Source of the DNA: Anthoceros angustus
Lineage: Eukaryota > Plantae > Anthocerotophyta
Direction of reading: 5' to 3'
NCBI GenBank assembly: GCA_010909165.1
Contig: MU008176.1
Location: forward strand, 922,856 to 986,855
Length of the DNA stretch: 64,000 nucleotides
A program made the position numbers and the translations under genes. How positions within the stretch are numbered: the stretch's first letter is position 1; every line of letters starts with the position of its first letter. The notes under the pieces were generated by a model. That model did not search any database. It was given only the letters and a program-made list of their open reading frames with translations, and was not told the DNA's origin. This document shows positions 1 to 64,000 of this stretch, piece by piece.

Positions 1-1904
1 GGGATGGCAGCCATGGTCTCACCCTTGCTGCCCGGTCACGACCATCGTAGTCCGACTACATAGCTTGTGTGCAATACTGAAGTATTTAGTGATTGCCTTG
101 AATGGCGGAGGAATGGAGTGTAGAATAATGTGCTCCGCTTTCGCTAGGGGTGCTGGAATGTCTAGGATTTTGTTGCGGTTGGGCATAGGAAATGTGTGCG
201 ATGGTAGTGCAATGAGAAAGGAGATACCATTTGTGGGATTTTGTCACCGGTATGGTTGTGCTTAAACCGCCTTCTCAATGTGATTGCGTGCTTGATCGAT
301 TCTCACGGACTCCTTGCAATGGTAGCCCTATAGAAAGCAGTTACCTTGCTCTTCCCGACCTCTTTATGATTTTGGACGACCTTCCAATTGAGCTCAGTTG
401 ATGGCTCCCCTCTCATGTTCTTTGCCGCATTGTCATTCGTCTTTGAGCGGGGCGATGCAAAGAGGAGGGTTCTTTGCTATTTAACTTACGTGGCAATTTA
501 TTGTGTGAGGAGCGGGAGTGAGGCGGCACGGTGCCCATCAGTTGGATTTTGTACACATAAACTAGGAGAAAAGTGATACAACAAGATGGTGAAAGAACTA
601 GGTGTTGTCCCTTTGTAATCTTGGGCGAGTTAAGGCAGTTAGCTAGCACAAGTTCAATAATGGACCATGTGCTAGCTAACTATCTTTAAGACAAAGTTGA
701 GAAGGACTTATCAAGATTCCTAGACCGTAGAGGGATATTGTTCAAGATCCTCTACTCTATAGCACCGTGTTTACGATTCATGTGCAATGAAAGATGCCAA
801 GCAGTTCCATGGTCTAACTTAATAGCACCAAAAGGGTATGGAGGTCAAGGATTTATCAAACGCTAGAAGCGGGCGTACTATTAGAATCTTCTACGAACCC
901 ATAGATTGCATACTATCGAGCGGATCGCCTGTCGATTCTACTCGAAAATGTCTACCTACGTGGAACCAGCGGTACAAGCAGTGTTAATGGACAGCCAAAA
1001 TGGCTTAGATTTCGAGGGAAGAAGAAGAATTCTACAACTTTGGGCACACTTTGCCTACAAGGTGGCAACCCAATCGGGACCTGCCACCCCATCGCCCAAG
1101 GTGAGGTGGCTAGAAGCTCTATGTGTGTGGTACACACCGGGACCGTCGCCACCCCATGGTGCCCTCATATAGGGCAAGCACACAACCTAGGGCCTTCCGG
1201 ATAATGCCACTTTACGGTCACATGCGACGTGATAGCTGAGTTTTCAAATCAACATTGCCTACATATCTTTGTATATAGATAAAGTTAAATTTGGTTCTAT
1301 AATACCTACCTAGAATCTTTAAAATAGAATCGAAATACCTCTAGATATCCAATGGGGCTTAGTTGGGGAGTATGACATAAGATATGGATACGCATGTCAC
1401 ATGATAGATCAATTTCTATATCTAGAAATTTATTCATCGTGATAAATATATCAATAATATCGATAGGCGTATGATAGGGCATTTTGAACCAAGACATATA
1501 GAATGTTTCTAGCTAACTTCTTGGTCACCAATGAAGAGGGACGTTCTAGACTCTCTCGGTATTCTTCTACAACGCCTTGGTGTTAGTTCTTCAAGCACGA
1601 CCATCTAATATCATAATTGTAAAGCCCAAGGAATGACAGTAGCCAACCAAGCTAGTATAGGAAATGAGGTCGTGGTATCCAAGAAATTAAGGATCCATCC
1701 TCGGATCATGGTATTTCCATCATGGTTTAATTGTATAATGATGTATTTGTTGGTATGATGTATGCCACCACCCCATGGCACGAAATGAAGGATATCTATC
1801 CTTGGATCATGATCTTTCTATCAAGGATTAATTGTATTAGCGATTTGTCATGTCCCATACCTTAAGAAAGGGCCATCCTTGGCCTTGAACTATCTTCCTT
1901 ATGC

Positions 1905-2242
1905 TTCTACAATCCAAGGATTCCGAGGATGTCCTTGGTCTTCAAATCTCTTCTACAATCCAAGGATTAATTATGAGGATGTCCTTGGTCTTGAAATCTC
2001 TTCTACAATCCAAGGATTAATTATGAGGATGTGCTTGGTCTTGAAATCTCTTCTACAATCCAAGGATTAATTATGAGGATGTCCTTGGTCTTGAAATCTC
2101 TTCTACAATCCAAGGATTAATTATGAGGATGTCCTTGGTCTTGATATCTCTTCTACAATCCAAGGATTTTGAGGATGTCCTTAGTCTTGAAATTTCTTCT
2201 ACAATCCAAGGATTAATTCCGAGGATGTTCTTGGTCTTGAAA
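1905..2242. repeat. 50(51)-bp minisatellite, 7 units (array copy 1)
   Basis: cttctacaatccaaggattaattatgaggatgtccttggtcttgaaatct; ttctacaatc at 1951, 2001, 2051, 2101, 2151. Internal inverted repeat CCAAGGA...TCCTTGG. Confidence 0.97.
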
Positions 2243-2334
2243 TATGAAACTGAAACTTTTGCCGCAACTATATATGCCGGTGACATGATACACTAATTCC
2301 AATAAAAAAAAGCGTGGAAAGAAGTGTTGATGCC

Positions 2335-2906
2335 ATGGGCGTGGAGCATCAATAACTCGACATCGGGGGCGTCTAAAGGGGTCTAAAACAAGAAGACACT
2401 TGCCGCGGAAGGCATTGCGATGTGACCCAAAATGACAAATCACAAGGAATATTTGAGTCGGGATCCGTGGACAATATGCCATGGACGCGGGCTCGAGCAA
2501 AGAAGGCAAGGAGCAAGTCCGCAAGTCCAAGTCCAGCTAATTCAAGTGATGAAGAAGGTCATACAACAAACCCCAAAAGTGAGGAAAGAAGTGCCACAAG
2601 CCCCGGTGATTGATGGGAGGAAATGCCACAACAAGCCCTCGTAATTGATGGTGACGAAAAGCCACAAGAACCCTTAGTGATCGACAATGACAAGCTGATA
2701 AGTTGGAAGAAATGACAAGATTGATCCATACCGACCTTTGTCCTCCTCCAAATCCCCAATGGTTGACGGTGGTGACGACTACGACAAATTAGAAGAAATG
2801 ACGAGATGGATCGATATTGACCTTTGTCCTCCTCATGACTATTTTTTTGGGCAATGACTATGCAATCTTTGAGTCGAGGATGGAGAAAGACCAAGAGGAG
2901 AAATAG
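2335..2906 (+). pseudogene. Frameshifted homologue of the 468-aa AT-hook protein at 41657-43063 (array copy 1)
   Basis: Frame-corrected consensus translation ...RHRGRLKGSK(N)KKTLAE...QNDKSQG...TRAR...QVMKKVIQQTPKVRKEVPQ...EEMTRWIDIDLCPPHDYFxGNDYAIFESRMEKDQEEK* is colinear with RGRPKGSKNKKKIAE...QSNKLQG...TRAR...EVMNKVVQNSSEVRKNMSQ...EEMTKWIDTDLCPPHDYYLGSNDYEIFESWIDKELKEK. The frameshifts may be sequencing errors; the true 5' end is unknown. Confidence 0.8.
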
Positions 2907-5420
2907 GTATAGAAGTAGGAAAGTAAAATTGAGACGGTCTCAATTATGTGTATTGAGATATTACAAAATGTACTAAGAGTTTATTGTAAATAGTAAAATA
3001 CAAACATAGTAGAAGGTTGGAAGGAATCCGAATGAGGCAATAAAAGAACAATAAACTCCGCCCCAAGGCGCCATCACTCATAAGGACTTAAATTCCAGCC
3101 AGCTTCCCCAACCTACAGCGCATAAATGCGAGATATAGTGCACGTTGGCGTTGGCGTAGAAACACCCTCGCTCTACCCTCATGCAATGTGACCTCACGTA
3201 ATCGCGGGGTGAAAGGTGGAACGGGCCACGCGAGGCCCATGTTCTTTTGTAGTGCTGCCAGGCGCGCTAGCATCGACGATTGTAACCCCATAGATTGGGC
3301 GCCTTTAGGTCATATTTCTCTCTCTTTACATGATTTATTGGATATATCATGGTGAAACAATTTCTTGCCCAAGTCGGGCTGCTCGACCCGGCCCTAATTG
3401 TAACCCTAAAACCTGTTGTGGTGCTCGCCATTTTTGCTGCCCGCTCCGCCGCGGTGCGGAGCTCGAATCTACCGTACCCGCCATGCCGCTCCACGGCGTG
3501 AGGGGATGGCAGCCATGGTCTCACCCTTGCGCTGCTGTCACGACCATCTGTAGTCCGACTACATAGCTTGTGTGCAATACTCGGCTGAAGTATTTAGTGA
3601 TTGCCTTGAATGGCCGGAGGAATGGAGTGTAGAATAATGTGCTCCGCTTTCGCTAGGGTGCTGGAATGTCTAGGATTTTGTTGCGGTTGGGCATAGGAAA
3701 TGTGTGCGATGGTAGTGCAATGAGAAAGGAGATACCATTTGTGGGATTTGTCACGGTATGGTTGTGCTTAAACCGTCTTCTCAATGTGATTGCGTGCTTG
3801 ATCGATTCTCACGGACTCCTTGCAATGGTAGCCCTATAGAAAGCGGTTACACGCTCTTCCCGACCTCTTTATGATTTTGGACGACCTTCCAATTGAGCTC
3901 GTTGATGGCTCCCCTCTCATGTTCTTTGCCGCATTGTCATTCGTCTTTGGCGGAGATGATCAAGAGGAGGGTTCTTTGCTATTTAACTTACGTGGCAATT
4001 TATTGTGTGAGGAGCGGGAGTGAGGCAGCACCGGTGCCCATCAGTTGGATTTGTACACATAAACTAGGAGACAAAGTGATACAACAAGATGACTGAAAGA
4101 ACTAGGGTGTTGTCCCCTTTGTAATCTTGGACAGGTTAAGACAGTTAGCTAGCACAAGTTCAATAATGGACCATGTGCTGGCTAACTATCTCTAAGACAG
4201 GTTGAGAAGGACTTATCAGTATTCCTAGACCGTAGAGGGATATTGTTCAGTATCCCTCTACTCTATAGCACCGTGTTTACGATTCATGTGCAATGAAAGA
4301 TGCCAAGCGGTTCCATGGTCTAACTTAATAGCACCAAAAGGGTATGGAGGTGAAGGATTTATCAAACGCTAGAAGCGACGTACTATTAGAATCTTCTACG
4401 AACCCATAGATTGCATACTATCGGGGCGATCGCCTGTCGATTCTACTCGAAAATGTCTACCTCGTGGAACCAGGTACAAAGCAGTGTTAATGGACAGCCA
4501 AAATGAGCTTAGATTTCGAGGAAGAAGAAGAATTCTACAACTTTGGGCACACTTTGCCTACAAGGTGGCAACCCAATCGGGACACCACCCCATCGCCCCT
4601 GCAAGGTGAGGTGGCTAGAAGCTCTATGTGTGTGGTACACACCGGGACCGTCTGCCACCCCATGGTGCCCTCATATAGGGCAAGCACACAACCTAGGGCC
4701 TTAGGATAATGCCACTTACGGTCACATGCGACGTGATAGCTGAGTTTTCAAATCAACATTGCCTACATATCTTTGTATATAGATAAAGTTAAATTTGGTT
4801 CTATAATACCTACCTAGAATCTTTAAAATAGAATCGAAATACCTCTAGATATCCAATGGGGCTTAGTTGGGGAGTATGACATAAGATATGGATACGCATG
4901 TCACATGATAGATCGAATTTCTATATCTAGAAATTTATTCATCGGGATAAATATATCAATAATATCGTATAGGCAGTATGATAGGGCATTTTGAACCAGT
5001 ACATATAGAATGTTTCTAGCTAACTTCTTGGTCACCAATGAAGAGGGACGTTCTAGACTCTCTCTCGGGTATTCTTCTACGACGAACGCCTTGGTGTTAG
5101 TTCTTCAAGCACGACCATCTAATATCATAATTGTAAAGCCCAAGGAATGACAGTGTAGCCAACCAAGCTAGTATAGGAAATGAGGTCGTGGTATCCAAGA
5201 AATTAAGGATCCATCCTCGGATCATGGTATTTCCATCATGGTTTAATTGTATAATGATGTATTTGTTGGTATGATGTATGCCACCACCCCATGGCTCGAA
5301 AATGAAGGATATCTATCCTTGGATCATGATCTTTCTATCAAGGATTAATTGTATTAGCGATTTGTCATGTCCCATACCTTAAGAAAGGGCCATCCTTGGC
5401 CTTGAACTATCTTCCTTATG

Positions 5421-5760
5421 CTTCTACAATCCAAGGATTCGAGGATGTCCTTGGTCTTCAAATCTCTTCTACAATCCAAGGATTAATTATGAGGATGTCC
5501 TTGGTCTTGAAATCTCTTCTACAATCCAAGGATTAATTATGAGGATGTGCTTGGTCTTGAAATCTCTTCTACAATCCAAGGATTAATTATGAGGATGTCC
5601 TTGGTCTTCAAATCTCTTCTACAATCCAAGGATTAATTATGAGGATGTCCTTGGTCTTGATATCTCTTCTACAATCCAAGGATTTTGAGGATGTCCTTAG
5701 TCTTCAAATTTCTTCTACAATCCAAGGATTAATTCCGAGGATGTTCTTGGTCTTCAAATA
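5421..5760. repeat. 50(51)-bp minisatellite, 7 units (array copy 2)
   Basis: Same unit and same positional variants (gtgctt in unit 3, cttagt in unit 6) as copy 1. Confidence 0.97.
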
Positions 5761-5847
5761 TGAAACCGAAACTTTTGCCGCAACTATATATGCGGTGACA
5801 TGATACACTAATTCCAATAAAAAAAAGTGGAAAGAAGTGTTGATGCC

Positions 5848-6402
5848 ATGGAACGTGGAGCATCAATAACTCGACATCGGGGCGTCTAAAGGGGTCTAAA
5901 ACAAGAAGACACTTGCGGAAGCTGCGGTAACCCAAAATGACAAATCACAAGGAATATTTGAGTCGATCCGTGGACAATATGCCATGGACGGGCTCGAGCA
6001 AAGAAGGCAAGGAGCAAGTCCGCAAGTCCAGCTAATTCAAGTGATGAAGAAGGTCATACAACAAACCCCAAAAGTGAGGAAAGAAGTGCCACAACAAGCC
6101 CCGGTGATTGATGGGAGGAAATGCCACAACAAGCCCTCGTAATTGATGGTGACGAAAAGCCACAAGAACCCTTAGTGATCGACAATGACAAGCTGTGATA
6201 AGTTGGAAGAAATGACAAGATTGATCCATACCGACCTTTGTCCTCCTCCAAATCCCCCAATGGTTGGTGGTGGCGACTCGACAAATTAGAAGAAATGACG
6301 AGATGGATCGATATTGACCTTTGTCCTCCTCATGACTATTTTTTGGGCAATGACTATGCAATCTTTGAGTCGAGGATGGAGAAAGACCAAGAGGAGAAAT
6401 AG
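5848..6402 (+). pseudogene. AT-hook-family homologue (array copy 2)
   Basis: Same segment as copy 1. Confidence 0.8.
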
Positions 6403-8888
6403 GTATAGAAGTAGGAAAGTAAAATTGAGACGGTCTCAATTATGTGTATTGAGATATTACAAAATGTACTAAGAGTTTATTGTAAATAGTAAAATACAAA
6501 CATAGTAGAAGGTTGGAAGGAATCAATGAGGCAATAAAAGAACAATAAACTCCGCCCCAAGGCGCCATCACTTCATAAGGACTTAAATTCCAGCCAGCTT
6601 CCCCAACCTACAGCATAAATGCGAGATATAGTGCACGTTGGCGTTGACGTAGAAACACCCTCGCCTACCCTCATGCAATGTGACCTCACGTGTCGCGGGG
6701 TGAAGGTGGAACGGGCCACGCGAGGCCCATGTTGTGTAGCCGTGAGGCGTGCTAGCATCGACGATTGTAACCCATAGATTGGGCGCCTTTAGGTCATATT
6801 CTCTCTCTTTACATGATTTATTGGATATATCATGGTGAAACAATTTCTTGCCCAAGTCGGGCTGCTCGACCCGGCCCTAATTGTAACCCTAAAACCCTGT
6901 TGTGGTGCTACGCCATTTTTGCTGCCCGCTCCCGCCTTGCGGTGCGGAGCTCGAATCTACGTGCCATGCCGCTCCACGAGCGTGAGGGGATGGCAGCCAT
7001 GGTCTCACCCTTGCGGCTGCAGTCACACGACCATCGTAGTCCGACTACATAGCTTGTGTGCAATACTCGGCTGAAGTATTTAGTGATTGCCTTGAATGGC
7101 CAGAGGAATGGAGTGTAGAATAATGTGCTCCCGCTTTCGTTAGGGGTGCTAGAATGTCTAGGATTTTGTTGCGGTTGGGCATAGGAAATGTGTGCAGTGG
7201 TAGTGCAATGAGAAAGGAGATACCATTTGTGGGATTTGTCACGGTATGGTTGTGCTTAAACCGCCTTCTCAATGTGATTGCGTGCTTGATCGATTCTCAC
7301 GGACTCCTTGCAATGGTAGCCCTATAGAAACGGTTACCGCTCTTCCCGACCTCTTTATGATTTTGGACGACCTTCCAATTGAGCTCAGTTGTTGGCTCCC
7401 CCTCTCATGTTGCTGCCGCATTGTCATTCGTCTTTGAGCAGGACAGTCGCAAAGAGGAGGGTTCTTTGCTATTTAACTTACGTGGCAATTTATTGTGTGA
7501 GGAGCGGGAGTGAGGCAGCACCGGTGCCCATCAGTTGGATTTGTACACATAAACTAGGAGACAAAGTGATACAACAAGATGACTGAAAGAACTAGGGTGT
7601 TGTCCCTTTGTAATCTTGGAGTTAAGATTAGCTAGCACAAGTTCAATAATGGACCATGTGGCTAACTATCTTTAAGACAAAGTTGAGAAGGACTTATCAA
7701 GATTCTAGACCGTAGAGGATATTGTTCAAGATCCTCTACTCTATAGCACCGTGTTTACGATTCATGTGCAATGAAAGATGCCAAGGTTCCATGGTCTAAC
7801 TTAATAGCACCAAAAGGGTATGGAGGTGAAGGATTTATCAAACGCTAGAAGCATTTACTATTAGAATCTTCTACGAACCCATAGATTGCATACTATCGAG
7901 CGGATCGCTGTCGATTCTACTCGAAAATGTCTACCACGTGGAACCAGCGGTACAAAGCAGTGTTAATGGACAGCCAAAATGACAGTTAGATTTCGAGGGA
8001 AGAAGAAGAATTCTACAACTTTGGGCACACTTTGCCTACAAGGTGGCAACCCAATCGGGACCTGCCACCCCATCTCGCCATAGGTGAGGTGGCTAGAAGC
8101 TCTATGTGTGGTACACACCGGGACCGTGCCGCCACCCCATGGTGCCTCATATAGGCAAGCACACAACCTAGGGCCTTCCGGATAATGCCACTTTACGGTC
8201 ACATGCGACGTTATAGCTGAGTTTTCAAATCAACATTGCCTACATATCTTTGTATATAGATAAAGTTAAATTTGGTTCTATAATACCTACCTAGAATCTT
8301 TAAAATAGAATCAGAAATACCTCTAGATATCCAATGGGGCTTAGTTGGGGAGTATGACATAAGATATGGATACGCATGTCACATGATAGATCAATTTCTA
8401 TATCTAGAAATTTATTCATCGTGATAAATATATCAATAATATCGTATAGGCGATGATAGGGCATTTTGAACCAAGACATATAGAATGTTTCTAGCTAACT
8501 TCTTGGTCACCAATGAAGAGGGACGTTCTAGACTCTCTCTCGGTATTCTTCTCTGACGCCTTGGTGTTAGTTCTTCAAGCACGACCATCTAATATCATAA
8601 TTGTAAAGCCCAAGGAATGACAAATAGCCAACCAAGCTAGTATAGGAAATGAGGTCGTGGTATCCAAGAAATTAAGGATCCATCCTCGGATCATGGTATT
8701 TCCATCATGGTTTAATTGTATAATGATGTATTTGTTGGTATGATGTATGCCACCACCCCATGGCACGAAATGAAGGATATCTATCCTTGGATCATGATCT
8801 TTCTATCAAGGATTAATTGTATTAGCGATTTGTCATGTCCCATACCTTAAGAAAGGGCCATCCTTGGCCTTGAACTATCTTCCTTATG

Positions 8889-9230
8889 CTTCTACAATCC
8901 AAGGATTCCGAGGATGTCCTTGGTCTTGAAATCTCTTCTACAATCCAAGGATTAATTATGAGGATGTCCTTGGTCTTCGATATCTCTTCTACAATCCAAG
9001 GATTAATTATGAGGATGTGCTTGGTCTTGAAATCTCTTCTACAATCCAAGGATTAATTATGAGGATGTCCTTGGTCTTCAAATCTCTTCTACAATCCAAG
9101 GATTAATTATGAGGATGTCCTTGGTCTTCGATATCTCTTCTACAATCCAAGGATTTTGAGGATGTCCTTAGTCTTGAAATTTCTTCTACAATCCAAGGAT
9201 TAATTCCGAGGATGTTCTTGGTCTTGAAAT
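8889..9230. repeat. 50(51)-bp minisatellite, 7 units (array copy 3)
   Basis: Same unit; two units read cttcgatatc (51 bp). Confidence 0.97.
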
Positions 9231-9314
9231 ATGAAACTGAAACTTTTGCCGCAACTATATATGCGGTGACATGATACACTAATTCCAATAAAAAGTGGAA
9301 GAAGTGTTGATGCC

Positions 9315-9877
9315 ATGGAACGTGGAGCATCAATAACTCGACATCGGGGCGTCTAAAGGGGTCTAAAACAAGAAGACACTTGCGGAAGGCATTGCGGTAG
9401 CAACCCAAAATGACAAATCACAAGGAATATTTGAGTCGGGATCCGTGGACAATATGCCATGGACGGGCTCGAGCAAAGAAGGCAAGGAGCAAGTCCGCAA
9501 GTCCAGCTAATTCAAGTGATGAAGAAGGTCATACAACAAACCCAAAAGTGAGGAAAGAAGTGCCACAACAAGCCCGGTGATTGATGGGAGGAAATGCCAC
9601 AACAAGCCCTCGTAATTGATGGTGACGAAAGCCACAAGAACCCTTAGTGATCGACAATGACAATCGTGATAAGTTGGAAGAAATGACAAGATTGATCCAT
9701 ACCGACCTTTGTCCTCCTCCAAATCCCCAATGGTTGACGGTGGTGGCGACTACGACAAATTAGAAGAAATGACGAGATGGATCGATATTGACCTTTGTCC
9801 TCCTCATGACTATTTTTTTGGGCAATGACTATGCAATCTTTGAGTCGAGGATGGAGAAAGACCAAGAGGAGAAATAG
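9315..9877 (+). pseudogene. AT-hook-family homologue (array copy 3)
   Basis: Same segment as copy 1. Confidence 0.8.
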
Positions 9878-12364
9878 GTATAGAAGTAGGAAAGTAAAAT
9901 TGAGACGGTCTCAATTATGTGTATTGAGATATTACAAAATGTACTAAGAGTTTATTGTAAATAGTAAAATACAAACATAGTAGAAGGTTGGAAGGAATCC
10001 GAATGAGGCAATAAAAGAACAATAAACTCCGCCCCAAGGCGCCATCACCGAAGGACTTAAATTCCAGCCAGCTTCCCCAACCTACAGCATAAATGCGAGA
10101 TATAGTGCACGTTGACGTTGGCGTAGAAACACCCTCGCTCTACCCTCATGCAATGTGACCTCACGAATCGCGGGGTGAAAGGTGGAACGGGCCACGAGGC
10201 CCATGTTCTTGGTCTTCAAATTTCTTCGGCCCAAGTCGGGCTGCTCGACCCGGCCCTAATTGTAACCCCATAGATTGGGCGCCTTTAGGTCATATTTCTC
10301 TCTCTTTACATGATTTATTGGATATATCATGGTGAAACAATTTCTTGCCCAAGTCGGGCTGCTCGACCCGGCCCTAATTGTAACCCTAAAACCTGTTGTG
10401 GTGCTCGCCATTTTTGCTGCCGCTCCGCCCGCGTGCGGAGCTCGAATCTACCGTACCCGCCATGCCGCGCTCCACGGCGTGAGGGGATGGCAGCCATGGT
10501 CTCACCCTTAGCACACAGTACCATCTCGTAGTCCGACTACATAGCTTGTGTGCAATACTCGGCTGAAGTATTTAGTGATTGCCTTGAATGGCCGGAGGAA
10601 TGGAGTGTAGAATAATGTGCTCCCGCTTTCGCTAGGGGTCTTTGGAATGTCTAGGATTTTGTTGCGGTTGGGCATAGGAAATGTGTGCGATGGTAGTGCA
10701 ATGAGAAAGGAGATACCATTTGTGGGATTTGTCACGGTATGGTTGTGCTTAAACCGTCTTCTCAATGTGATTGCGTGCTTGATCGATTCTCACGGACTCC
10801 TTGCAATGGTAGCCCTATAGAAACGGTTACCGCTCTTCCCGACCTCTTTATGATTTTGGACGACCTTCCAATTGAGCTCGGGTTGATGGCTCCCCTCTCA
10901 TGTTCTTTGCCGCATTGTCATTCGTCTTTGAGCGGATGCAAAGAGGAGGGTTCTTTGCTATTTAACTTACGTGGCAATTTATTGTGTGAGGAGGCGGGAG
11001 TGAAATTGCCTATCGGTTGGATTTTGTACACATAAACTAGGAGAAAAGTGATACAACAAGATGGTGAAAGAACTAGGGTGTTGTCCCTTTGTAATCTTGA
11101 GTTAAGACAGTTAGCTAGCACAAGTTCAATAATGGACCATGTCGCTAACTATCTTTAAAACAGTTGAGAAGGACTTATCAAGATTCTAGACCGAGGGATA
11201 TTGTTCAAGATCCTCTACTCTATAGCACCGTGTTACGATTCATGTGCAATGAAAGATGCCAAGCGCCCATGGTCTAACTTAATAGCACCAAAAGGGTATG
11301 GAGGTCAAGGATTTATCAAACGCTAGAAGCGGGCGTACTATTAGAATCTTCTACGAACCCATAGATTGCATACTATCGAGCGGATCGCTGTCGATTCTAC
11401 TCGAAAATGTCTACCTCGTGGAACCAGGTACAAAGCAGTGTTAATGGACAGCCAAAATGATGCTTAGATTTCGAGGGAAGAAGAAGAATTCTACAACTTT
11501 GGGCACACTTTGCCTACAAGGTGGCAACCCAATCAGACCGCCACCCATCTCGCCCCGCAAGGTGAGGTGGCTAGAAGCTCTATGTGTGTGGTACACGGGA
11601 CCGTGCCGCCACCCATGGTGCCCTCATATAGGGCAAGCACACAACCTAGGGCCTTCCGGATAATGCCACTTTACGGTCACATGCGTGATAGCTGAGTTTT
11701 CAAATCAACATTGCCTACATATCTTTGTATATAGATAAAGTTAAATTTGGTTCTATAATACCTACCTAGAATCTTTAAAATAGAATCGAAATACCTCTAG
11801 ATATCCAATGGGGCTTAGTTGGGAGTATGACATAAGATATGGATACGCATGTCACATGATAGATCGAATTTCTATATCTAGAAATTTATTCATCGTGATA
11901 AATATATCAATAATATCGTATAGGCGTTATGATAGGCATTTTGAACCGATTACATATAGAATGTTTCTAGCTAACTTCTTGGTCACCAATGAAGAGGGAC
12001 GTTCTAGACTCTCTCTCGGTATTCTTCTGACAGGCGCCTTGGTGTTAGTTCTTCAAGCACGACCATCTAATATCATAATTGTAAAGCCCAAGGAATGACA
12101 GTAGCCAACCAAGCTAGTATAGGAAATGAGGTCGTGGTATCCAAGAAATTAAGGATCCATCCTCGGATCATGGTATTTCCATCATGGTTTAATTGTATAA
12201 TGATGTATTTGTTGGTATGATGTATGCCACCACCCATGGCACGAAATGAAGGATATCTATCCTTGGATCATGATCTTTCTATCAAGGATTAATTGTATTA
12301 GCGATTTGTCATGTCCCATACCTTAAGAAAGGGCCATCCTTGGCCTTGAACTATCTTCCTTATG

Positions 12365-12705
12365 CTTCTACAATCCAAGGATTCGAGGATGTCCTTGGTC
12401 TTGAAATCTCTTCTACAATCCAAGGATTAATTATGAGGATGTCCTTGGTCTTGAAATCTCTTCTACAATCCAAGGATTAATTATGAGGATGTGCTTGGTC
12501 TTCGAAATCTCTTCTACAATCCAAGGATTAATTATGAGGATGTCCTTGGTCTTGAAATCTCTTCTACAATCCAAGGATTAATTATGAGGATGTCCTTGGT
12601 CTTGATATCTCTTCTACAATCCAAGGATTTTGAGGATGTCCTTAGTCTTGAAATTTCTTCTACAATCCAAGGATTAATTCCGAGGATGTTCTTGGTCTTG
12701 AAATA
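12365..12705. repeat. 50(51)-bp minisatellite, 7 units (array copy 4)
   Basis: Same unit; one unit reads cttcgaaatc (51 bp). Confidence 0.97.
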
Positions 12706-12791
12706 TGAAACTGAAACTTTTGCCGCAACTATATATGCCGGTGACATGATACACTAATTCCAATAAAAAAGCGTGGAAAAGTGTTGATGCC

Positions 12792-13357
12792 ATGGAACGT
12801 GGAGCATCAATAACTCGACATCGGGGCGTCTAAAGGGGTCTAAAACAAGAAGACACTTGCGGAAGGCATTGCGGTAGCAACCCAAAATGACAAATCACAA
12901 GGAATATTTGAGTCGGGATCCGTGGACAATATGCCATGGACGGGCTCGAGCAAAGAAGGCAAGGAGCAAGTCCGCAAGTCCAGCTAATTCAAGTGATGAA
13001 GAAGGTCATACAACAAACCCCAAAAGTGAGGAAAGAAGTGCCACAACAAGCCCTGATTGATGGGGAGGAAATGCCACAACAAGCCCTCGTAATTGATGGT
13101 GACGAAAAGCCACAAGAACCCTTAGTGATCGACAATGACAAGCTGTGATAAGTTGGAAGAAATGACAAGATTGATCCATACCGACCTTTGTCCTCCTCCA
13201 AATCCCCAATGGTTGACGGTGGTGACGACTCGACAAATTAGAAGAAATGACGAGATGGATCGATATTGACCTTTGTCCTCCTCATGACTATTTTTTTTTG
13301 GGCAATGACTATGCAATCTTTGAGTCGAGGATGGAGAAAGACCAAGAGGAGAAATAG
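12792..13357 (+). pseudogene. AT-hook-family homologue (array copy 4)
   Basis: Same segment; ORF 12936..13148 shows QVMKKVIQQTPKVRKEV plus three 12-aa PQQ/ExLVIDG/N repeats. Confidence 0.8.
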
Positions 13358-13687
13358 GTATAGAAGTAGGAAAGTAAAATTGAGACGGTCTCAATCATGT
13401 GTATTGAGAAATACTGTGGCTCGCTTTTCTACTTTTGAAAAAAAGCCGAGTTCGGCCCCAGATTGTGCAGCCTTCCTACCACAGGTTCCGTTCAGTATCA
13501 TCCCATAGACTAGTTAGAGGGAGGTATATTCGTACAGTGTTTGCAGTTTGTTTTTTGCTTCACACATTTTTTCCACGGTGTATGGGAGTGCTCTTGGATT
13601 GTTTGTTGGAGGAAGAGGTAAGCGGCCAATGCATCCTCAGGCATGTCTTCCCGCGACACCTCGTTTCAGGCTTGCTTTATTCTCAGG

Positions 13688-13762
13688 ATGTACCGGCCCC
13701 CTCATGTCTGCCCACCAGCTCGGGCCTAGCTGCTGCCAAGCCCTGATCCCAGTTCTCCTGCT
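13688..13762 (-). pseudogene. Isolated relic of a PPR E2/PG-box segment (WW type)
   Basis: Minus strand reads SRRTGIRAWQQLGPSWWADMRGPVH, compared with ARRMKIRAGKQPGQSWWTDMNGVVH in the PPR at 17616-20552. Confidence 0.7.
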
Positions 13763-13856
13763 GGGATTAGGGCTCCCGTGAGTGCTCTCAAATCTCAAGC
13801 AGCGCTTGAATGTGACTATCGTTTTTCATGTCTCCCGCTTTGGTTCTTTCTTGCTT

Positions 13857-16385
13857 TCATGAAAACGCTGGTTCAGTCTTGCTGGCTTCCGGGAGCTTCT
13901 TACCGACCAAGAAAGTGTGCACCATTCCGTCCATGTCCGTCCACCACGTCTGGCCAGCCTGCTTCCATGCCCCACTTTCTCTTCTGCATGCCTGCATCTC
14001 CTGTGCCTGCTCCCACATCTGGGCACTCGTGTATATATTTGACATCAACACATATGCTGAAGAATCTTTTGTATCCAGCTTCAGTGCTTCATCGAAAGCA
14101 TAGCGTCCCACCTCTAGGTTGCCCCACTTTTGACAAGCAGCCAAGAGTGTGTGCCAGATTGCAGCATTGGGCAGTATAGGCATTGTTCTTGCTACAGCCA
14201 GTGCCTCGTCTAGTTCTCCTGCACGACCCAAGAGATCCACCATGCATGTATAGTGGTCCGCCGTGGGAGTGACACCGTAGTGTTTGCTCATATTGTTGAA
14301 GTACTCTCGCCCCTTGCTCACTAGACCTGTATGACTACAAACTGTTAGTACACAAAGGCACGTGACGCTGTCGGGCTGTATGCCATCGTTTGTCATTCTG
14401 GGGACCAAGTCAAAGACTTTTTCGCTGTCTCCTTGACGGCTGTATCCTGATATGAGTGCACTCCAGGTGAGAGCATCTCTTTCGCACAACACATCGAACA
14501 CCTGCTGTGCATCCACCATGCTCCCCGCCTTTGCGTACATGTTTATCAAACTGTTGCCCACAGTGACATCGATGTGAAGGCCTTGATCTTCAATCTGTGC
14601 ATGTAGCTGCCTTCCAACGTGCAATGCTCCCAGACTTGCACATGCTTGAAGGAGGCACACAAATGTCACAGAGTTGGGTGTAACAATGCCTTCTTGTTGC
14701 ATCGCCTTGTAAAGACGAAGGGCTTCCTGCCCAATGCCCTTTTGGGAATATCCTGCTATCATGGCATTCCATGTCACAACATCTTTATGAGGAAGTCCAT
14801 CGAACACAGTCTGAGCATCCTCGAGACTCCCACACTTGGCATACATATGTACCAAACTGTTGGCTACAAACACATCTGCTTGAAGTCCTTGGTCTCTAAG
14901 TTGTGCGTGAAGCTGCTTCCCCTTCTCCAATGCCAGTGAGCCTACACTTGCGCATGCCTGCAAGAGGCAAACATATGTCACAGAATCCAGTGCAATGATG
15001 CCTTCTTCTTGCATAGCTTTGTAGAGACGAAGGGCCTCCTGCCCCATGCCATGTTTCGAATATCCTGCTATCATGGCACTCCATGTTACCAGATTCTTTT
15101 GTCCAAGTCCATCAAACACGCCCCGTGCATCCTCTATTCTGCCACACTTGGCATACATGTTCACCAAACTGCTGGCTACAAATGCATCTGCTTGAAGTCC
15201 TCGGCCTCGAATCTGCACATGAAGCTGCCTCCCTTTCTCCAAAGCCGGAGTGCCCACACTTGCACATGCCTGCAGCAGGCACACAAATGTCACAGAATCA
15301 AGTGCAATGATGCCGTCTTCTTGCATAGCCCTGTACAGACCAAGGGCTTCCTGTCCCATGCCTTGCTTGGAATAACCTGCTATCATAGCGCTCCATGTCA
15401 CCAAATCCTTTCGAGGAAGCCCGTCAAAGACTCTCTTAGCGTCTTCCAAGTTCCCACACTTTGCATACATGTCTACCAGGCAGCTGCAAACAAACATATC
15501 AGGCTCAACGCCAATAGTCAACACATCAGCATGTACCTGCTGCCCGGATTTCAAGTCTGCTCCTCTGGCACAGGCCTGAAGAGCTGGTACAAACACATGT
15601 CCATCTGGCTTCACACCTGTCCTGCGCATCTTATGATACAACTGTATGGCCTGCTTATCTTGCCTATGTTTAACGTGGGCAGAAATTATGGCAGACCACG
15701 TGAAGGCATCTGGTTTGTCAACCGTAATGAACACGTTCATAGCTTCTTGAAGTCTGGCATGAGAAACATACATCCGCAGAATGTGATTGCACATGAACGT
15801 GTCCGACTCATACCCCTTCTCCACGATGAGGGCATGAACACGGCGACCCAGAAGCAGATCCTTCTTAGCCACGCATTTCTTTAAGACCGTATAAAGCAGA
15901 GACCTGGAAATGTGCCACTCTGCCTGCACCAGAACTCCCAGAGCTTCAACGGCCTGACGGAGCTGCCCCTGTTCACATAGTTCGCTCACGGTTTCAGCAG
16001 ATATTCCCATTTCCCGGTATGCAGGCCTGCCAGGGCCACGGTCATGTGCCAAGCTGCTATTGAATGTACGATCCACCTGCATATCCAGAGCAGCCAGCGC
16101 CCGAGCTGGTCTGTGGCAATTGCTCTGCCAGAGGACCTCCTGGAGCTGCCCATGCCAGAAGCCAGGCGCACGGGAGCTCCTCCTTGGACGAGCTGGCTTT
16201 CTTGCACAGGTGCTGTACCTCCCGGCTTCGTTGTTTGCCAACACTAGGTCCCTTGCAGTCAGCTGAACGGGTGCTCTTTCTAGACTAGATGCCAACCCAC
16301 TTCGTTGTCGGTTCCACAAATACTGTGCCCACAATGGATCCTGTTTCCCTTTGCATGAATCAAGTCCAAGGCTCCAAACAACCAT
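13857..16385 (-). CDS. PLS-class pentatricopeptide repeat protein (E/E+ type, truncated WW-type DYW), 842 aa; organellar RNA-editing factor family
   Basis: Intronless ORF with P (VTWSAMIAGY), L (VTFVCLLQACA) and S (SLVNMYAKCG) motifs, S2 HYTCMVDLLGRAG, E1 AIWHTLLAAC, E2 AYVLMSNIY and PG box KQAGQTWWTDM. No HxE/CxxC motifs. ATG at 16385. Confidence 0.95.
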   Translation of the reverse strand: MVVWSLGLDSCKGKQDPLWAQYLWNRQRSGLASSLERAPVQLTARDLVLANNEAGRYSTCARKPARPRRSSRAPGFWHGQLQEVLWQSNCHRPARALAALDMQVDRTFNSSLAHDRGPGRPAYREMGISAETVSELCEQGQLRQAVEALGVLVQAEWHISRSLLYTVLKKCVAKKDLLLGRRVHALIVEKGYESDTFMCNHILRMYVSHARLQEAMNVFITVDKPDAFTWSAIISAHVKHRQDKQAIQLYHKMRRTGVKPDGHVFVPALQACARGADLKSGQQVHADVLTIGVEPDMFVCSCLVDMYAKCGNLEDAKRVFDGLPRKDLVTWSAMIAGYSKQGMGQEALGLYRAMQEDGIIALDSVTFVCLLQACASVGTPALEKGRQLHVQIRGRGLQADAFVASSLVNMYAKCGRIEDARGVFDGLGQKNLVTWSAMIAGYSKHGMGQEALRLYKAMQEEGIIALDSVTYVCLLQACASVGSLALEKGKQLHAQLRDQGLQADVFVANSLVHMYAKCGSLEDAQTVFDGLPHKDVVTWNAMIAGYSQKGIGQEALRLYKAMQQEGIVTPNSVTFVCLLQACASLGALHVGRQLHAQIEDQGLHIDVTVGNSLINMYAKAGSMVDAQQVFDVLCERDALTWSALISGYSRQGDSEKVFDLVPRMTNDGIQPDSVTCLCVLTVCSHTGLVSKGREYFNNMSKHYGVTPTADHYTCMVDLLGRAGELDEALAVARTMPILPNAAIWHTLLAACQKWGNLEVGRYAFDEALKLDTKDSSAYVLMSNIYTSAQMWEQAQEMQACRRESGAWKQAGQTWWTDMDGMVHTFLVGKKLPEASKTEPAFS

Positions 16386-16609
16386 GGCTCACAGGAGCAA
16401 GGGCTGGAGCTTGGTCGAGGAGTAACCTGGACACGACCAGCTTGCAAATCGTCAGATACGTGCCCTGCCAATGGAGCATAGCACTTGATTCAAACGAACA
16501 TATGACAAAAGGGAGATAGTGCCGAGAACGTGTAGAGGATTTTACAGACGTCTTTCAGCGTCTTGTTTGTATGTACGCATTTGTCGACTAGATTCCTAGG
16601 CGTGGGCAA

Positions 16610-17525
16610 CCATTTGGACCAAGGTTCCACTTCATTCAGTGGCTTACTCACATCCGTGGGTCTTCATGGGTGGTTAACGGTATTTATCCAGAGATGAGAT
16701 GATGAAAAGCGGCGGCCTAAGAATACAACTATGAACTGGAAATCAAAGTTGCCCCATGATGCCATCAAACGCAAGATAACACAACATACTCGTTTCACCT
16801 GCTTGCCGTATTGGTTTACACATCAGGCAGCAAAAGCAGCAATGTATCTGGTTAGACCAGGAACACGCGCCTTTTAGTAGTCCTCAGAAACATCTGCCTC
16901 CCTCTAATCTCGGACTCTGGATCCCTTGACAGATAGTTGACTCCTTTACTTTCGTTGTAACAAATCAGATTGCACAGAAGAGTATGGGGATACTTTCTGC
17001 TGTCTTGTTCAGGGGCCCATGCTAAAGCCAGCTGCAAACAGCTTACCCTCCACTCCGTCAACAGGTTTCTGTTGTCTTGTTCAGGGGCCCATGCTAAAGC
17101 CAGCTGCAAACAGCTTACCCTCCACTCCGTCAACAGGCTTACATCCATTGTCCTTGCCAAGGACAGGGCCAAGGTTCTACTTCATTTAGGGGCAGCCAAG
17201 GTCCTACTTGTTTCACTGGCTTCCTCACCTCCATGGTCTTCAGGGATGGTTGTTGGTATTCTATCCAGGTTTAGATGATCGATCTAGTGGCAGCCTAAGA
17301 ATCCAACTATGAACTGGAAATCAAAGTTGCCCCATGACGGCATCAAACACAAGATGTCATACAGCATACTCATTCCACCTGCTGTATTGGTCTACATATT
17401 TTGCAGTGATCTGTCGTAGACCAGAAACTAGCCCTGAGCAGTGATCCTCCACAAACACCTGCATTCTTGCATTCAGATATCTGACTTGCATCCCTTCAAC
17501 GGATAGTTCGCTCCCTTATTTGCGT
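16610..17525. repeat. Diverged ~330-bp direct duplication (~16610-16955 versus ~17190-17525) between PPR genes
   Basis: gcctaagaat(a/c)caactatgaactggaaatcaaagttgccccatga and its flanks are shared; boundaries are approximate. Confidence 0.85.
16994..17137. repeat. Near-perfect 2 x 72-bp tandem duplication
   Basis: tttctg(c/t)tgtcttgttcaggggcccatgctaaagcc...ccgtcaacagg at 16994 and 17066. Confidence 0.95.
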
Positions 17526-17615
17526 TCTGATTAATGAACATCACCTCGGAGCTTTGCACAATGAAGTACAGAGCTACCCTCCAATCCGTCATCAGACATC
17601 TCTCCTGTTGCCTTG

Positions 17616-20552
17616 TCAGATGTGGCACATTCTTTTGTCATGTTGCTCAATCCCTGAAGGCGTTGAATCCCCAACCAGAAAACTGTGCACCACTCCATTC
17701 ATGTCTGTCCACCAGCTCTGCCCTGGTTGTTTCCCTGCCCTGATTTTCATTCTCCTTGCCTGCATGTCCTGTGCCTGTTCCCACATTTGGGCACTGGTAT
17801 ATATGTTGGACATCAACACATACGCCGCAGCATCGTTCTTGTCTAGCTTCACTGCTTCATCGAAAGCATGTCGCCCCACGTCTACGTTGCTCCACTTTCG
17901 ACAAGCAGCCATTAGAGTGTGCCAAATTGCAGCATCAGGCAGGACAGGCATTGACCTTACTAAGGACAGGGCCTCATCCAGGTGTCCTGCACGACCCAGG
18001 AGATCCACCATGCATGTGTAGTGGTCCGCTGTGGGAGTGATCCGATCACGTCTGCTCATAGCCTCGAAGTACTCTCGTCCCTTGTCCACTAAACCCGTAT
18101 GACTGCATACCGTTAGTATACTGAGGAACGTGACACTGTCTGGCTGTATGCCGTTGTTTCTCATTGTGCGCACCAAATTGAAGACCTGGTCACTGTCACC
18201 TTGGCAAGTGTACCCTGCAATGAGTGCACTCCAGGTGACCACATTTTTTTTGGGCAAAGCATCGAACACCTCCTGTGCATCAACCATGCTCCCAAGCTTT
18301 GAATACATGTTTATCAAACTGTTGCCTACAATGCAATCAGATAGAAGCCCTTGTTCTTTGATCAAGGCATGCAGCTCCCTTCCCACATGCAATGCTGCAA
18401 CCGTTGCACATGCCTGGAGAAGGGGCACAAATGTTGCTGAATCGGGTCCAACAATCCCTTCCTCTTGCATAGCCCTGTAAAGACCAAGAGCTTCCTGACC
18501 CATTCCCTTCTGAGAATATCCTGCTATCATGGCATTCCACGTCACCACATCTTTCTGAGGAAGTCCGCTAAACACGCCCTGAGCATCCTCTACGCTGCCA
18601 CACTTTACATACATGCTTACCAAAGTGTTCGCTACAAACACATCTGCTTGGAGCCCTTGTTCTCTAATATGTGCATGAAGCTGCTTGCCCTCTTCCAAAG
18701 CCGGGCTGCCCAGACTTGCACATGCCTGCAGAAGGCAAATAAACACCCCGGCGTCGAGTGCAACAATGTCTTCTTCTAGCATTGCGGAGTAGAGACGAAG
18801 GGCTTCCTGCATCCCGCCCTCCTGGGAATATCCTGCTATCATAGCACTCCACGTTACTATATTCTTTTGTTCAAGACTGTCAAACACACCCCGAGCATCC
18901 TCTAGGCTGCCACACCTTGTATACATGTTTACCAAACTGCTTGCAACAAACTTATCAGCCTGAAGTCCTTGTTGTCGAATCTGTGCATGAAGCTGCTTCC
19001 CTTTCTCTAAAGCTGGTGTGCCAAGACTTGCACATGCCTGTAAGACAGACACGAAAGTTATGGAATTGGGTGCAATAGTGCCTTCATCTTGCATAGCTCT
19101 GTACAGTAGAAGGGCTTCCTGCCCTATGCCCTGTTGGGAATATCCTGCTATCAAGGCACTCCATGTCACCACATCTTTCTGAATAAGTCGGTCAAAGACA
19201 CCCCGAGCATCCTCCAGGCTGCCACACTTTGCATACATGTGAACCAAACAGTTGGCCACAATAACATCAGCTTCAAGTCCTTGTTCTCTAATTCGTGCAT
19301 GAAGCTGCTTTCCCTTCTCCAAGGCTGAAGTGCCTAAACTTGCACATGCCTGCAGGAGACACAGAAATGTCACAGAATCCAGTGCAACAATGCCTTCTTC
19401 TTGCATAGCCCTGTACAGACCAAGGGCTTCCTTCCCCATGCCCTGCTGGGAGTATCCTGCTATCATGGCATTCCATGTCACCACATTCTTTTTATCAAGT
19501 CCGTCGAACACTTGTTGAGCGTCTTTCAAGCTGCCACACTTTGCATACATGTCCACCAGGCAAGTGCAGACAAACAAGTCAGGCTGAACGCCACTAGCCA
19601 GCACATCACCATGGACCTGTTGCCCAGATGTCAAGTCTGCCCCCTTTGCGCACGCTTGAAGGGCTGCTACAAACACATGGCCATCTGGCTTAACACCTGA
19701 CCTGCGCATCTGATGATACAACTGTATGGCCTGCACATCTTGTCCGTGCTTAACATGCGCAGATATTATAGAAGACCACATGAATGCATCTGCTCTGGCA
19801 GCCATAGTAAACACATCCATAGCTTCTTCCAACTTTGCATGAGAAGCGTACATGCGCAGTATGTGGTTGCACAAGAACGTGTCCGACTCATATCCCGTCT
19901 TCACGCTCAGAGCATGAACACGGCGACCCAGAGGAAGATCCTTCTTAGCCATGCATCCTTTCAGCACCGCATAAAACACAGAATTAGGAATGTGAGAGTC
20001 TGTGAGCACCAGAACACCCAGAGCCTCAACGGCCTCGGCGAGCTGCTCATGCTGACATAGTTTCCTCACGATTTCAGCCGTGACGCATGCTTCATATCCT
20101 ACGGACCCGAGGTGGTCACGAACATCCGGCAGGAATGTACGACCCATCTGCATATTGAGAGCAGCCAGCTGCCCATCCACCGAACCTGCCTTGCAGCAGC
20201 TGTTTAACCAGAGGACCTCCTGGGACTCCCTATTGAAGAAGCCAGGCGAGCACGAGCTCGTCTTCTGTTTCCTGTTATCCCACAAAAGCATTGGAGCCAA
20301 AACGAATTGCCGGCCCAAGAGCTCTTCACGACGACCCTTGATGGAAGATCGGTCTCCGGCTGGACCTCCTCTTGTAAGGGCTGGCTTTCTAGCCAAGGTG
20401 CCGCACCTTGCATTGTTTGCCACCAGCTGGATCCTTGGGGTCGAACGAGGGCAAGCTCCTCCTAACCCACTACCGTGTTCCGTCCACCAAAACGATCCCC
20501 AGGGTAGATCCTGTTGCCTTTGGATTGGATCACTAGCAACGGAAACGGCCAT
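17616..20552 (-). CDS. PLS-class PPR protein (E/E+ type, truncated WW-type DYW), ~978 aa
   Basis: Intronless, four internal PLS triplets, ending KQPGQSWWTDMNGVVHSFLVGD. The first in-frame ATG (MAVSV...) is at 20552 and aligns with the paralogue starts; the ORF-track start at 20579 is TTG. Confidence 0.95.
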   Translation of the reverse strand: MAVSVASDPIQRQQDLPWGSFWWTEHGSGLGGACPRSTPRIQLVANNARCGTLARKPALTRGGPAGDRSSIKGRREELLGRQFVLAPMLLWDNRKQKTSSCSPGFFNRESQEVLWLNSCCKAGSVDGQLAALNMQMGRTFLPDVRDHLGSVGYEACVTAEIVRKLCQHEQLAEAVEALGVLVLTDSHIPNSVFYAVLKGCMAKKDLPLGRRVHALSVKTGYESDTFLCNHILRMYASHAKLEEAMDVFTMAARADAFMWSSIISAHVKHGQDVQAIQLYHQMRRSGVKPDGHVFVAALQACAKGADLTSGQQVHGDVLASGVQPDLFVCTCLVDMYAKCGSLKDAQQVFDGLDKKNVVTWNAMIAGYSQQGMGKEALGLYRAMQEEGIVALDSVTFLCLLQACASLGTSALEKGKQLHARIREQGLEADVIVANCLVHMYAKCGSLEDARGVFDRLIQKDVVTWSALIAGYSQQGIGQEALLLYRAMQDEGTIAPNSITFVSVLQACASLGTPALEKGKQLHAQIRQQGLQADKFVASSLVNMYTRCGSLEDARGVFDSLEQKNIVTWSAMIAGYSQEGGMQEALRLYSAMLEEDIVALDAGVFICLLQACASLGSPALEEGKQLHAHIREQGLQADVFVANTLVSMYVKCGSVEDAQGVFSGLPQKDVVTWNAMIAGYSQKGMGQEALGLYRAMQEEGIVGPDSATFVPLLQACATVAALHVGRELHALIKEQGLLSDCIVGNSLINMYSKLGSMVDAQEVFDALPKKNVVTWSALIAGYTCQGDSDQVFNLVRTMRNNGIQPDSVTFLSILTVCSHTGLVDKGREYFEAMSRRDRITPTADHYTCMVDLLGRAGHLDEALSLVRSMPVLPDAAIWHTLMAACRKWSNVDVGRHAFDEAVKLDKNDAAAYVLMSNIYTSAQMWEQAQDMQARRMKIRAGKQPGQSWWTDMNGVVHSFLVGDSTPSGIEQHDKRMCHI

Positions 20553-20835
20553 AGCCAGCAGAAGCAAGCAGTGCAACAACGCATGTCCAGGGTACTAGCC
20601 ACTGCGACGTATTACTAGCTTGCGCGACATATCTGTTGGCGTGAACGTCAAAATCGTAGACTACGATCGAACCAATGCCTTTCAAATGCAGTCTGGTCAC
20701 ACCTCACAGACTCCAATCCATGTTCGCGCCATGCAAGGTGGCCGCGATCCATGCACCATCCAGTGGAAGCGCAAAATTAGAGGTTATTTAGAATAATCCT
20801 TGTTTATTTCGGTTTGGTTCCCCCGGGTTGGGGGG

Positions 20836-21033
20836 TGGGGTGCGCCTGGCTTTGGAAATAGTGCAATACCAAAGCGACGCGCGCAGGACCGAGATAGCCA
20901 GCTATCTCATGCGGTCCTGCCCCCTGAAAGAAATTAGATTAATATCATGTGAGTCGATGACCCACGTATCAGATATTAAACTGATAAGAACAGATACTAC
21001 ACTTGATCTTAGCCAAAAGGCCGAGAAAGGTAT
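20836..21033 (-). ncRNA. U2: U2 spliceosomal snRNA
   Basis: Minus strand begins ATACCTTTCTCGGCCTTTTGGCTAAGATCAAGTGTAGTATCTGTTCTTATCAGTTTAATATCTGATA (branch-point recognition GTAGTA intact). Stem III gcaggaccg...cggtcctgc; stem IV loop ATTGCACTA; ~198 nt. Confidence 0.97.
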
Positions 21034-21056
21034 GAGAGGAAATGAGAGAGTGCCGG

Positions 21057-21106
21057 ATATATGTTCCAATCTCGGGGCCCGACTTTTTCTCTCCGCAATA
21101 TGGGGT
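21057..21106 (-). promoter_or_regulatory. snRNA promoter: USE-like element (ACCCCATATTG, 21096-21106) and TATA-like box (21057-21062)
   Basis: USE-like sequence at about -63 to -73 (plant consensus RTCCCACATCG) and ATATAT at about -24 to -29. The ~33-bp spacing fits plant Pol II snRNA promoters. Confidence 0.6.
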
Positions 21107-22055
21107 ATATATTTTCTCCCAACTGAATTCCTATGAGTTCACGTTGAAGCTGCTGGAGCCTGGAACACCCAGAATACTGAGCCGCGCAAACCCGCAGATT
21201 TCTCCCAGAAGTTTTGGTTTGTGATCAGTTGTGATAGCCGGCTTCTCTCGCTGAAGCTGGCGTCGGGTTGTCGTCAACAGGATTGCTCTTGACATACATT
21301 TCTTCTCCCGCTGTTAGATCGAGTGTGCATGGATTTACCACACAGTTGACATCAAAACCAGGATGAAACCTCCTACCTATTCCAGCGGTAGAAGGTGACG
21401 ATTGTGCCAGAGCGATAACTCACTCTCATCCTGTGGTGAGAGCATGGGGCTTCTACTTGCTCATGTAAGGTCCTGTCAACAACATCTGATGAGTTTTGTC
21501 ATGTGTTGTGAAGTCTTCTGCTACCTTTCTCGACAACCGGAACAAATTGAAAACTGAGATGTCCCCTCTGCTTGTAGTGGATGGTAAGACGATGGTTGGC
21601 ACGCCATGGTGAAGCACACACAGTGCAGCTCATGCTGTGGAACAACGAATAGGTTTTGCCGAGGCTTGAAGCTGCGTCGTCTGTAGTGTGAGGTGGTTCT
21701 ACTTCTGTCTTGCTGGTTTTGTTGCTGAGCGTTTCGGCGGATAACAGAATCAAAAGGTTTTGTTTGTACAGAAGTTTAGGGTACGTCAAGAACGATGACA
21801 TGTCGATAGGACACTGTATCACGGACATGTAACCGTCAAGCGCAGGATTCGGACCTATCACCCCTTCGAGTGTAAGTGACGGCTACACCAACTCGGCCAT
21901 CCTGACACCGGAATGCAAGGGATTAGGAACTAAGAATTAAACCAAGATGCTCTACATCAGAGGCAGGTCTGCTGCAGCCACTGCAGATGCATCAGGAGCA
22001 GGAGCAAAATGTTGAATTCTGCGGTGACTTCCCCATCCTCGGAAGTTTGTTCCTG

Positions 22056-25000
22056 TCAGGAGTTCAGATGTGGTACGTATGATTGATTCTTCACTTTAAA
22101 ACAAAGCTGTTCCAAATTCTGCGTACCTTTACTCCTTTGATGCTTCTTATAACCAACCAAAAAACTATGCACAAGTCCACCCATGTCTGTCCACCAGCTC
22201 TGGCCTGGCTGCTTCCACGCCCGGACTGTTATCCTCCTCGCCTGCAGCTCCTGTGCCTGCACCCACATCTCGGCACTGCTGTATATGTTGGACATCAACA
22301 CATATGCCGTAGCATTTTTCTTGTCTAGCTTCACTGCTTCATGGAAAGCATGGCGTCCCAGCTCCACGTTGCTCCACTTCAGACAAGCACCCAATAGGGT
22401 GTGCCAAACTGCCGCATCAGGGGGTACAGTCATTCTCTTTACTACAGCTAGAGCCTCGTCCAGTTGTCCAGCACGACCCAGGAGACCCACCATGCATGTG
22501 AGGTGATCCGTCGTTGGGGTGATGCCATAGTGTCTACTCATAGCCTCAAAGTACTCGTGCCCCTTGTTCACTAGACCTGTATGACAGCAAACTGTTAGTA
22601 CAGCAATGAAGGTGATGCCGTCTGGTTGTATGCCATCCTCTCTCATTTTAAGAAACAAATCGAAGACCTCTTCACTGTCTCCTTGACGGCTGTACCCTCC
22701 AATCAGTGCATTCCACGGGACAATATCGCGTTTGGGCATTGTCCCGAACACCTGATGTGCATCAACCATGCTACCGCACTTTGCATACATGTTTATCAAA
22801 CTGCCGGCTACAAGCATGTCAGTTTGGAGCCCTTGTTGTTTGATTTGCACATGAAGCTGGCTTCCCAGCTGCAAAGCTGCGACACTTGCACATGCTTGAA
22901 GGAGACACACAAACGTCACGGCATTGGGTGCAACAATCCCTTCTTCTTGCATGGCCCTGTAAAGACGGAGGGCGTCGTGCCCCATTCCCTGCTTGGAATA
23001 TCCTGCTATCATGGCACTCCAGGTCACTACATTCTTTTCACCAAGCTTGTCAAACACGACCTGGGCATCCTCCAGGCTGCCGCACTCTGCATACATGTGT
23101 ACCAAACTGTTGGCTACAAAGACATCAGCCTCAAGCTTTTGCTTCCTAATTTGTGCATGAAGCTGTTTACCCATCTCCAGAGCCTGGGTGCCCACACTTG
23201 CACATGCCTGCAGGAGAGACACGATTGTCACAGAATCAGGAGCTGCTATACCCTCTTGTTGCATAGACCTGTAAAGATGAAGAGCTTCCTGCCCCATGCC
23301 CTGCTGGGAGTATCCTGCTATCATGGCACTCCACGTCATTGCATCCCTCCGAGGCAGTCCATTGAAGGTGCCTCGAGCAGCCTCCGGGCTGCCACACTTC
23401 ACGTACATGCTTATCAAACTGCTGGCTACAAACACGTCAGCTTGAAGTCCTTGCTCTTGTATCTGCTCGTGAAGTTGCTTCCCCTTCTCAAAAGCCGGGG
23501 TGCCCACACTTGCACACGCCTGCAGGAGGCACACAAATGTCACAGCATTAGGTGCAACAAAACCTTGTTCTTGCATAGCCGCATAGAGACGAAGGGCTTC
23601 CTGCCCCATGCCCTGCTGGGAATATCCTGCTATCATGGCACTCCACGTCACCACGTCTTTCTGAGCCAGTCCATCAAACACTCCTCGAGCATCATCCAGG
23701 CTGCCACACTTTGCATACATGTTTACCAGGCTCCCACCTACAACCACTTCTGCCTGAAGTCCCCGTTCTCTGATCTTCGCATGGAGCTGAATCCCCTCCT
23801 CCAATGCCGAGTTGCCCAAACTTGCACATGCCTGCAGGAGGCACACAAATGTCACAGAATTCGGTGTAACAATGCTGACTTCTTGCATACCCCTGTACAG
23901 ATGCAGAGCTTCCAGCCCCATACTCTGTTGGGCATATCCTGCTATCATGGCATTCCATGTCACCACATTCTTCTGCTCAAGTTCATCAAACACCTCCCGT
24001 GCACCCTCTAGGTTGCCACACTTTGCATACATGTTTACCAGGCTCCCACCTACAACTACATCTGCCTGAAATCCTCTTTCTTTGATGTGTGCATGAAGCT
24101 GCTTCCCCTTCTCCAAAGCCGGTGTCCCCACACTTGCACACGCCTGCAGGAGGCACACAAATGTGACGGAATTGGGCGCAACAATGCCGTCTTCTTGCAT
24201 AGCCCTGTAAAGATCAAGGGCTTCCTGCCCCATCCCCTGCTTGGAATATCCTGCTATCATGGCACTCCATGTAACCACATTTTTCTGAGGAAGCCAGTCG
24301 AACACTCTTTGAGCGTCTTCCAAGCTGCCACACTTTGCATACATGTCCACCAAGCAGCTACAAACAAACGCATCGCGCTCAACGCCACTAGCCAGCAGAT
24401 CAGCATGCACCTGCTGCCCAGATTTGAGGTCTGCCCCCCTGGCACAAGCCTGCAAGGCCGCCACAAACACATGGCCATCGGGCTTCACACTTGACCTGAG
24501 CATCAGATGATACAATTGTATGGCCTGCTTCTCTTGTCCATGCCTAACATGCGCAGAGATTATAGAGGACCACATGAAGGCATCCGGTTCAGGAACCACT
24601 GTAAACAAATCCATGGCTTCTTGCAACTTGGCATGAGAAGCATACATTCGCAGAATGTGGTTGCACAGGAACGTGTCCGACTCATATCCCCTCTTCACGC
24701 TGAGAGCGTGAACCCGGCGACCCAGAGCCAAATCCTTCTTACTCATACATCCTCTCAGGACCTTATAGAAGAGAGATCCGTCGATCCGACAGTCAGTGCG
24801 CACCAGGCCTCCCAGGGCCTCAACGGCCTCAGTGAGCTGCCCCAGCTGACATAGCTTGCTCACGGTCTCACCCGTTACGCCCCTTTCGTATCCTGCAGCC
24901 CCCCGGTCACCCACCTTGCTCCATTTGGATTTCTCACACATCTGCACATCCACAGCAACCAGCTGCACATCCACCGAAGCTGCCATGTATCCATTGTTCA

Positions 25001-25286
25001 GCCAGAGGACATCCCTGGACACCATAGAGCTCTTATTTTTCTGCCCGCTATCCCACCAAAGCGTAGGCTCCAGGACACATGGTCGCTCGTCTGCAGCCAG
25101 ACATCCTCGTCGACGGGCTGGATTCCAGCACCTCGCGGCTTCGTTGTTTGCCATCGGTTGCTTCCTGGAAGCCAGATGAGCGGGAGTTCTTCCCAGACCC
25201 TCGAGCCCACCAAGTTGCTGGGTTCTCCAAAACTGATCTCCCTGTTGCCCCTTCCCTGACTCAATTCCCACGCTCCACACAGCCAT
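22056..25286 (-). CDS. PLS-class PPR protein (E+ type, truncated WW-type DYW), ~1076 aa
   Basis: Intronless, five internal PLS triplets with a 312-bp DNA period (tcctgctatc at 23001, 23313, ...). Ends KQPGQSWWTDMGGLVHSFLVGYKKH...SYVPHLNS*. ATG (MAVWSV...) at 25286; the ORF-track start at 25442 is TTG. Confidence 0.95.
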   Translation of the reverse strand: MAVWSVGIESGKGQQGDQFWRTQQLGGLEGLGRTPAHLASRKQPMANNEAARCWNPARRRGCLAADERPCVLEPTLWWDSGQKNKSSMVSRDVLWLNNGYMAASVDVQLVAVDVQMCEKSKWSKVGDRGAAGYERGVTGETVSKLCQLGQLTEAVEALGGLVRTDCRIDGSLFYKVLRGCMSKKDLALGRRVHALSVKRGYESDTFLCNHILRMYASHAKLQEAMDLFTVVPEPDAFMWSSIISAHVRHGQEKQAIQLYHLMLRSSVKPDGHVFVAALQACARGADLKSGQQVHADLLASGVERDAFVCSCLVDMYAKCGSLEDAQRVFDWLPQKNVVTWSAMIAGYSKQGMGQEALDLYRAMQEDGIVAPNSVTFVCLLQACASVGTPALEKGKQLHAHIKERGFQADVVVGGSLVNMYAKCGNLEGAREVFDELEQKNVVTWNAMIAGYAQQSMGLEALHLYRGMQEVSIVTPNSVTFVCLLQACASLGNSALEEGIQLHAKIRERGLQAEVVVGGSLVNMYAKCGSLDDARGVFDGLAQKDVVTWSAMIAGYSQQGMGQEALRLYAAMQEQGFVAPNAVTFVCLLQACASVGTPAFEKGKQLHEQIQEQGLQADVFVASSLISMYVKCGSPEAARGTFNGLPRRDAMTWSAMIAGYSQQGMGQEALHLYRSMQQEGIAAPDSVTIVSLLQACASVGTQALEMGKQLHAQIRKQKLEADVFVANSLVHMYAECGSLEDAQVVFDKLGEKNVVTWSAMIAGYSKQGMGHDALRLYRAMQEEGIVAPNAVTFVCLLQACASVAALQLGSQLHVQIKQQGLQTDMLVAGSLINMYAKCGSMVDAHQVFGTMPKRDIVPWNALIGGYSRQGDSEEVFDLFLKMREDGIQPDGITFIAVLTVCCHTGLVNKGHEYFEAMSRHYGITPTTDHLTCMVGLLGRAGQLDEALAVVKRMTVPPDAAVWHTLLGACLKWSNVELGRHAFHEAVKLDKKNATAYVLMSNIYSSAEMWVQAQELQARRITVRAWKQPGQSWWTDMGGLVHSFLVGYKKHQRSKGTQNLEQLCFKVKNQSYVPHLNS

Positions 25287-26897
25287 GGCTGGTAAGAGCA
25301 AGCCTCGGTCCCACGGTGTCACGCGTTTCAATGAATCGGGCGAGTGGTGGACCTGGCCACGACCAACCTGGGAACGGACGAAATTCCCAGGAAAAGGTCC
25401 TGGTGATCGTGGAGTTATGAAATGGACGTCATCCACACTCAAATCCGTGTGACATCGTACACAGCATGTGCTTCACCATATCTATCCGCAACATTGGTAC
25501 TGCGCAAGCGTGAGACGACAGAGCTACTTTTTGTGCAACGTTGGGCCTGTAACCCAAGATTGCACACGAAAACAGTATCGTTGCCCTCAAGTACATCGCA
25601 CATTGCACCTGAAAGAACGTTGTTGGAAACAGCAGCACAAGCAACAAAGGGCCACGGCAAGCATTTCAGGAGCCCTCCAGCAGTAGTTTTAGTAGCTTGC
25701 AAACGGTGTGAGACCTATTAAAGTACTGCATTTGGAGCAACCAACAGGCTGACAAATGAAGCCTCCTAGCCTCCCATTGCTTTTGCTTGGGCCACGCGAT
25801 TGTGGGTTCATACAATCAAGCCCGTCACGGGACACACATCACGTCATCCCAATCTAGCGCTCCAACCGACAGCCATGTTAGTTAACCCGGCAGGTGGTGG
25901 AGAAGGCACCACATTCCACCAGACGATCTTCTCATGCCAGCCGCCCTGAATGAGACACATCTTCCGAGCTGTCTGTCCCGCGGGCACTTGTGACGGGCAC
26001 AGGAGGAAGCATGACGTCGACATACATGGTGCCAAGTCCTACATCAGGCTCAATCAACCCTAAGGTGCCTTTCATGCAGCAACTTCATCGCACTCGAGAC
26101 ACCGAACATGATCCATTCTGGATGTCAGCATTGCATGACGTTGCCTTGTGTCAAACATGCTCTCTCCCGAGGCCGTGCGATTCCGATGCAGGTGCCCCCT
26201 TCTCACCACTTCACCACTCGGCACAGATTACCCTAAACGATATAACCCATATCGGCGGGGTACGTCAAGCAGCCACATTAGGAACCAGAAGTAGAAGCAT
26301 CGAGGCCGGCGCGTGGCGCAGGTGTTTTAGTTTGGCATTAAGTATTCGAGTGGGCCTGATGAGCGCAGGCCCTCCTCCCCACTTCCCCATCTCCATCCCG
26401 TTGGGGATAGCGCGTACGGTGGCGCAGCGGCGAGGCGTCACGTCCGGAGAGGCGGCCCCGCAGCGCGGTGCAGTCATGATCGATTCCCTTCCCCTTTCCC
26501 TGGGCCGGGAGCAGCAGAGCTGATATGCCCGTTGCCTTTTCCGAGGCCAGGCGATCATGTCTCGAACTGCCTGCATGCGCTCCTTCCCCTCCCCCACTCG
26601 CCCACTCTGTTGTTGATGCAACGGATGCCCTCCGCCCGTCACACGCAACTTGGGTGTGTGTAGACTGATGATTGGTAACCTGGGAAGCGTGAGTCAGATC
26701 CAGGCCGGCCCGCTCTGTGTCACAACTGCTGCAGAGTTGCGGCAGCCAGGGCCTCCCTGAACCGTCCGCAGCTCAGGCACACTGCAGTAGTCTAACCCGG
26801 ATACAGGATACGACGTCGGCGGGATACGGCTACGACCAGACCAGCCGCACGTATGTACCTACATGGGCTGGAGACATACACAGCGCTGGATATACTC

Positions 26898-26946
26898 CAG
26901 GGCAGGGGCAGGGGCAGGGGCAGGGGCAGCGGCAGCGGCAGCGACC
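26898..26946 (+). repeat. (CAGGGG)n/(CAGCGG)n hexamer tract
   Basis: cagggcaggggcaggggcaggggcaggggcagcggcagcggcagcgac. Confidence 0.9.
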
Positions 26947-28567
26947 GGGTCCAGTAATGGCGAGCCGATCAGGTGAATCTTCCGTAGCCTCCGCAGCCTA
27001 GGCCTGCGGCTGCGGCTGCTGCCCCTGTAGCTGTGGCTGTAGCACAGACGGGCAGAATGGGTCGTTGGACTGGAGGAAAAGGACGCCCTGCAACTGGGCC
27101 GCGAAACAAAGCGCAGCAAAAAAAAGCAGTGGCAGTTCCGGTCCGAACGGCGGCCAGTGTCCTCACCTGACCACACCTGACGCCGTCTCTTTCGCCGAGC
27201 CCGTCAGGCCAGTGTGAACGCGTCTACGCACATACAGACATATTTAAAGCCAAGGCGCCTGTCACACAGACACAGCGACACTGCCGGTAACGCGAGCATC
27301 TGCTAACCGCCTCTAAAAACCGGGGGGTGACCGGTAGGTATTGCGGTTGGGATGGCCCCCCATGCCATGCCGCATGCCATTCCATGCGCCGTATGCTCAT
27401 CCCCCATGCCACGTGCCGCCCTCCTCTATTTTACATCCCCAAGTGGATTTTCGAAAAGAAAGGGGATATGCGCCCGATTGGAGCATTCCGGATCAGTCGT
27501 GCCGTGATGTGTGTGATGTGTGATGTGTCTTGTCGCGCGATCTCTCTCGCTGGTTCGTTTCGCCGCCATCGTATCGCCTCCCTCGTTCTGGCGAATGCTC
27601 ACTAGCTCCTAGGAGTCTTCCATCCTTCCACAAGTTTGTTCTCCTACCGATGTAGTGCGAAGGTTGTTCCTACCTCGTTTTGTATGTGTTACAAAAGCAC
27701 ACTTCACAATTCCTAATCCTTCCTCTATAGGAGCGGATATAATTTGATGGGTCGTTCCACATCCCCTCTATTTCGAAGGTAGGATAATCTCACCCATCCA
27801 CAACGACACACATAACGAGATAACGTTGATCCGGATTCCCATCCTCAAATTATACACGCGCCGAAAATGGAGGAGGAATCTACACAAAGCTGTGTCTTGA
27901 CTCGAGGTTTTAGGGCTTAGAGCGGGGGAGTGTCGGATTGAAGCGAGGTGACGGAAGGACAGGAGGAGGGCTGTTTAGTGGGAGGGAGATCGCGGGTTGA
28001 GCGGACCACGGGAGGGTGATATCTGATTCCTCAAGTTGCGCCGGACGGGTGGAGTTTCGCAGGCTGCGCCGGACGGCGAAACAAACCCTTGCTTTGCCTT
28101 TGCCCCGCCACTGGTGTTCTCCACCTTTTCCCTCCGCGACTGTTTTGCCTTGCCCCGCTTGCCCGACCGATCCCGAGACCCGCCTGAGCCAATCACCACC
28201 GGCCATGGCAGCTCGGGCGTGAAGGAGCTGGGTCACGCACGGCCTGACGCCGAGGCGCTGCCGCTGCCGACCTCAATTTGGGCGGCTTCGTGGAGCGGAG
28301 CTTCCTGGCAGCGGAGGGGAGCAGGCGGGGTGCAGCGCAGCTGAGAGCGTGCTTCGGCGGCCTGCATGGACGGGGCCGATCTTGATTGAGAAGCGCGGGG
28401 GCGGCGGGGCCTGCGGATGGTCGGAGGCTCGGCGGCTGGCCTGAGGTGATTGGATCTTGATCGATCCCGGCGCACGCAGCGGGAGCGAGGAGCGATTTGG
28501 CAGCGGCCCGGCCCGGATCGCGGTCTTGTTCTGTGGCCAGGAGCCCGGTAATTGAGCTCCGGGAGGA

Positions 28568-31500
28568 ATGACGGAGGTGTGTCAGCCTGTCGACCGTATC
28601 CTGTTCCTGTTTGCATGCGTGCCCGGAAGATGTGGCCGGGCTTGGTCTTGATCGCTCCCGGGAAGGAGCTGGGAGGAAGTGGTGCGGAGTTGCTGGTGGA
28701 GTGAAATTTTGGAGCGCTGTAATTGTCTTCTTTGGTGCCGAGATGAGTCGCTCCCGGGTGTGGAATGCCGTGCTTGATTGGGGCGTGAGGGAGAGGGCTT
28801 GGGAGCTTGCGGTGTTGCTATCTTGGTGGCAATTGCCCGGGGGATGAAATTGCCCGTAATTGCGGCCAATTGGCAGCTGGGGGCTCTACGCCATTGCTCG
28901 CGTGGTTACGCTCTTCTTTGCCGGTGCACCTGCTCAGCTGCTCTTTCCCGCCTTGCCGTGGAGGTTGCTGTGCACGAGTTGGTACTGCTTGTCGCTGTAG
29001 GTTTCGTAGCAAGTCTTGCTTGCCTTGCCTGCTCTGGTGCCTTTGTTTTCCGGAAGTTTGAAATTCTTGCCTTGGCTCGTCTCGGTTGCCGATGCATGGT
29101 CCTCGTCTCAAGTACTCTCTCGGTTCTCGCCTCTCTCGGTTCTTTTCCTTCGGTCTTGTCGCGTCTGATTCTTCCTCTGCTTCTGAAGGCTCAGCATTGC
29201 TGCGAACCGCGCCGGCCTTAGCGGCGTCGGTTGTTCATGCATGTCGACCACCTGCCTTCCTTCGCGTCTTGATGTATCTTTAGAACGTGTAGAGAAGTGG
29301 AGACTAATCGAATTCTCTGAAGTAGAATTCCCGATGCGCAATCGCGGATGGCTGGGATTTGGTGCGGTCACGTTGTCGTGAGGTGGTGGGAGGGAATTCA
29401 GGCCGTGGAATGGGGTGGACTGTGGCATCTGTTGTTGTGGTTGCAAGCGTGCTAGGTCACTGAATAGGAAGGGTTTTAGAACTTCCCTTGACTTAAGTCC
29501 ACAGAAGCGAGCGACTTGCGGCAGACTATGAGTACCGATGGTCAGATGAAGTCGGCTGAATCTGCTGAGGTACTTTCAGTGTGGCCGCTGAGCAACGTTT
29601 GGATCATTATCTCTTAATGGTTGTCCAGCCTGCCTGTGTCTCCTTTCTCATTTCTGATCAAGCCTGAGAGGGGTCTCTGAAAGTGATGCAGTGTTAGCTT
29701 GACACTTGTGACAATGCTGTTTAATTTTGCAGGTAGTTCCTGTTCAAGATGATAACTCATCTGACGGTGGTGGAGATGCACCTGCTGATGCCAATGATGC
29801 CCCTAGACCTAATGGAATACACGAGGGAGGGGTGGATCCTGCAATGTATTATGGCCCCCCAAATGCATACTGTGCCGGTTATGTCTACGATTATCAATCA
29901 GGTAACTCCTTATTGAGCTTGCCTTGAATTGCTCAAGATCCTACGCAGCAACAGCACGTTTCCTTGATGCTGTTGTCGGAATACACAATCCTCATCTGGT
30001 CGGGATGCCAGGCAGCCGTTGTTAAGTATCTTGTCTGAAAGCAACCTCAGGGCTGGTGTATGCATCATTGTCAGGCTACGAAGGAAATCCGGGTGACTGG
30101 GAGGACTATCGATATGTGGAAGGATCGGAAGCTCACCCTCCAGTAAGCATGGCTTTTGTCTCTGTAGGAAGCTCCGTTGAGTGTAACAGAGACTTGACTT
30201 GTTGCTTGTATGATCTCATGTGCAGTTGTACAGTGACACCGGTTCCGTTTATGTTCATGGGTATCCATATCCTCAACCAGCTTATGGTCCTTTCGGTCCT
30301 AGTGCAATTCCAGCAATGGGCCCTGATGGTCAGCTCTATGGTCCCCAGTCCTTCCCATATCCCAGCCACTTGTACTCCCAACAGGGAGGGCAATACTTGC
30401 AAGCACCTCCTGTGATGTCTGGAGAAGTTCCAGCTGGAGTTGGTGAACCTACCCCTCCTGGTGTTGATGGGTCCAATTCTGCCATGGCGAATGGAAACAG
30501 GTATCCTGTAGCAATGATGCCACCTCATGGCCCATATGGTAGGGGCGTTCTTCCTCTTACAGTACACAACCCAAATCATCATGACCTACGGACCTATGAG
30601 AATAATCGGGGCAGTAGTAATCAGTCCTGGGCGGATGTGACAAAGACTGCAGATGGTCAGCAGCGACCTGCAAACCCTACGCAAGTGCATGCGAGTGGTC
30701 CTCAGACGCTGCCTGCTGCTGTGCAATCAGCAGGCCAGACTGGCAGACCTAATTCAACGTTACAGGTCCTTCCTGATCCCTCTCAAGTCGTCTTCCCATC
30801 CTAATCTTTTTTGAACTGAAGATGCGGTTACTGCATTGTCTCATCAGGTGCTTCCCTTTTATAACTACTGTTTCTTTCCTTTCTCACTTGTGGGAGCTGG
30901 TGTTTGTCAGCAGATGCACATCCAAACACCTCCGCAGACGCAGCGGGCTCCCACATGTTCAGCTTCAAGTAGCTTGGGGCCAGGTGCATTGGCACGGGGC
31001 TACCCCCCCTTAGGAAGGCATGTCCATGTTCACAACCTGAATGGTGGTCCTAAAGCAGCCCGTGTGGTGGGCAGTGGTGGCTTAGACTCAAGGAGTAACG
31101 GTAGGAACTGGCCTGGTGCAGACAAGGGTGGGAAGCCAAGAGGAAGGGGCAATGGCCCTGTTGCTATGGGTAATGGCAATGGTAATGCCAATGGCAACGG
31201 TAATGGCAACAGCCATGGTAACGGCAATGGCAACCTTGATGTCCTAAATGAGCAAAACAGGGGGCCACGGACAACAAGGATAAGAAGTCTGCGGGCGACA
31301 CCTGGCGTGCTGCGGCATGCAAGAGGACAGGGGGGAACCTCGAATGGTAACAATGAAGCATTGACAGCTCTTGCCAACAAGGATCAGTACAACCGGCTTG
31401 ATTTTCCTACCAAGTATGAACATGCGAGATTTTTCGTCATAAAGTCATACAGTGAAGATGATGTTCATAAAAGCATCAAGTATAATGTTTGGGCTAGCAC

Positions 31501-32655
31501 CCCAAATGGCAACAAACGACTGGAGGTGGCATATCAGGATGCTCAGACAAGGTTCAGTGGACACTCTGAGAGCAGCTGTCCTATCTTCTTGTTCTTCTCG
31601 GTAATCTGTTTCGGTTTTGTTACTTCTGCCCATCGCCTGAAGTTTTGAAGCTTGTTGAATCTGCTGTTGGTGAATAGTTGCGTGTGAACGTCTCTCACCT
31701 CTTACTGGCATGGACAGGTAAATGCAAGCGGACAATTCTGTGGTGTAGCAGAAATGGCTGGATCAGTGGATTTCAACAAAAGTGTAGACTATTGGCAGCA
31801 GGACAAGTGGAATGGCCGCTTCAGTGTGAAGTGGCACATCATCAAAGATATCGCGAACTGTTATTTTCGTCACATTATTCTGGAAAACAATGACAACAAA
31901 CCCGTGACAAACAGTAGAGACACTCAGGAGGTAATTGACAAAGGAAACATGGCAAAGCGGGCCGTTTTTTGGTGGAATACACAGGAATATCCAGTTCTCG
32001 GGGTTGGAATGATCTGACTCTGCTCTACGTGGAATTTTGTTGAGCAGGTCAAATTTGAACAGGGACTGGAGATGCTCACTATCTTCAAGAATTTTGAGTT
32101 TAAGACTTCAATTCTGGATGATTTCCAGTTTTATGAGAACAGACAGAGAGCAATGCAAGAGAAAAAAGCTCGCCAACACGTTCAGCAACAACGGGAGCAC
32201 CGTCAGCAGGTGCACCCTTGTGACTTAAGCATTCATCTAAGGAGTCCTGTAATATGGTGGTTGAGTTCTTTTGCAATTAACGGGCTTAAAACGTTTTTTT
32301 ATTGTGGAAACAGGGAGAAGTGCACCTGGCTGGTAACCACGATAAAGTATGCTTTGATGATGCTTCTGCCAAGGTGAAGGTGGCGGCGAAGGCCACGGAA
32401 GTTGCAAGTGAGAATGGTCACAGTACAACAAACCCACGCATACTGTGCCCGGCTGAGGTGAACTCCAGATATGCTGTTAATCAGAGTGACATCTGTGAGT
32501 TGACGTCCCAGAGATTAGGGCAGTTAAGCTTGACGAATGAGAGGGAGAACTCCTCAGCTTCTTCTACAGACCCGGCCCCAGGTGAGGAGGGAACTGTTTT
32601 GACATCCGACTCATTGTCTGCTGACGAAAATGGGTTGGTGAAGCAGGAAAACTAG
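28568..32655 (+). CDS. ECT: YTH-domain m6A reader, YTHDF/ECT family (ECT2-like)
   Basis: Exons 28568-28595, 29505-29569, 29733-29901, 30075-30142, 30226-30765, 30911(or 30914)-31600, 31718-31930, 32048-32209, 32314-32655, all GT-AG. N-terminus [19 protein letters not shown] resembles plant ECT2 N-termini, followed by a Y/P/Q/G-rich disordered region. YTH domain [28 protein letters not shown]...[13 protein letters not shown]...[10 protein letters not shown]...[12 protein letters not shown] has all three aromatic-cage Trp. Confidence 0.95.
28596..29504 (+). other. Putative U12-type (minor spliceosome) GT-AG intron 1 of the YTH gene
   Basis: 5' splice site |GTATCCTG. Branch site TTCCCTTGAC at 29483-29492 with the branch A 13 nt before CAG|, and no polypyrimidine tract. 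Splicing gives an in-frame, ECT-like PVDQASDL. Confidence 0.8.
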
Positions 32656-33343
32656 CTTCGTTTGATAAGTGTTTTCAAGAGGCACTCTTTGCAGGGAGGC
32701 GTGTAGGTCGCTTGCCTCTGCTTGTTCAAGGTGCTCATATCCCGGTCGCTTGAGCCGATGAAGCCGGGTGTGAAATTGGGGCTTCGCTGGGGAGGATGCC
32801 CCAGGAATTGAGACGAATAAGGCGTTGGTGGGGAGGGAAGATGTGTATCTGTTTTGTAGCCGTTCAAGGATGGTTAGTCGAGTTGTGGTGAGTAGGTTGG
32901 TTTGGCCTCCGCTCCGTTGGCGTTTCTGGATGCGGATGGCAATTTTGTCAAATAACCGGCTAAAGCATATCAGTGTACTAAAAGCCTTGGCTTCTAATAA
33001 TACCCATCGTTTTGGGTTGCTGGAGGGAAGTTTTCCAGCGTAACCGTTGTGGTTTTTTTGCCATTTGCTGTAAAGCGTCCCGATCCAAAAGTTCGATTTC
33101 ATTTGCAGAACTAAAGTCTTTTTGGCGACATCTACTCTTCTAGGCTTTAGAAAGGTGGCACGAAATTCCTTTTCCTCACTTCCTATTCTTCACTTCCTGT
33201 CTGACTCCCTGCACTCGATGTGCAGTAAATGCAAATGGTATTTAAAAAAACCTCGTACCAAATTCGTTCATAGAGGTTTAAGGAGTCGTATGTGCCCAGT
33301 GCTCCTACGGCAGGCCAGAAAGTTAGACCAGATCGTGCCCCTC

Positions 33344-34583
33344 TCAAGCAGTCACTGTGGCTAACCTTTCCGTGCGTCCTGAGATATCCTTGCCGAACAG
33401 TCCTGCAATCCCTGCAGCAGGGTCATTCTGCTTCACAAGTGACTCCCCAACCAACACAGCACCCACTCCTGCACTTTGAACCAGAGCAATATCATCGGGA
33501 GTAAAGAGACCCGACTCCCCCACAACCAACAGGCCCCCGTCTCTGATAATCTGCCCCCGCTCGCCCTCCAGTAGCTGCACCGTGTTGTTGATATCCACCT
33601 CGAAAGTTCCCAAGTTCCGATTGTTAATACCAATAAGCTTGATATCGGGAATTCGCAGAACCCTATCCAACTCCTGCGCGCTGTGGACCTCAACCAGAGC
33701 AGCCATTCCGAGCATCCCCAGAATCTTCGTGAAATACTTGAGATCCTGGTCGGGCAAAACCGCAGCGATGAGAAGCGCAGCATCAGCCCCCTTGGCGCGG
33801 GCATAATACAGCTGCCAGGCGTCCAAGATGAACTCCTTGCAAAGCAACGGGATTTCCACCCCGGCATCCCTTATCAGCCTCAAATTTTCAAAACTCCCCT
33901 GGAAGAACTTCTCGTCCGTGAGAACGCTCAAGCACGCAGCCCCGCCCTGCTCATACGCCTTGGCAATGCGCACGGGATCGAAATCCGGCTGGATCACGCC
34001 CCGGCTGGGAGACGCCTTCTTCACCTCGGCAATCAGCGCCGGCTGCCCCGTCTCCTCCGCTCGCCTCCTCAACGCCCCGACGAAATCTCGCGTCGGGCCC
34101 ACGGCATCCACCAGCTTCTTCAACTTCCCCAGCGGCAGCTTCTCCTTCATCTGCGTCACCTCCACGTCCTTGTACCACACAATCTCCTCCAGCACATTCC
34201 GCGGCTTGTTCCCTCGTTCTCCACCCGGAACTCAAACGGCCCCACGTAGTGCCAGGAGGCCCCGTGGGCGGCCTCCTCCGGATCGTGATCCCTCGCTGGC
34301 CGCAGCCTCCTCCGCCTTCCGCCGCTCCTCCCACTCCCGCCACTCCGCCGGCACTGCATACGGATCCGGCCCGCTCCGGGACGCCCCTCCGCCTCCCCGC
34401 CTCCCCGCCCGCGCAGCACCGCAGGCAACCCTCTCCGCTGCCCCTGCCATCCCCGCCCCAGCCAAGCTCCACCCGCGCCGGGCTACCTGCACAGCTCAGT
34501 CTCGCCACCTCCCCACCCCGAGCCGCTGCTGCGGCGTGCGGCGCAGAACCAGCCGCCAGCGCGTGAAGAGAAGACGACGCCAT
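33344..34583 (-). CDS. IGPS: Plastid indole-3-glycerol-phosphate synthase (TrpC/IGPS), intronless, with at least 4 apparent frameshifts in the GC-rich 5' part
   Basis: [58 protein letters not shown]. The plant-type pre-domain segment [40 protein letters not shown] is recovered by adding one G in three G-runs (~34211, ~34252, ~34290). Transit-peptide-like start [11 protein letters not shown] at ATG 34583. Confidence 0.92.
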
Positions 34584-35960
34584 AGCCAACGCTCGCTCGA
34601 GCCTTCAAGCTCCTTGTGCTGCTCAGACCTAGACGCTATATGGACATACAGTATGTAGCTATCCTGCAGATGCGTCGTTCGTTCCTCACTTCAGCTCGGT
34701 TGGACAATTCGAGTCGTCAAGTGACAATAGTCGACTCGTCGAGTAATTCGCGCCATCCATGAAATGCTCCCCGTGGAACCTGGGTTACGCTGCAACACTG
34801 GGAACCCGGCAACCGCGGTTCGAATCTCGGGAACAGCGAGCGTAACTCGGCAAGTTCAGTGTGGTTGGCGTGCAAAGACTCATGGACGTCCACCTTCGAG
34901 TGGTTGGCAATTCGCGTCCCGACGACTATCATCCGAGGCTTCGCGCTGTGCTGTGCTGTGCTGCCCTTCACAGGGCCCGCAGGGAGGTCTCTAAAATGAA
35001 TTTAAACAAAAAAGAAAGAAGATGTGCGCGTGTGAGGCATTTAAGGAAGAGACCGACGGGTTGATGCGATAGAGTGGCATTTTGACGGGCTGTGACAGGC
35101 GGCGAGGGCCCTACGGCGGTGCATGGTGCGAGGAGAGAGCTGGCTGAGAGTCAGGGCAGGTGCGAGCCGCTCGCGACTCCTTGTGGGCCCTGCGAGCTTC
35201 TCCCGCTTCCGCAAACATCTGAAATTCCCGGATTGATGCCTTGACCTCCATGCTGCCCGATTTCCGCTGCACGTTGCCCAATTTTATACACGCATATAAA
35301 CCCGCCGCTGTCGTCGAGCGGCTCAGGTGATCGGCACTGGATTTGTGAGAGTGGCCGGGGGCGAGGAGGAGGAGCAGGAGGAGAAGGCGGGCATCGGCCC
35401 GCCATAACAATAAATTTTGATTGTGCGCATTCGCATTGCAATTGCAATTGGGATGGGGGGGAGGATGTGGGGCTGGGAGTGGGGCGCGGGGCATAGGGCC
35501 CGGGTTCCGTGATTGAGAGGCCCGTGCCGTTGCGCGGTGCGGTGAGGTGCGGGGCATGGGGGGCGGAATTGGAATTGCGGTGGAGGGAGGATGAGAGGCT
35601 GAGGGAACTGACTGTGTCACCGTAGCTGTTGGTATCTCCGTTGTGGTGCCTTTTCTGTTTGTGCTGCCTCTGAACTGTCCTCTTTCTTGGCGCGCTGGTC
35701 AGTTCTTCCGAAGTGTGAGGGAGTATTCGGGGCTTGGTTAGGTGCCCTACTGTTTCTTGGTCAGTATCTCTGGGCTTCACCCGCCTTGGGCTTGGCCTTG
35801 CATGCTCCTAGGGCTCTTACATTTGGCTCCTCAGACTGACGGTTTTTTGTGGCTCTGCCTCTTCCTGTGCTTGGCTGCTTCTAGCATCGCTTGGACGGGA
35901 TTGATTGCGAGGTGTCTTTATCGGTTTTGGTTCCCTAGAGCAACGCAGTGAGTCTTCAGC

Positions 35961-38900
35961 ATGTATGCCATGGTGCAGCATCAGCAGGCACAGCAGGAGC
36001 AGCAGATGCAATTCCAGCAGCGCTTGAAGCAGCAGAGTCTGATGCAGCAGGCTATGCTACAGCAGCAGCAGCAGCAGCAGCAGCCAGTATGTCACCCCTT
36101 CATTCTGACCACCATGTCCCAGGTATTTTTTCTGCCTCTGCATCGCCACGCGCTTGTCTCTCTTGGCAATTGTCCATTGCCCCTTTTCACCAGTTGCAAG
36201 GAGAGAGTCGAGTCAGGTCAGGTCAGGTCAGTTCAGGTCGGGTCGGGTCGGGTCGGGTCCGGTCGGGTCGGGTCGGGTCGGGTCGAGTCGAGTCGGGTGG
36301 GAAGCAATTCTAAACATGAGAAATTTTGAGGATGGTCAGTCACCGTTCGGCCGTCTTAAACGTCCGCAGTCTGTGTCCTGTGGCTCTAGTGCACCCCTAG
36401 GCAGGCGCAGTTTCCACTGTACAGGCTCTGCTCTATCAATCGCTCTTCTTGTAGTGCGTTTTCAGCAAGTGTTGGTGGGTAGTCGTGATACCGACTTTCC
36501 TTTTTTTAAGCTTTCTCAAACCGTTGCACATCCTGAGGTTTAAAATTTTCTCCAGGGGGCATTTTAAGCGCACTAGATGGTTGCAAGTTGTAAATTTCAG
36601 TTTCCAGTTATTTTCCAGTTTTGTGACTGTCTGTGTAGTTGACAGGAAAGTTTACAGGCCTTTTCTTCGTTGTTTATTTTTTCCTTCTTTATTTCATATT
36701 CATGCAGATTGAGCCTATTCCAAGTGGAAATCTGCCACCAGGGTTTGATGCAACTTCATGCCGCAGTGTGTGAGTCAGCTGCTTTTTCGTCCTTTCCGGC
36801 TTTATTTTTTCTTTGAGTTGTAGCTCTACGTGCCTCAGCTTGTAACCTACAGGTAATCTGTCTTTATCTTTTCTTGTGGCGGTGGTGTATCTTCTCTTGT
36901 GCAACTTGCACATGATCCAGGGTTGTCGTTTGGATGTTTAAACTGTGCAACTTAGTTGTTTCTTCAAATAATGCTTGTGAACGAGGTGTTTCTGTGTAGA
37001 TCCATTTACGTCCATGTCTAACTTATGGGAGATTGGCATATATTAGACATGGATAACTCAAAGATTGGTTTGGTGCATCTTGCACCTAGCTTATCTATTG
37101 TTGTCTTAGTCTTCCATGGATAGTCCATGGATATATTCTATGAGATTGTACTGATGTGGGTTATTGGCTACTTACTGACCGCTCATTACAATCTTTGTTG
37201 ATCCTGCAGTTATGTTGGTAACATTCACAACAAAGTTACAGAGGCACTGCTTGGAGAGATTTTCTCCAGCGTAGGCCCACTGGAAGGATGCAAGCTGATC
37301 CGAAAAGAGAAGGTAGTCAACTGCACTTGTACTTGATAGCCCCTAAGTAGTTTCTGTGGAGAGCATGTGCAGAGTCGTGGGTCATGGTGAAGTCTCCTGA
37401 AATAATTCAAAGAAGAAGAAGAAGCTTTATTTAAGTCTACTAAGGGTGGTTTTACCTGATACACCTAAGAAATGTAGGTATAAGAAAAGACTGCCTGTTT
37501 AGCTTCTGAGTCAGAATAGCAAGTGCTGGGAATCCCGACAGATGTCCAGGAGAACCGTTTTCTCACCCTCCTCATTGCATTTTTATCTGATATGGCAGTC
37601 TTCATATGGATTCGTGGATTATTATGACCATAGATGTGCTGCCGCTGCCTTGGTAACTCTGAATGGCCGCCAAATGTAAGTTGTATCCATGCTGACTTTG
37701 TCCAGTGTGCACTTTTATATTAAAAGGTGCTGATAATACATGCTTTCGTCATGATTTGTGGCTGTGTTTTCAGCTGGTGCTATTATTTAGCCTGATCTGC
37801 GCATTCATTCAATGTGAGTAGGTATGGGCAGTCAATTAAGGTCAACTGGGCCTATGCCAGCGGACAAAGAGAAGACACAACAGGTGTGCTGGTCGGGTAC
37901 AGCTGAAACAACTTTGTGCCAAAGCACTGCTTATTTTGATTTTGCTCATTGGTTAATATCTGCAGTAAATTTGTGCAGGTCACTTCAATATTTTTGTTGG
38001 TGATCTCAGTCCGGAGGTTACAGATGCTACACTCTTTGCAGCATTTTCTGTCTACCCAAGCTGCTCGTGAGTTCCAGTGCCCCCGTCTTGGATGTTTCAG
38101 CTTTTTTGCTAAGCAGTTCTCTGTACTTCTCTCATAAGGAGCACTGGTGAATTTGCAGAGATGCGCGAGTCATGTGGGATCAGCGATCTGGTCGCTCCAG
38201 AGGTTTTGGATTTGTGTCTTTCCGGAGTCAGCAGGTGTGGTTGAGCTGAGAAAGCAGGTCTTTAATTTTCTGTTGTTCTGATTGTCTTACTGCTGCCCTT
38301 TTGTTTAGTAAAGTTTGGTTGTAATGCAGGAAGCGGAAAATGCCATTGGTGATATGACAGGTGTGATACAGCACTTGAACAATTTTACTGGCTAATTCTA
38401 TTGTTAAAGATTTCAGGATGTTGTTGAGGATGGTGTGCCGTGTCCTTGAAATGTATGCAGGGAAGTGGCTGGGAACTCGGCCCATCCGCTGCAACTGGGC
38501 CACCAAGACAAACATGGGTGGGCAAGGGGATGAATCGCTTAGTACTGGAAATGGTTCTACGCTTCCTGGTGGGGTCGAACAAGTAGCATCGCTTGCAAGC
38601 CAGTCTGCACAAGGTATGCAATCCTGTTGCTGGTTTGTTGCTGCCACATAGCTCCACTTACTTACAGTTGCTTTTTCTGAATATGCATGGAATCCAGAGT
38701 CGCACCAAGAAGAATCACAGCATCGTGATGAAACTTCAGGTGGGGATGGTCCTGAGAACAATCCACAATACACAACTGTGTATGTCGGAAATCTTGCCCA
38801 TGAGGTAACAACCCAGTCTGTAGATGCACCCAGAGTTAGCAAAGTTCAGAAACACTTCGTCTCAAACTTCAATTTGCAGGTAACTCAACCAGAGCTCCAC

Positions 38901-39528
38901 CGACAGTTTCACTCATTAGGAGCAGGTGTGATTGAAGATGTCCGGGTGCAGAGAGACAAGGGGTTTGGTTTTGTTAGGTATCGCTCTCATGAAGAAGCTG
39001 CATTTGCGATTCAAATAGCAAATGGCAGGGTCATCTGTGGGAAGTCTGTCAAGGTAATTGTGAGGGAGCTTAAATGTTTGGCCTAGATTTGCTTTTTTTC
39101 TTCTCTGTACATTTGTGGCCATAGTGTATGTAGTCTTCATTTGCAGCTTTGTGGTGTTCCCAGTTCCACAGCCATTGATGACATCTCTTGTCTACTGGCA
39201 GTGTTCCTGGGGCAGCAAGCCTACTCCTCCGGGGACGACATCTACCCCTTTGCCACCCCCTCCTCCAAATCATTTTCAAGGAGTTATCCCAGCAGGTCTG
39301 AACCAAGCTTTTAATGGAGCAGCTGAGCTTCTAGGTTACGGAAGAGTGAACCTGGGTCAACCTGGAGCTGGACGTGCGCTTTTGCCACTACCACACCAGC
39401 AAGGGTTAGGAATTGGACTTGGGCAAGCTCCTCTGGGTGCTGGAGGCAACCGCACGCTTTACGAGGGCTTTCAACCAGGTGGAGGGCTTCCAACTGGTGG
39501 TCTAGGCCAGCAGCGACTTTATTACTGA
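35961..39528 (+). CDS. UBP1: Oligouridylate-binding protein 1 (UBP1/TIA-1-like, three RRMs)
   Basis: Exons 35961-36122, 36708-36769, 37210-37312, 37599-37675, 37822-37883, 37979-38066, 38159-38234, 38330-38360, 38461-38613, 38698-38804, 38880-39053, 39202-39528. PolyQ N-terminus, [85 protein letters not shown]. The start could instead be the ATG at 35970. Confidence 0.95.
36207..36297. repeat. Compound pentanucleotide microsatellite (GTCAG/GTCGG/GTCGA)n in UBP1 intron 1
   Basis: gtcgagtcaggtcaggtcaggtcagttcaggtcgggtcgggtcggg...gtcgagtcgagtcggg. Confidence 0.95.
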
Positions 39529-41236
39529 TGGATGAGGCAACCGGTGTAGAGATCTGACCTGTCCAAGACATTTGACGGGGGCCCTGTCCGACAGACTCCA
39601 GATTTTTTCTCACAGTGATCCTTCGAGGGGACGCTTCCTTGTTTGCCTTCTTCCTCTGATCCTGTGGGTCCTGACAAACTGTGGCCAGTGAGGATATAAC
39701 ATAGACCTGGCTTTGTAAATGGGCCTAGGTAGGTAGGTGGTTCACATCATCTCCGGACTCGTGGAAAACTGCTGAGTTAGTTTCCTGCTGGATCGCCCAA
39801 TTGTACAGTATGAGTTTACACATCGTGCAAGGCAACTTGTCCAGCTCTTGAGTTCGAGGTACCTTGTAAATCTCACCCCTGGACCACTTATTAGGTCTCT
39901 GTCTCATGGTCGATGGCAGAATGCAACAGTTTCTTGTATGTGTATGTACATTTTCTGGCCATTTCCAGGCCAATTTAGTATGTTTTTACCAGATATCCTG
40001 TGTGTCTGCGGGACACCAAGCCTACTCCTGCAGGATGACCCCTTGCCGGGCTCCGCCTCCGATAGGTTGCTTTCAAGCTGTCCATCAGATATTTTTGTGG
40101 GCTAGGCCTGGTGTGAACGGGGGAACCCAGCCTGAAGGGTTGGTTATCTTTCGTCCTTTCGCCAATGCCACACTGGACATTGTAGAATTAATCCTAAACG
40201 ACCGGCCCCTCTGGACATTTTCTGAAGGAAAATAATGAGAAATTAATTGTTGTCTTTCTTAAGTAAAATATTTAATTTTAAATTTAAAAAATATATGTTT
40301 CACAATTTTACAAAGAAGCGCTTTCCAACGAGGTATGTCTTAGCCCATTTCATGAACCAATGTAATCTTGGCCCATTTCATGAATAAATGTAATTACGTT
40401 GAAGTGAGGAACGGCCCTATCGATTCTCGGGAGAGCACCTCTCTCTATGGTTTGTGCAAATGATATAGCGAAACACGCTGCATGCAAGATCACTAGAAGG
40501 GTGGCATGAATGCAAGTGTTCCATGCGAAAATCACAAACAGCAAAGCTCAAAACAATGGATTCCAAGTGTTCGAACGCAAAAGTCTTTCACAAACTGAAT
40601 AAAACTTCACAGACTTATGTGCGGCAACAAAATAGGACACGTCCAAGAAAGCCCCCAGACATGAGCACCACCCGCTTACCGTGATCGAAGTCCTCTACCA
40701 CATACTCTAGCCTTATTGGTTGGCTTGCCCTAACACTAGTACCTTCATTGGGAACCAGAGTGTTTGACATAGAGTCGCTGACACCGCACAATGCAGCCGA
40801 GAGTCATTACAGTCCGTAGAGAAGGCGAGACAAAACGCATAAAAACCAAAGGTCAATGAGAGAAGCAGATATGGCGATTCTTATACAATCTCACATTAGT
40901 TCTTTGGCTGAATCCTAATCCATTTTTTGTGTTCTTGACTTGGGAAGAGAGCGCTTTCAGCGGCAAACACACCATGATCTTTTCCAAAAGTTTTCATATC
41001 ACAATTGCACGCAATCCCATACAAAATAGGCGAAAGGCCTAGTTTGGGATTTTAGGTCGATTAGGGTGAAGTATCTATATATCTCTAGTGTTTTATATTT
41101 AAAATGGCTCCCTAGCAAGGCCTCTTTAGTAAGGGGTGTTACTCTTCCCTCCATTTAGTATCTGTCTCTAAGTTTTTGTTTCCAATATACATACCAAATA
41201 CAGTAGTATCACTTTAATAATATAGTATTAAATTAA

Positions 41237-41632
41237 GTTGAAGACGTTACTTAGTACTTGCTATATATGGGGGATCCATGGCCATAAAAGGGCTAGCTTA
41301 TAAAGCTCACTTCCTCCACACCGCTCTTGAGAAGGACATAGAAGCTTTAAGCTTAAGTAACTGCTACAAAAAGACCAGCTCATAGAGGTTACTTCCTCTA
41401 CACCCCTATAGAGAAGATCAGAGGAGCTTTAAGCTTAAGTAACAGCTACATGTGGGGGATCGATGGCCATATAAAAAGGCTAGCTCGTATACCTTTAAAA
41501 TCACTTCCTCCACTCTTGAAAAGGTCATAGGAGCTTTCAAATTACGCTAGGACCTTAGCGGAATTGTTGTGGAAGCGTATATTGTGAAGTTGGAAGGGAG
41601 CTTTGAACTGAACATTGGGAGAAGAGAACTAA
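41237..41632 (+). promoter_or_regulatory. Upstream module shared by AT-hook-family loci (homologous to 61910-62177), internally triplicated
   Basis: gttgaagacg(g)ttacttag...ggatccatg(g/a)ccata...aaagggctag...cacttcctccacacc...gaagg and gtgaagttggaagggagctttga occur at both loci. The cacttcctc...gaag...agcttt block appears three times in 41266-41540. A regulatory role is inferred from position only. Confidence 0.6.
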
Positions 41633-41656
41633 GTATTTCTAATTCTTATTAATAGG

Positions 41657-43063
41657 ATGAAAAGAACACGTGATCATTCTGGAGTTACATTAAAACGTTG
41701 CCTCAAACAAAGGAAGACAAATCAAATACCTAATAATGTAATATTCAAAATAGAGGGAACAACTCTACCTTTATCGAAGATGGAAGACACGAAAAAAGAT
41801 GACGAGAGTAATAATTTAACAGAGGATCCTATTTTTATAGATGAGGACGATGATTCAAGCGACGAGGACCATTATTCAAACTATGAGAACCCTGATTTAA
41901 GTGATGAGGAGCATGATTTAAGTGATGAGGAGCATGATTTAAGTGATGAGGAGCATGGTTCAAGCGATGAGGAATACAGACCTATGCCTCGACGCCGAGG
42001 ATGTCAAAATATACGGTCCAAAAATAAGAAAACCGTTACAACAAAAGCTACTAGACATAGATTTCAAAGACTCAAAACGTCTGGTAAAAATGAAAGGGAA
42101 GAGAAAGATACAAAAAACAATGAGAAAGAGAGACCAATGCCTCGACCTCGGGGACGTCCAAAGGGGTCAAAAAATAAGAAGAATCTTGCTAAGGAAGTTT
42201 TTAAACATAGATTTCAAGGACTCAAAACATCCGACAACATTGACATTGATGAAGAAATTCAAAAGAATAGTATTTACCACAATAGTAATGTGTGCTTGGT
42301 GCAAAAACAAGACTCGGAGATTGAGTCCGATAGAAAAGAAGTGAAAATAAATCTTGCTGCCGATCTAATAATGCAACTTGGAGAATCAAAACCTCCACGC
42401 CGAGGACGGGGACGTCCAAAAGGGTCCAAAAATAAGAAGAAAATTGCTGAAATAATAGGAGCCCAAAGTAACAAATTACAAGGATTTGAGACATTCAATA
42501 ATATGGAACTTGAAGGAATTCCAAAGAAGGGCTTTCACTATATTCAAATCGATATACCAACAAAAGTTTATCGAACAAGGGCTCGTTGTTTATTAGAAGC
42601 ACAGAACGATATGGCACAATCATCCCCTGAAGTGATGAACAAGGTCGTACAAAATTCTTCAGAAGTGAGGAAAAATATGTCGCAACAATCCCAGGTGAAT
42701 AATGCTGACGATTACAACATGGAAGCGAAGAACGCTTTTTCTGACCAATGGAGTTCGTTGGACAATTTGAATATTCTTTCAGATCGAAACTATTCACTAG
42801 AAGAAATGAATATTTTTTCAGACCAATGGAGTTCATTGGACAAATTCGATCTGCTTTCAGATCAATACAAGTCAATGGAAGAAATAAATCCTCTTTCATA
42901 TCAGGAAAATTCACTAGAAGAAATGACCAAATGGATCGATACTGACCTTTGCCCTCCACATGATTATTATCTTGGCAGTAATGACTATGAGATCTTTGAG
43001 TCATGGATAGACAAAGAGTTGAAAGAGAAACAGGGGTCCTCTTCGGGCTTTATGGAGTTTTAA
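41657..43063 (+). CDS. Uncharacterised 468-aa intronless protein: acidic tract, three AT-hook-like modules, 13-aa repeats and a conserved WIDTDLCPPHDY C-terminus
   Basis: Intact 1.4-kb ORF in AT-rich DNA. (DLSDEEH)x3; PRPRGRPKGSKNKK and RRGRGRPKGSKNKK (AT-hook core RGRP) plus one degenerate module; five SDQWSSLDxxxxL-like repeats. Homologues lie elsewhere in the window. Confidence 0.8.
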   Translation: MKRTRDHSGVTLKRCLKQRKTNQIPNNVIFKIEGTTLPLSKMEDTKKDDESNNLTEDPIFIDEDDDSSDEDHYSNYENPDLSDEEHDLSDEEHDLSDEEHGSSDEEYRPMPRRRGCQNIRSKNKKTVTTKATRHRFQRLKTSGKNEREEKDTKNNEKERPMPRPRGRPKGSKNKKNLAKEVFKHRFQGLKTSDNIDIDEEIQKNSIYHNSNVCLVQKQDSEIESDRKEVKINLAADLIMQLGESKPPRRGRGRPKGSKNKKKIAEIIGAQSNKLQGFETFNNMELEGIPKKGFHYIQIDIPTKVYRTRARCLLEAQNDMAQSSPEVMNKVVQNSSEVRKNMSQQSQVNNADDYNMEAKNAFSDQWSSLDNLNILSDRNYSLEEMNIFSDQWSSLDKFDLLSDQYKSMEEINPLSYQENSLEEMTKWIDTDLCPPHDYYLGSNDYEIFESWIDKELKEKQGSSSGFMEF

Positions 43064-45929
43064 AGTGAATTTATGCAATCACAATAGCGTAGCTGTTTGT
43101 ATTTAGGATGCTAACAGATTCGTGATTAGTGTCTAGTTCATGTAGTTCATGAACAAAGCAATTCGGCAACATTCGCAATATAAATTTTGTGAGTTCACGA
43201 ACCAGTTGGATCCTCCTAACAAGAATATGCAATATAAAGTGGTATGGACTCAAGGCTGAAACTAACAAATAATCATAAATTCAAAATTATATGTTCATAA
43301 TCTTAAAATTAAATTGAACAATAATAATAAATTTAATTATCCACCAATAATTCAAAATTATCCATTGATTATCTAGTAAACTTGTAAACCCTTTTTTTTT
43401 CTTGTCATTTAATAAAATGACTAAATTTTATGAAAATAATGTCGGGATCCTTGCCGAGAAGGCTTCCCAATGACATAATGCCTCCATCGAGCAAGCGTGT
43501 TGCAATCAGATTCCATGTCTATCAAAAACTCATGTTCCCACCGGTGTAGGTAGATGTGCTGTGCGCACATATCTCAAGAATCTGAACACACTTCTCCTCC
43601 ACCATTGACTTCAAAATTGCACAAGAAAGTTGCCAAAAATTGGCTTGAACATAAAAGAACGCAGTCCAAGCTCTACCTCATCTCCACTAAAAGAAACCCC
43701 ACTAAGTACAATCCAATCGCCTTTTCCTGATGCGATAATACGATGTGTAACATAGGGGAATCAGAACCCTTGTTGAAGATTTCTCCTCCGGGTTTGTTTT
43801 GATTTAGTTTAAAACTAATAAATTTTAAAAAAACTACAATCCAACCTCCCACGCTCCTTGCCATTGATATACAAAGATGTGTGTACGCACTCTACTAAGT
43901 CATTTGCCTCGCCATTGGATTAATGATCCACCACCGGTTAAGGTGCTGCTCTATGCACTGTCAGGGCACACTACAAAATAGATGAAGTGCGAAATGTGAC
44001 TTTTGGCCAGGACTGTTTTCTGTTTTGGAGACTTCCTGAGCAGAAAACAACTGGGTGTGAAGTCCTGGTACATCTTTGAAAAATGCCTTGCGTCCCTTGG
44101 GCAACGGTGGAAGACCACATGTACACTAACCCCCTAGATTGGTTTGAATGTTTTTTTGTTTTCTTATGTTTTGTATGATGGAGTGCTTAGGAAATGTCCG
44201 AGGCAAGGCCTCTTATACTAAAAGGGTCCTTGGCCCATGACAATATTACTTTTTAGTCCTTGGACCTCGAACTGTGAATGTCAAAGGTGCTAGAAGGTCC
44301 TTGGACCTTGGGATTTTAGGAATAAAATTGTCTACATAAGGTGGGGATCCTTCATTCGATTGATGCGGAAGTGGGAGGTGGCTAGTTCCACAACGGTGGC
44401 GAATATGGAGCGTCTGAGATCTTGGCGGGAGATAACAACCCTAGTTGCGGAGCCGGGGTTGACAGTGAGCTGAGCACTAGCAGAGTTGGAGCGCAATTGG
44501 AAGAAGACCGCATCTTGGTACTGTGATTCTGCGAGATTTCAAGGCCAAAGGCTAAGTTCGCAACCGGGTGGGACTGCAGTGAAGTTAAGTGAAGGAGGCG
44601 CATGCGACGAATGAGGAGCTCCAGAATGAAATTTCACGAGCCCAGGAACAAGTGGAGACGCAGGCACCTCTAGAGAAGTTCAAGAAGCTAGTGAAGAGGT
44701 ATAAGCGGAAGAGAGATGAGCTAGAGCATGGATGGAGGAACGCACTGTTTGGCTGTCCAATGATGAGGAGCGAGGAAACATGCGCAGGGGCAGTAGACGG
44801 ACGGCGCATCCTAGGAGGAGTGAAGAGACCTCGGATAGCGGGAGTGAGGTGGAGATATTAAGGGAGGATCTTGGGATCGGGCGTGGTAGGAGGCGGGGAA
44901 CACCCATGGGCCGCAGGCTAGGCGGCCACAGGAGGCGGGCGCGCTGATTTTAGAGGGGAGTGGCATCATAGGTCAGGGCTTTCACTTGGATTAGAGGATA
45001 AGGTGCTAGGAAGCCTGTGAACCTGTAGATACCCGAATTGGTAGGCGCGCTAGTGGTAGGATAGCCATCTTTAGATACTGGAGGTAGGTTAGCCATCTTT
45101 AGACACTGGAAAAGTGAGTTCTGGCGCTCCGCGGCCGGATGTACAAGAGACCCCTTCGCGTCTCCCTCGTTAGACAATTTCAGGTGTGAGCTCTCGTGTG
45201 TCGAATCTGCGCGCGTGGTTGGTTGGAGACGACCGATCGATGACGGACTGATTCGGTGTGCTGTCCTCTCGTCACAAGAGGGCCGGGGAGATCCTTGGAT
45301 GGTCGAGAGCTGAGTGACCAAGATCCGCGTCTGGGGTGACTAGTGGTGAAGGGTGCTCGATGCATGCCAGGAGAGGGAAATTCCCGCAGGGGACCGGGGT
45401 GAGATCGCGGGTGTGCGAATCGCCTGTGGAGCCGACAAGCTGTTTTTTTTCCTTTCCCAACCCGCTGTCTAACCAGATTGTGTCTAATCCCAAGGAAGGG
45501 TCTGTGTGGCCCAAGGAGGGTGCAGCCCAAGAGAGGTCATGTGGCAGAGAGAGGAGGATCTGTCAGAACATCTTGTGCGCGGTGGTGTATGAGGTCCTGG
45601 AAGAAGGGGTGAGTGAGTCATTGTGTGAAGGGAGTCTAGGTGGTGAGCGCGAGGTGGAAACGCGGAGCGGGGAAGGTTGGGAATAAATTGTGGGGTCGGA
45701 GGAAATCGGCGGTGAGGTGCAGCGGCGTGCGTGGCCATGGTGTGCATCCACCGGTGAGCTGGGTGTGAATCCACATGAGTGTGACTTGGTGTACATGTGA
45801 ACCTGTGTGCATAGGACCATAGCCCTTAACGAGCGTAGCAGGGGAACCGGGCGCCAAATAGTCGATCGCGATGCACTCGCGCGCCGGTCGGGTGGGTCCC
45901 ACCACAGTGGCTGAATCAGCCACCGCGGA

Positions 45930-45980
45930 GGCCGAACCCACCACGGCGGTGGCCGAACCCACCACGGCGGTGGCCGAACC
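45930..45980. repeat. 21-bp tandem repeat (ggccgaacccaccacggcggt) interrupted by the copia insertion; continues at 54731-54752
   Basis: Units at 45930 and 45951 and a partial unit at 45972; the remainder acccaccacggcggtggtcgaac follows the 3' LTR. Confidence 0.9.
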
Positions 45981-46254
45981 TGATGAAATATGACCTATTT
46001 AGGGCACTCTTCACTAGGGCACCTAAGGCTATTAATTAATTTAGTTCTTAGGGCTTTAGGTAGTTTAATGAGTAGTTAGTTGTTACAACCACTTAGAGGT
46101 TAGAACTACTTATGGTTACAACCACCTTATGGTTATAACCACCTAGCCTATATAAAGGCTTTGTACTTTCTATTATAATCAATGCATACAACTTTTGTGC
46201 AAAGCTTTCTACTATCGCTATGTTTTGCTACCTAGAGCACTATGATTCTCATCA
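45981..46254 (+). repeat. 5' LTR (274 bp)
   Basis: tgatgaaatatgacc...tatgattctcatca; contains TATATAAA. Confidence 0.95.
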
Positions 46255-46265
46255 TGGTATCGAGC
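46255..46265 (+). other. Primer-binding site for tRNA-iMet (one base missing)
   Basis: TGGTATCGAGC versus canonical TGGTATCAGAGC, directly after the 5' LTR. Confidence 0.9.
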
Positions 46266-47045
46266 ATTGCTGCTCTCTATTTGCATTGGACAACTTGACA
46301 TGCTGATCTACTCTTCTTCTTCATCTTCTTCTTCATTTCTTTTTAGAAGATGCATAGATTCTTTAGATTGCATGTCATAGATTGTCATGTTTTGCCTTCC
46401 TTAATCTTCAATAATGCACACAGTGCATCCAATCCTTGCTTCAATGCGATGGACCTTCAATCCTCAAGCAAGGCTATTGGAAGAAGATTAAGGCTGCAAG
46501 ACAAGAGATAGAATATAGGAATGCAAAGATTAGAATTGCTAGGAAGTCTAGTAAGATAGTAGGAGATTCCATACTTATTGCTAACTTCATTGGCTCTATT
46601 CTAATCAAAGTAGAAGATCAAGGGAGGCGGATAGAATTGCTAGAAGAAACTTGCTTACTATCTTTAGTTTAAGTCAAGTGAAAGCAATTGAACTCGCTCT
46701 TGATCATATCCCAAATCTACAAGCGGTCCTCTTCCTCCTCTCCAATGCGGGTTTACAACAACACAAGCAAGAAACTTCCGATTCGATAAAGACTCTCGCC
46801 AGAGAACCACGTCAACACACCCTACGAACAAGCATAGAGGAGTTAGCAAGAGAAGTGCGTGATCTCAATAAGCGCCTCCTTGAGCATCTTGATCCAAACA
46901 TCAATCTTCATCACAAACTTTCCCTTCTGCTCGTCATCCCGACAAACACGCCAAGACAGAAAAGGTTTCTTCTTGTTTTGCTCCTTGCGATTTCTGCATG
47001 ATGATGAGGAAATGCGCGCGCTCTCTAAGCAATAGTGACCACACA

Positions 47046-50000
47046 ATGGCTGGTTCCGACGTGGACGAACGAGAGGAGAGGAAGGATCCACCCAAAGATG
47101 AAGTACGACCTTCCGTGGTGAATCACAACTATGGTGACAGTTTTAAGGAGAAGGACAGATTCAATGGGCAGGCGTATGACGTTTGGCGCCTGCGAATGCG
47201 TGCACTTTTCCGCAATCGAGACCTATGGGACGTTGTAAGTGGGTCCACACCCAGACCACAGTGGGGCTCCGAGAGCAAAGAAACCTGGGACGCCAGGGAT
47301 GAAAAAGCTCAAGACCTCCTGATCAGTGGACTAGCACTTAACATGGTAAGACAATGCAGTCAAGCAAAAACTTCTAAACAGATGTGGGATCACCTTGCTC
47401 AGTTATATTCTTCAAGAGATGTGATGAGTATGATGACCGCGATGCAACTTCTTCAATCAAGATGAAGGAATCGACTCGTCGAACACCATATCAACACTTT
47501 TCCGAAGCTAGATCTCAATATGAAGCCGCCACCAACACCTCCGTCTCGAACTTGTTGCATTCCTTGTTCTCTTGATTTCCCTCCCACCCTCCTGGACCAT
47601 TTCTCACCACACGTAACGTGGTTCGACAAGCCCAAAAGAATTCGGCGGTTTCGATGCGAAGACCTCGACATCGTGTCGCAACTCATCGGAGCCATGATTC
47701 GAGGAGTCCATCGGCGCCATGAGCCCAAGTCCACCCGGCGGTGATGTCTGTTGGAAGAGGCGGAGGAAGAGGCGGCAAAAGTTCTCCTTCCAATAGACAC
47801 CTTATTCCACACCAAACAAATATCATGGCGAATCCAACTCTTCCACACCTTCCGGTACCAAAAGAGTGGAATTATTTGTAATTGGTGCGAATACCTAATC
47901 ACATGGAAAAGGACGTAGAAAGAAGAAGAATGGGAACCTAGATCGAGGCCCCGCTCATGTTGCTTCAAGAAACACTCTTCATCAACAACACGTGTGCTCA
48001 CTATTTGCCTTGCATCCTCTAAGCCGCAACCGCTTATTGGTACACAGACGGTGGAGCAACATCACATATCTGCTACAACAAAGACTCCTTGAGTCATACA
48101 CCCCACCACAGGACATCCATTGTTCTCCGGGCGATGATCACACCTTCCATAGCGGGCCTAGGTTCTTGTACTCGATGTGATTCGGTCGACTCTTCATCTT
48201 CATCAAGTCCTCCATGTTCGCCATGTGCAAAACCTAGTGTCACCGCTAGTCTTTGCAAAGAACATACCATGTGTCCTTTTATATGCCGATAGTTGTTCCT
48301 TTCCTACCTCAAGAATAGAACACACACTATGACGGCATCTTAGAAGATGGACTCTATAGATTGTCGGGTCAAGTAGGAGCCACACATTCGTCAATGTAGC
48401 CTCCCAACATTCGCACAACCAACACACACGATGCTCGGCATTGTAGATTAGGTCACCTAATAGTCGGTTACTCCAAATGTCTAGAGACAACCTATAGAAC
48501 ACCTGTCTCTCCAAGGTTCACAACTTAGATTGGTGCGAAACTGTGTCCTCACAAAACGTCACAGAACCTTTCAAAATCCATCTCCTCAAAGGGCCAAGTC
48601 ACCTTTAGAGATAGTACACAGACATTTGTGGACCCCTCTCTACACCCTCCGGTGGTAGTAGATACTTCTTAACTTTACCGACGACTATTCCGTTTGCCTC
48701 TCCTACATCCTCACAAAGAGTGAAACTTATCTTTTCAAGGATTACATGGCATGGCGAAAGGCTTACAGATCACAAACTCAAGACCTTACGTTCCGACAAC
48801 GGTGGAGAGTTTACATCTCATAGATTTGCTGAATTTTGTCGAGGCGTAGCTCAACAATTAAGTGTAGTATACACTCCTCGGCAAAATGGCGTCAGAAAAT
48901 AAGAATCTCCGCCTCCAAGAGATTACAGTTGCTGTTAACACAAGCTAACTTATCCAAAGCTTATTGAGGCCCTCCTTACAACCTATCTCATGAATCGCCG
49001 ACTTCCTCGTTCAAGGTATGACTCCATATGAAGCATTCACGGCAACAAGCCTTCCATAGATCACCTTGATTTTTGGCTCTCCGCATATGTCTTTATCCCT
49101 AAAGTACAACGCAAGAAGTTAGATCCAAAAGCTGCCAAATATCTATTTATTGGCTACACCGAAGGCATCAAAGGTTACAAGCTATTTGAACCCACAACAC
49201 GGAAGCTTATATATGCCAGGAGTGTTACTTTTCATGAGTCTTACCTCTTTTCCCCAGCAGTGGGAGCTGGTACATCCGGCCCTGAGGACGTCTCTTCCGA
49301 AGAGCCCTCAGATACCTCCTCATTTGATGATAATTATATCACTCAATTTCCAGTTCGCTCTCGTGTTCCGTGGTTGAACCTCTTCTGCGGAGGAGGAGGA
49401 GTTAGCATCTATTCCACCAAACACCACCGGATGGCGACAACATTCAAGTCGAGGAGCCGGTGACACTCTTTATGAAGAGCATGATGACCCTCCGTGAATG
49501 ACATGGAGCACCAGATCCTATTGATGTTCTGCTCCGATGGAAGATGCACCGTAACCTACACAAAGGTACAACTTAAGAACCCGTCAATCCGGACCCGCAG
49601 GATGGAAGGAACCTCCTTTAGGATATCTAGCTGTTTTGATGATCCTCTTCCCCTGTATCACTTTACTCACAAGTATACAAGGCAACCATAGATCCGAAGA
49701 ACCTCTTACCTTAAAACAAGCTTTCTCTTCTCCGAAAAAGCCTTATGGAAGGTAGTAGATTCGAATATAACTCTCTCATTAGTAACTCTACATGGAATTG
49801 GTTAAGCCACCTAAGGGTAGGAAGATAGTCACCAGCAAATGGGTATTCAAAATTAAGAGAAAAGGAGATGGTTCCATTGAGAGATACAAAGCACGCCTTG
49901 TGGCGATTCACCCAGATACGGGTTTAGATTACCTCCCATGGGCCACATTCGCTGATAGCAAAGTTTGCTTCCCTTAGAATAATCTTCTTATGACCCATCA

Positions 50001-52580
50001 TGATCTTGAGCTCCATATGATGGATGTGAAGACAAGATATCTCTATGGCCGTCTTCAAGAAGAAATCTACATGAAACAGCCGAAGGTTATGAGGTTAAAG
50101 GCAAGGAAGATTGGGTATGAGACTAATTAAAGGCTTGTATGGCCTTAAGCAATCGGTAAAATTGGAATATGGACATACATGTGAAACTCATCAAAGAGGC
50201 TTCCGCAAAGTGATGCCGATGCATGCATGTATATCCTAATATCGTGCAATGATACCTTTTACTTATTGCTCTCGTCGAGGCGTAGCTCAACAATTAAGTG
50301 TAGTATACACTCCTCGGCAAAATGGCGTCAGAAAATAAGAATCTCCGCCTCCAAGAGATTACAGTTGCTGTTAACACAAGCTAACTTATCCAAAGCTTAT
50401 TGGGTGAGGCCCTCCTTACAACCTATCTCATGAATCGCCGACTTCCTCGTTCAAGGTATGACTCCATATGAAGCATTCACGGCAACAAGCCTTCCATAGA
50501 TCACCTTGAATTTTTGGCTCTCCATATGTCTTTATCCCTAAAGTACAACGAAGTTAGATCCAAAAGCTGCCAAATATCTATTTATTGGCTACAAGGCATC
50601 AAAGGTTACAAGCTATTTGAACCCACACGGAAGCTTATATATGCGAGTGTTACTTTTCATGAGTCTTACCTCTTTTCCCCAGTGGGAGCTGGTACATCCG
50701 GCCCGAGGACGCCTCTTCAAGAGCCCTCGGATACCTCCTCATTTGATGATCTTATCACTCAATTTCCAGTTCACCTCTCGTGTTCCGTAGTTGAACCTCT
50801 TGCGAGGAGGAGGAGTTAGCATCTATTCCACGAAACACCACCGGATGGCGACAACATTCAAGTCGAGGAGCCAGACACTCTTTATGAAGAGCATGATGAC
50901 CCTCCGGAATGACATGGAGCACCAGATCCTATTGATGTTCTGCTCCGATGGAAGATGCACCGGAACCTACACAAAGGTACAACTTAAGAACCCGCAATCC
51001 GGACCCGGATGGAAGGAACCTCCTTTAGGATATCTAGCTTTTTGATGATCCTCTTCCCCTGTATCACTTTACTCACAAGTCGTATACAAGGCAACCATAG
51101 ATCCGGAAGAACCTCTTACCTTAAAACAAGCTTTCTCTTCTCCGAAAAAGCCTTATGGAAGGTAGTCAGATTCGAATATAACTCTCTCATTAGTAACTCT
51201 ACATGGGAATTGGTTAAGCCACCTAAGGGTAGGAAGATAGTCACCAAATGGGTATTCAAAATTAAGAGAAAAGGAGATGGTTCCATTGAGAGATACAAAG
51301 CACGCCTTGTGGCGATTCACCCAGATACGGGTTTAGATTACCTCCCATGGGCCACATTCGCCCAAGAGGTTTGCTTCCCTTAGAATAATCTTATATGACC
51401 CATCATGATCTTGAGCTCCATATGATGGATGTGAAGACAAGATATCTCTATGGCCGTCTTCAAGAAGAAATCTACATGAAACAGCCCAAGGTTATGAGGT
51501 TAAAGGCAAGGAAGATTGGGTATGCTAATTAAAGGCTTGTATGGCCTTAAGCAATCGGTAAAATTGGAATATGGACATACATGTGAAACTCATCAAAGAG
51601 GCTTAGGCAAAGTGATGCCGATGCATGTATATCCTAATATCGTGCAATGATACCTTTTACTTATTGCTCTCGTCGGACGTATTCATGGCCACAAACTCTC
51701 TTACTCTCCTAGCCGAGATCAAAAGTCGGCTCAAGACTTTTATGAAATGTCCGATTTAGGAGAAATGACATATGCACTTGGTGTCAACATTATTAGAGAT
51801 CGAGCAAACAAGACTCGAGTATTGTTCAAACCAAGTACATTAAAGAAAGTTTAACCAAGTTTGGACTTGAAGATGCGAAACACCTACACCTTTGCTAGCG
51901 GGTCGCTTACCATGGATATGAGTCCAAAGACGACAAGATAAGTTGGAAATGTCGGTCCCATATCGACATCTGTTGGCACACTTATATATTTATCCAACTT
52001 CACACGACCGGATATATCTTTCAAGTCGCTCATTCACAATTCACGGAGAACCACGGCGTGAACACGGATGTCAACTAAGCGCATATTCGAGATACCTCAA
52101 GGGTACCATGCACACAGATTGACATTCAAGTATACACCGAGCATAAAGACGTTGACATTAACGACTTACGCCGACTATCTTTGGTGACCCGACACTCAGA
52201 TCCGTGTCGAGTGCGTCGCTATTGGGGAGCACCGATATCTGGTCAAGTAAGAAACAACCAACCATAGCCTTGTCCGACCGAGTCGAGTATAGAGTACTAA
52301 CCTCGGTTGCTAAAGACATAGTATGGACTAGGCTAACCTTGAGTGAACTTCATCACAAGCGGAAAAGCCACCTTGTTGTTGAGTGATAGTCGGGGAGCTA
52401 TAGCCTTGTCAAGGAACCTCTTCCACTCTAGAACTAAACATATTCTCGAATATCATTATATCGGAGAGAAAATAGAGGATAAAACTATAGATATTAGTTA
52501 TGTTCAAACTTTAGATAATGCATGATTTATTAACAAAGTCACTAGGCATTGAATCGCATAGAAACATATGAAATGTTTAG
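47046..52580 (+). pseudogene. copia gag-pol, frameshifted, with an internal ~1.4-kb tandem duplication
   Basis: Domain motifs as listed for the element; 48838-50273 is repeated at 50274-51675. Confidence 0.92.
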
Positions 52581-54440
52581 GTATATTGGACACCTGTCTA
52601 AGCCTCCATATAGTTCATCCTAGCACTAAATTGGTCTACTTAAGATAACCTTAGTAATCCAATATTCTATTCTAAGTCTTGAACAATCATCCTCAATCTT
52701 AACATAGGCCGTAGCTGCATCCTCTCCTTCATACATAGTTGAGGTGCTCTCTAGAAAATAATATTAAAATATTAAAATAATATTTTGCTAATTAAAACTT
52801 TTCATATTCTCTTAACATCAAGAATACTCACGATAGACATGGATCATATGCGGAAATTCTTCACAAACATACATAACCGTATCATATGTATCTTAGTTTC
52901 CTGGCAAACATAGGAGCATGGAGGTACGTCAGGCCCGAATTCCCCTTTCATATTAGTGATTATATAGATGAGCTTCACATCATCACCCTTGGGATATATG
53001 CCGGGTTTCCAGAATCCTATGTTTCCTATTCTATGTCTTTCTTCGGGGCCAGAAAAGAAACCTAAAAAATGGGCAAGATTTTAGCAAGAGAAAAATAAGT
53101 TAGAACACCTTTTTTAGAGTCACAAAAAGCATGTCTACCTTTTTCATTTTTCTCATTTTCTTCATTTTTCATTTCATTTTCCTTTTTCCCATAATTTTCC
53201 ATACATAAATCTGCAAAAATAGTATCAGAAAATTCATCACAATTAATATTTTTGAAACTAGAAAATGGTCATTTGAAGATGCCCACAAACGGGCTTACAA
53301 CTAGGTGCCTCTCCTCATGACAAAGGGGGCATCCTGCCAAGGTGCCTCCCCTTCACGACAAGGGGAATGCCTTGCTATACCATCGCTATCTTACTTGAGA
53401 TTTCAGCCTCCCTTCATCAGCGGGGAAGTCCTTCAATGAAGATTCTTCCGAGGCACTTGTATCGATAAGAGAACAATCTCGCGATTTCTTCCTCACAGAG
53501 CTTTGAGAAATCTTCCTCGACGATCTCTCACACGCAGTGTGACGACATGCCGCATTGGAGCAGTGTTGGCTTGGGATTAGCGAGCACTTTTGAGACATTG
53601 AGACAAGACATGCGAAGATCTTCTTTAATCTCCGGCTTGGGTGAGACACTCCGCATATGGCGGCACTCACACATCAATGGCGATCTTCTGCGAGAACAAA
53701 TTCCACCTCTCCCGGTGACTTCAACCTCTACGAGCTCAGACCACTTCATCCCACCGAAAACGTGGTGGGCTCTCCACAAAGGTTGGAATCCATTTAGATG
53801 CGGTGGAGGATCACGGTACACAAGCGTCTGCTCCTCGAGGCGCGGTCCCTCCCGGCACTCTTCTTTCTTTTTCCACCGCAGTGTTGGCACACACCTACTT
53901 GCGAATCGGCGCCGCACCACCGCAGTGATCCGAGCACATGGGCGGGCGCGACCCGCCGATGGCCGCGCCTCCCTCGGAGGCGCCTGCCCCACCGGTTTTG
54001 GCGCCATAGCGCAAGTTCTTTGTGTTTCATGAGCGGGAGGCGGGAGGCGGGAGCGGAGCGAGGGGAGGAGGAATAAAACCGTATGAGGGAGGGTACATAA
54101 CGGTATGCCCCCATGGGCATGGGACCATCATATGGCGGGCCGCTCATTAAATAAAACCTTTTCACCTTACCCCTTTTAAGTTTTGTTTAACTTTTACCTA
54201 TGGTTTTACTAAGATTAACCTAGTTTAAGTTTTACTTTTATCTTTTACCTTGTTTAGGAATTTACCATTTCCTAATTAAGTTTTTGGTAATTAATTTTGA
54301 TTACATTAAATTCTGCTTAAATGTAACTTAAGCCAGTTTTTAATTGTTTTCTTAGTTAGCGGATAGCTTTCAAGTTAGTGGGAGCTAACTAGCCTTTTTT
54401 TAGTCTCATTTTGAAGCTGATTCTTCACACCTAGTTCATA

Positions 54441-54451
54441 GTGAGTGGGAG
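54441..54451 (+). other. Polypurine tract
   Basis: gtgagtgggag immediately 5' of the 3' LTR. Confidence 0.75.
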
Positions 54452-54730
54452 TGATGAAATATGACCTATTTAGGGCACTCTTCACTAGGGCACCTAAGGC
54501 TATTAATTAATTTAGTTCTTAGGGCTTTAGGTAGTTTAATGAGTAGTTAGTTGTTACAACCACTTAGAGGTTAGAACTACTTATGGTTACAACCACCTTA
54601 TGGTTATAACCACCTAGCCTATATAAAGGCTTTGTACTTTCTATTATAATCAATGCATACAACTTTTGTGCAAAGCTTTCTACTATCTGCTTGCTATGTT
54701 TTGCTACCTAGAATGATATGATTCTCATCA
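54452..54730 (+). repeat. 3' LTR (279 bp)
   Basis: Identical to the 5' LTR except for small differences in the last ~45 bp. Confidence 0.95.
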
Positions 54731-57662
54731 ACCCACCACGGCGGTGGTCGAACTTACACTGTCGTGGTGGGCCGATGATTGATTATGGTGGGTAGGAACC
54801 GATTGTAGGAGGACTAGAATCCATAGTTTTGGAACATCTTGACACAAAACCATTCCCTTGGGATCGAATCCTAGGACTATAACGACATAGAGGGTAAATG
54901 TGGCCTCCTTGCGTCTTTGGATGCAAAAACCTATTCCACAGTAACACATATGAGATGTCCATGCCCTCAATGCAATGGATGACGACGCATCTCGGCTCAC
55001 ATTTCGAGACAACATTGTCAACAAGCTATTTTGGAGCTCTAGAGGGAATTGGTGAGCAGCACTTGCTTTCAATAGTATGCAAATAATGTGGAGTAATACT
55101 CATGCATGGATGTTTGATTGGCAAGCGCACATGCGTGCAGAACCCCTAGTCAATGATTACGGAATAAGCCGAGAACCAGAATATACAGTCACAGATGGTA
55201 ACGGTGCAAAAGGATTGAGGAGGCTGCCATTGACTGGATGGAAGAAGACGAGGGCACATCCAGCGACGAGCTCAGGGAGATACTCAAAGAGAGCAAAGAG
55301 AGTAAGGCTATGCTCTTGTCTTCTTCAAGTTCTAAGATTGAGGGATCATCTTAAATAGATGCACCTACTAGGGACAAAATTTCACTACATACTTGAATAG
55401 AGACTCCTCTTCATAAACAAGCCGTATCGTTGTGGGTATTGAGATAAATTTAGATGGTGAATGTCAGTCTATACATGTCAAAACAGCTAGATTTTTTTAT
55501 GTGTGGTATTTTGGCTTATTTTCAGGGGTCTTTTTCTAGGTTTTTGAGGCCCAAACCGCTTTAGAGAAGACAAACCCCTTTAAGAGGAAACACTGTTCAA
55601 ATACTTGACATATTATAAGGCAAAAATACGAAGCTGCCTCTTTGATAATCTACTAGTCTAAAGTTTAATACAGCGGTTTAGGATCATTCAGCTTGAGACG
55701 TAGACAAGTCTACGTATCGAGAGGCCAAGTTTGACAGTTTACGTCTAACCACTTTTGGGAATCTTGAGAGAGACCTCTGAGAAGTTACTCTTGTTGGAAT
55801 TCTTATATTGGGGGCTCAGTTGAAAGAGACCGAGCTAAAGAATACAACCATGGTATGAAAGCTGGAGTGTGGACGACTTTATCTGAACACATCTGCCAAT
55901 GTTCTAGGGGTTTGTAATACGCTTGTGTGGTTTGCTTTGGCCATGACAATATCATAAACATTATCGAGTAAAAAATCTTGCGTTGTAGACCTCGCACGAG
56001 GGAGGCTGGCGCCCTCAGATTCCGGAGCGATTTACAAATCTTTTCAAACCATCAAGGGGAGGGCACCCCATCCCGATACCGATCGGCCCACACGCTGCTT
56101 AACTATGGAGTTCTTACCTCAGTTGGTGTATATGCACCCTATCAATTTGCGGAAGACCTCTAGACAATAAATAAGAAGTGTGCAAGAGACAATTAATTAA
56201 AGATGAACAATATTTGGTCTTTTATACAAATGTCACTAACCCTTGTTTGTATCATTAACTGGTGATAGGTTAAATAAATAACCAAAGGGTTAAACGAATT
56301 AACCCCAGTACTCCCTCTGAACCGAACCAGGACAATGAGGTGTGAACAATGAGATGGGCCATAACTCTTCGACACCAATTTCAACTCGTGACAACGATTT
56401 AGCTGGTCAGTCATGCAAGCATGGAGACTGTGTGTAGTGGAATGGAGCCCTAAGCAGTAATCACCTACGTGCTCAAGGCCATTAGCCTTATAATAACAAT
56501 GGCAGTGCAGGCAATTTGCAATGAGAGGATGGTGTGCTCCAGGAACTCTGTCTTGTCGAGCCAGAAGTGGCCAAAGACCAAAAGAGTTGAAATTGGGAGC
56601 ACCCTCAGATTCGGTAGGGCCATCACGTAGCATAAGAGCATGAGAAGCAGCTCCAAGAAGGACAACATCACCAGGACTAAGCGCAGATGGGCGGCCAAGA
56701 GCGAGGAGAGGCAATGGCGGTCAGCTGCAGATAGAAACCTAGTGTGCAACCTGATAGAGATACTGGAGAAGAGTGAAGTCTCCACTCTTCTGGTGGCTCA
56801 CTCAAGCCGGCACTTGCTTAGCTCTTAGAGCTAAGCAAGCTACTCAACGTAGCACAAGCCAAGACATATGAGCTAGAGGCACCCTTGTTTGCATCGTCGG
56901 TGCCTTGGGCTCGTGATCTAAATGGGCCGGTTTGCACCCCAATCCGCCCATGCACGCCTTCGATCCTGCTGGATGGAAGGATGGAGGGGCTGCAAAGAGG
57001 TAGAACATTTAGATATGTACAACCCGTTTCTAATCTCAAGCCTGTATTGGTATATAGGTATAGTTAGCATGTAGGTCCAAATGGCATAGTCCAAATGGAC
57101 ACACATACTTTAAGAACGTCGTAGTTAAGCGCTCCACACTACAAGCAGGACTCGGATGGGGTACCTAGAGAGGAATGCCTTTAGTGCTAGTAACCTAATT
57201 TACTACATGGAGCAAGTAGCCCAGAGTACCGACTCCCATTGCGGCATGTCCGTCCTTAGTGGACCTCAAATAAATTGTTTCTTTATACACCGAACTGCGC
57301 CCTTACGCCGGATCAGTACTCGGATGGGGTACCCAGCAAGCCAATGCAAGATATTTTTTCCTATTTTAACATTCATCTTTTGAGGTTAAGGAATTCTAAA
57401 TTAGGCTAGCACTTAGAGCTACCTACAAGGAAAAGGCAAATTATGCAAACTTTCCTTATTAGATTTTCTTACTTATTACTCCATCTCTAAATCTACGAAA
57501 CATAAATCTAGATTCCTTTTTAAGACGTATAATTACAACCATTGGAGTCTATCATACTCTCCAAAAACCACAAACCACAAACCTAATATGATGTGCTATT
57601 TGCTTTTCTCTCTACTACTAGAAGCAAGGAAGAGATCGCAAGCAAGTCCATGGCGGATCTTT

Positions 57663-57674
57663 GCTCTGATACCA
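57663..57674 (-). other. Intact tRNA-iMet primer-binding site of a second, minus-strand LTR element
   Basis: gctctgatacca is the reverse complement of TGGTATCAGAGC. No paired LTR was found in the window. Confidence 0.65.
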
Positions 57675-58200
57675 AGTTAGAGATGCCATTGCAGAAGCAT
57701 CTTGCATCAAGCAGAAGCTATATTAACAATGAATGAATAATAATAGTAACCTCTATGGTTTAGGTTTATAGGTGGACTTTTAAAGGGATTACGAAGGGTT
57801 GTGTCTTTTCATTAGCCTGCTAGTTGACAAACTACATTTAAAGCTAAGGCCTAGTTAGACTAACCGACGTGGTACAGAACCAATGTGGTCTGCTTTTATT
57901 TCTAAGTGTAAACCGTGTCTGGGTTTCTTGGTTGATATCTCACAATTAGATCTTGCTTTCGTGCTTCATCCATTAAGTGTATTGACCACAAAAACCCCCG
58001 ATCTTGTACAAGAAAGAGCTAGGGCATCCATATATGATGGCAACCAAAGCATGGTGACGAAGAAGGTCATGCACATGGAATCATCTGGCTCTACCTAGAG
58101 GCTTGGTAGGTTTAGAAGTAGATGTGGAGGGTCTAGAGAAGACTCTCAGCCCAAGGGCAGCCATATGCTTGAAGTGCTTTAGCTTGGGCAGCTCTTACTA

Positions 58201-60330
58201 TCAGCCGTATTCTCATAAGTATTAATACACTGCACGTTGACCATGCCTCTTTCAGCAATATCACAAAAATGTTATGATGATACAGCATCATATGCATGGT
58301 TTGTGTCTAGAAGGTTGGACACCAAGGCAATGGCCGATATATTGTCCCAAGAGAGATTAGTTGGATCTAATTGAGGTAAGTGGATTAGAGCCAAAAACTG
58401 CAGTTCCCAATCTTATTCCTTACATGCGATTGTCAAGACCTTGTATTTGGCCTCTGTGGAGGAGAGGGCCAACAAAGGTGGCTTCTTGCTGTTAAACGGA
58501 TTTACAGGTACTTAAGAGGAACTCTGGACTATGGCCTTCACTATGTCTCAAGTGGTAAGAGGGAGTTCTTGCTTACCTCATGTACAGACACTGACTGGGC
58601 CTGAGATGCCGACTCCTAGAAAAGCCTTTCGGCCTATGTTTTTCTATTGGCTTATGGTACAATCAATCAACGCACCTTGCCAGGGGACTTAAGAAACTGA
58701 GCAACAATTGGGGTAACTAATATTCGGCCTAGTCCAGTTCGCTAAGAAAATCGAACACCCTACAGCCTCAGCACAAGGAACAGCAAATATGACAGACTGA
58801 TCTGCATCACTCTGTGGTGATTGTTCCAAGGTAAGCTTTTCCCCCACTGCTGTAGGTGTGGCGACAGGTCTAGCAGCATCCAGGTTAAAATGTGTCAAGA
58901 TCACGTGGCCGGATACTAAGCAACTGTGAGTATAAGAACGGAGCAAAATTAAGACTAGCAATCATGAAGGTGCAAATCCTAAAATCCATGTGTTGCACTG
59001 AGAATCCATCACGAGCGAGGAGGCTTGTTCCTGGCTGAACATGGCGGCAACGCAAGTCTACCACTGCCCAATGTGTAAGAACCCATGAGTATCATCAATG
59101 CACGACAATAGAAAACTGAAAAACTGAAGCAACATGAAGGCCCGCTAGCTGGCAACATAATGATTGTGCAAACGAAGTTTATCACAAACATATGTACCAA
59201 GTGTGTATGTATCTATGTGCATATATAAAAGCCACAATGACTTGCCAATTACCTCGTTTGAGGACTTGCACAACTCGCTGGAATCAGCTCAAACTTTATA
59301 TGGTGCCTGAGATTCAGGGGTAATTAGCTGCAAATGATCGTGGATGGGCAAATGAAATACATTGCATGTGAAATCAATGAGAGTTCAGAGCAAAGATCAG
59401 CAAGTAGTTAGCGAGGATGTGGCTCACAAAAAGGCTGTAAAAGAGTACACTGTATGTATAGAGCATGAGTTCATCCAGGTTAGTCATGGAACATTATACC
59501 ACAAATGCCATAATCCAAAGCAAGTGTAGAGTGTGCACAATCATGCTGTTTAAGAAACATGAAACTCACACCATGTCCTACAAACCTCATGACTGTGATG
59601 AGACAAAAAATCAGCAGCAAGGAAACTCCAGGAACATCCCAAGCATACCAAGCCTGTAGACGTCCTAGACTGCTGTAAAAACCCAGGGCCAGCTACTGGT
59701 GGAGCAGCTCCTTCGTTTCCCCTTCATCACCTCCAAAAGGGACCTCCTTGGCATGGATTTTTGGCCAGAATGGAGGATCCATAGCACTTGAGCAGCAGTG
59801 AAAACCAAACCCTACCACACTCCGTATTTGCAGACACATTGCTAGTTGCAATCAAAGGAAAATCAGCGGTAAGCAAGCAAGTACCTGCCAGCAAAGGGAA
59901 AAAATTTGCAAAGGTCTGAATGGTGAGCAAACTCACTTGTTGAGCCATGTACGCCACCAAGTGGCAATCTTCTCAAGAACACCAAAGTAATAAAGAGTCC
60001 CAAGCTAGGGGTCTAAATAGGGCTGAGGGATCACGAGGAGAGGGAGTCGGCAAGAATGCCAAATTAGAGTGGAGGGCTACTAAGCTATTGGGGGTATAAG
60101 GAGAGAAAAAATTAAGATCAGCTATCATGAAGGTGCAGATCCCAAGAACCAGGTGTTGCAAAGAGAACGCATCACAGGACACGAGGCTTTTTATTGGCTG
60201 TAACATGGCGACAAGGTAAGTCAATAGCCGCCCAATATCTAAGAACCCGTTAGTATCATCAATGGACGGTATGAGAAAAAAAAAAAATTGAAGCCACGCA
60301 ATGGCCAGCTGCTGGCTGGCTGGCAACATA
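58201..60330 (-). mobile_element. Old degraded copia RT/RNase H relics
   Basis: Minus strand: SKKPPLLALSSTEAKYK...DNISAIAL...ENTAD (RNase H, 58201-58493); ILTHFNLDAARPVATP...VPCAEAVG...TRPNISY (RT C-terminus, ~58710-58905); IDDT (YVDD-like) segments at ~59095 and in a diverged second copy at ~60260. Confidence 0.8.
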
Positions 60331-60375
60331 TGTAAGTAATGCTTTATCACATACATACATAAAAGCTCATTATAT

Positions 60376-60712
<337 letters not shown>

Positions 60713-60747
60713 GAACTAGGATACTTTTATAATGGTTTAGTTCAAAA

Positions 60748-61034
60748 TTAGTTGGCTGAATAGTTGAGCTTGAATTTTCCATGTCATTTTCATGTAAGCG
60801 CGACAACAAAGCCAGATCATCCAATTCGTTGGCAAACTATGGTCCAATACGGAGCTTAAGCTGTGGATAAATTTTGTGAATGAAACAAGATAAATATGGT
60901 AGTTGGCCGAATAATTGAGCTTTAATTTTCCACGTCATTTCCATATAGGCGCGACAATAAAGCCATGTCATCCAATTTGTTGGCAAACTATGGTCCAGTC
61001 TAGAGACCAAGTTCGTGGATTTTATGAATGAAAG
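60748..61034. repeat. Diverged 2 x ~151-bp tandem duplication
   Basis: tagttggc(t/c)gaata(g/a)ttgagct...gcgcgacaa...tcatccaatt(c/t)gttggcaaactatggtcca at ~60749 and ~60900. Confidence 0.9.
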
Positions 61035-61235
61035 AGTCCAACTATGGCATGAATCACAAGTCCGTTAACGTTTTGAATGTGATCGTTTCCTTGCAGAGAA
61101 AATGGTATATAGATTGGAAAAGTAAAGAAAACAACCTCCTAGTACAACCAATAGGAGAAATAAGAGAAAATAAGGAATATATTTGCATCTGCTCTTTCCT
61201 ATATGTATGAATTTTTCATATAGATAGAAAAGAGC

Positions 61236-61662
61236 AGATCCTAATAAGAACTTGAACAATTTCATGGATGGGTAAGTGGGGCATGAGGTGGGATGCTATA
61301 AGACTAAGCAGCACACTTTATGAAATAGTGGGATTCTCAGGATTTGGACAATTTCATGGCTGGTTGTGTAAGACTTGTGATGGGATGATGGGAGGCTCAA
61401 CAACTCAATAGCTGACGGCCTATATATGTAAAACAACTCCTCCTAAGAACTTGAACAGTTTCAAGGCTGGTTGGGTGAGGCCTGATCATATGCGATGGGA
61501 TGAGATGATGCGAGGCTCAGTGGCTTAGCATATGACACAATGGATCCTAAGAACTTGGTTAGTTTCATGGCTGGTTGGGTGAGGCCTCAGGTGAGATGAT
61601 GTGAGGCTCAGCTACTCAACCTATGAAAAAGCGGATTCTAAGAACTTGAACATTTCATGGCC
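61236..61662. repeat. Degenerate ~90-105-bp tandem repeat, ~5 units
   Basis: Core taagaacttgaaca(a/g)tttcatggctggttgggtgagg...atgat...gaggctca is repeated. Confidence 0.85.
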
Positions 61663-62270
61663 TACACTCTCTGCAATGTAGGCCCTCTATACATAATAAG
61701 ATGCTTTGTGATTTGAATCATGCGGTGATAACCTACCTTACATGGGTTGTCCCTAGAAACCGAACCACACACGCAATCAAGGTAGTGAGCTAAGAATAGG
61801 TTAAGGTGGCGCTTGACAGCGTGTGAAACATGCCAAAGATGGCAACTAGCAGCTAATTGGTTTAGGTTTACTATATAGGTTCACATTTAAAAAACAAGTA
61901 AAGAGTTATGTTGAAGACGGTTACTTAGCAACTACTATATGTGAAGGATCCATGACCATATAAAAGGGCTAGGTCTTAGAGCTTTAAGATCACTTCCTCC
62001 ACACCCTTGTGAAGAAGGTCACTGGATCTAGCTTAAAGCTGTTTGAGTATATGGAAACCTGTCTTTTCGCACTAGGGACCCTTAGAAAATTGAGTATTAA
62101 CGAGATTGATTTTTGAGGAATCCTAGAGTGTGAAGTTGGAAGGGAGCTTTGAGGTGAGATTGAGAGAGGAGGACTAATTGTCGGAACCAAAGTGTGTAGA
62201 TGACTAGCACTCTCTAATCTCTCTATTGCTTAGTCCAGAGTAAACGACAAGAGACGATTAGGCTACAGAA

Positions 62271-63210
62271 GATGAGAATGAAAAGGACGAGGGCGATGAT
62301 TCAAGCGGCGAGGAAAAAAGATTTATGCCTCAACATCGGGGACGTCCAACAAGTTCCAAAAACTAAGAAGACCCATGATACAAAAGCTGATAAACATAGA
62401 TTCCAAGGACTAAAAACATCCGGCAATGAGAATAAAGGAATTCAACAGATGAGTATTGACCACAAGGATACCTCGATGGAGGATGATGAAATTGAACACA
62501 AGCTAAGTAACGAGAAGCTTGCTCGTGGAAATATATCGAGCACCAACTTGAGCTCAGATTGGAAACGTGATGATCATGTTACTAAAGATGAGAATGAAAA
62601 GGAAGAGGACGATGATTCAAGCAACGAGGAAGAAAGACCAAAGCCTCGACGTCGTGGACGTCCGAAGGGGTCAAAAAATAAGAAAACTTTTGGTGCAAAA
62701 GTTGCTGGACGTAAATATCAAGAACTCAAATTAACATTCGGCAATATGGATAAAGGAGTTCGAAAGAGGAGTGTTGACCACAAGGACACCTCCTTGGCGG
62801 ATGGGCAAGATGATGAAAATGAAAACGAGCTTGGTATTGAGAAGTTTGTTTGTGGTAATAGATCGAGCTTCAATTGGAGCAATTGGAGCTCATGCTGGAA
62901 TCTTGAGCAGTCTAATGGAAGCAATATTCATTTTTTTGCCCAACCGCAAGATATGCCTCATTATGTAAATCTCTTCTGGTCTACCTATAATAATTTATTC
63001 CCAAAATAAGAACAAGTCTCAAAAATGAAGTGTGAAAAAAAAAGTAGTGAAAAGAAGTACCACTATTGCGCTCCCATAAGCGAACTTGGAGAATAATAAC
63101 CCTGACATCAAGGAGACCCGATGGATTCTTTCGGACCTTTGTCTTGTAATGACTATTTGTTTTTGGTAATTATTATGACATTTTTAATCGTGGATTCACA
63201 AGGATTCAAA
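62271..63210 (+). pseudogene. Third, decayed AT-hook-family locus with a duplicated ~315-bp module
   Basis: DDDSSNEEERPKPRRRGRPKGSKNKK and KHRFQGLKTSG match the 468-aa ORF. 62271-62553 resembles 62587-62880. 63118-63205 reads RWILSDLC/NDY../GNYYDIF/SWIHKD across frameshifts, matching KWIDTDLCPPHDYYLGSNDYEIFESWIDKE. Confidence 0.8.
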
Positions 63211-64000
63211 AAGAAAAAGATCTAAAGATGAGAAAAATAAAATTATAAGAGAAATAAAAATATCAGAAAACTGGAGAAACATGTTAGAGCTATGCAAAAA
63301 AAAGAAATTATATAAAAAATAAAGATAAAAAATAGAAAAAGAGAGAGATTTGTGGTGTACCAAAGAGGACAGAGAGTGTGGACCCTGGATTGTTGTTTTG
63401 TTTTTGAGGGTTTCGGGTGTTTGTTTTTAGGAAACTACGCTTTTAGTAACACCCCCTTTTCAGCGAGGTGGGGCAGTCACGCAGTTAGTGACAAAAACAT
63501 CACCAGACACCAACACTAGGCCTCCAAGTAGCCCGCCATCCTTCCACGGGACGACTCGCAACAAGACGCCCCGCTGTGGTGTTTATTCAGCAAGAGTCAA
63601 CAAGAATATATGAGAGATCGAGAGAGCTCACAATGGCGCATGCATGCGGCTGCTCGACCTCAGACTCCTTCGTCTGCAGCAAGGGTCCTTGGCCTTTGGC
63701 GGAAGGACACTAAGTTCTTCCTTGGCCTTTGGCCAAAGGCAACAAGTTCCCGGCCTTAGCCAAGGAACAAGGCAAAGGAGGCATAAATAGCCTCCGACCT
63801 CAGTGAGATCAAGTTGGTTGCTGAGGCTCCCACTTGATCTGCAGTTCCCAATCACAAGAGAGAAATGAGACAAGTCAGAGGGACTAAGTATGGCTGCCTT
63901 TCCATTCGCATAAACATCTACAATCCAAGAATCCATGGCGGCGCCACATATATAGGCAAAACCCCAAGAGTTCTCGATGAAGTGCCTCCTCGTTCTCGAT

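What the first reader, a model, noticed from the sequence alone, without database searches (positions are those of the whole stretch)
41657..43063. Candidate undescribed system: amplifying family of AT-hook proteins with a conserved WIDxDLCPPHDY...IFESW C-terminal motif
Seen: one intact 468-aa intronless ORF here, four copies inside the 3.5-kb array and a decayed copy at 62.3-63.2 kb, all on the plus strand. Shared design: (RGRPKGSKNKK...FQG-like) modules in variable number (3 here, 2 at 62 kb, 1 in the array, where GRP has become GRL) and a conserved ~30-aa terminal motif EEMT[K/R]WID[T/I]DLCPPHDY.LG.NDY.IFES, partly duplicated in the array copies. Acidic tracts precede the modules here and at 62 kb, and short repeats are locus-specific (13-aa here, 12-aa in the array). 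There is no PPC/DUF296, histone H1 or HMG domain, so it is not a standard AHL or HMGA protein. Inference: a lineage-specific chromatin-binding protein that spreads with its own upstream module in repeat-rich DNA. It could be a transposon accessory or anti-silencing factor (conceptually like VANC proteins), or a satellite-binding selfish gene whose acidic-aromatic tail is an interaction or activation motif.
Basis: partly seen in the sequence, partly recalled or inferred. Interest (0 to 1): 0.82.

Follow-up and report, generated by a model that had tools for sequence, protein, structure and literature searches.

The report
Orphan AT-hook gene with dead paralogues
This is most likely a real but lineage-restricted plant gene for a disordered DNA-binding protein, carrying HMGA-type AT-hooks and a short conserved tail found nowhere else, while its supposed amplified copies nearby are all broken relics, so it is a modest curiosity and not a new selfish system.

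Summary
The 468-codon ORF at 41657-43063 (+) is real and far longer than chance allows: 476 stop-free codons against a maximum of 230 in simulations. It has a basic N-terminus and an acidic SDEE-repeat tract. It has one degenerate and two canonical AT-hooks; hook 2 matches human HMGA1 DNA-binding domain 2 at 12 of 12 residues. In-frame 13/26-aa repeats follow, then a roughly 40-aa terminal motif.

That motif recurs in each unit of the 3.49-kb macrosatellite. Comparison with the array copy shows purifying selection in the ORF's frame only (pN/pS 0.23, P = 4e-4).

All four array copies are 3'-half fragments broken by shared stops and frameshifts. The 62-kb copy is frameshifted and has no terminal motif in the window. 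The upstream module is shared only between the 41-kb and 62-kb loci.

I found no LTRs or terminal inverted repeats around the ORF and no sign of high copy number. No relative of the tail turned up in Pfam, a word-index search, a 1.84-billion-protein HMMER scan, PDB, the ESM Atlas or JGI metagenomes. Expression could not be tested.

Verdict: an orphan AT-hook gene in a local birth-and-death cluster. The transposon or selfish-gene reading is not supported. An untested scan note reports a similar three-hook orphan ORF 73 kb upstream.

The parts
41204..41632 (+). Upstream module. It includes an 82-bp tandem duplication (41281-41444) with TATA-like boxes (CCATAAAAGG / CCATATAAAAAGG) about 185-370 nt before the ATG. 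Putative promoter.
   Evidence: Matches 61876-62177 at 73-81% identity. Repeat family D2. Sequence read directly. The promoter role is inferred.
41657..43063 (+). Intact 468-aa ORF: an orphan AT-hook protein predicted to be disordered.
   Evidence: The stop-free run is 476 codons, against a maximum of 230 in 500 Markov simulations. AF2 mean pLDDT is 41.7.
41660..41716 (+). Basic N-terminal stretch (net +7 over the first 30 aa); possible nuclear localisation signal.
   Evidence: Charge profile, coordinates. The NLS role is inferred.
41840..41974 (+). Acidic Ser/Asp/Glu tract built from 21-bp (7-aa) in-frame repeats. Four SDEE sites fit the casein kinase 2 consensus S-x-x-E.
   Evidence: The CK2 fit is read from the sequence. 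Phosphorylation was not tested.
41990..42031 (+). Hook module 1, degenerate: the GRP core is replaced by GCQ, while the KNKK and RHRFQ parts are kept.
42143..42181 (+). Canonical extended AT-hook 2.
   Evidence: 12 of 12 residues identical to HMGA1 DNA-binding domain 2 (PDB 2ezd), E 0.007. Regex scan.
42401..42442 (+). Canonical extended AT-hook 3.
   Evidence: 90% DNA identity to hook 2 over 42 nt (family D5)..
42737..42925 (+). In-frame 39/78-bp (13/26-aa) acidic-aromatic repeats.
   Evidence: families D1, D4. R1-R2 dN/dS is 0.55.
42911..43030 (+). Conserved terminal motif of about 40 aa, predicted as helix-loop-helix around a DLCPPHDY loop.
   Evidence: tblastn to the array. Alignment A1. 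pN/pS 0.23, P = 4e-4, seen in this frame only. AF2 helices with local pLDDT up to 83.
2298..2907 (+). Array unit 1: broken 3'-half paralogue (GRL hook, 12-aa repeats, duplicated terminal motif).
5813..6403 (+). Array unit 2: broken 3'-half paralogue. The terminal motif is in one frame but stops lie upstream.
9287..9878 (+). Array unit 3: broken 3'-half paralogue.
12759..13358 (+). Array unit 4: broken 3'-half paralogue.
61876..63114 (+). Decayed 5'-half paralogue. It has the upstream module, an acidic tract and two hook modules, the first frameshifted at about 62359-62363. No terminal motif.

Best explanation
The ORF is a lineage-restricted, fast-evolving gene for an intrinsically disordered nuclear protein in a seed-free land plant. 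It is the one surviving member, within this window, of a small cluster made by local duplication and decay.

Proposed working, all inferred:
- The basic N-terminus takes the protein into the nucleus.
- The two canonical hooks, and perhaps the degenerate one, bind the minor groove of AT-rich DNA as HMGA proteins do.
- The acidic SDEE tract, a likely casein kinase 2 substrate, tunes that binding, as the HMGA acidic tail is thought to.
- The acidic-aromatic repeats and the conserved terminal helix-loop-helix motif recruit a partner protein, in the manner of an activation or interaction motif.

The macrosatellite copies and the 62-kb copy are pseudogene fragments. The array amplified a dead 3' half as a passenger.

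Shown: the intact ORF, the identity of the hooks, selection on the tail, the decay of the other copies, and the absence of relatives. Inferred: expression, nuclear location, DNA binding and the role of the tail.
For: ORF length and repeat periods:
- The stop-free run is 476 codons, against a maximum of 230 in composition-matched simulations.
- The ORF would stay open with P = 0.02 after 5% neutral substitutions and P = 0.001 after 10%. Its segments differ from their paralogues by 20-30%.
- All tandem repeats inside the ORF have periods divisible by three (21, 39/78 and 153 bp). Repeats outside it (82, 28 and 50 bp) and in the dead array copies (34-36 bp) do not.

Selection on the tail:
- ORF against array unit 2 over 40 codons gives Sd 12 and Nd 14 on 20 synonymous and 100 non-synonymous sites, pN/pS 0.23, binomial P = 4e-4.
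- Of the six frames, only the ORF's frame shows this. The antisense ORF frame gives a ratio above 1.

Domains and fold:
- Hook 2 is identical to HMGA1 DNA-binding domain 2 over 12 residues.
- No globular domain is found.

Local cluster:
- All three loci lie on the + strand within 64 kb.
- The upstream module plus 5' half is duplicated at 62 kb.
- Ordinary genes lie nearby: an RRM gene at 38.8-39.1 kb, plus YTH and PPR genes.

HMGA hooks, the acidic tail and CK2 are described in PMC11291832.
Against: - There is no expression evidence. The only run guessed to be RNA, from the same sample, has nothing on the ORF, but it is tiny at 30 Mb.
- GC3 of the ORF (0.33) resembles its AT-rich flanks (0.40), not the neighbouring PPR gene (0.51).
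- The hook modules give dN/dS of 0.2-1.07, which is weak or no constraint. One partner in most of those comparisons is a pseudogene.
- The selection test was run on the segment chosen because its protein is conserved, so it is biased upward.
- No orthologue from another species could be examined.
- The closest named relatives of the neighbouring PPR gene are only 44-47% identical (Diphasiastrum complanatum). Public protein sets may therefore hold no close relative of this plant, which weakens 'no homologues' as a claim of novelty.
Confidence: 0.55

Rival explanations
1. The ORF no longer works or never did. It could be a recently dead paralogue that has not yet picked up a stop, or a young ORF built by in-frame repeat expansion in AT-rich intergenic DNA. 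The selection signal on the tail would then date from an ancestral functional gene.
For: - There is no RNA evidence.
- GC3 is like the flanks.
- Every other copy in the window is dead.
- There are no homologues anywhere.
- Hook 1 is already degenerate.
- dN/dS of the hook modules reaches 0.8-1.07.
Against: - 468 open codons survive only 2% of the time after 5% neutral substitutions, before counting indels.
- All internal repeat expansions kept the frame.
- Two perfect HMGA-type hooks are kept.
Confidence: 0.25
2. The ORF is carried by a mobile or selfish element: a transposon accessory or anti-silencing factor, or a satellite-binding gene that spreads with its promoter module.
For: - Copies occur in repeat-rich DNA and one paralogue sits inside a macrosatellite.
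- An upstream module travels with the 5' half to 62 kb.
- Unchecked scan notes report AT-hook ORFs inside Copia elements of this genome and a similar three-hook orphan ORF in an amplified unit 73 kb upstream.
Against: - No LTR, terminal inverted repeat or other element end brackets the ORF.
- It lies 2.9 kb outside the only LTR pair in the window, 45981-54730, and that Copia carries no hook.
- The copies are clustered and co-oriented rather than dispersed.
- Contig depth over the ORF (9-15) equals that of its flanks, while a real repeat at 43642-43875 reaches about 370-470.
- All amplified copies are broken.
- The array does not carry the upstream module.
Confidence: 0.12

Closest known systems
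HMGA (HMG-I/Y) architectural chromatin proteins of animals
   Same: Disordered protein with three spaced AT-hooks and an acidic CK2-type tract. Hook 2 is identical to HMGA1 DNA-binding domain 2 over 12 residues. The expected mode of action is minor-groove binding to AT-rich DNA (PMC11291832).
   Different: - It is 468 aa, where HMGA is about 100 aa (my own knowledge).
- The acidic tract lies before the hooks, not at the C-terminus.
- There is no similarity outside the hooks.
- It has its own conserved C-terminal motif and 13-aa repeats.
- Shared hooks do not show common descent.
Plant AHL (AT-hook motif nuclear-localised) proteins
   Same: Plant nuclear AT-hook proteins. From memory, the hook followed by GSKNK resembles the AHL type-I hook.
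   Different: The defining PPC/DUF296 domain is absent (Pfam scan). No AHL appears among the protein hits.
Plant HMGA (linker-histone globular domain plus AT-hooks)
   Same: Several AT-hooks in a plant protein.
   Different: No H1/H5 globular domain.
VANC anti-silencing proteins of VANDAL (Mutator-like) transposons
   Same: A conceptual likeness only: a fast-evolving, lineage-specific accessory ORF near repeats.
   Different: - No element ends around the ORF.
- No sequence relatives.
- Low copy number.
- No transposase nearby.
AHA-type acidic activation motifs of plant class A heat stress factors
   Same: The tail has aromatic and large hydrophobic residues (W, F, I, Y) set among D and E in short predicted helices. 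That is how AHA motifs are described (PMC4746267).
   Different: This is a resemblance in composition only. There is no homology and no HSF domain, and activation was not tested.

Membership tests
AT-hook DNA-binding motif (Pfam PF02178 / SMART SM00384) | R-G-R-P core flanked by basic residues | tested here: met
   Hooks 2 and 3 have RGRPKGSKNKK. Hook 2 is 12/12 identical to the HMGA1 DBD2 chain 2ezd_A, E 0.007. Hook 1 (GCQ in place of GRP) does not meet it. The Pfam scan itself reported no AT-hook hit.
AHL (AT-hook motif nuclear-localised) | PPC/DUF296 domain (PF03479) after the hook | tested here: not met
   Pfam scan at E up to 1 returns only a sub-threshold SIN1 match.
Plant HMGA | N-terminal linker-histone H1/H5 globular domain | tested here: not met
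   No such hit in Pfam. The AF2 model has no folded domain.
Animal HMGA | Small protein with three hooks and a C-terminal acidic tail; homology across the protein | tested here: not met
   Only the 12-residue hook matches. The acidic tract is N-terminal to the hooks and the protein is 468 aa.
LTR-retrotransposon accessory ORF | ORF lies between the two LTRs of an element | tested here: not met
   The only LTR pair is 45981-46254 / 54452-54730. The ORF ends at 43063. No direct repeats bracket 39.6-46 kb.
DNA-transposon accessory gene (VANC-like) | Terminal inverted repeats and a transposase in the same element; dispersed copies | tested here: inconclusive
   The only inverted-repeat pair near the ORF is a 26-nt, 73%-complementary chance-level match. 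Depth suggests low copy number. The rest of the genome could not be searched.
AHA-type activation motif | [quoted passage not shown] | not testable with these tools
   The composition fits. Activity needs a reporter assay.

The most novel reading that the evidence does not exclude
The ORF may belong to a rapidly turning-over local cluster of AT-hook proteins that bind AT-rich satellite or macrosatellite DNA and co-evolve with it. Drosophila D1 and vertebrate HMGA1 do something similar with pericentromeric satellites (my own knowledge). In this reading the conserved tail is a new partner-recruiting motif. The paralogue embedded in the 3.5-kb array and the untested note of a similar three-hook orphan ORF in another amplified unit 73 kb upstream would be traces of that arms race.
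Probability: 0.1. Interest if true: 0.65.

Novelty: new variant of a known kind. Interest (0 to 1): 0.3.

Why it matters
If the gene is expressed, it adds a plant example of an HMGA-like multi-hook protein that lacks the domains defining the plant AT-hook families (PPC, H1 globular). It would also carry a short selected tail motif with no known relative, which is a tractable candidate for a new chromatin-partner interaction motif in an early-diverging land-plant lineage.

The locus also shows how a macrosatellite can carry a dead gene fragment. Arrays of gene-like copies should therefore not be read as gene amplification without checking the reading frames.

Tried and rejected
Searches that found nothing:
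- Pfam on the ORF, the 62-kb ORF and both antisense ORFs gave nothing above threshold.
- The word-index protein search on the full ORF gave 12 hits, and the two I aligned matched only through repeated RGRPKGSKNK hooks. On aa 300-468 it gave none.
- The exhaustive HMMER scan of aa 300-468 gave two hits. The one I aligned (P0013) is a very long protein with a periodic repeat that matches the ORF's 13-aa repeat region; the best stretches of both hits lie there and not on the terminal motif.
- The ESM Atlas gave no usable hit.
- PDB gave nothing for the tail.
- A JGI metagenome scan with the tail alignment gave nothing.
- Exact-sequence look-ups of the ORF and the PPR protein found neither on record.

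Structure: AF2 gave no fold (pLDDT 41.7 for the whole protein, 63 for the tail), so I did not run fold searches.

Reads:
- One DNA run holds 36% of the words. Its short contigs differ mostly by 1-nt gaps, many of them in homopolymers.
- Some substitutions come from cross-mapping of the internal repeats.
- I judged the run uninformative on whether the frame is intact in other individuals.

Antisense ORFs across the motif (42495-43004, 6032-6439) are rejected as genes. Their lengths are within chance (99th percentile 177-195 codons) and their frames show no synonymous excess.

The bacterial promoter/terminator scan is not relevant to a plant gene.

The broken array and 62-kb copies were read frame by frame only.

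Full report
**Observation**

The window holds an ATG-to-stop ORF of 468 aa at 41657-43063 on the + strand. Its stop-free run of 476 codons far exceeds the longest run in 500 second-order Markov simulations of 3 kb with the same composition: median 101-114, 99th percentile 177-195, maximum 230.

The protein is rich in K, E, S, D and N. Its parts, with coordinates, are:
- a basic N-terminus;
- an acidic tract made of 21-bp in-frame repeats with four SDEE sites;
- three hook modules;
- 13/26-aa acidic-aromatic repeats;
- a terminal motif.

Hooks 2 and 3 are canonical. Hook 2 is identical over 12 residues to the second DNA-binding domain of human HMGA1 (PDB 2ezd, E 0.007). Hook 1 has lost the GRP core.

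**The other copies**

tblastn of the ORF against the window finds the terminal motif once per unit of the 3.49-kb array, at about 2.8, 6.3, 9.8 and 13.2 kb (E 4e-13 to 4e-8), with a second partial copy in each unit. The array runs from position 1 to 13412 with about 95% identity between units.

Sensitive blastn shows that a unit is collinear with only the 3' 700 nt of the ORF: hook 3, a middle segment and the tail. Three-frame translation shows that every unit needs at least three frames and carries in-frame stops shared by the units. No + strand ORF of 90 aa or more exists there. These are pseudogene fragments.

The 62-kb locus shares the upstream module (61876-62177 against 41204-41632, 73-81% identity), an acidic tract and two hook modules. 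Its first hook is frameshifted, its 245-aa ORF starts in an alternative frame of that module, and no terminal motif occurs in 62-64 kb. The array does not carry the upstream module.

**Is the ORF coding?**

- For the terminal motif, ORF against array unit 2 over 40 codons gives 12 synonymous and 14 non-synonymous differences on 20 and 100 sites. That is pN/pS 0.23 with binomial P = 4e-4. The 28-codon core gives P = 0.002.
- Repeating the count in all six frames shows the synonymous excess only in the ORF's frame. The frame of the 169-aa antisense ORF (42495-43004) gives a ratio above 1, and that ORF's length is within chance.
- The segment was chosen because it is conserved, so the test is biased upward. 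The frame specificity is not affected by that choice.
- Hook modules give dN/dS of 0.2-1.07, mostly against pseudogene partners.
- All tandem repeats inside the ORF have periods divisible by three. Those outside it, and the repeats of about 35 bp in the dead array copies, do not.
- With substitutions alone, the ORF would stay open in 2% of trials after 5% divergence and in 0.1% after 10%. Paralogous segments differ by 20-30%.
- Against a working gene: GC3 is 0.33, like the flanks (0.40) and unlike the neighbouring PPR gene (0.51). There is also no expression evidence.

**Relatives**

- Pfam gives nothing above threshold.
- The word-index search of 5.8 billion proteins gave 12 hits, and the two I aligned matched through hooks only. 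It returned nothing for aa 300-468.
- An exhaustive HMMER scan of 1.84 billion representatives with aa 300-468 gave two hits. The one I aligned (P0013) is a very long protein with a periodic repeat; the best stretches of both hits lie on the ORF's 13-aa repeats and none on the terminal motif.
- PDB, the ESM Atlas and a JGI metagenome scan gave nothing.
- The protein itself is not on record.
- The neighbouring PPR protein's best named relatives are from the lycophyte Diphasiastrum complanatum, at 44-47% identity. Unnamed Logan contigs reach 56%. The source is therefore a seed-free land plant with no close annotated relative in these sets, which limits what 'no homologue' can mean.

**Structure**

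AF2 on the whole protein gives mean pLDDT 41.7 and no fold. On the tail alignment it predicts two helices around the DLCPPHDY loop, with mean pLDDT 63, a local peak of 83 and pTM 0.27. This is consistent with disorder and a short motif that folds on binding.

**Context**

- An RRM gene lies upstream at 38.8-39.1 kb.
- A decayed Copia lies downstream at 45981-54730, with 279-bp LTRs at 96.8% identity and a gag hit. It carries no hook.
- No direct repeat brackets the ORF, and the one weak inverted-repeat match does not bracket it.
- The single DNA run that holds the stretch gives contig depths of 9-15 over the ORF and its flanks, against about 370-470 for a repeat at 43642-43875. This hints at low copy number, with the tool's own caveat on reading depth.
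- That run's 1-nt gaps fall largely in homopolymers, and some substitutions are cross-mapping of internal repeats. It says nothing firm about other individuals.
- The run guessed to be RNA is too small to test expression.

**Interpretation**

The best reading (0.55) is an orphan, disordered AT-hook protein gene in a local birth-and-death cluster. One dead 3' half was swept into a macrosatellite.

The mechanism is inferred by analogy with HMGA proteins (PMC11291832). The hooks would bind the minor groove of AT-rich DNA, the acidic CK2-type tract would modulate that binding, and the tail would recruit a partner. The tail's composition recalls the AHA activation motifs of plant heat stress factors (PMC4746267), but that is a resemblance and not a membership.

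Two rivals remain:
- A dead or never-functional ORF (0.25).
- A transposon-borne or selfish gene (0.12), which the missing element ends, the clustering, the low depth and the broken amplified copies all argue against.

**Earlier notes of the scan**

These are unchecked leads:
- The array and the PPR cluster were noted separately on this window.
- Other windows of this genome are said to hold Copia elements with antisense AT-hook ORFs.
- A note places an orphan ORF with acidic repeats and three AT-hooks in an amplified unit 72.7 kb before this window. If that ORF is related, the cluster is larger than what is seen here. I could not read that DNA.

Reads were laid on 3,501 letters. 

Noticed in passing
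window 20835-21033 (-): A full-length U2 spliceosomal snRNA gene (Rfam RF00004, 163.7 bits, model positions 1-192) sits between two of the tandem PLS-type PPR paralogues.
   Followed up: no
window 13857-25442 (-): Three tandem intronless PLS-class PPR ORFs (842, 987 and 1128 aa) with 312-bp internal repeats in 2.7, 3.6 and 5.1 copies. An E motif is present. The best named relatives are from Diphasiastrum complanatum at 44-47% identity.
   Followed up: partly
window 45981-54730 (+): A decayed Copia element: 279-bp LTRs at 96.8% identity, a gag and DUF4219 hit at 46998-47465, and an internal tandem duplication of about 1.4 kb (48838-50277 / 50274-51675, 94.6%).
   Followed up: partly
window 43642-43875: A short, very high-copy repeat. 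Summed contig depth is about 370-470 in the DNA run, against about 10 for its surroundings. It is also the only part of the laid stretch present in the run guessed to be RNA.
   Followed up: no
window 42495-43004 (-) and 6032-6439 (-): Antisense ORFs of 169 and 135 aa stay open across the conserved tail motif, even in array units where the sense frame is broken. Their frames show no synonymous excess and their lengths are within chance, so they look like by-products of sense-strand codon composition.
   Followed up: yes
window 60371-60712: A (TATA)n microsatellite of about 86 units lies 1.2 kb upstream of the decayed 62-kb paralogue's upstream module.
   Followed up: no
window 30836-31648 (+) and 38778-39086 (+): Exon-like ORFs with a YTH domain (E 5.5e-14) and an RRM domain (E 4.2e-13). 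The AT-hook ORF therefore sits in a neighbourhood with ordinary genes.
   Followed up: partly
window 1904-2243, 5441-5759, 8889-9230, 12385-12704: Each array unit carries a 50-bp minisatellite (6.5-7 copies, about 90% matches) directly upstream of the broken AT-hook fragment, in the place where the intact gene has its 5' half.
   Followed up: no
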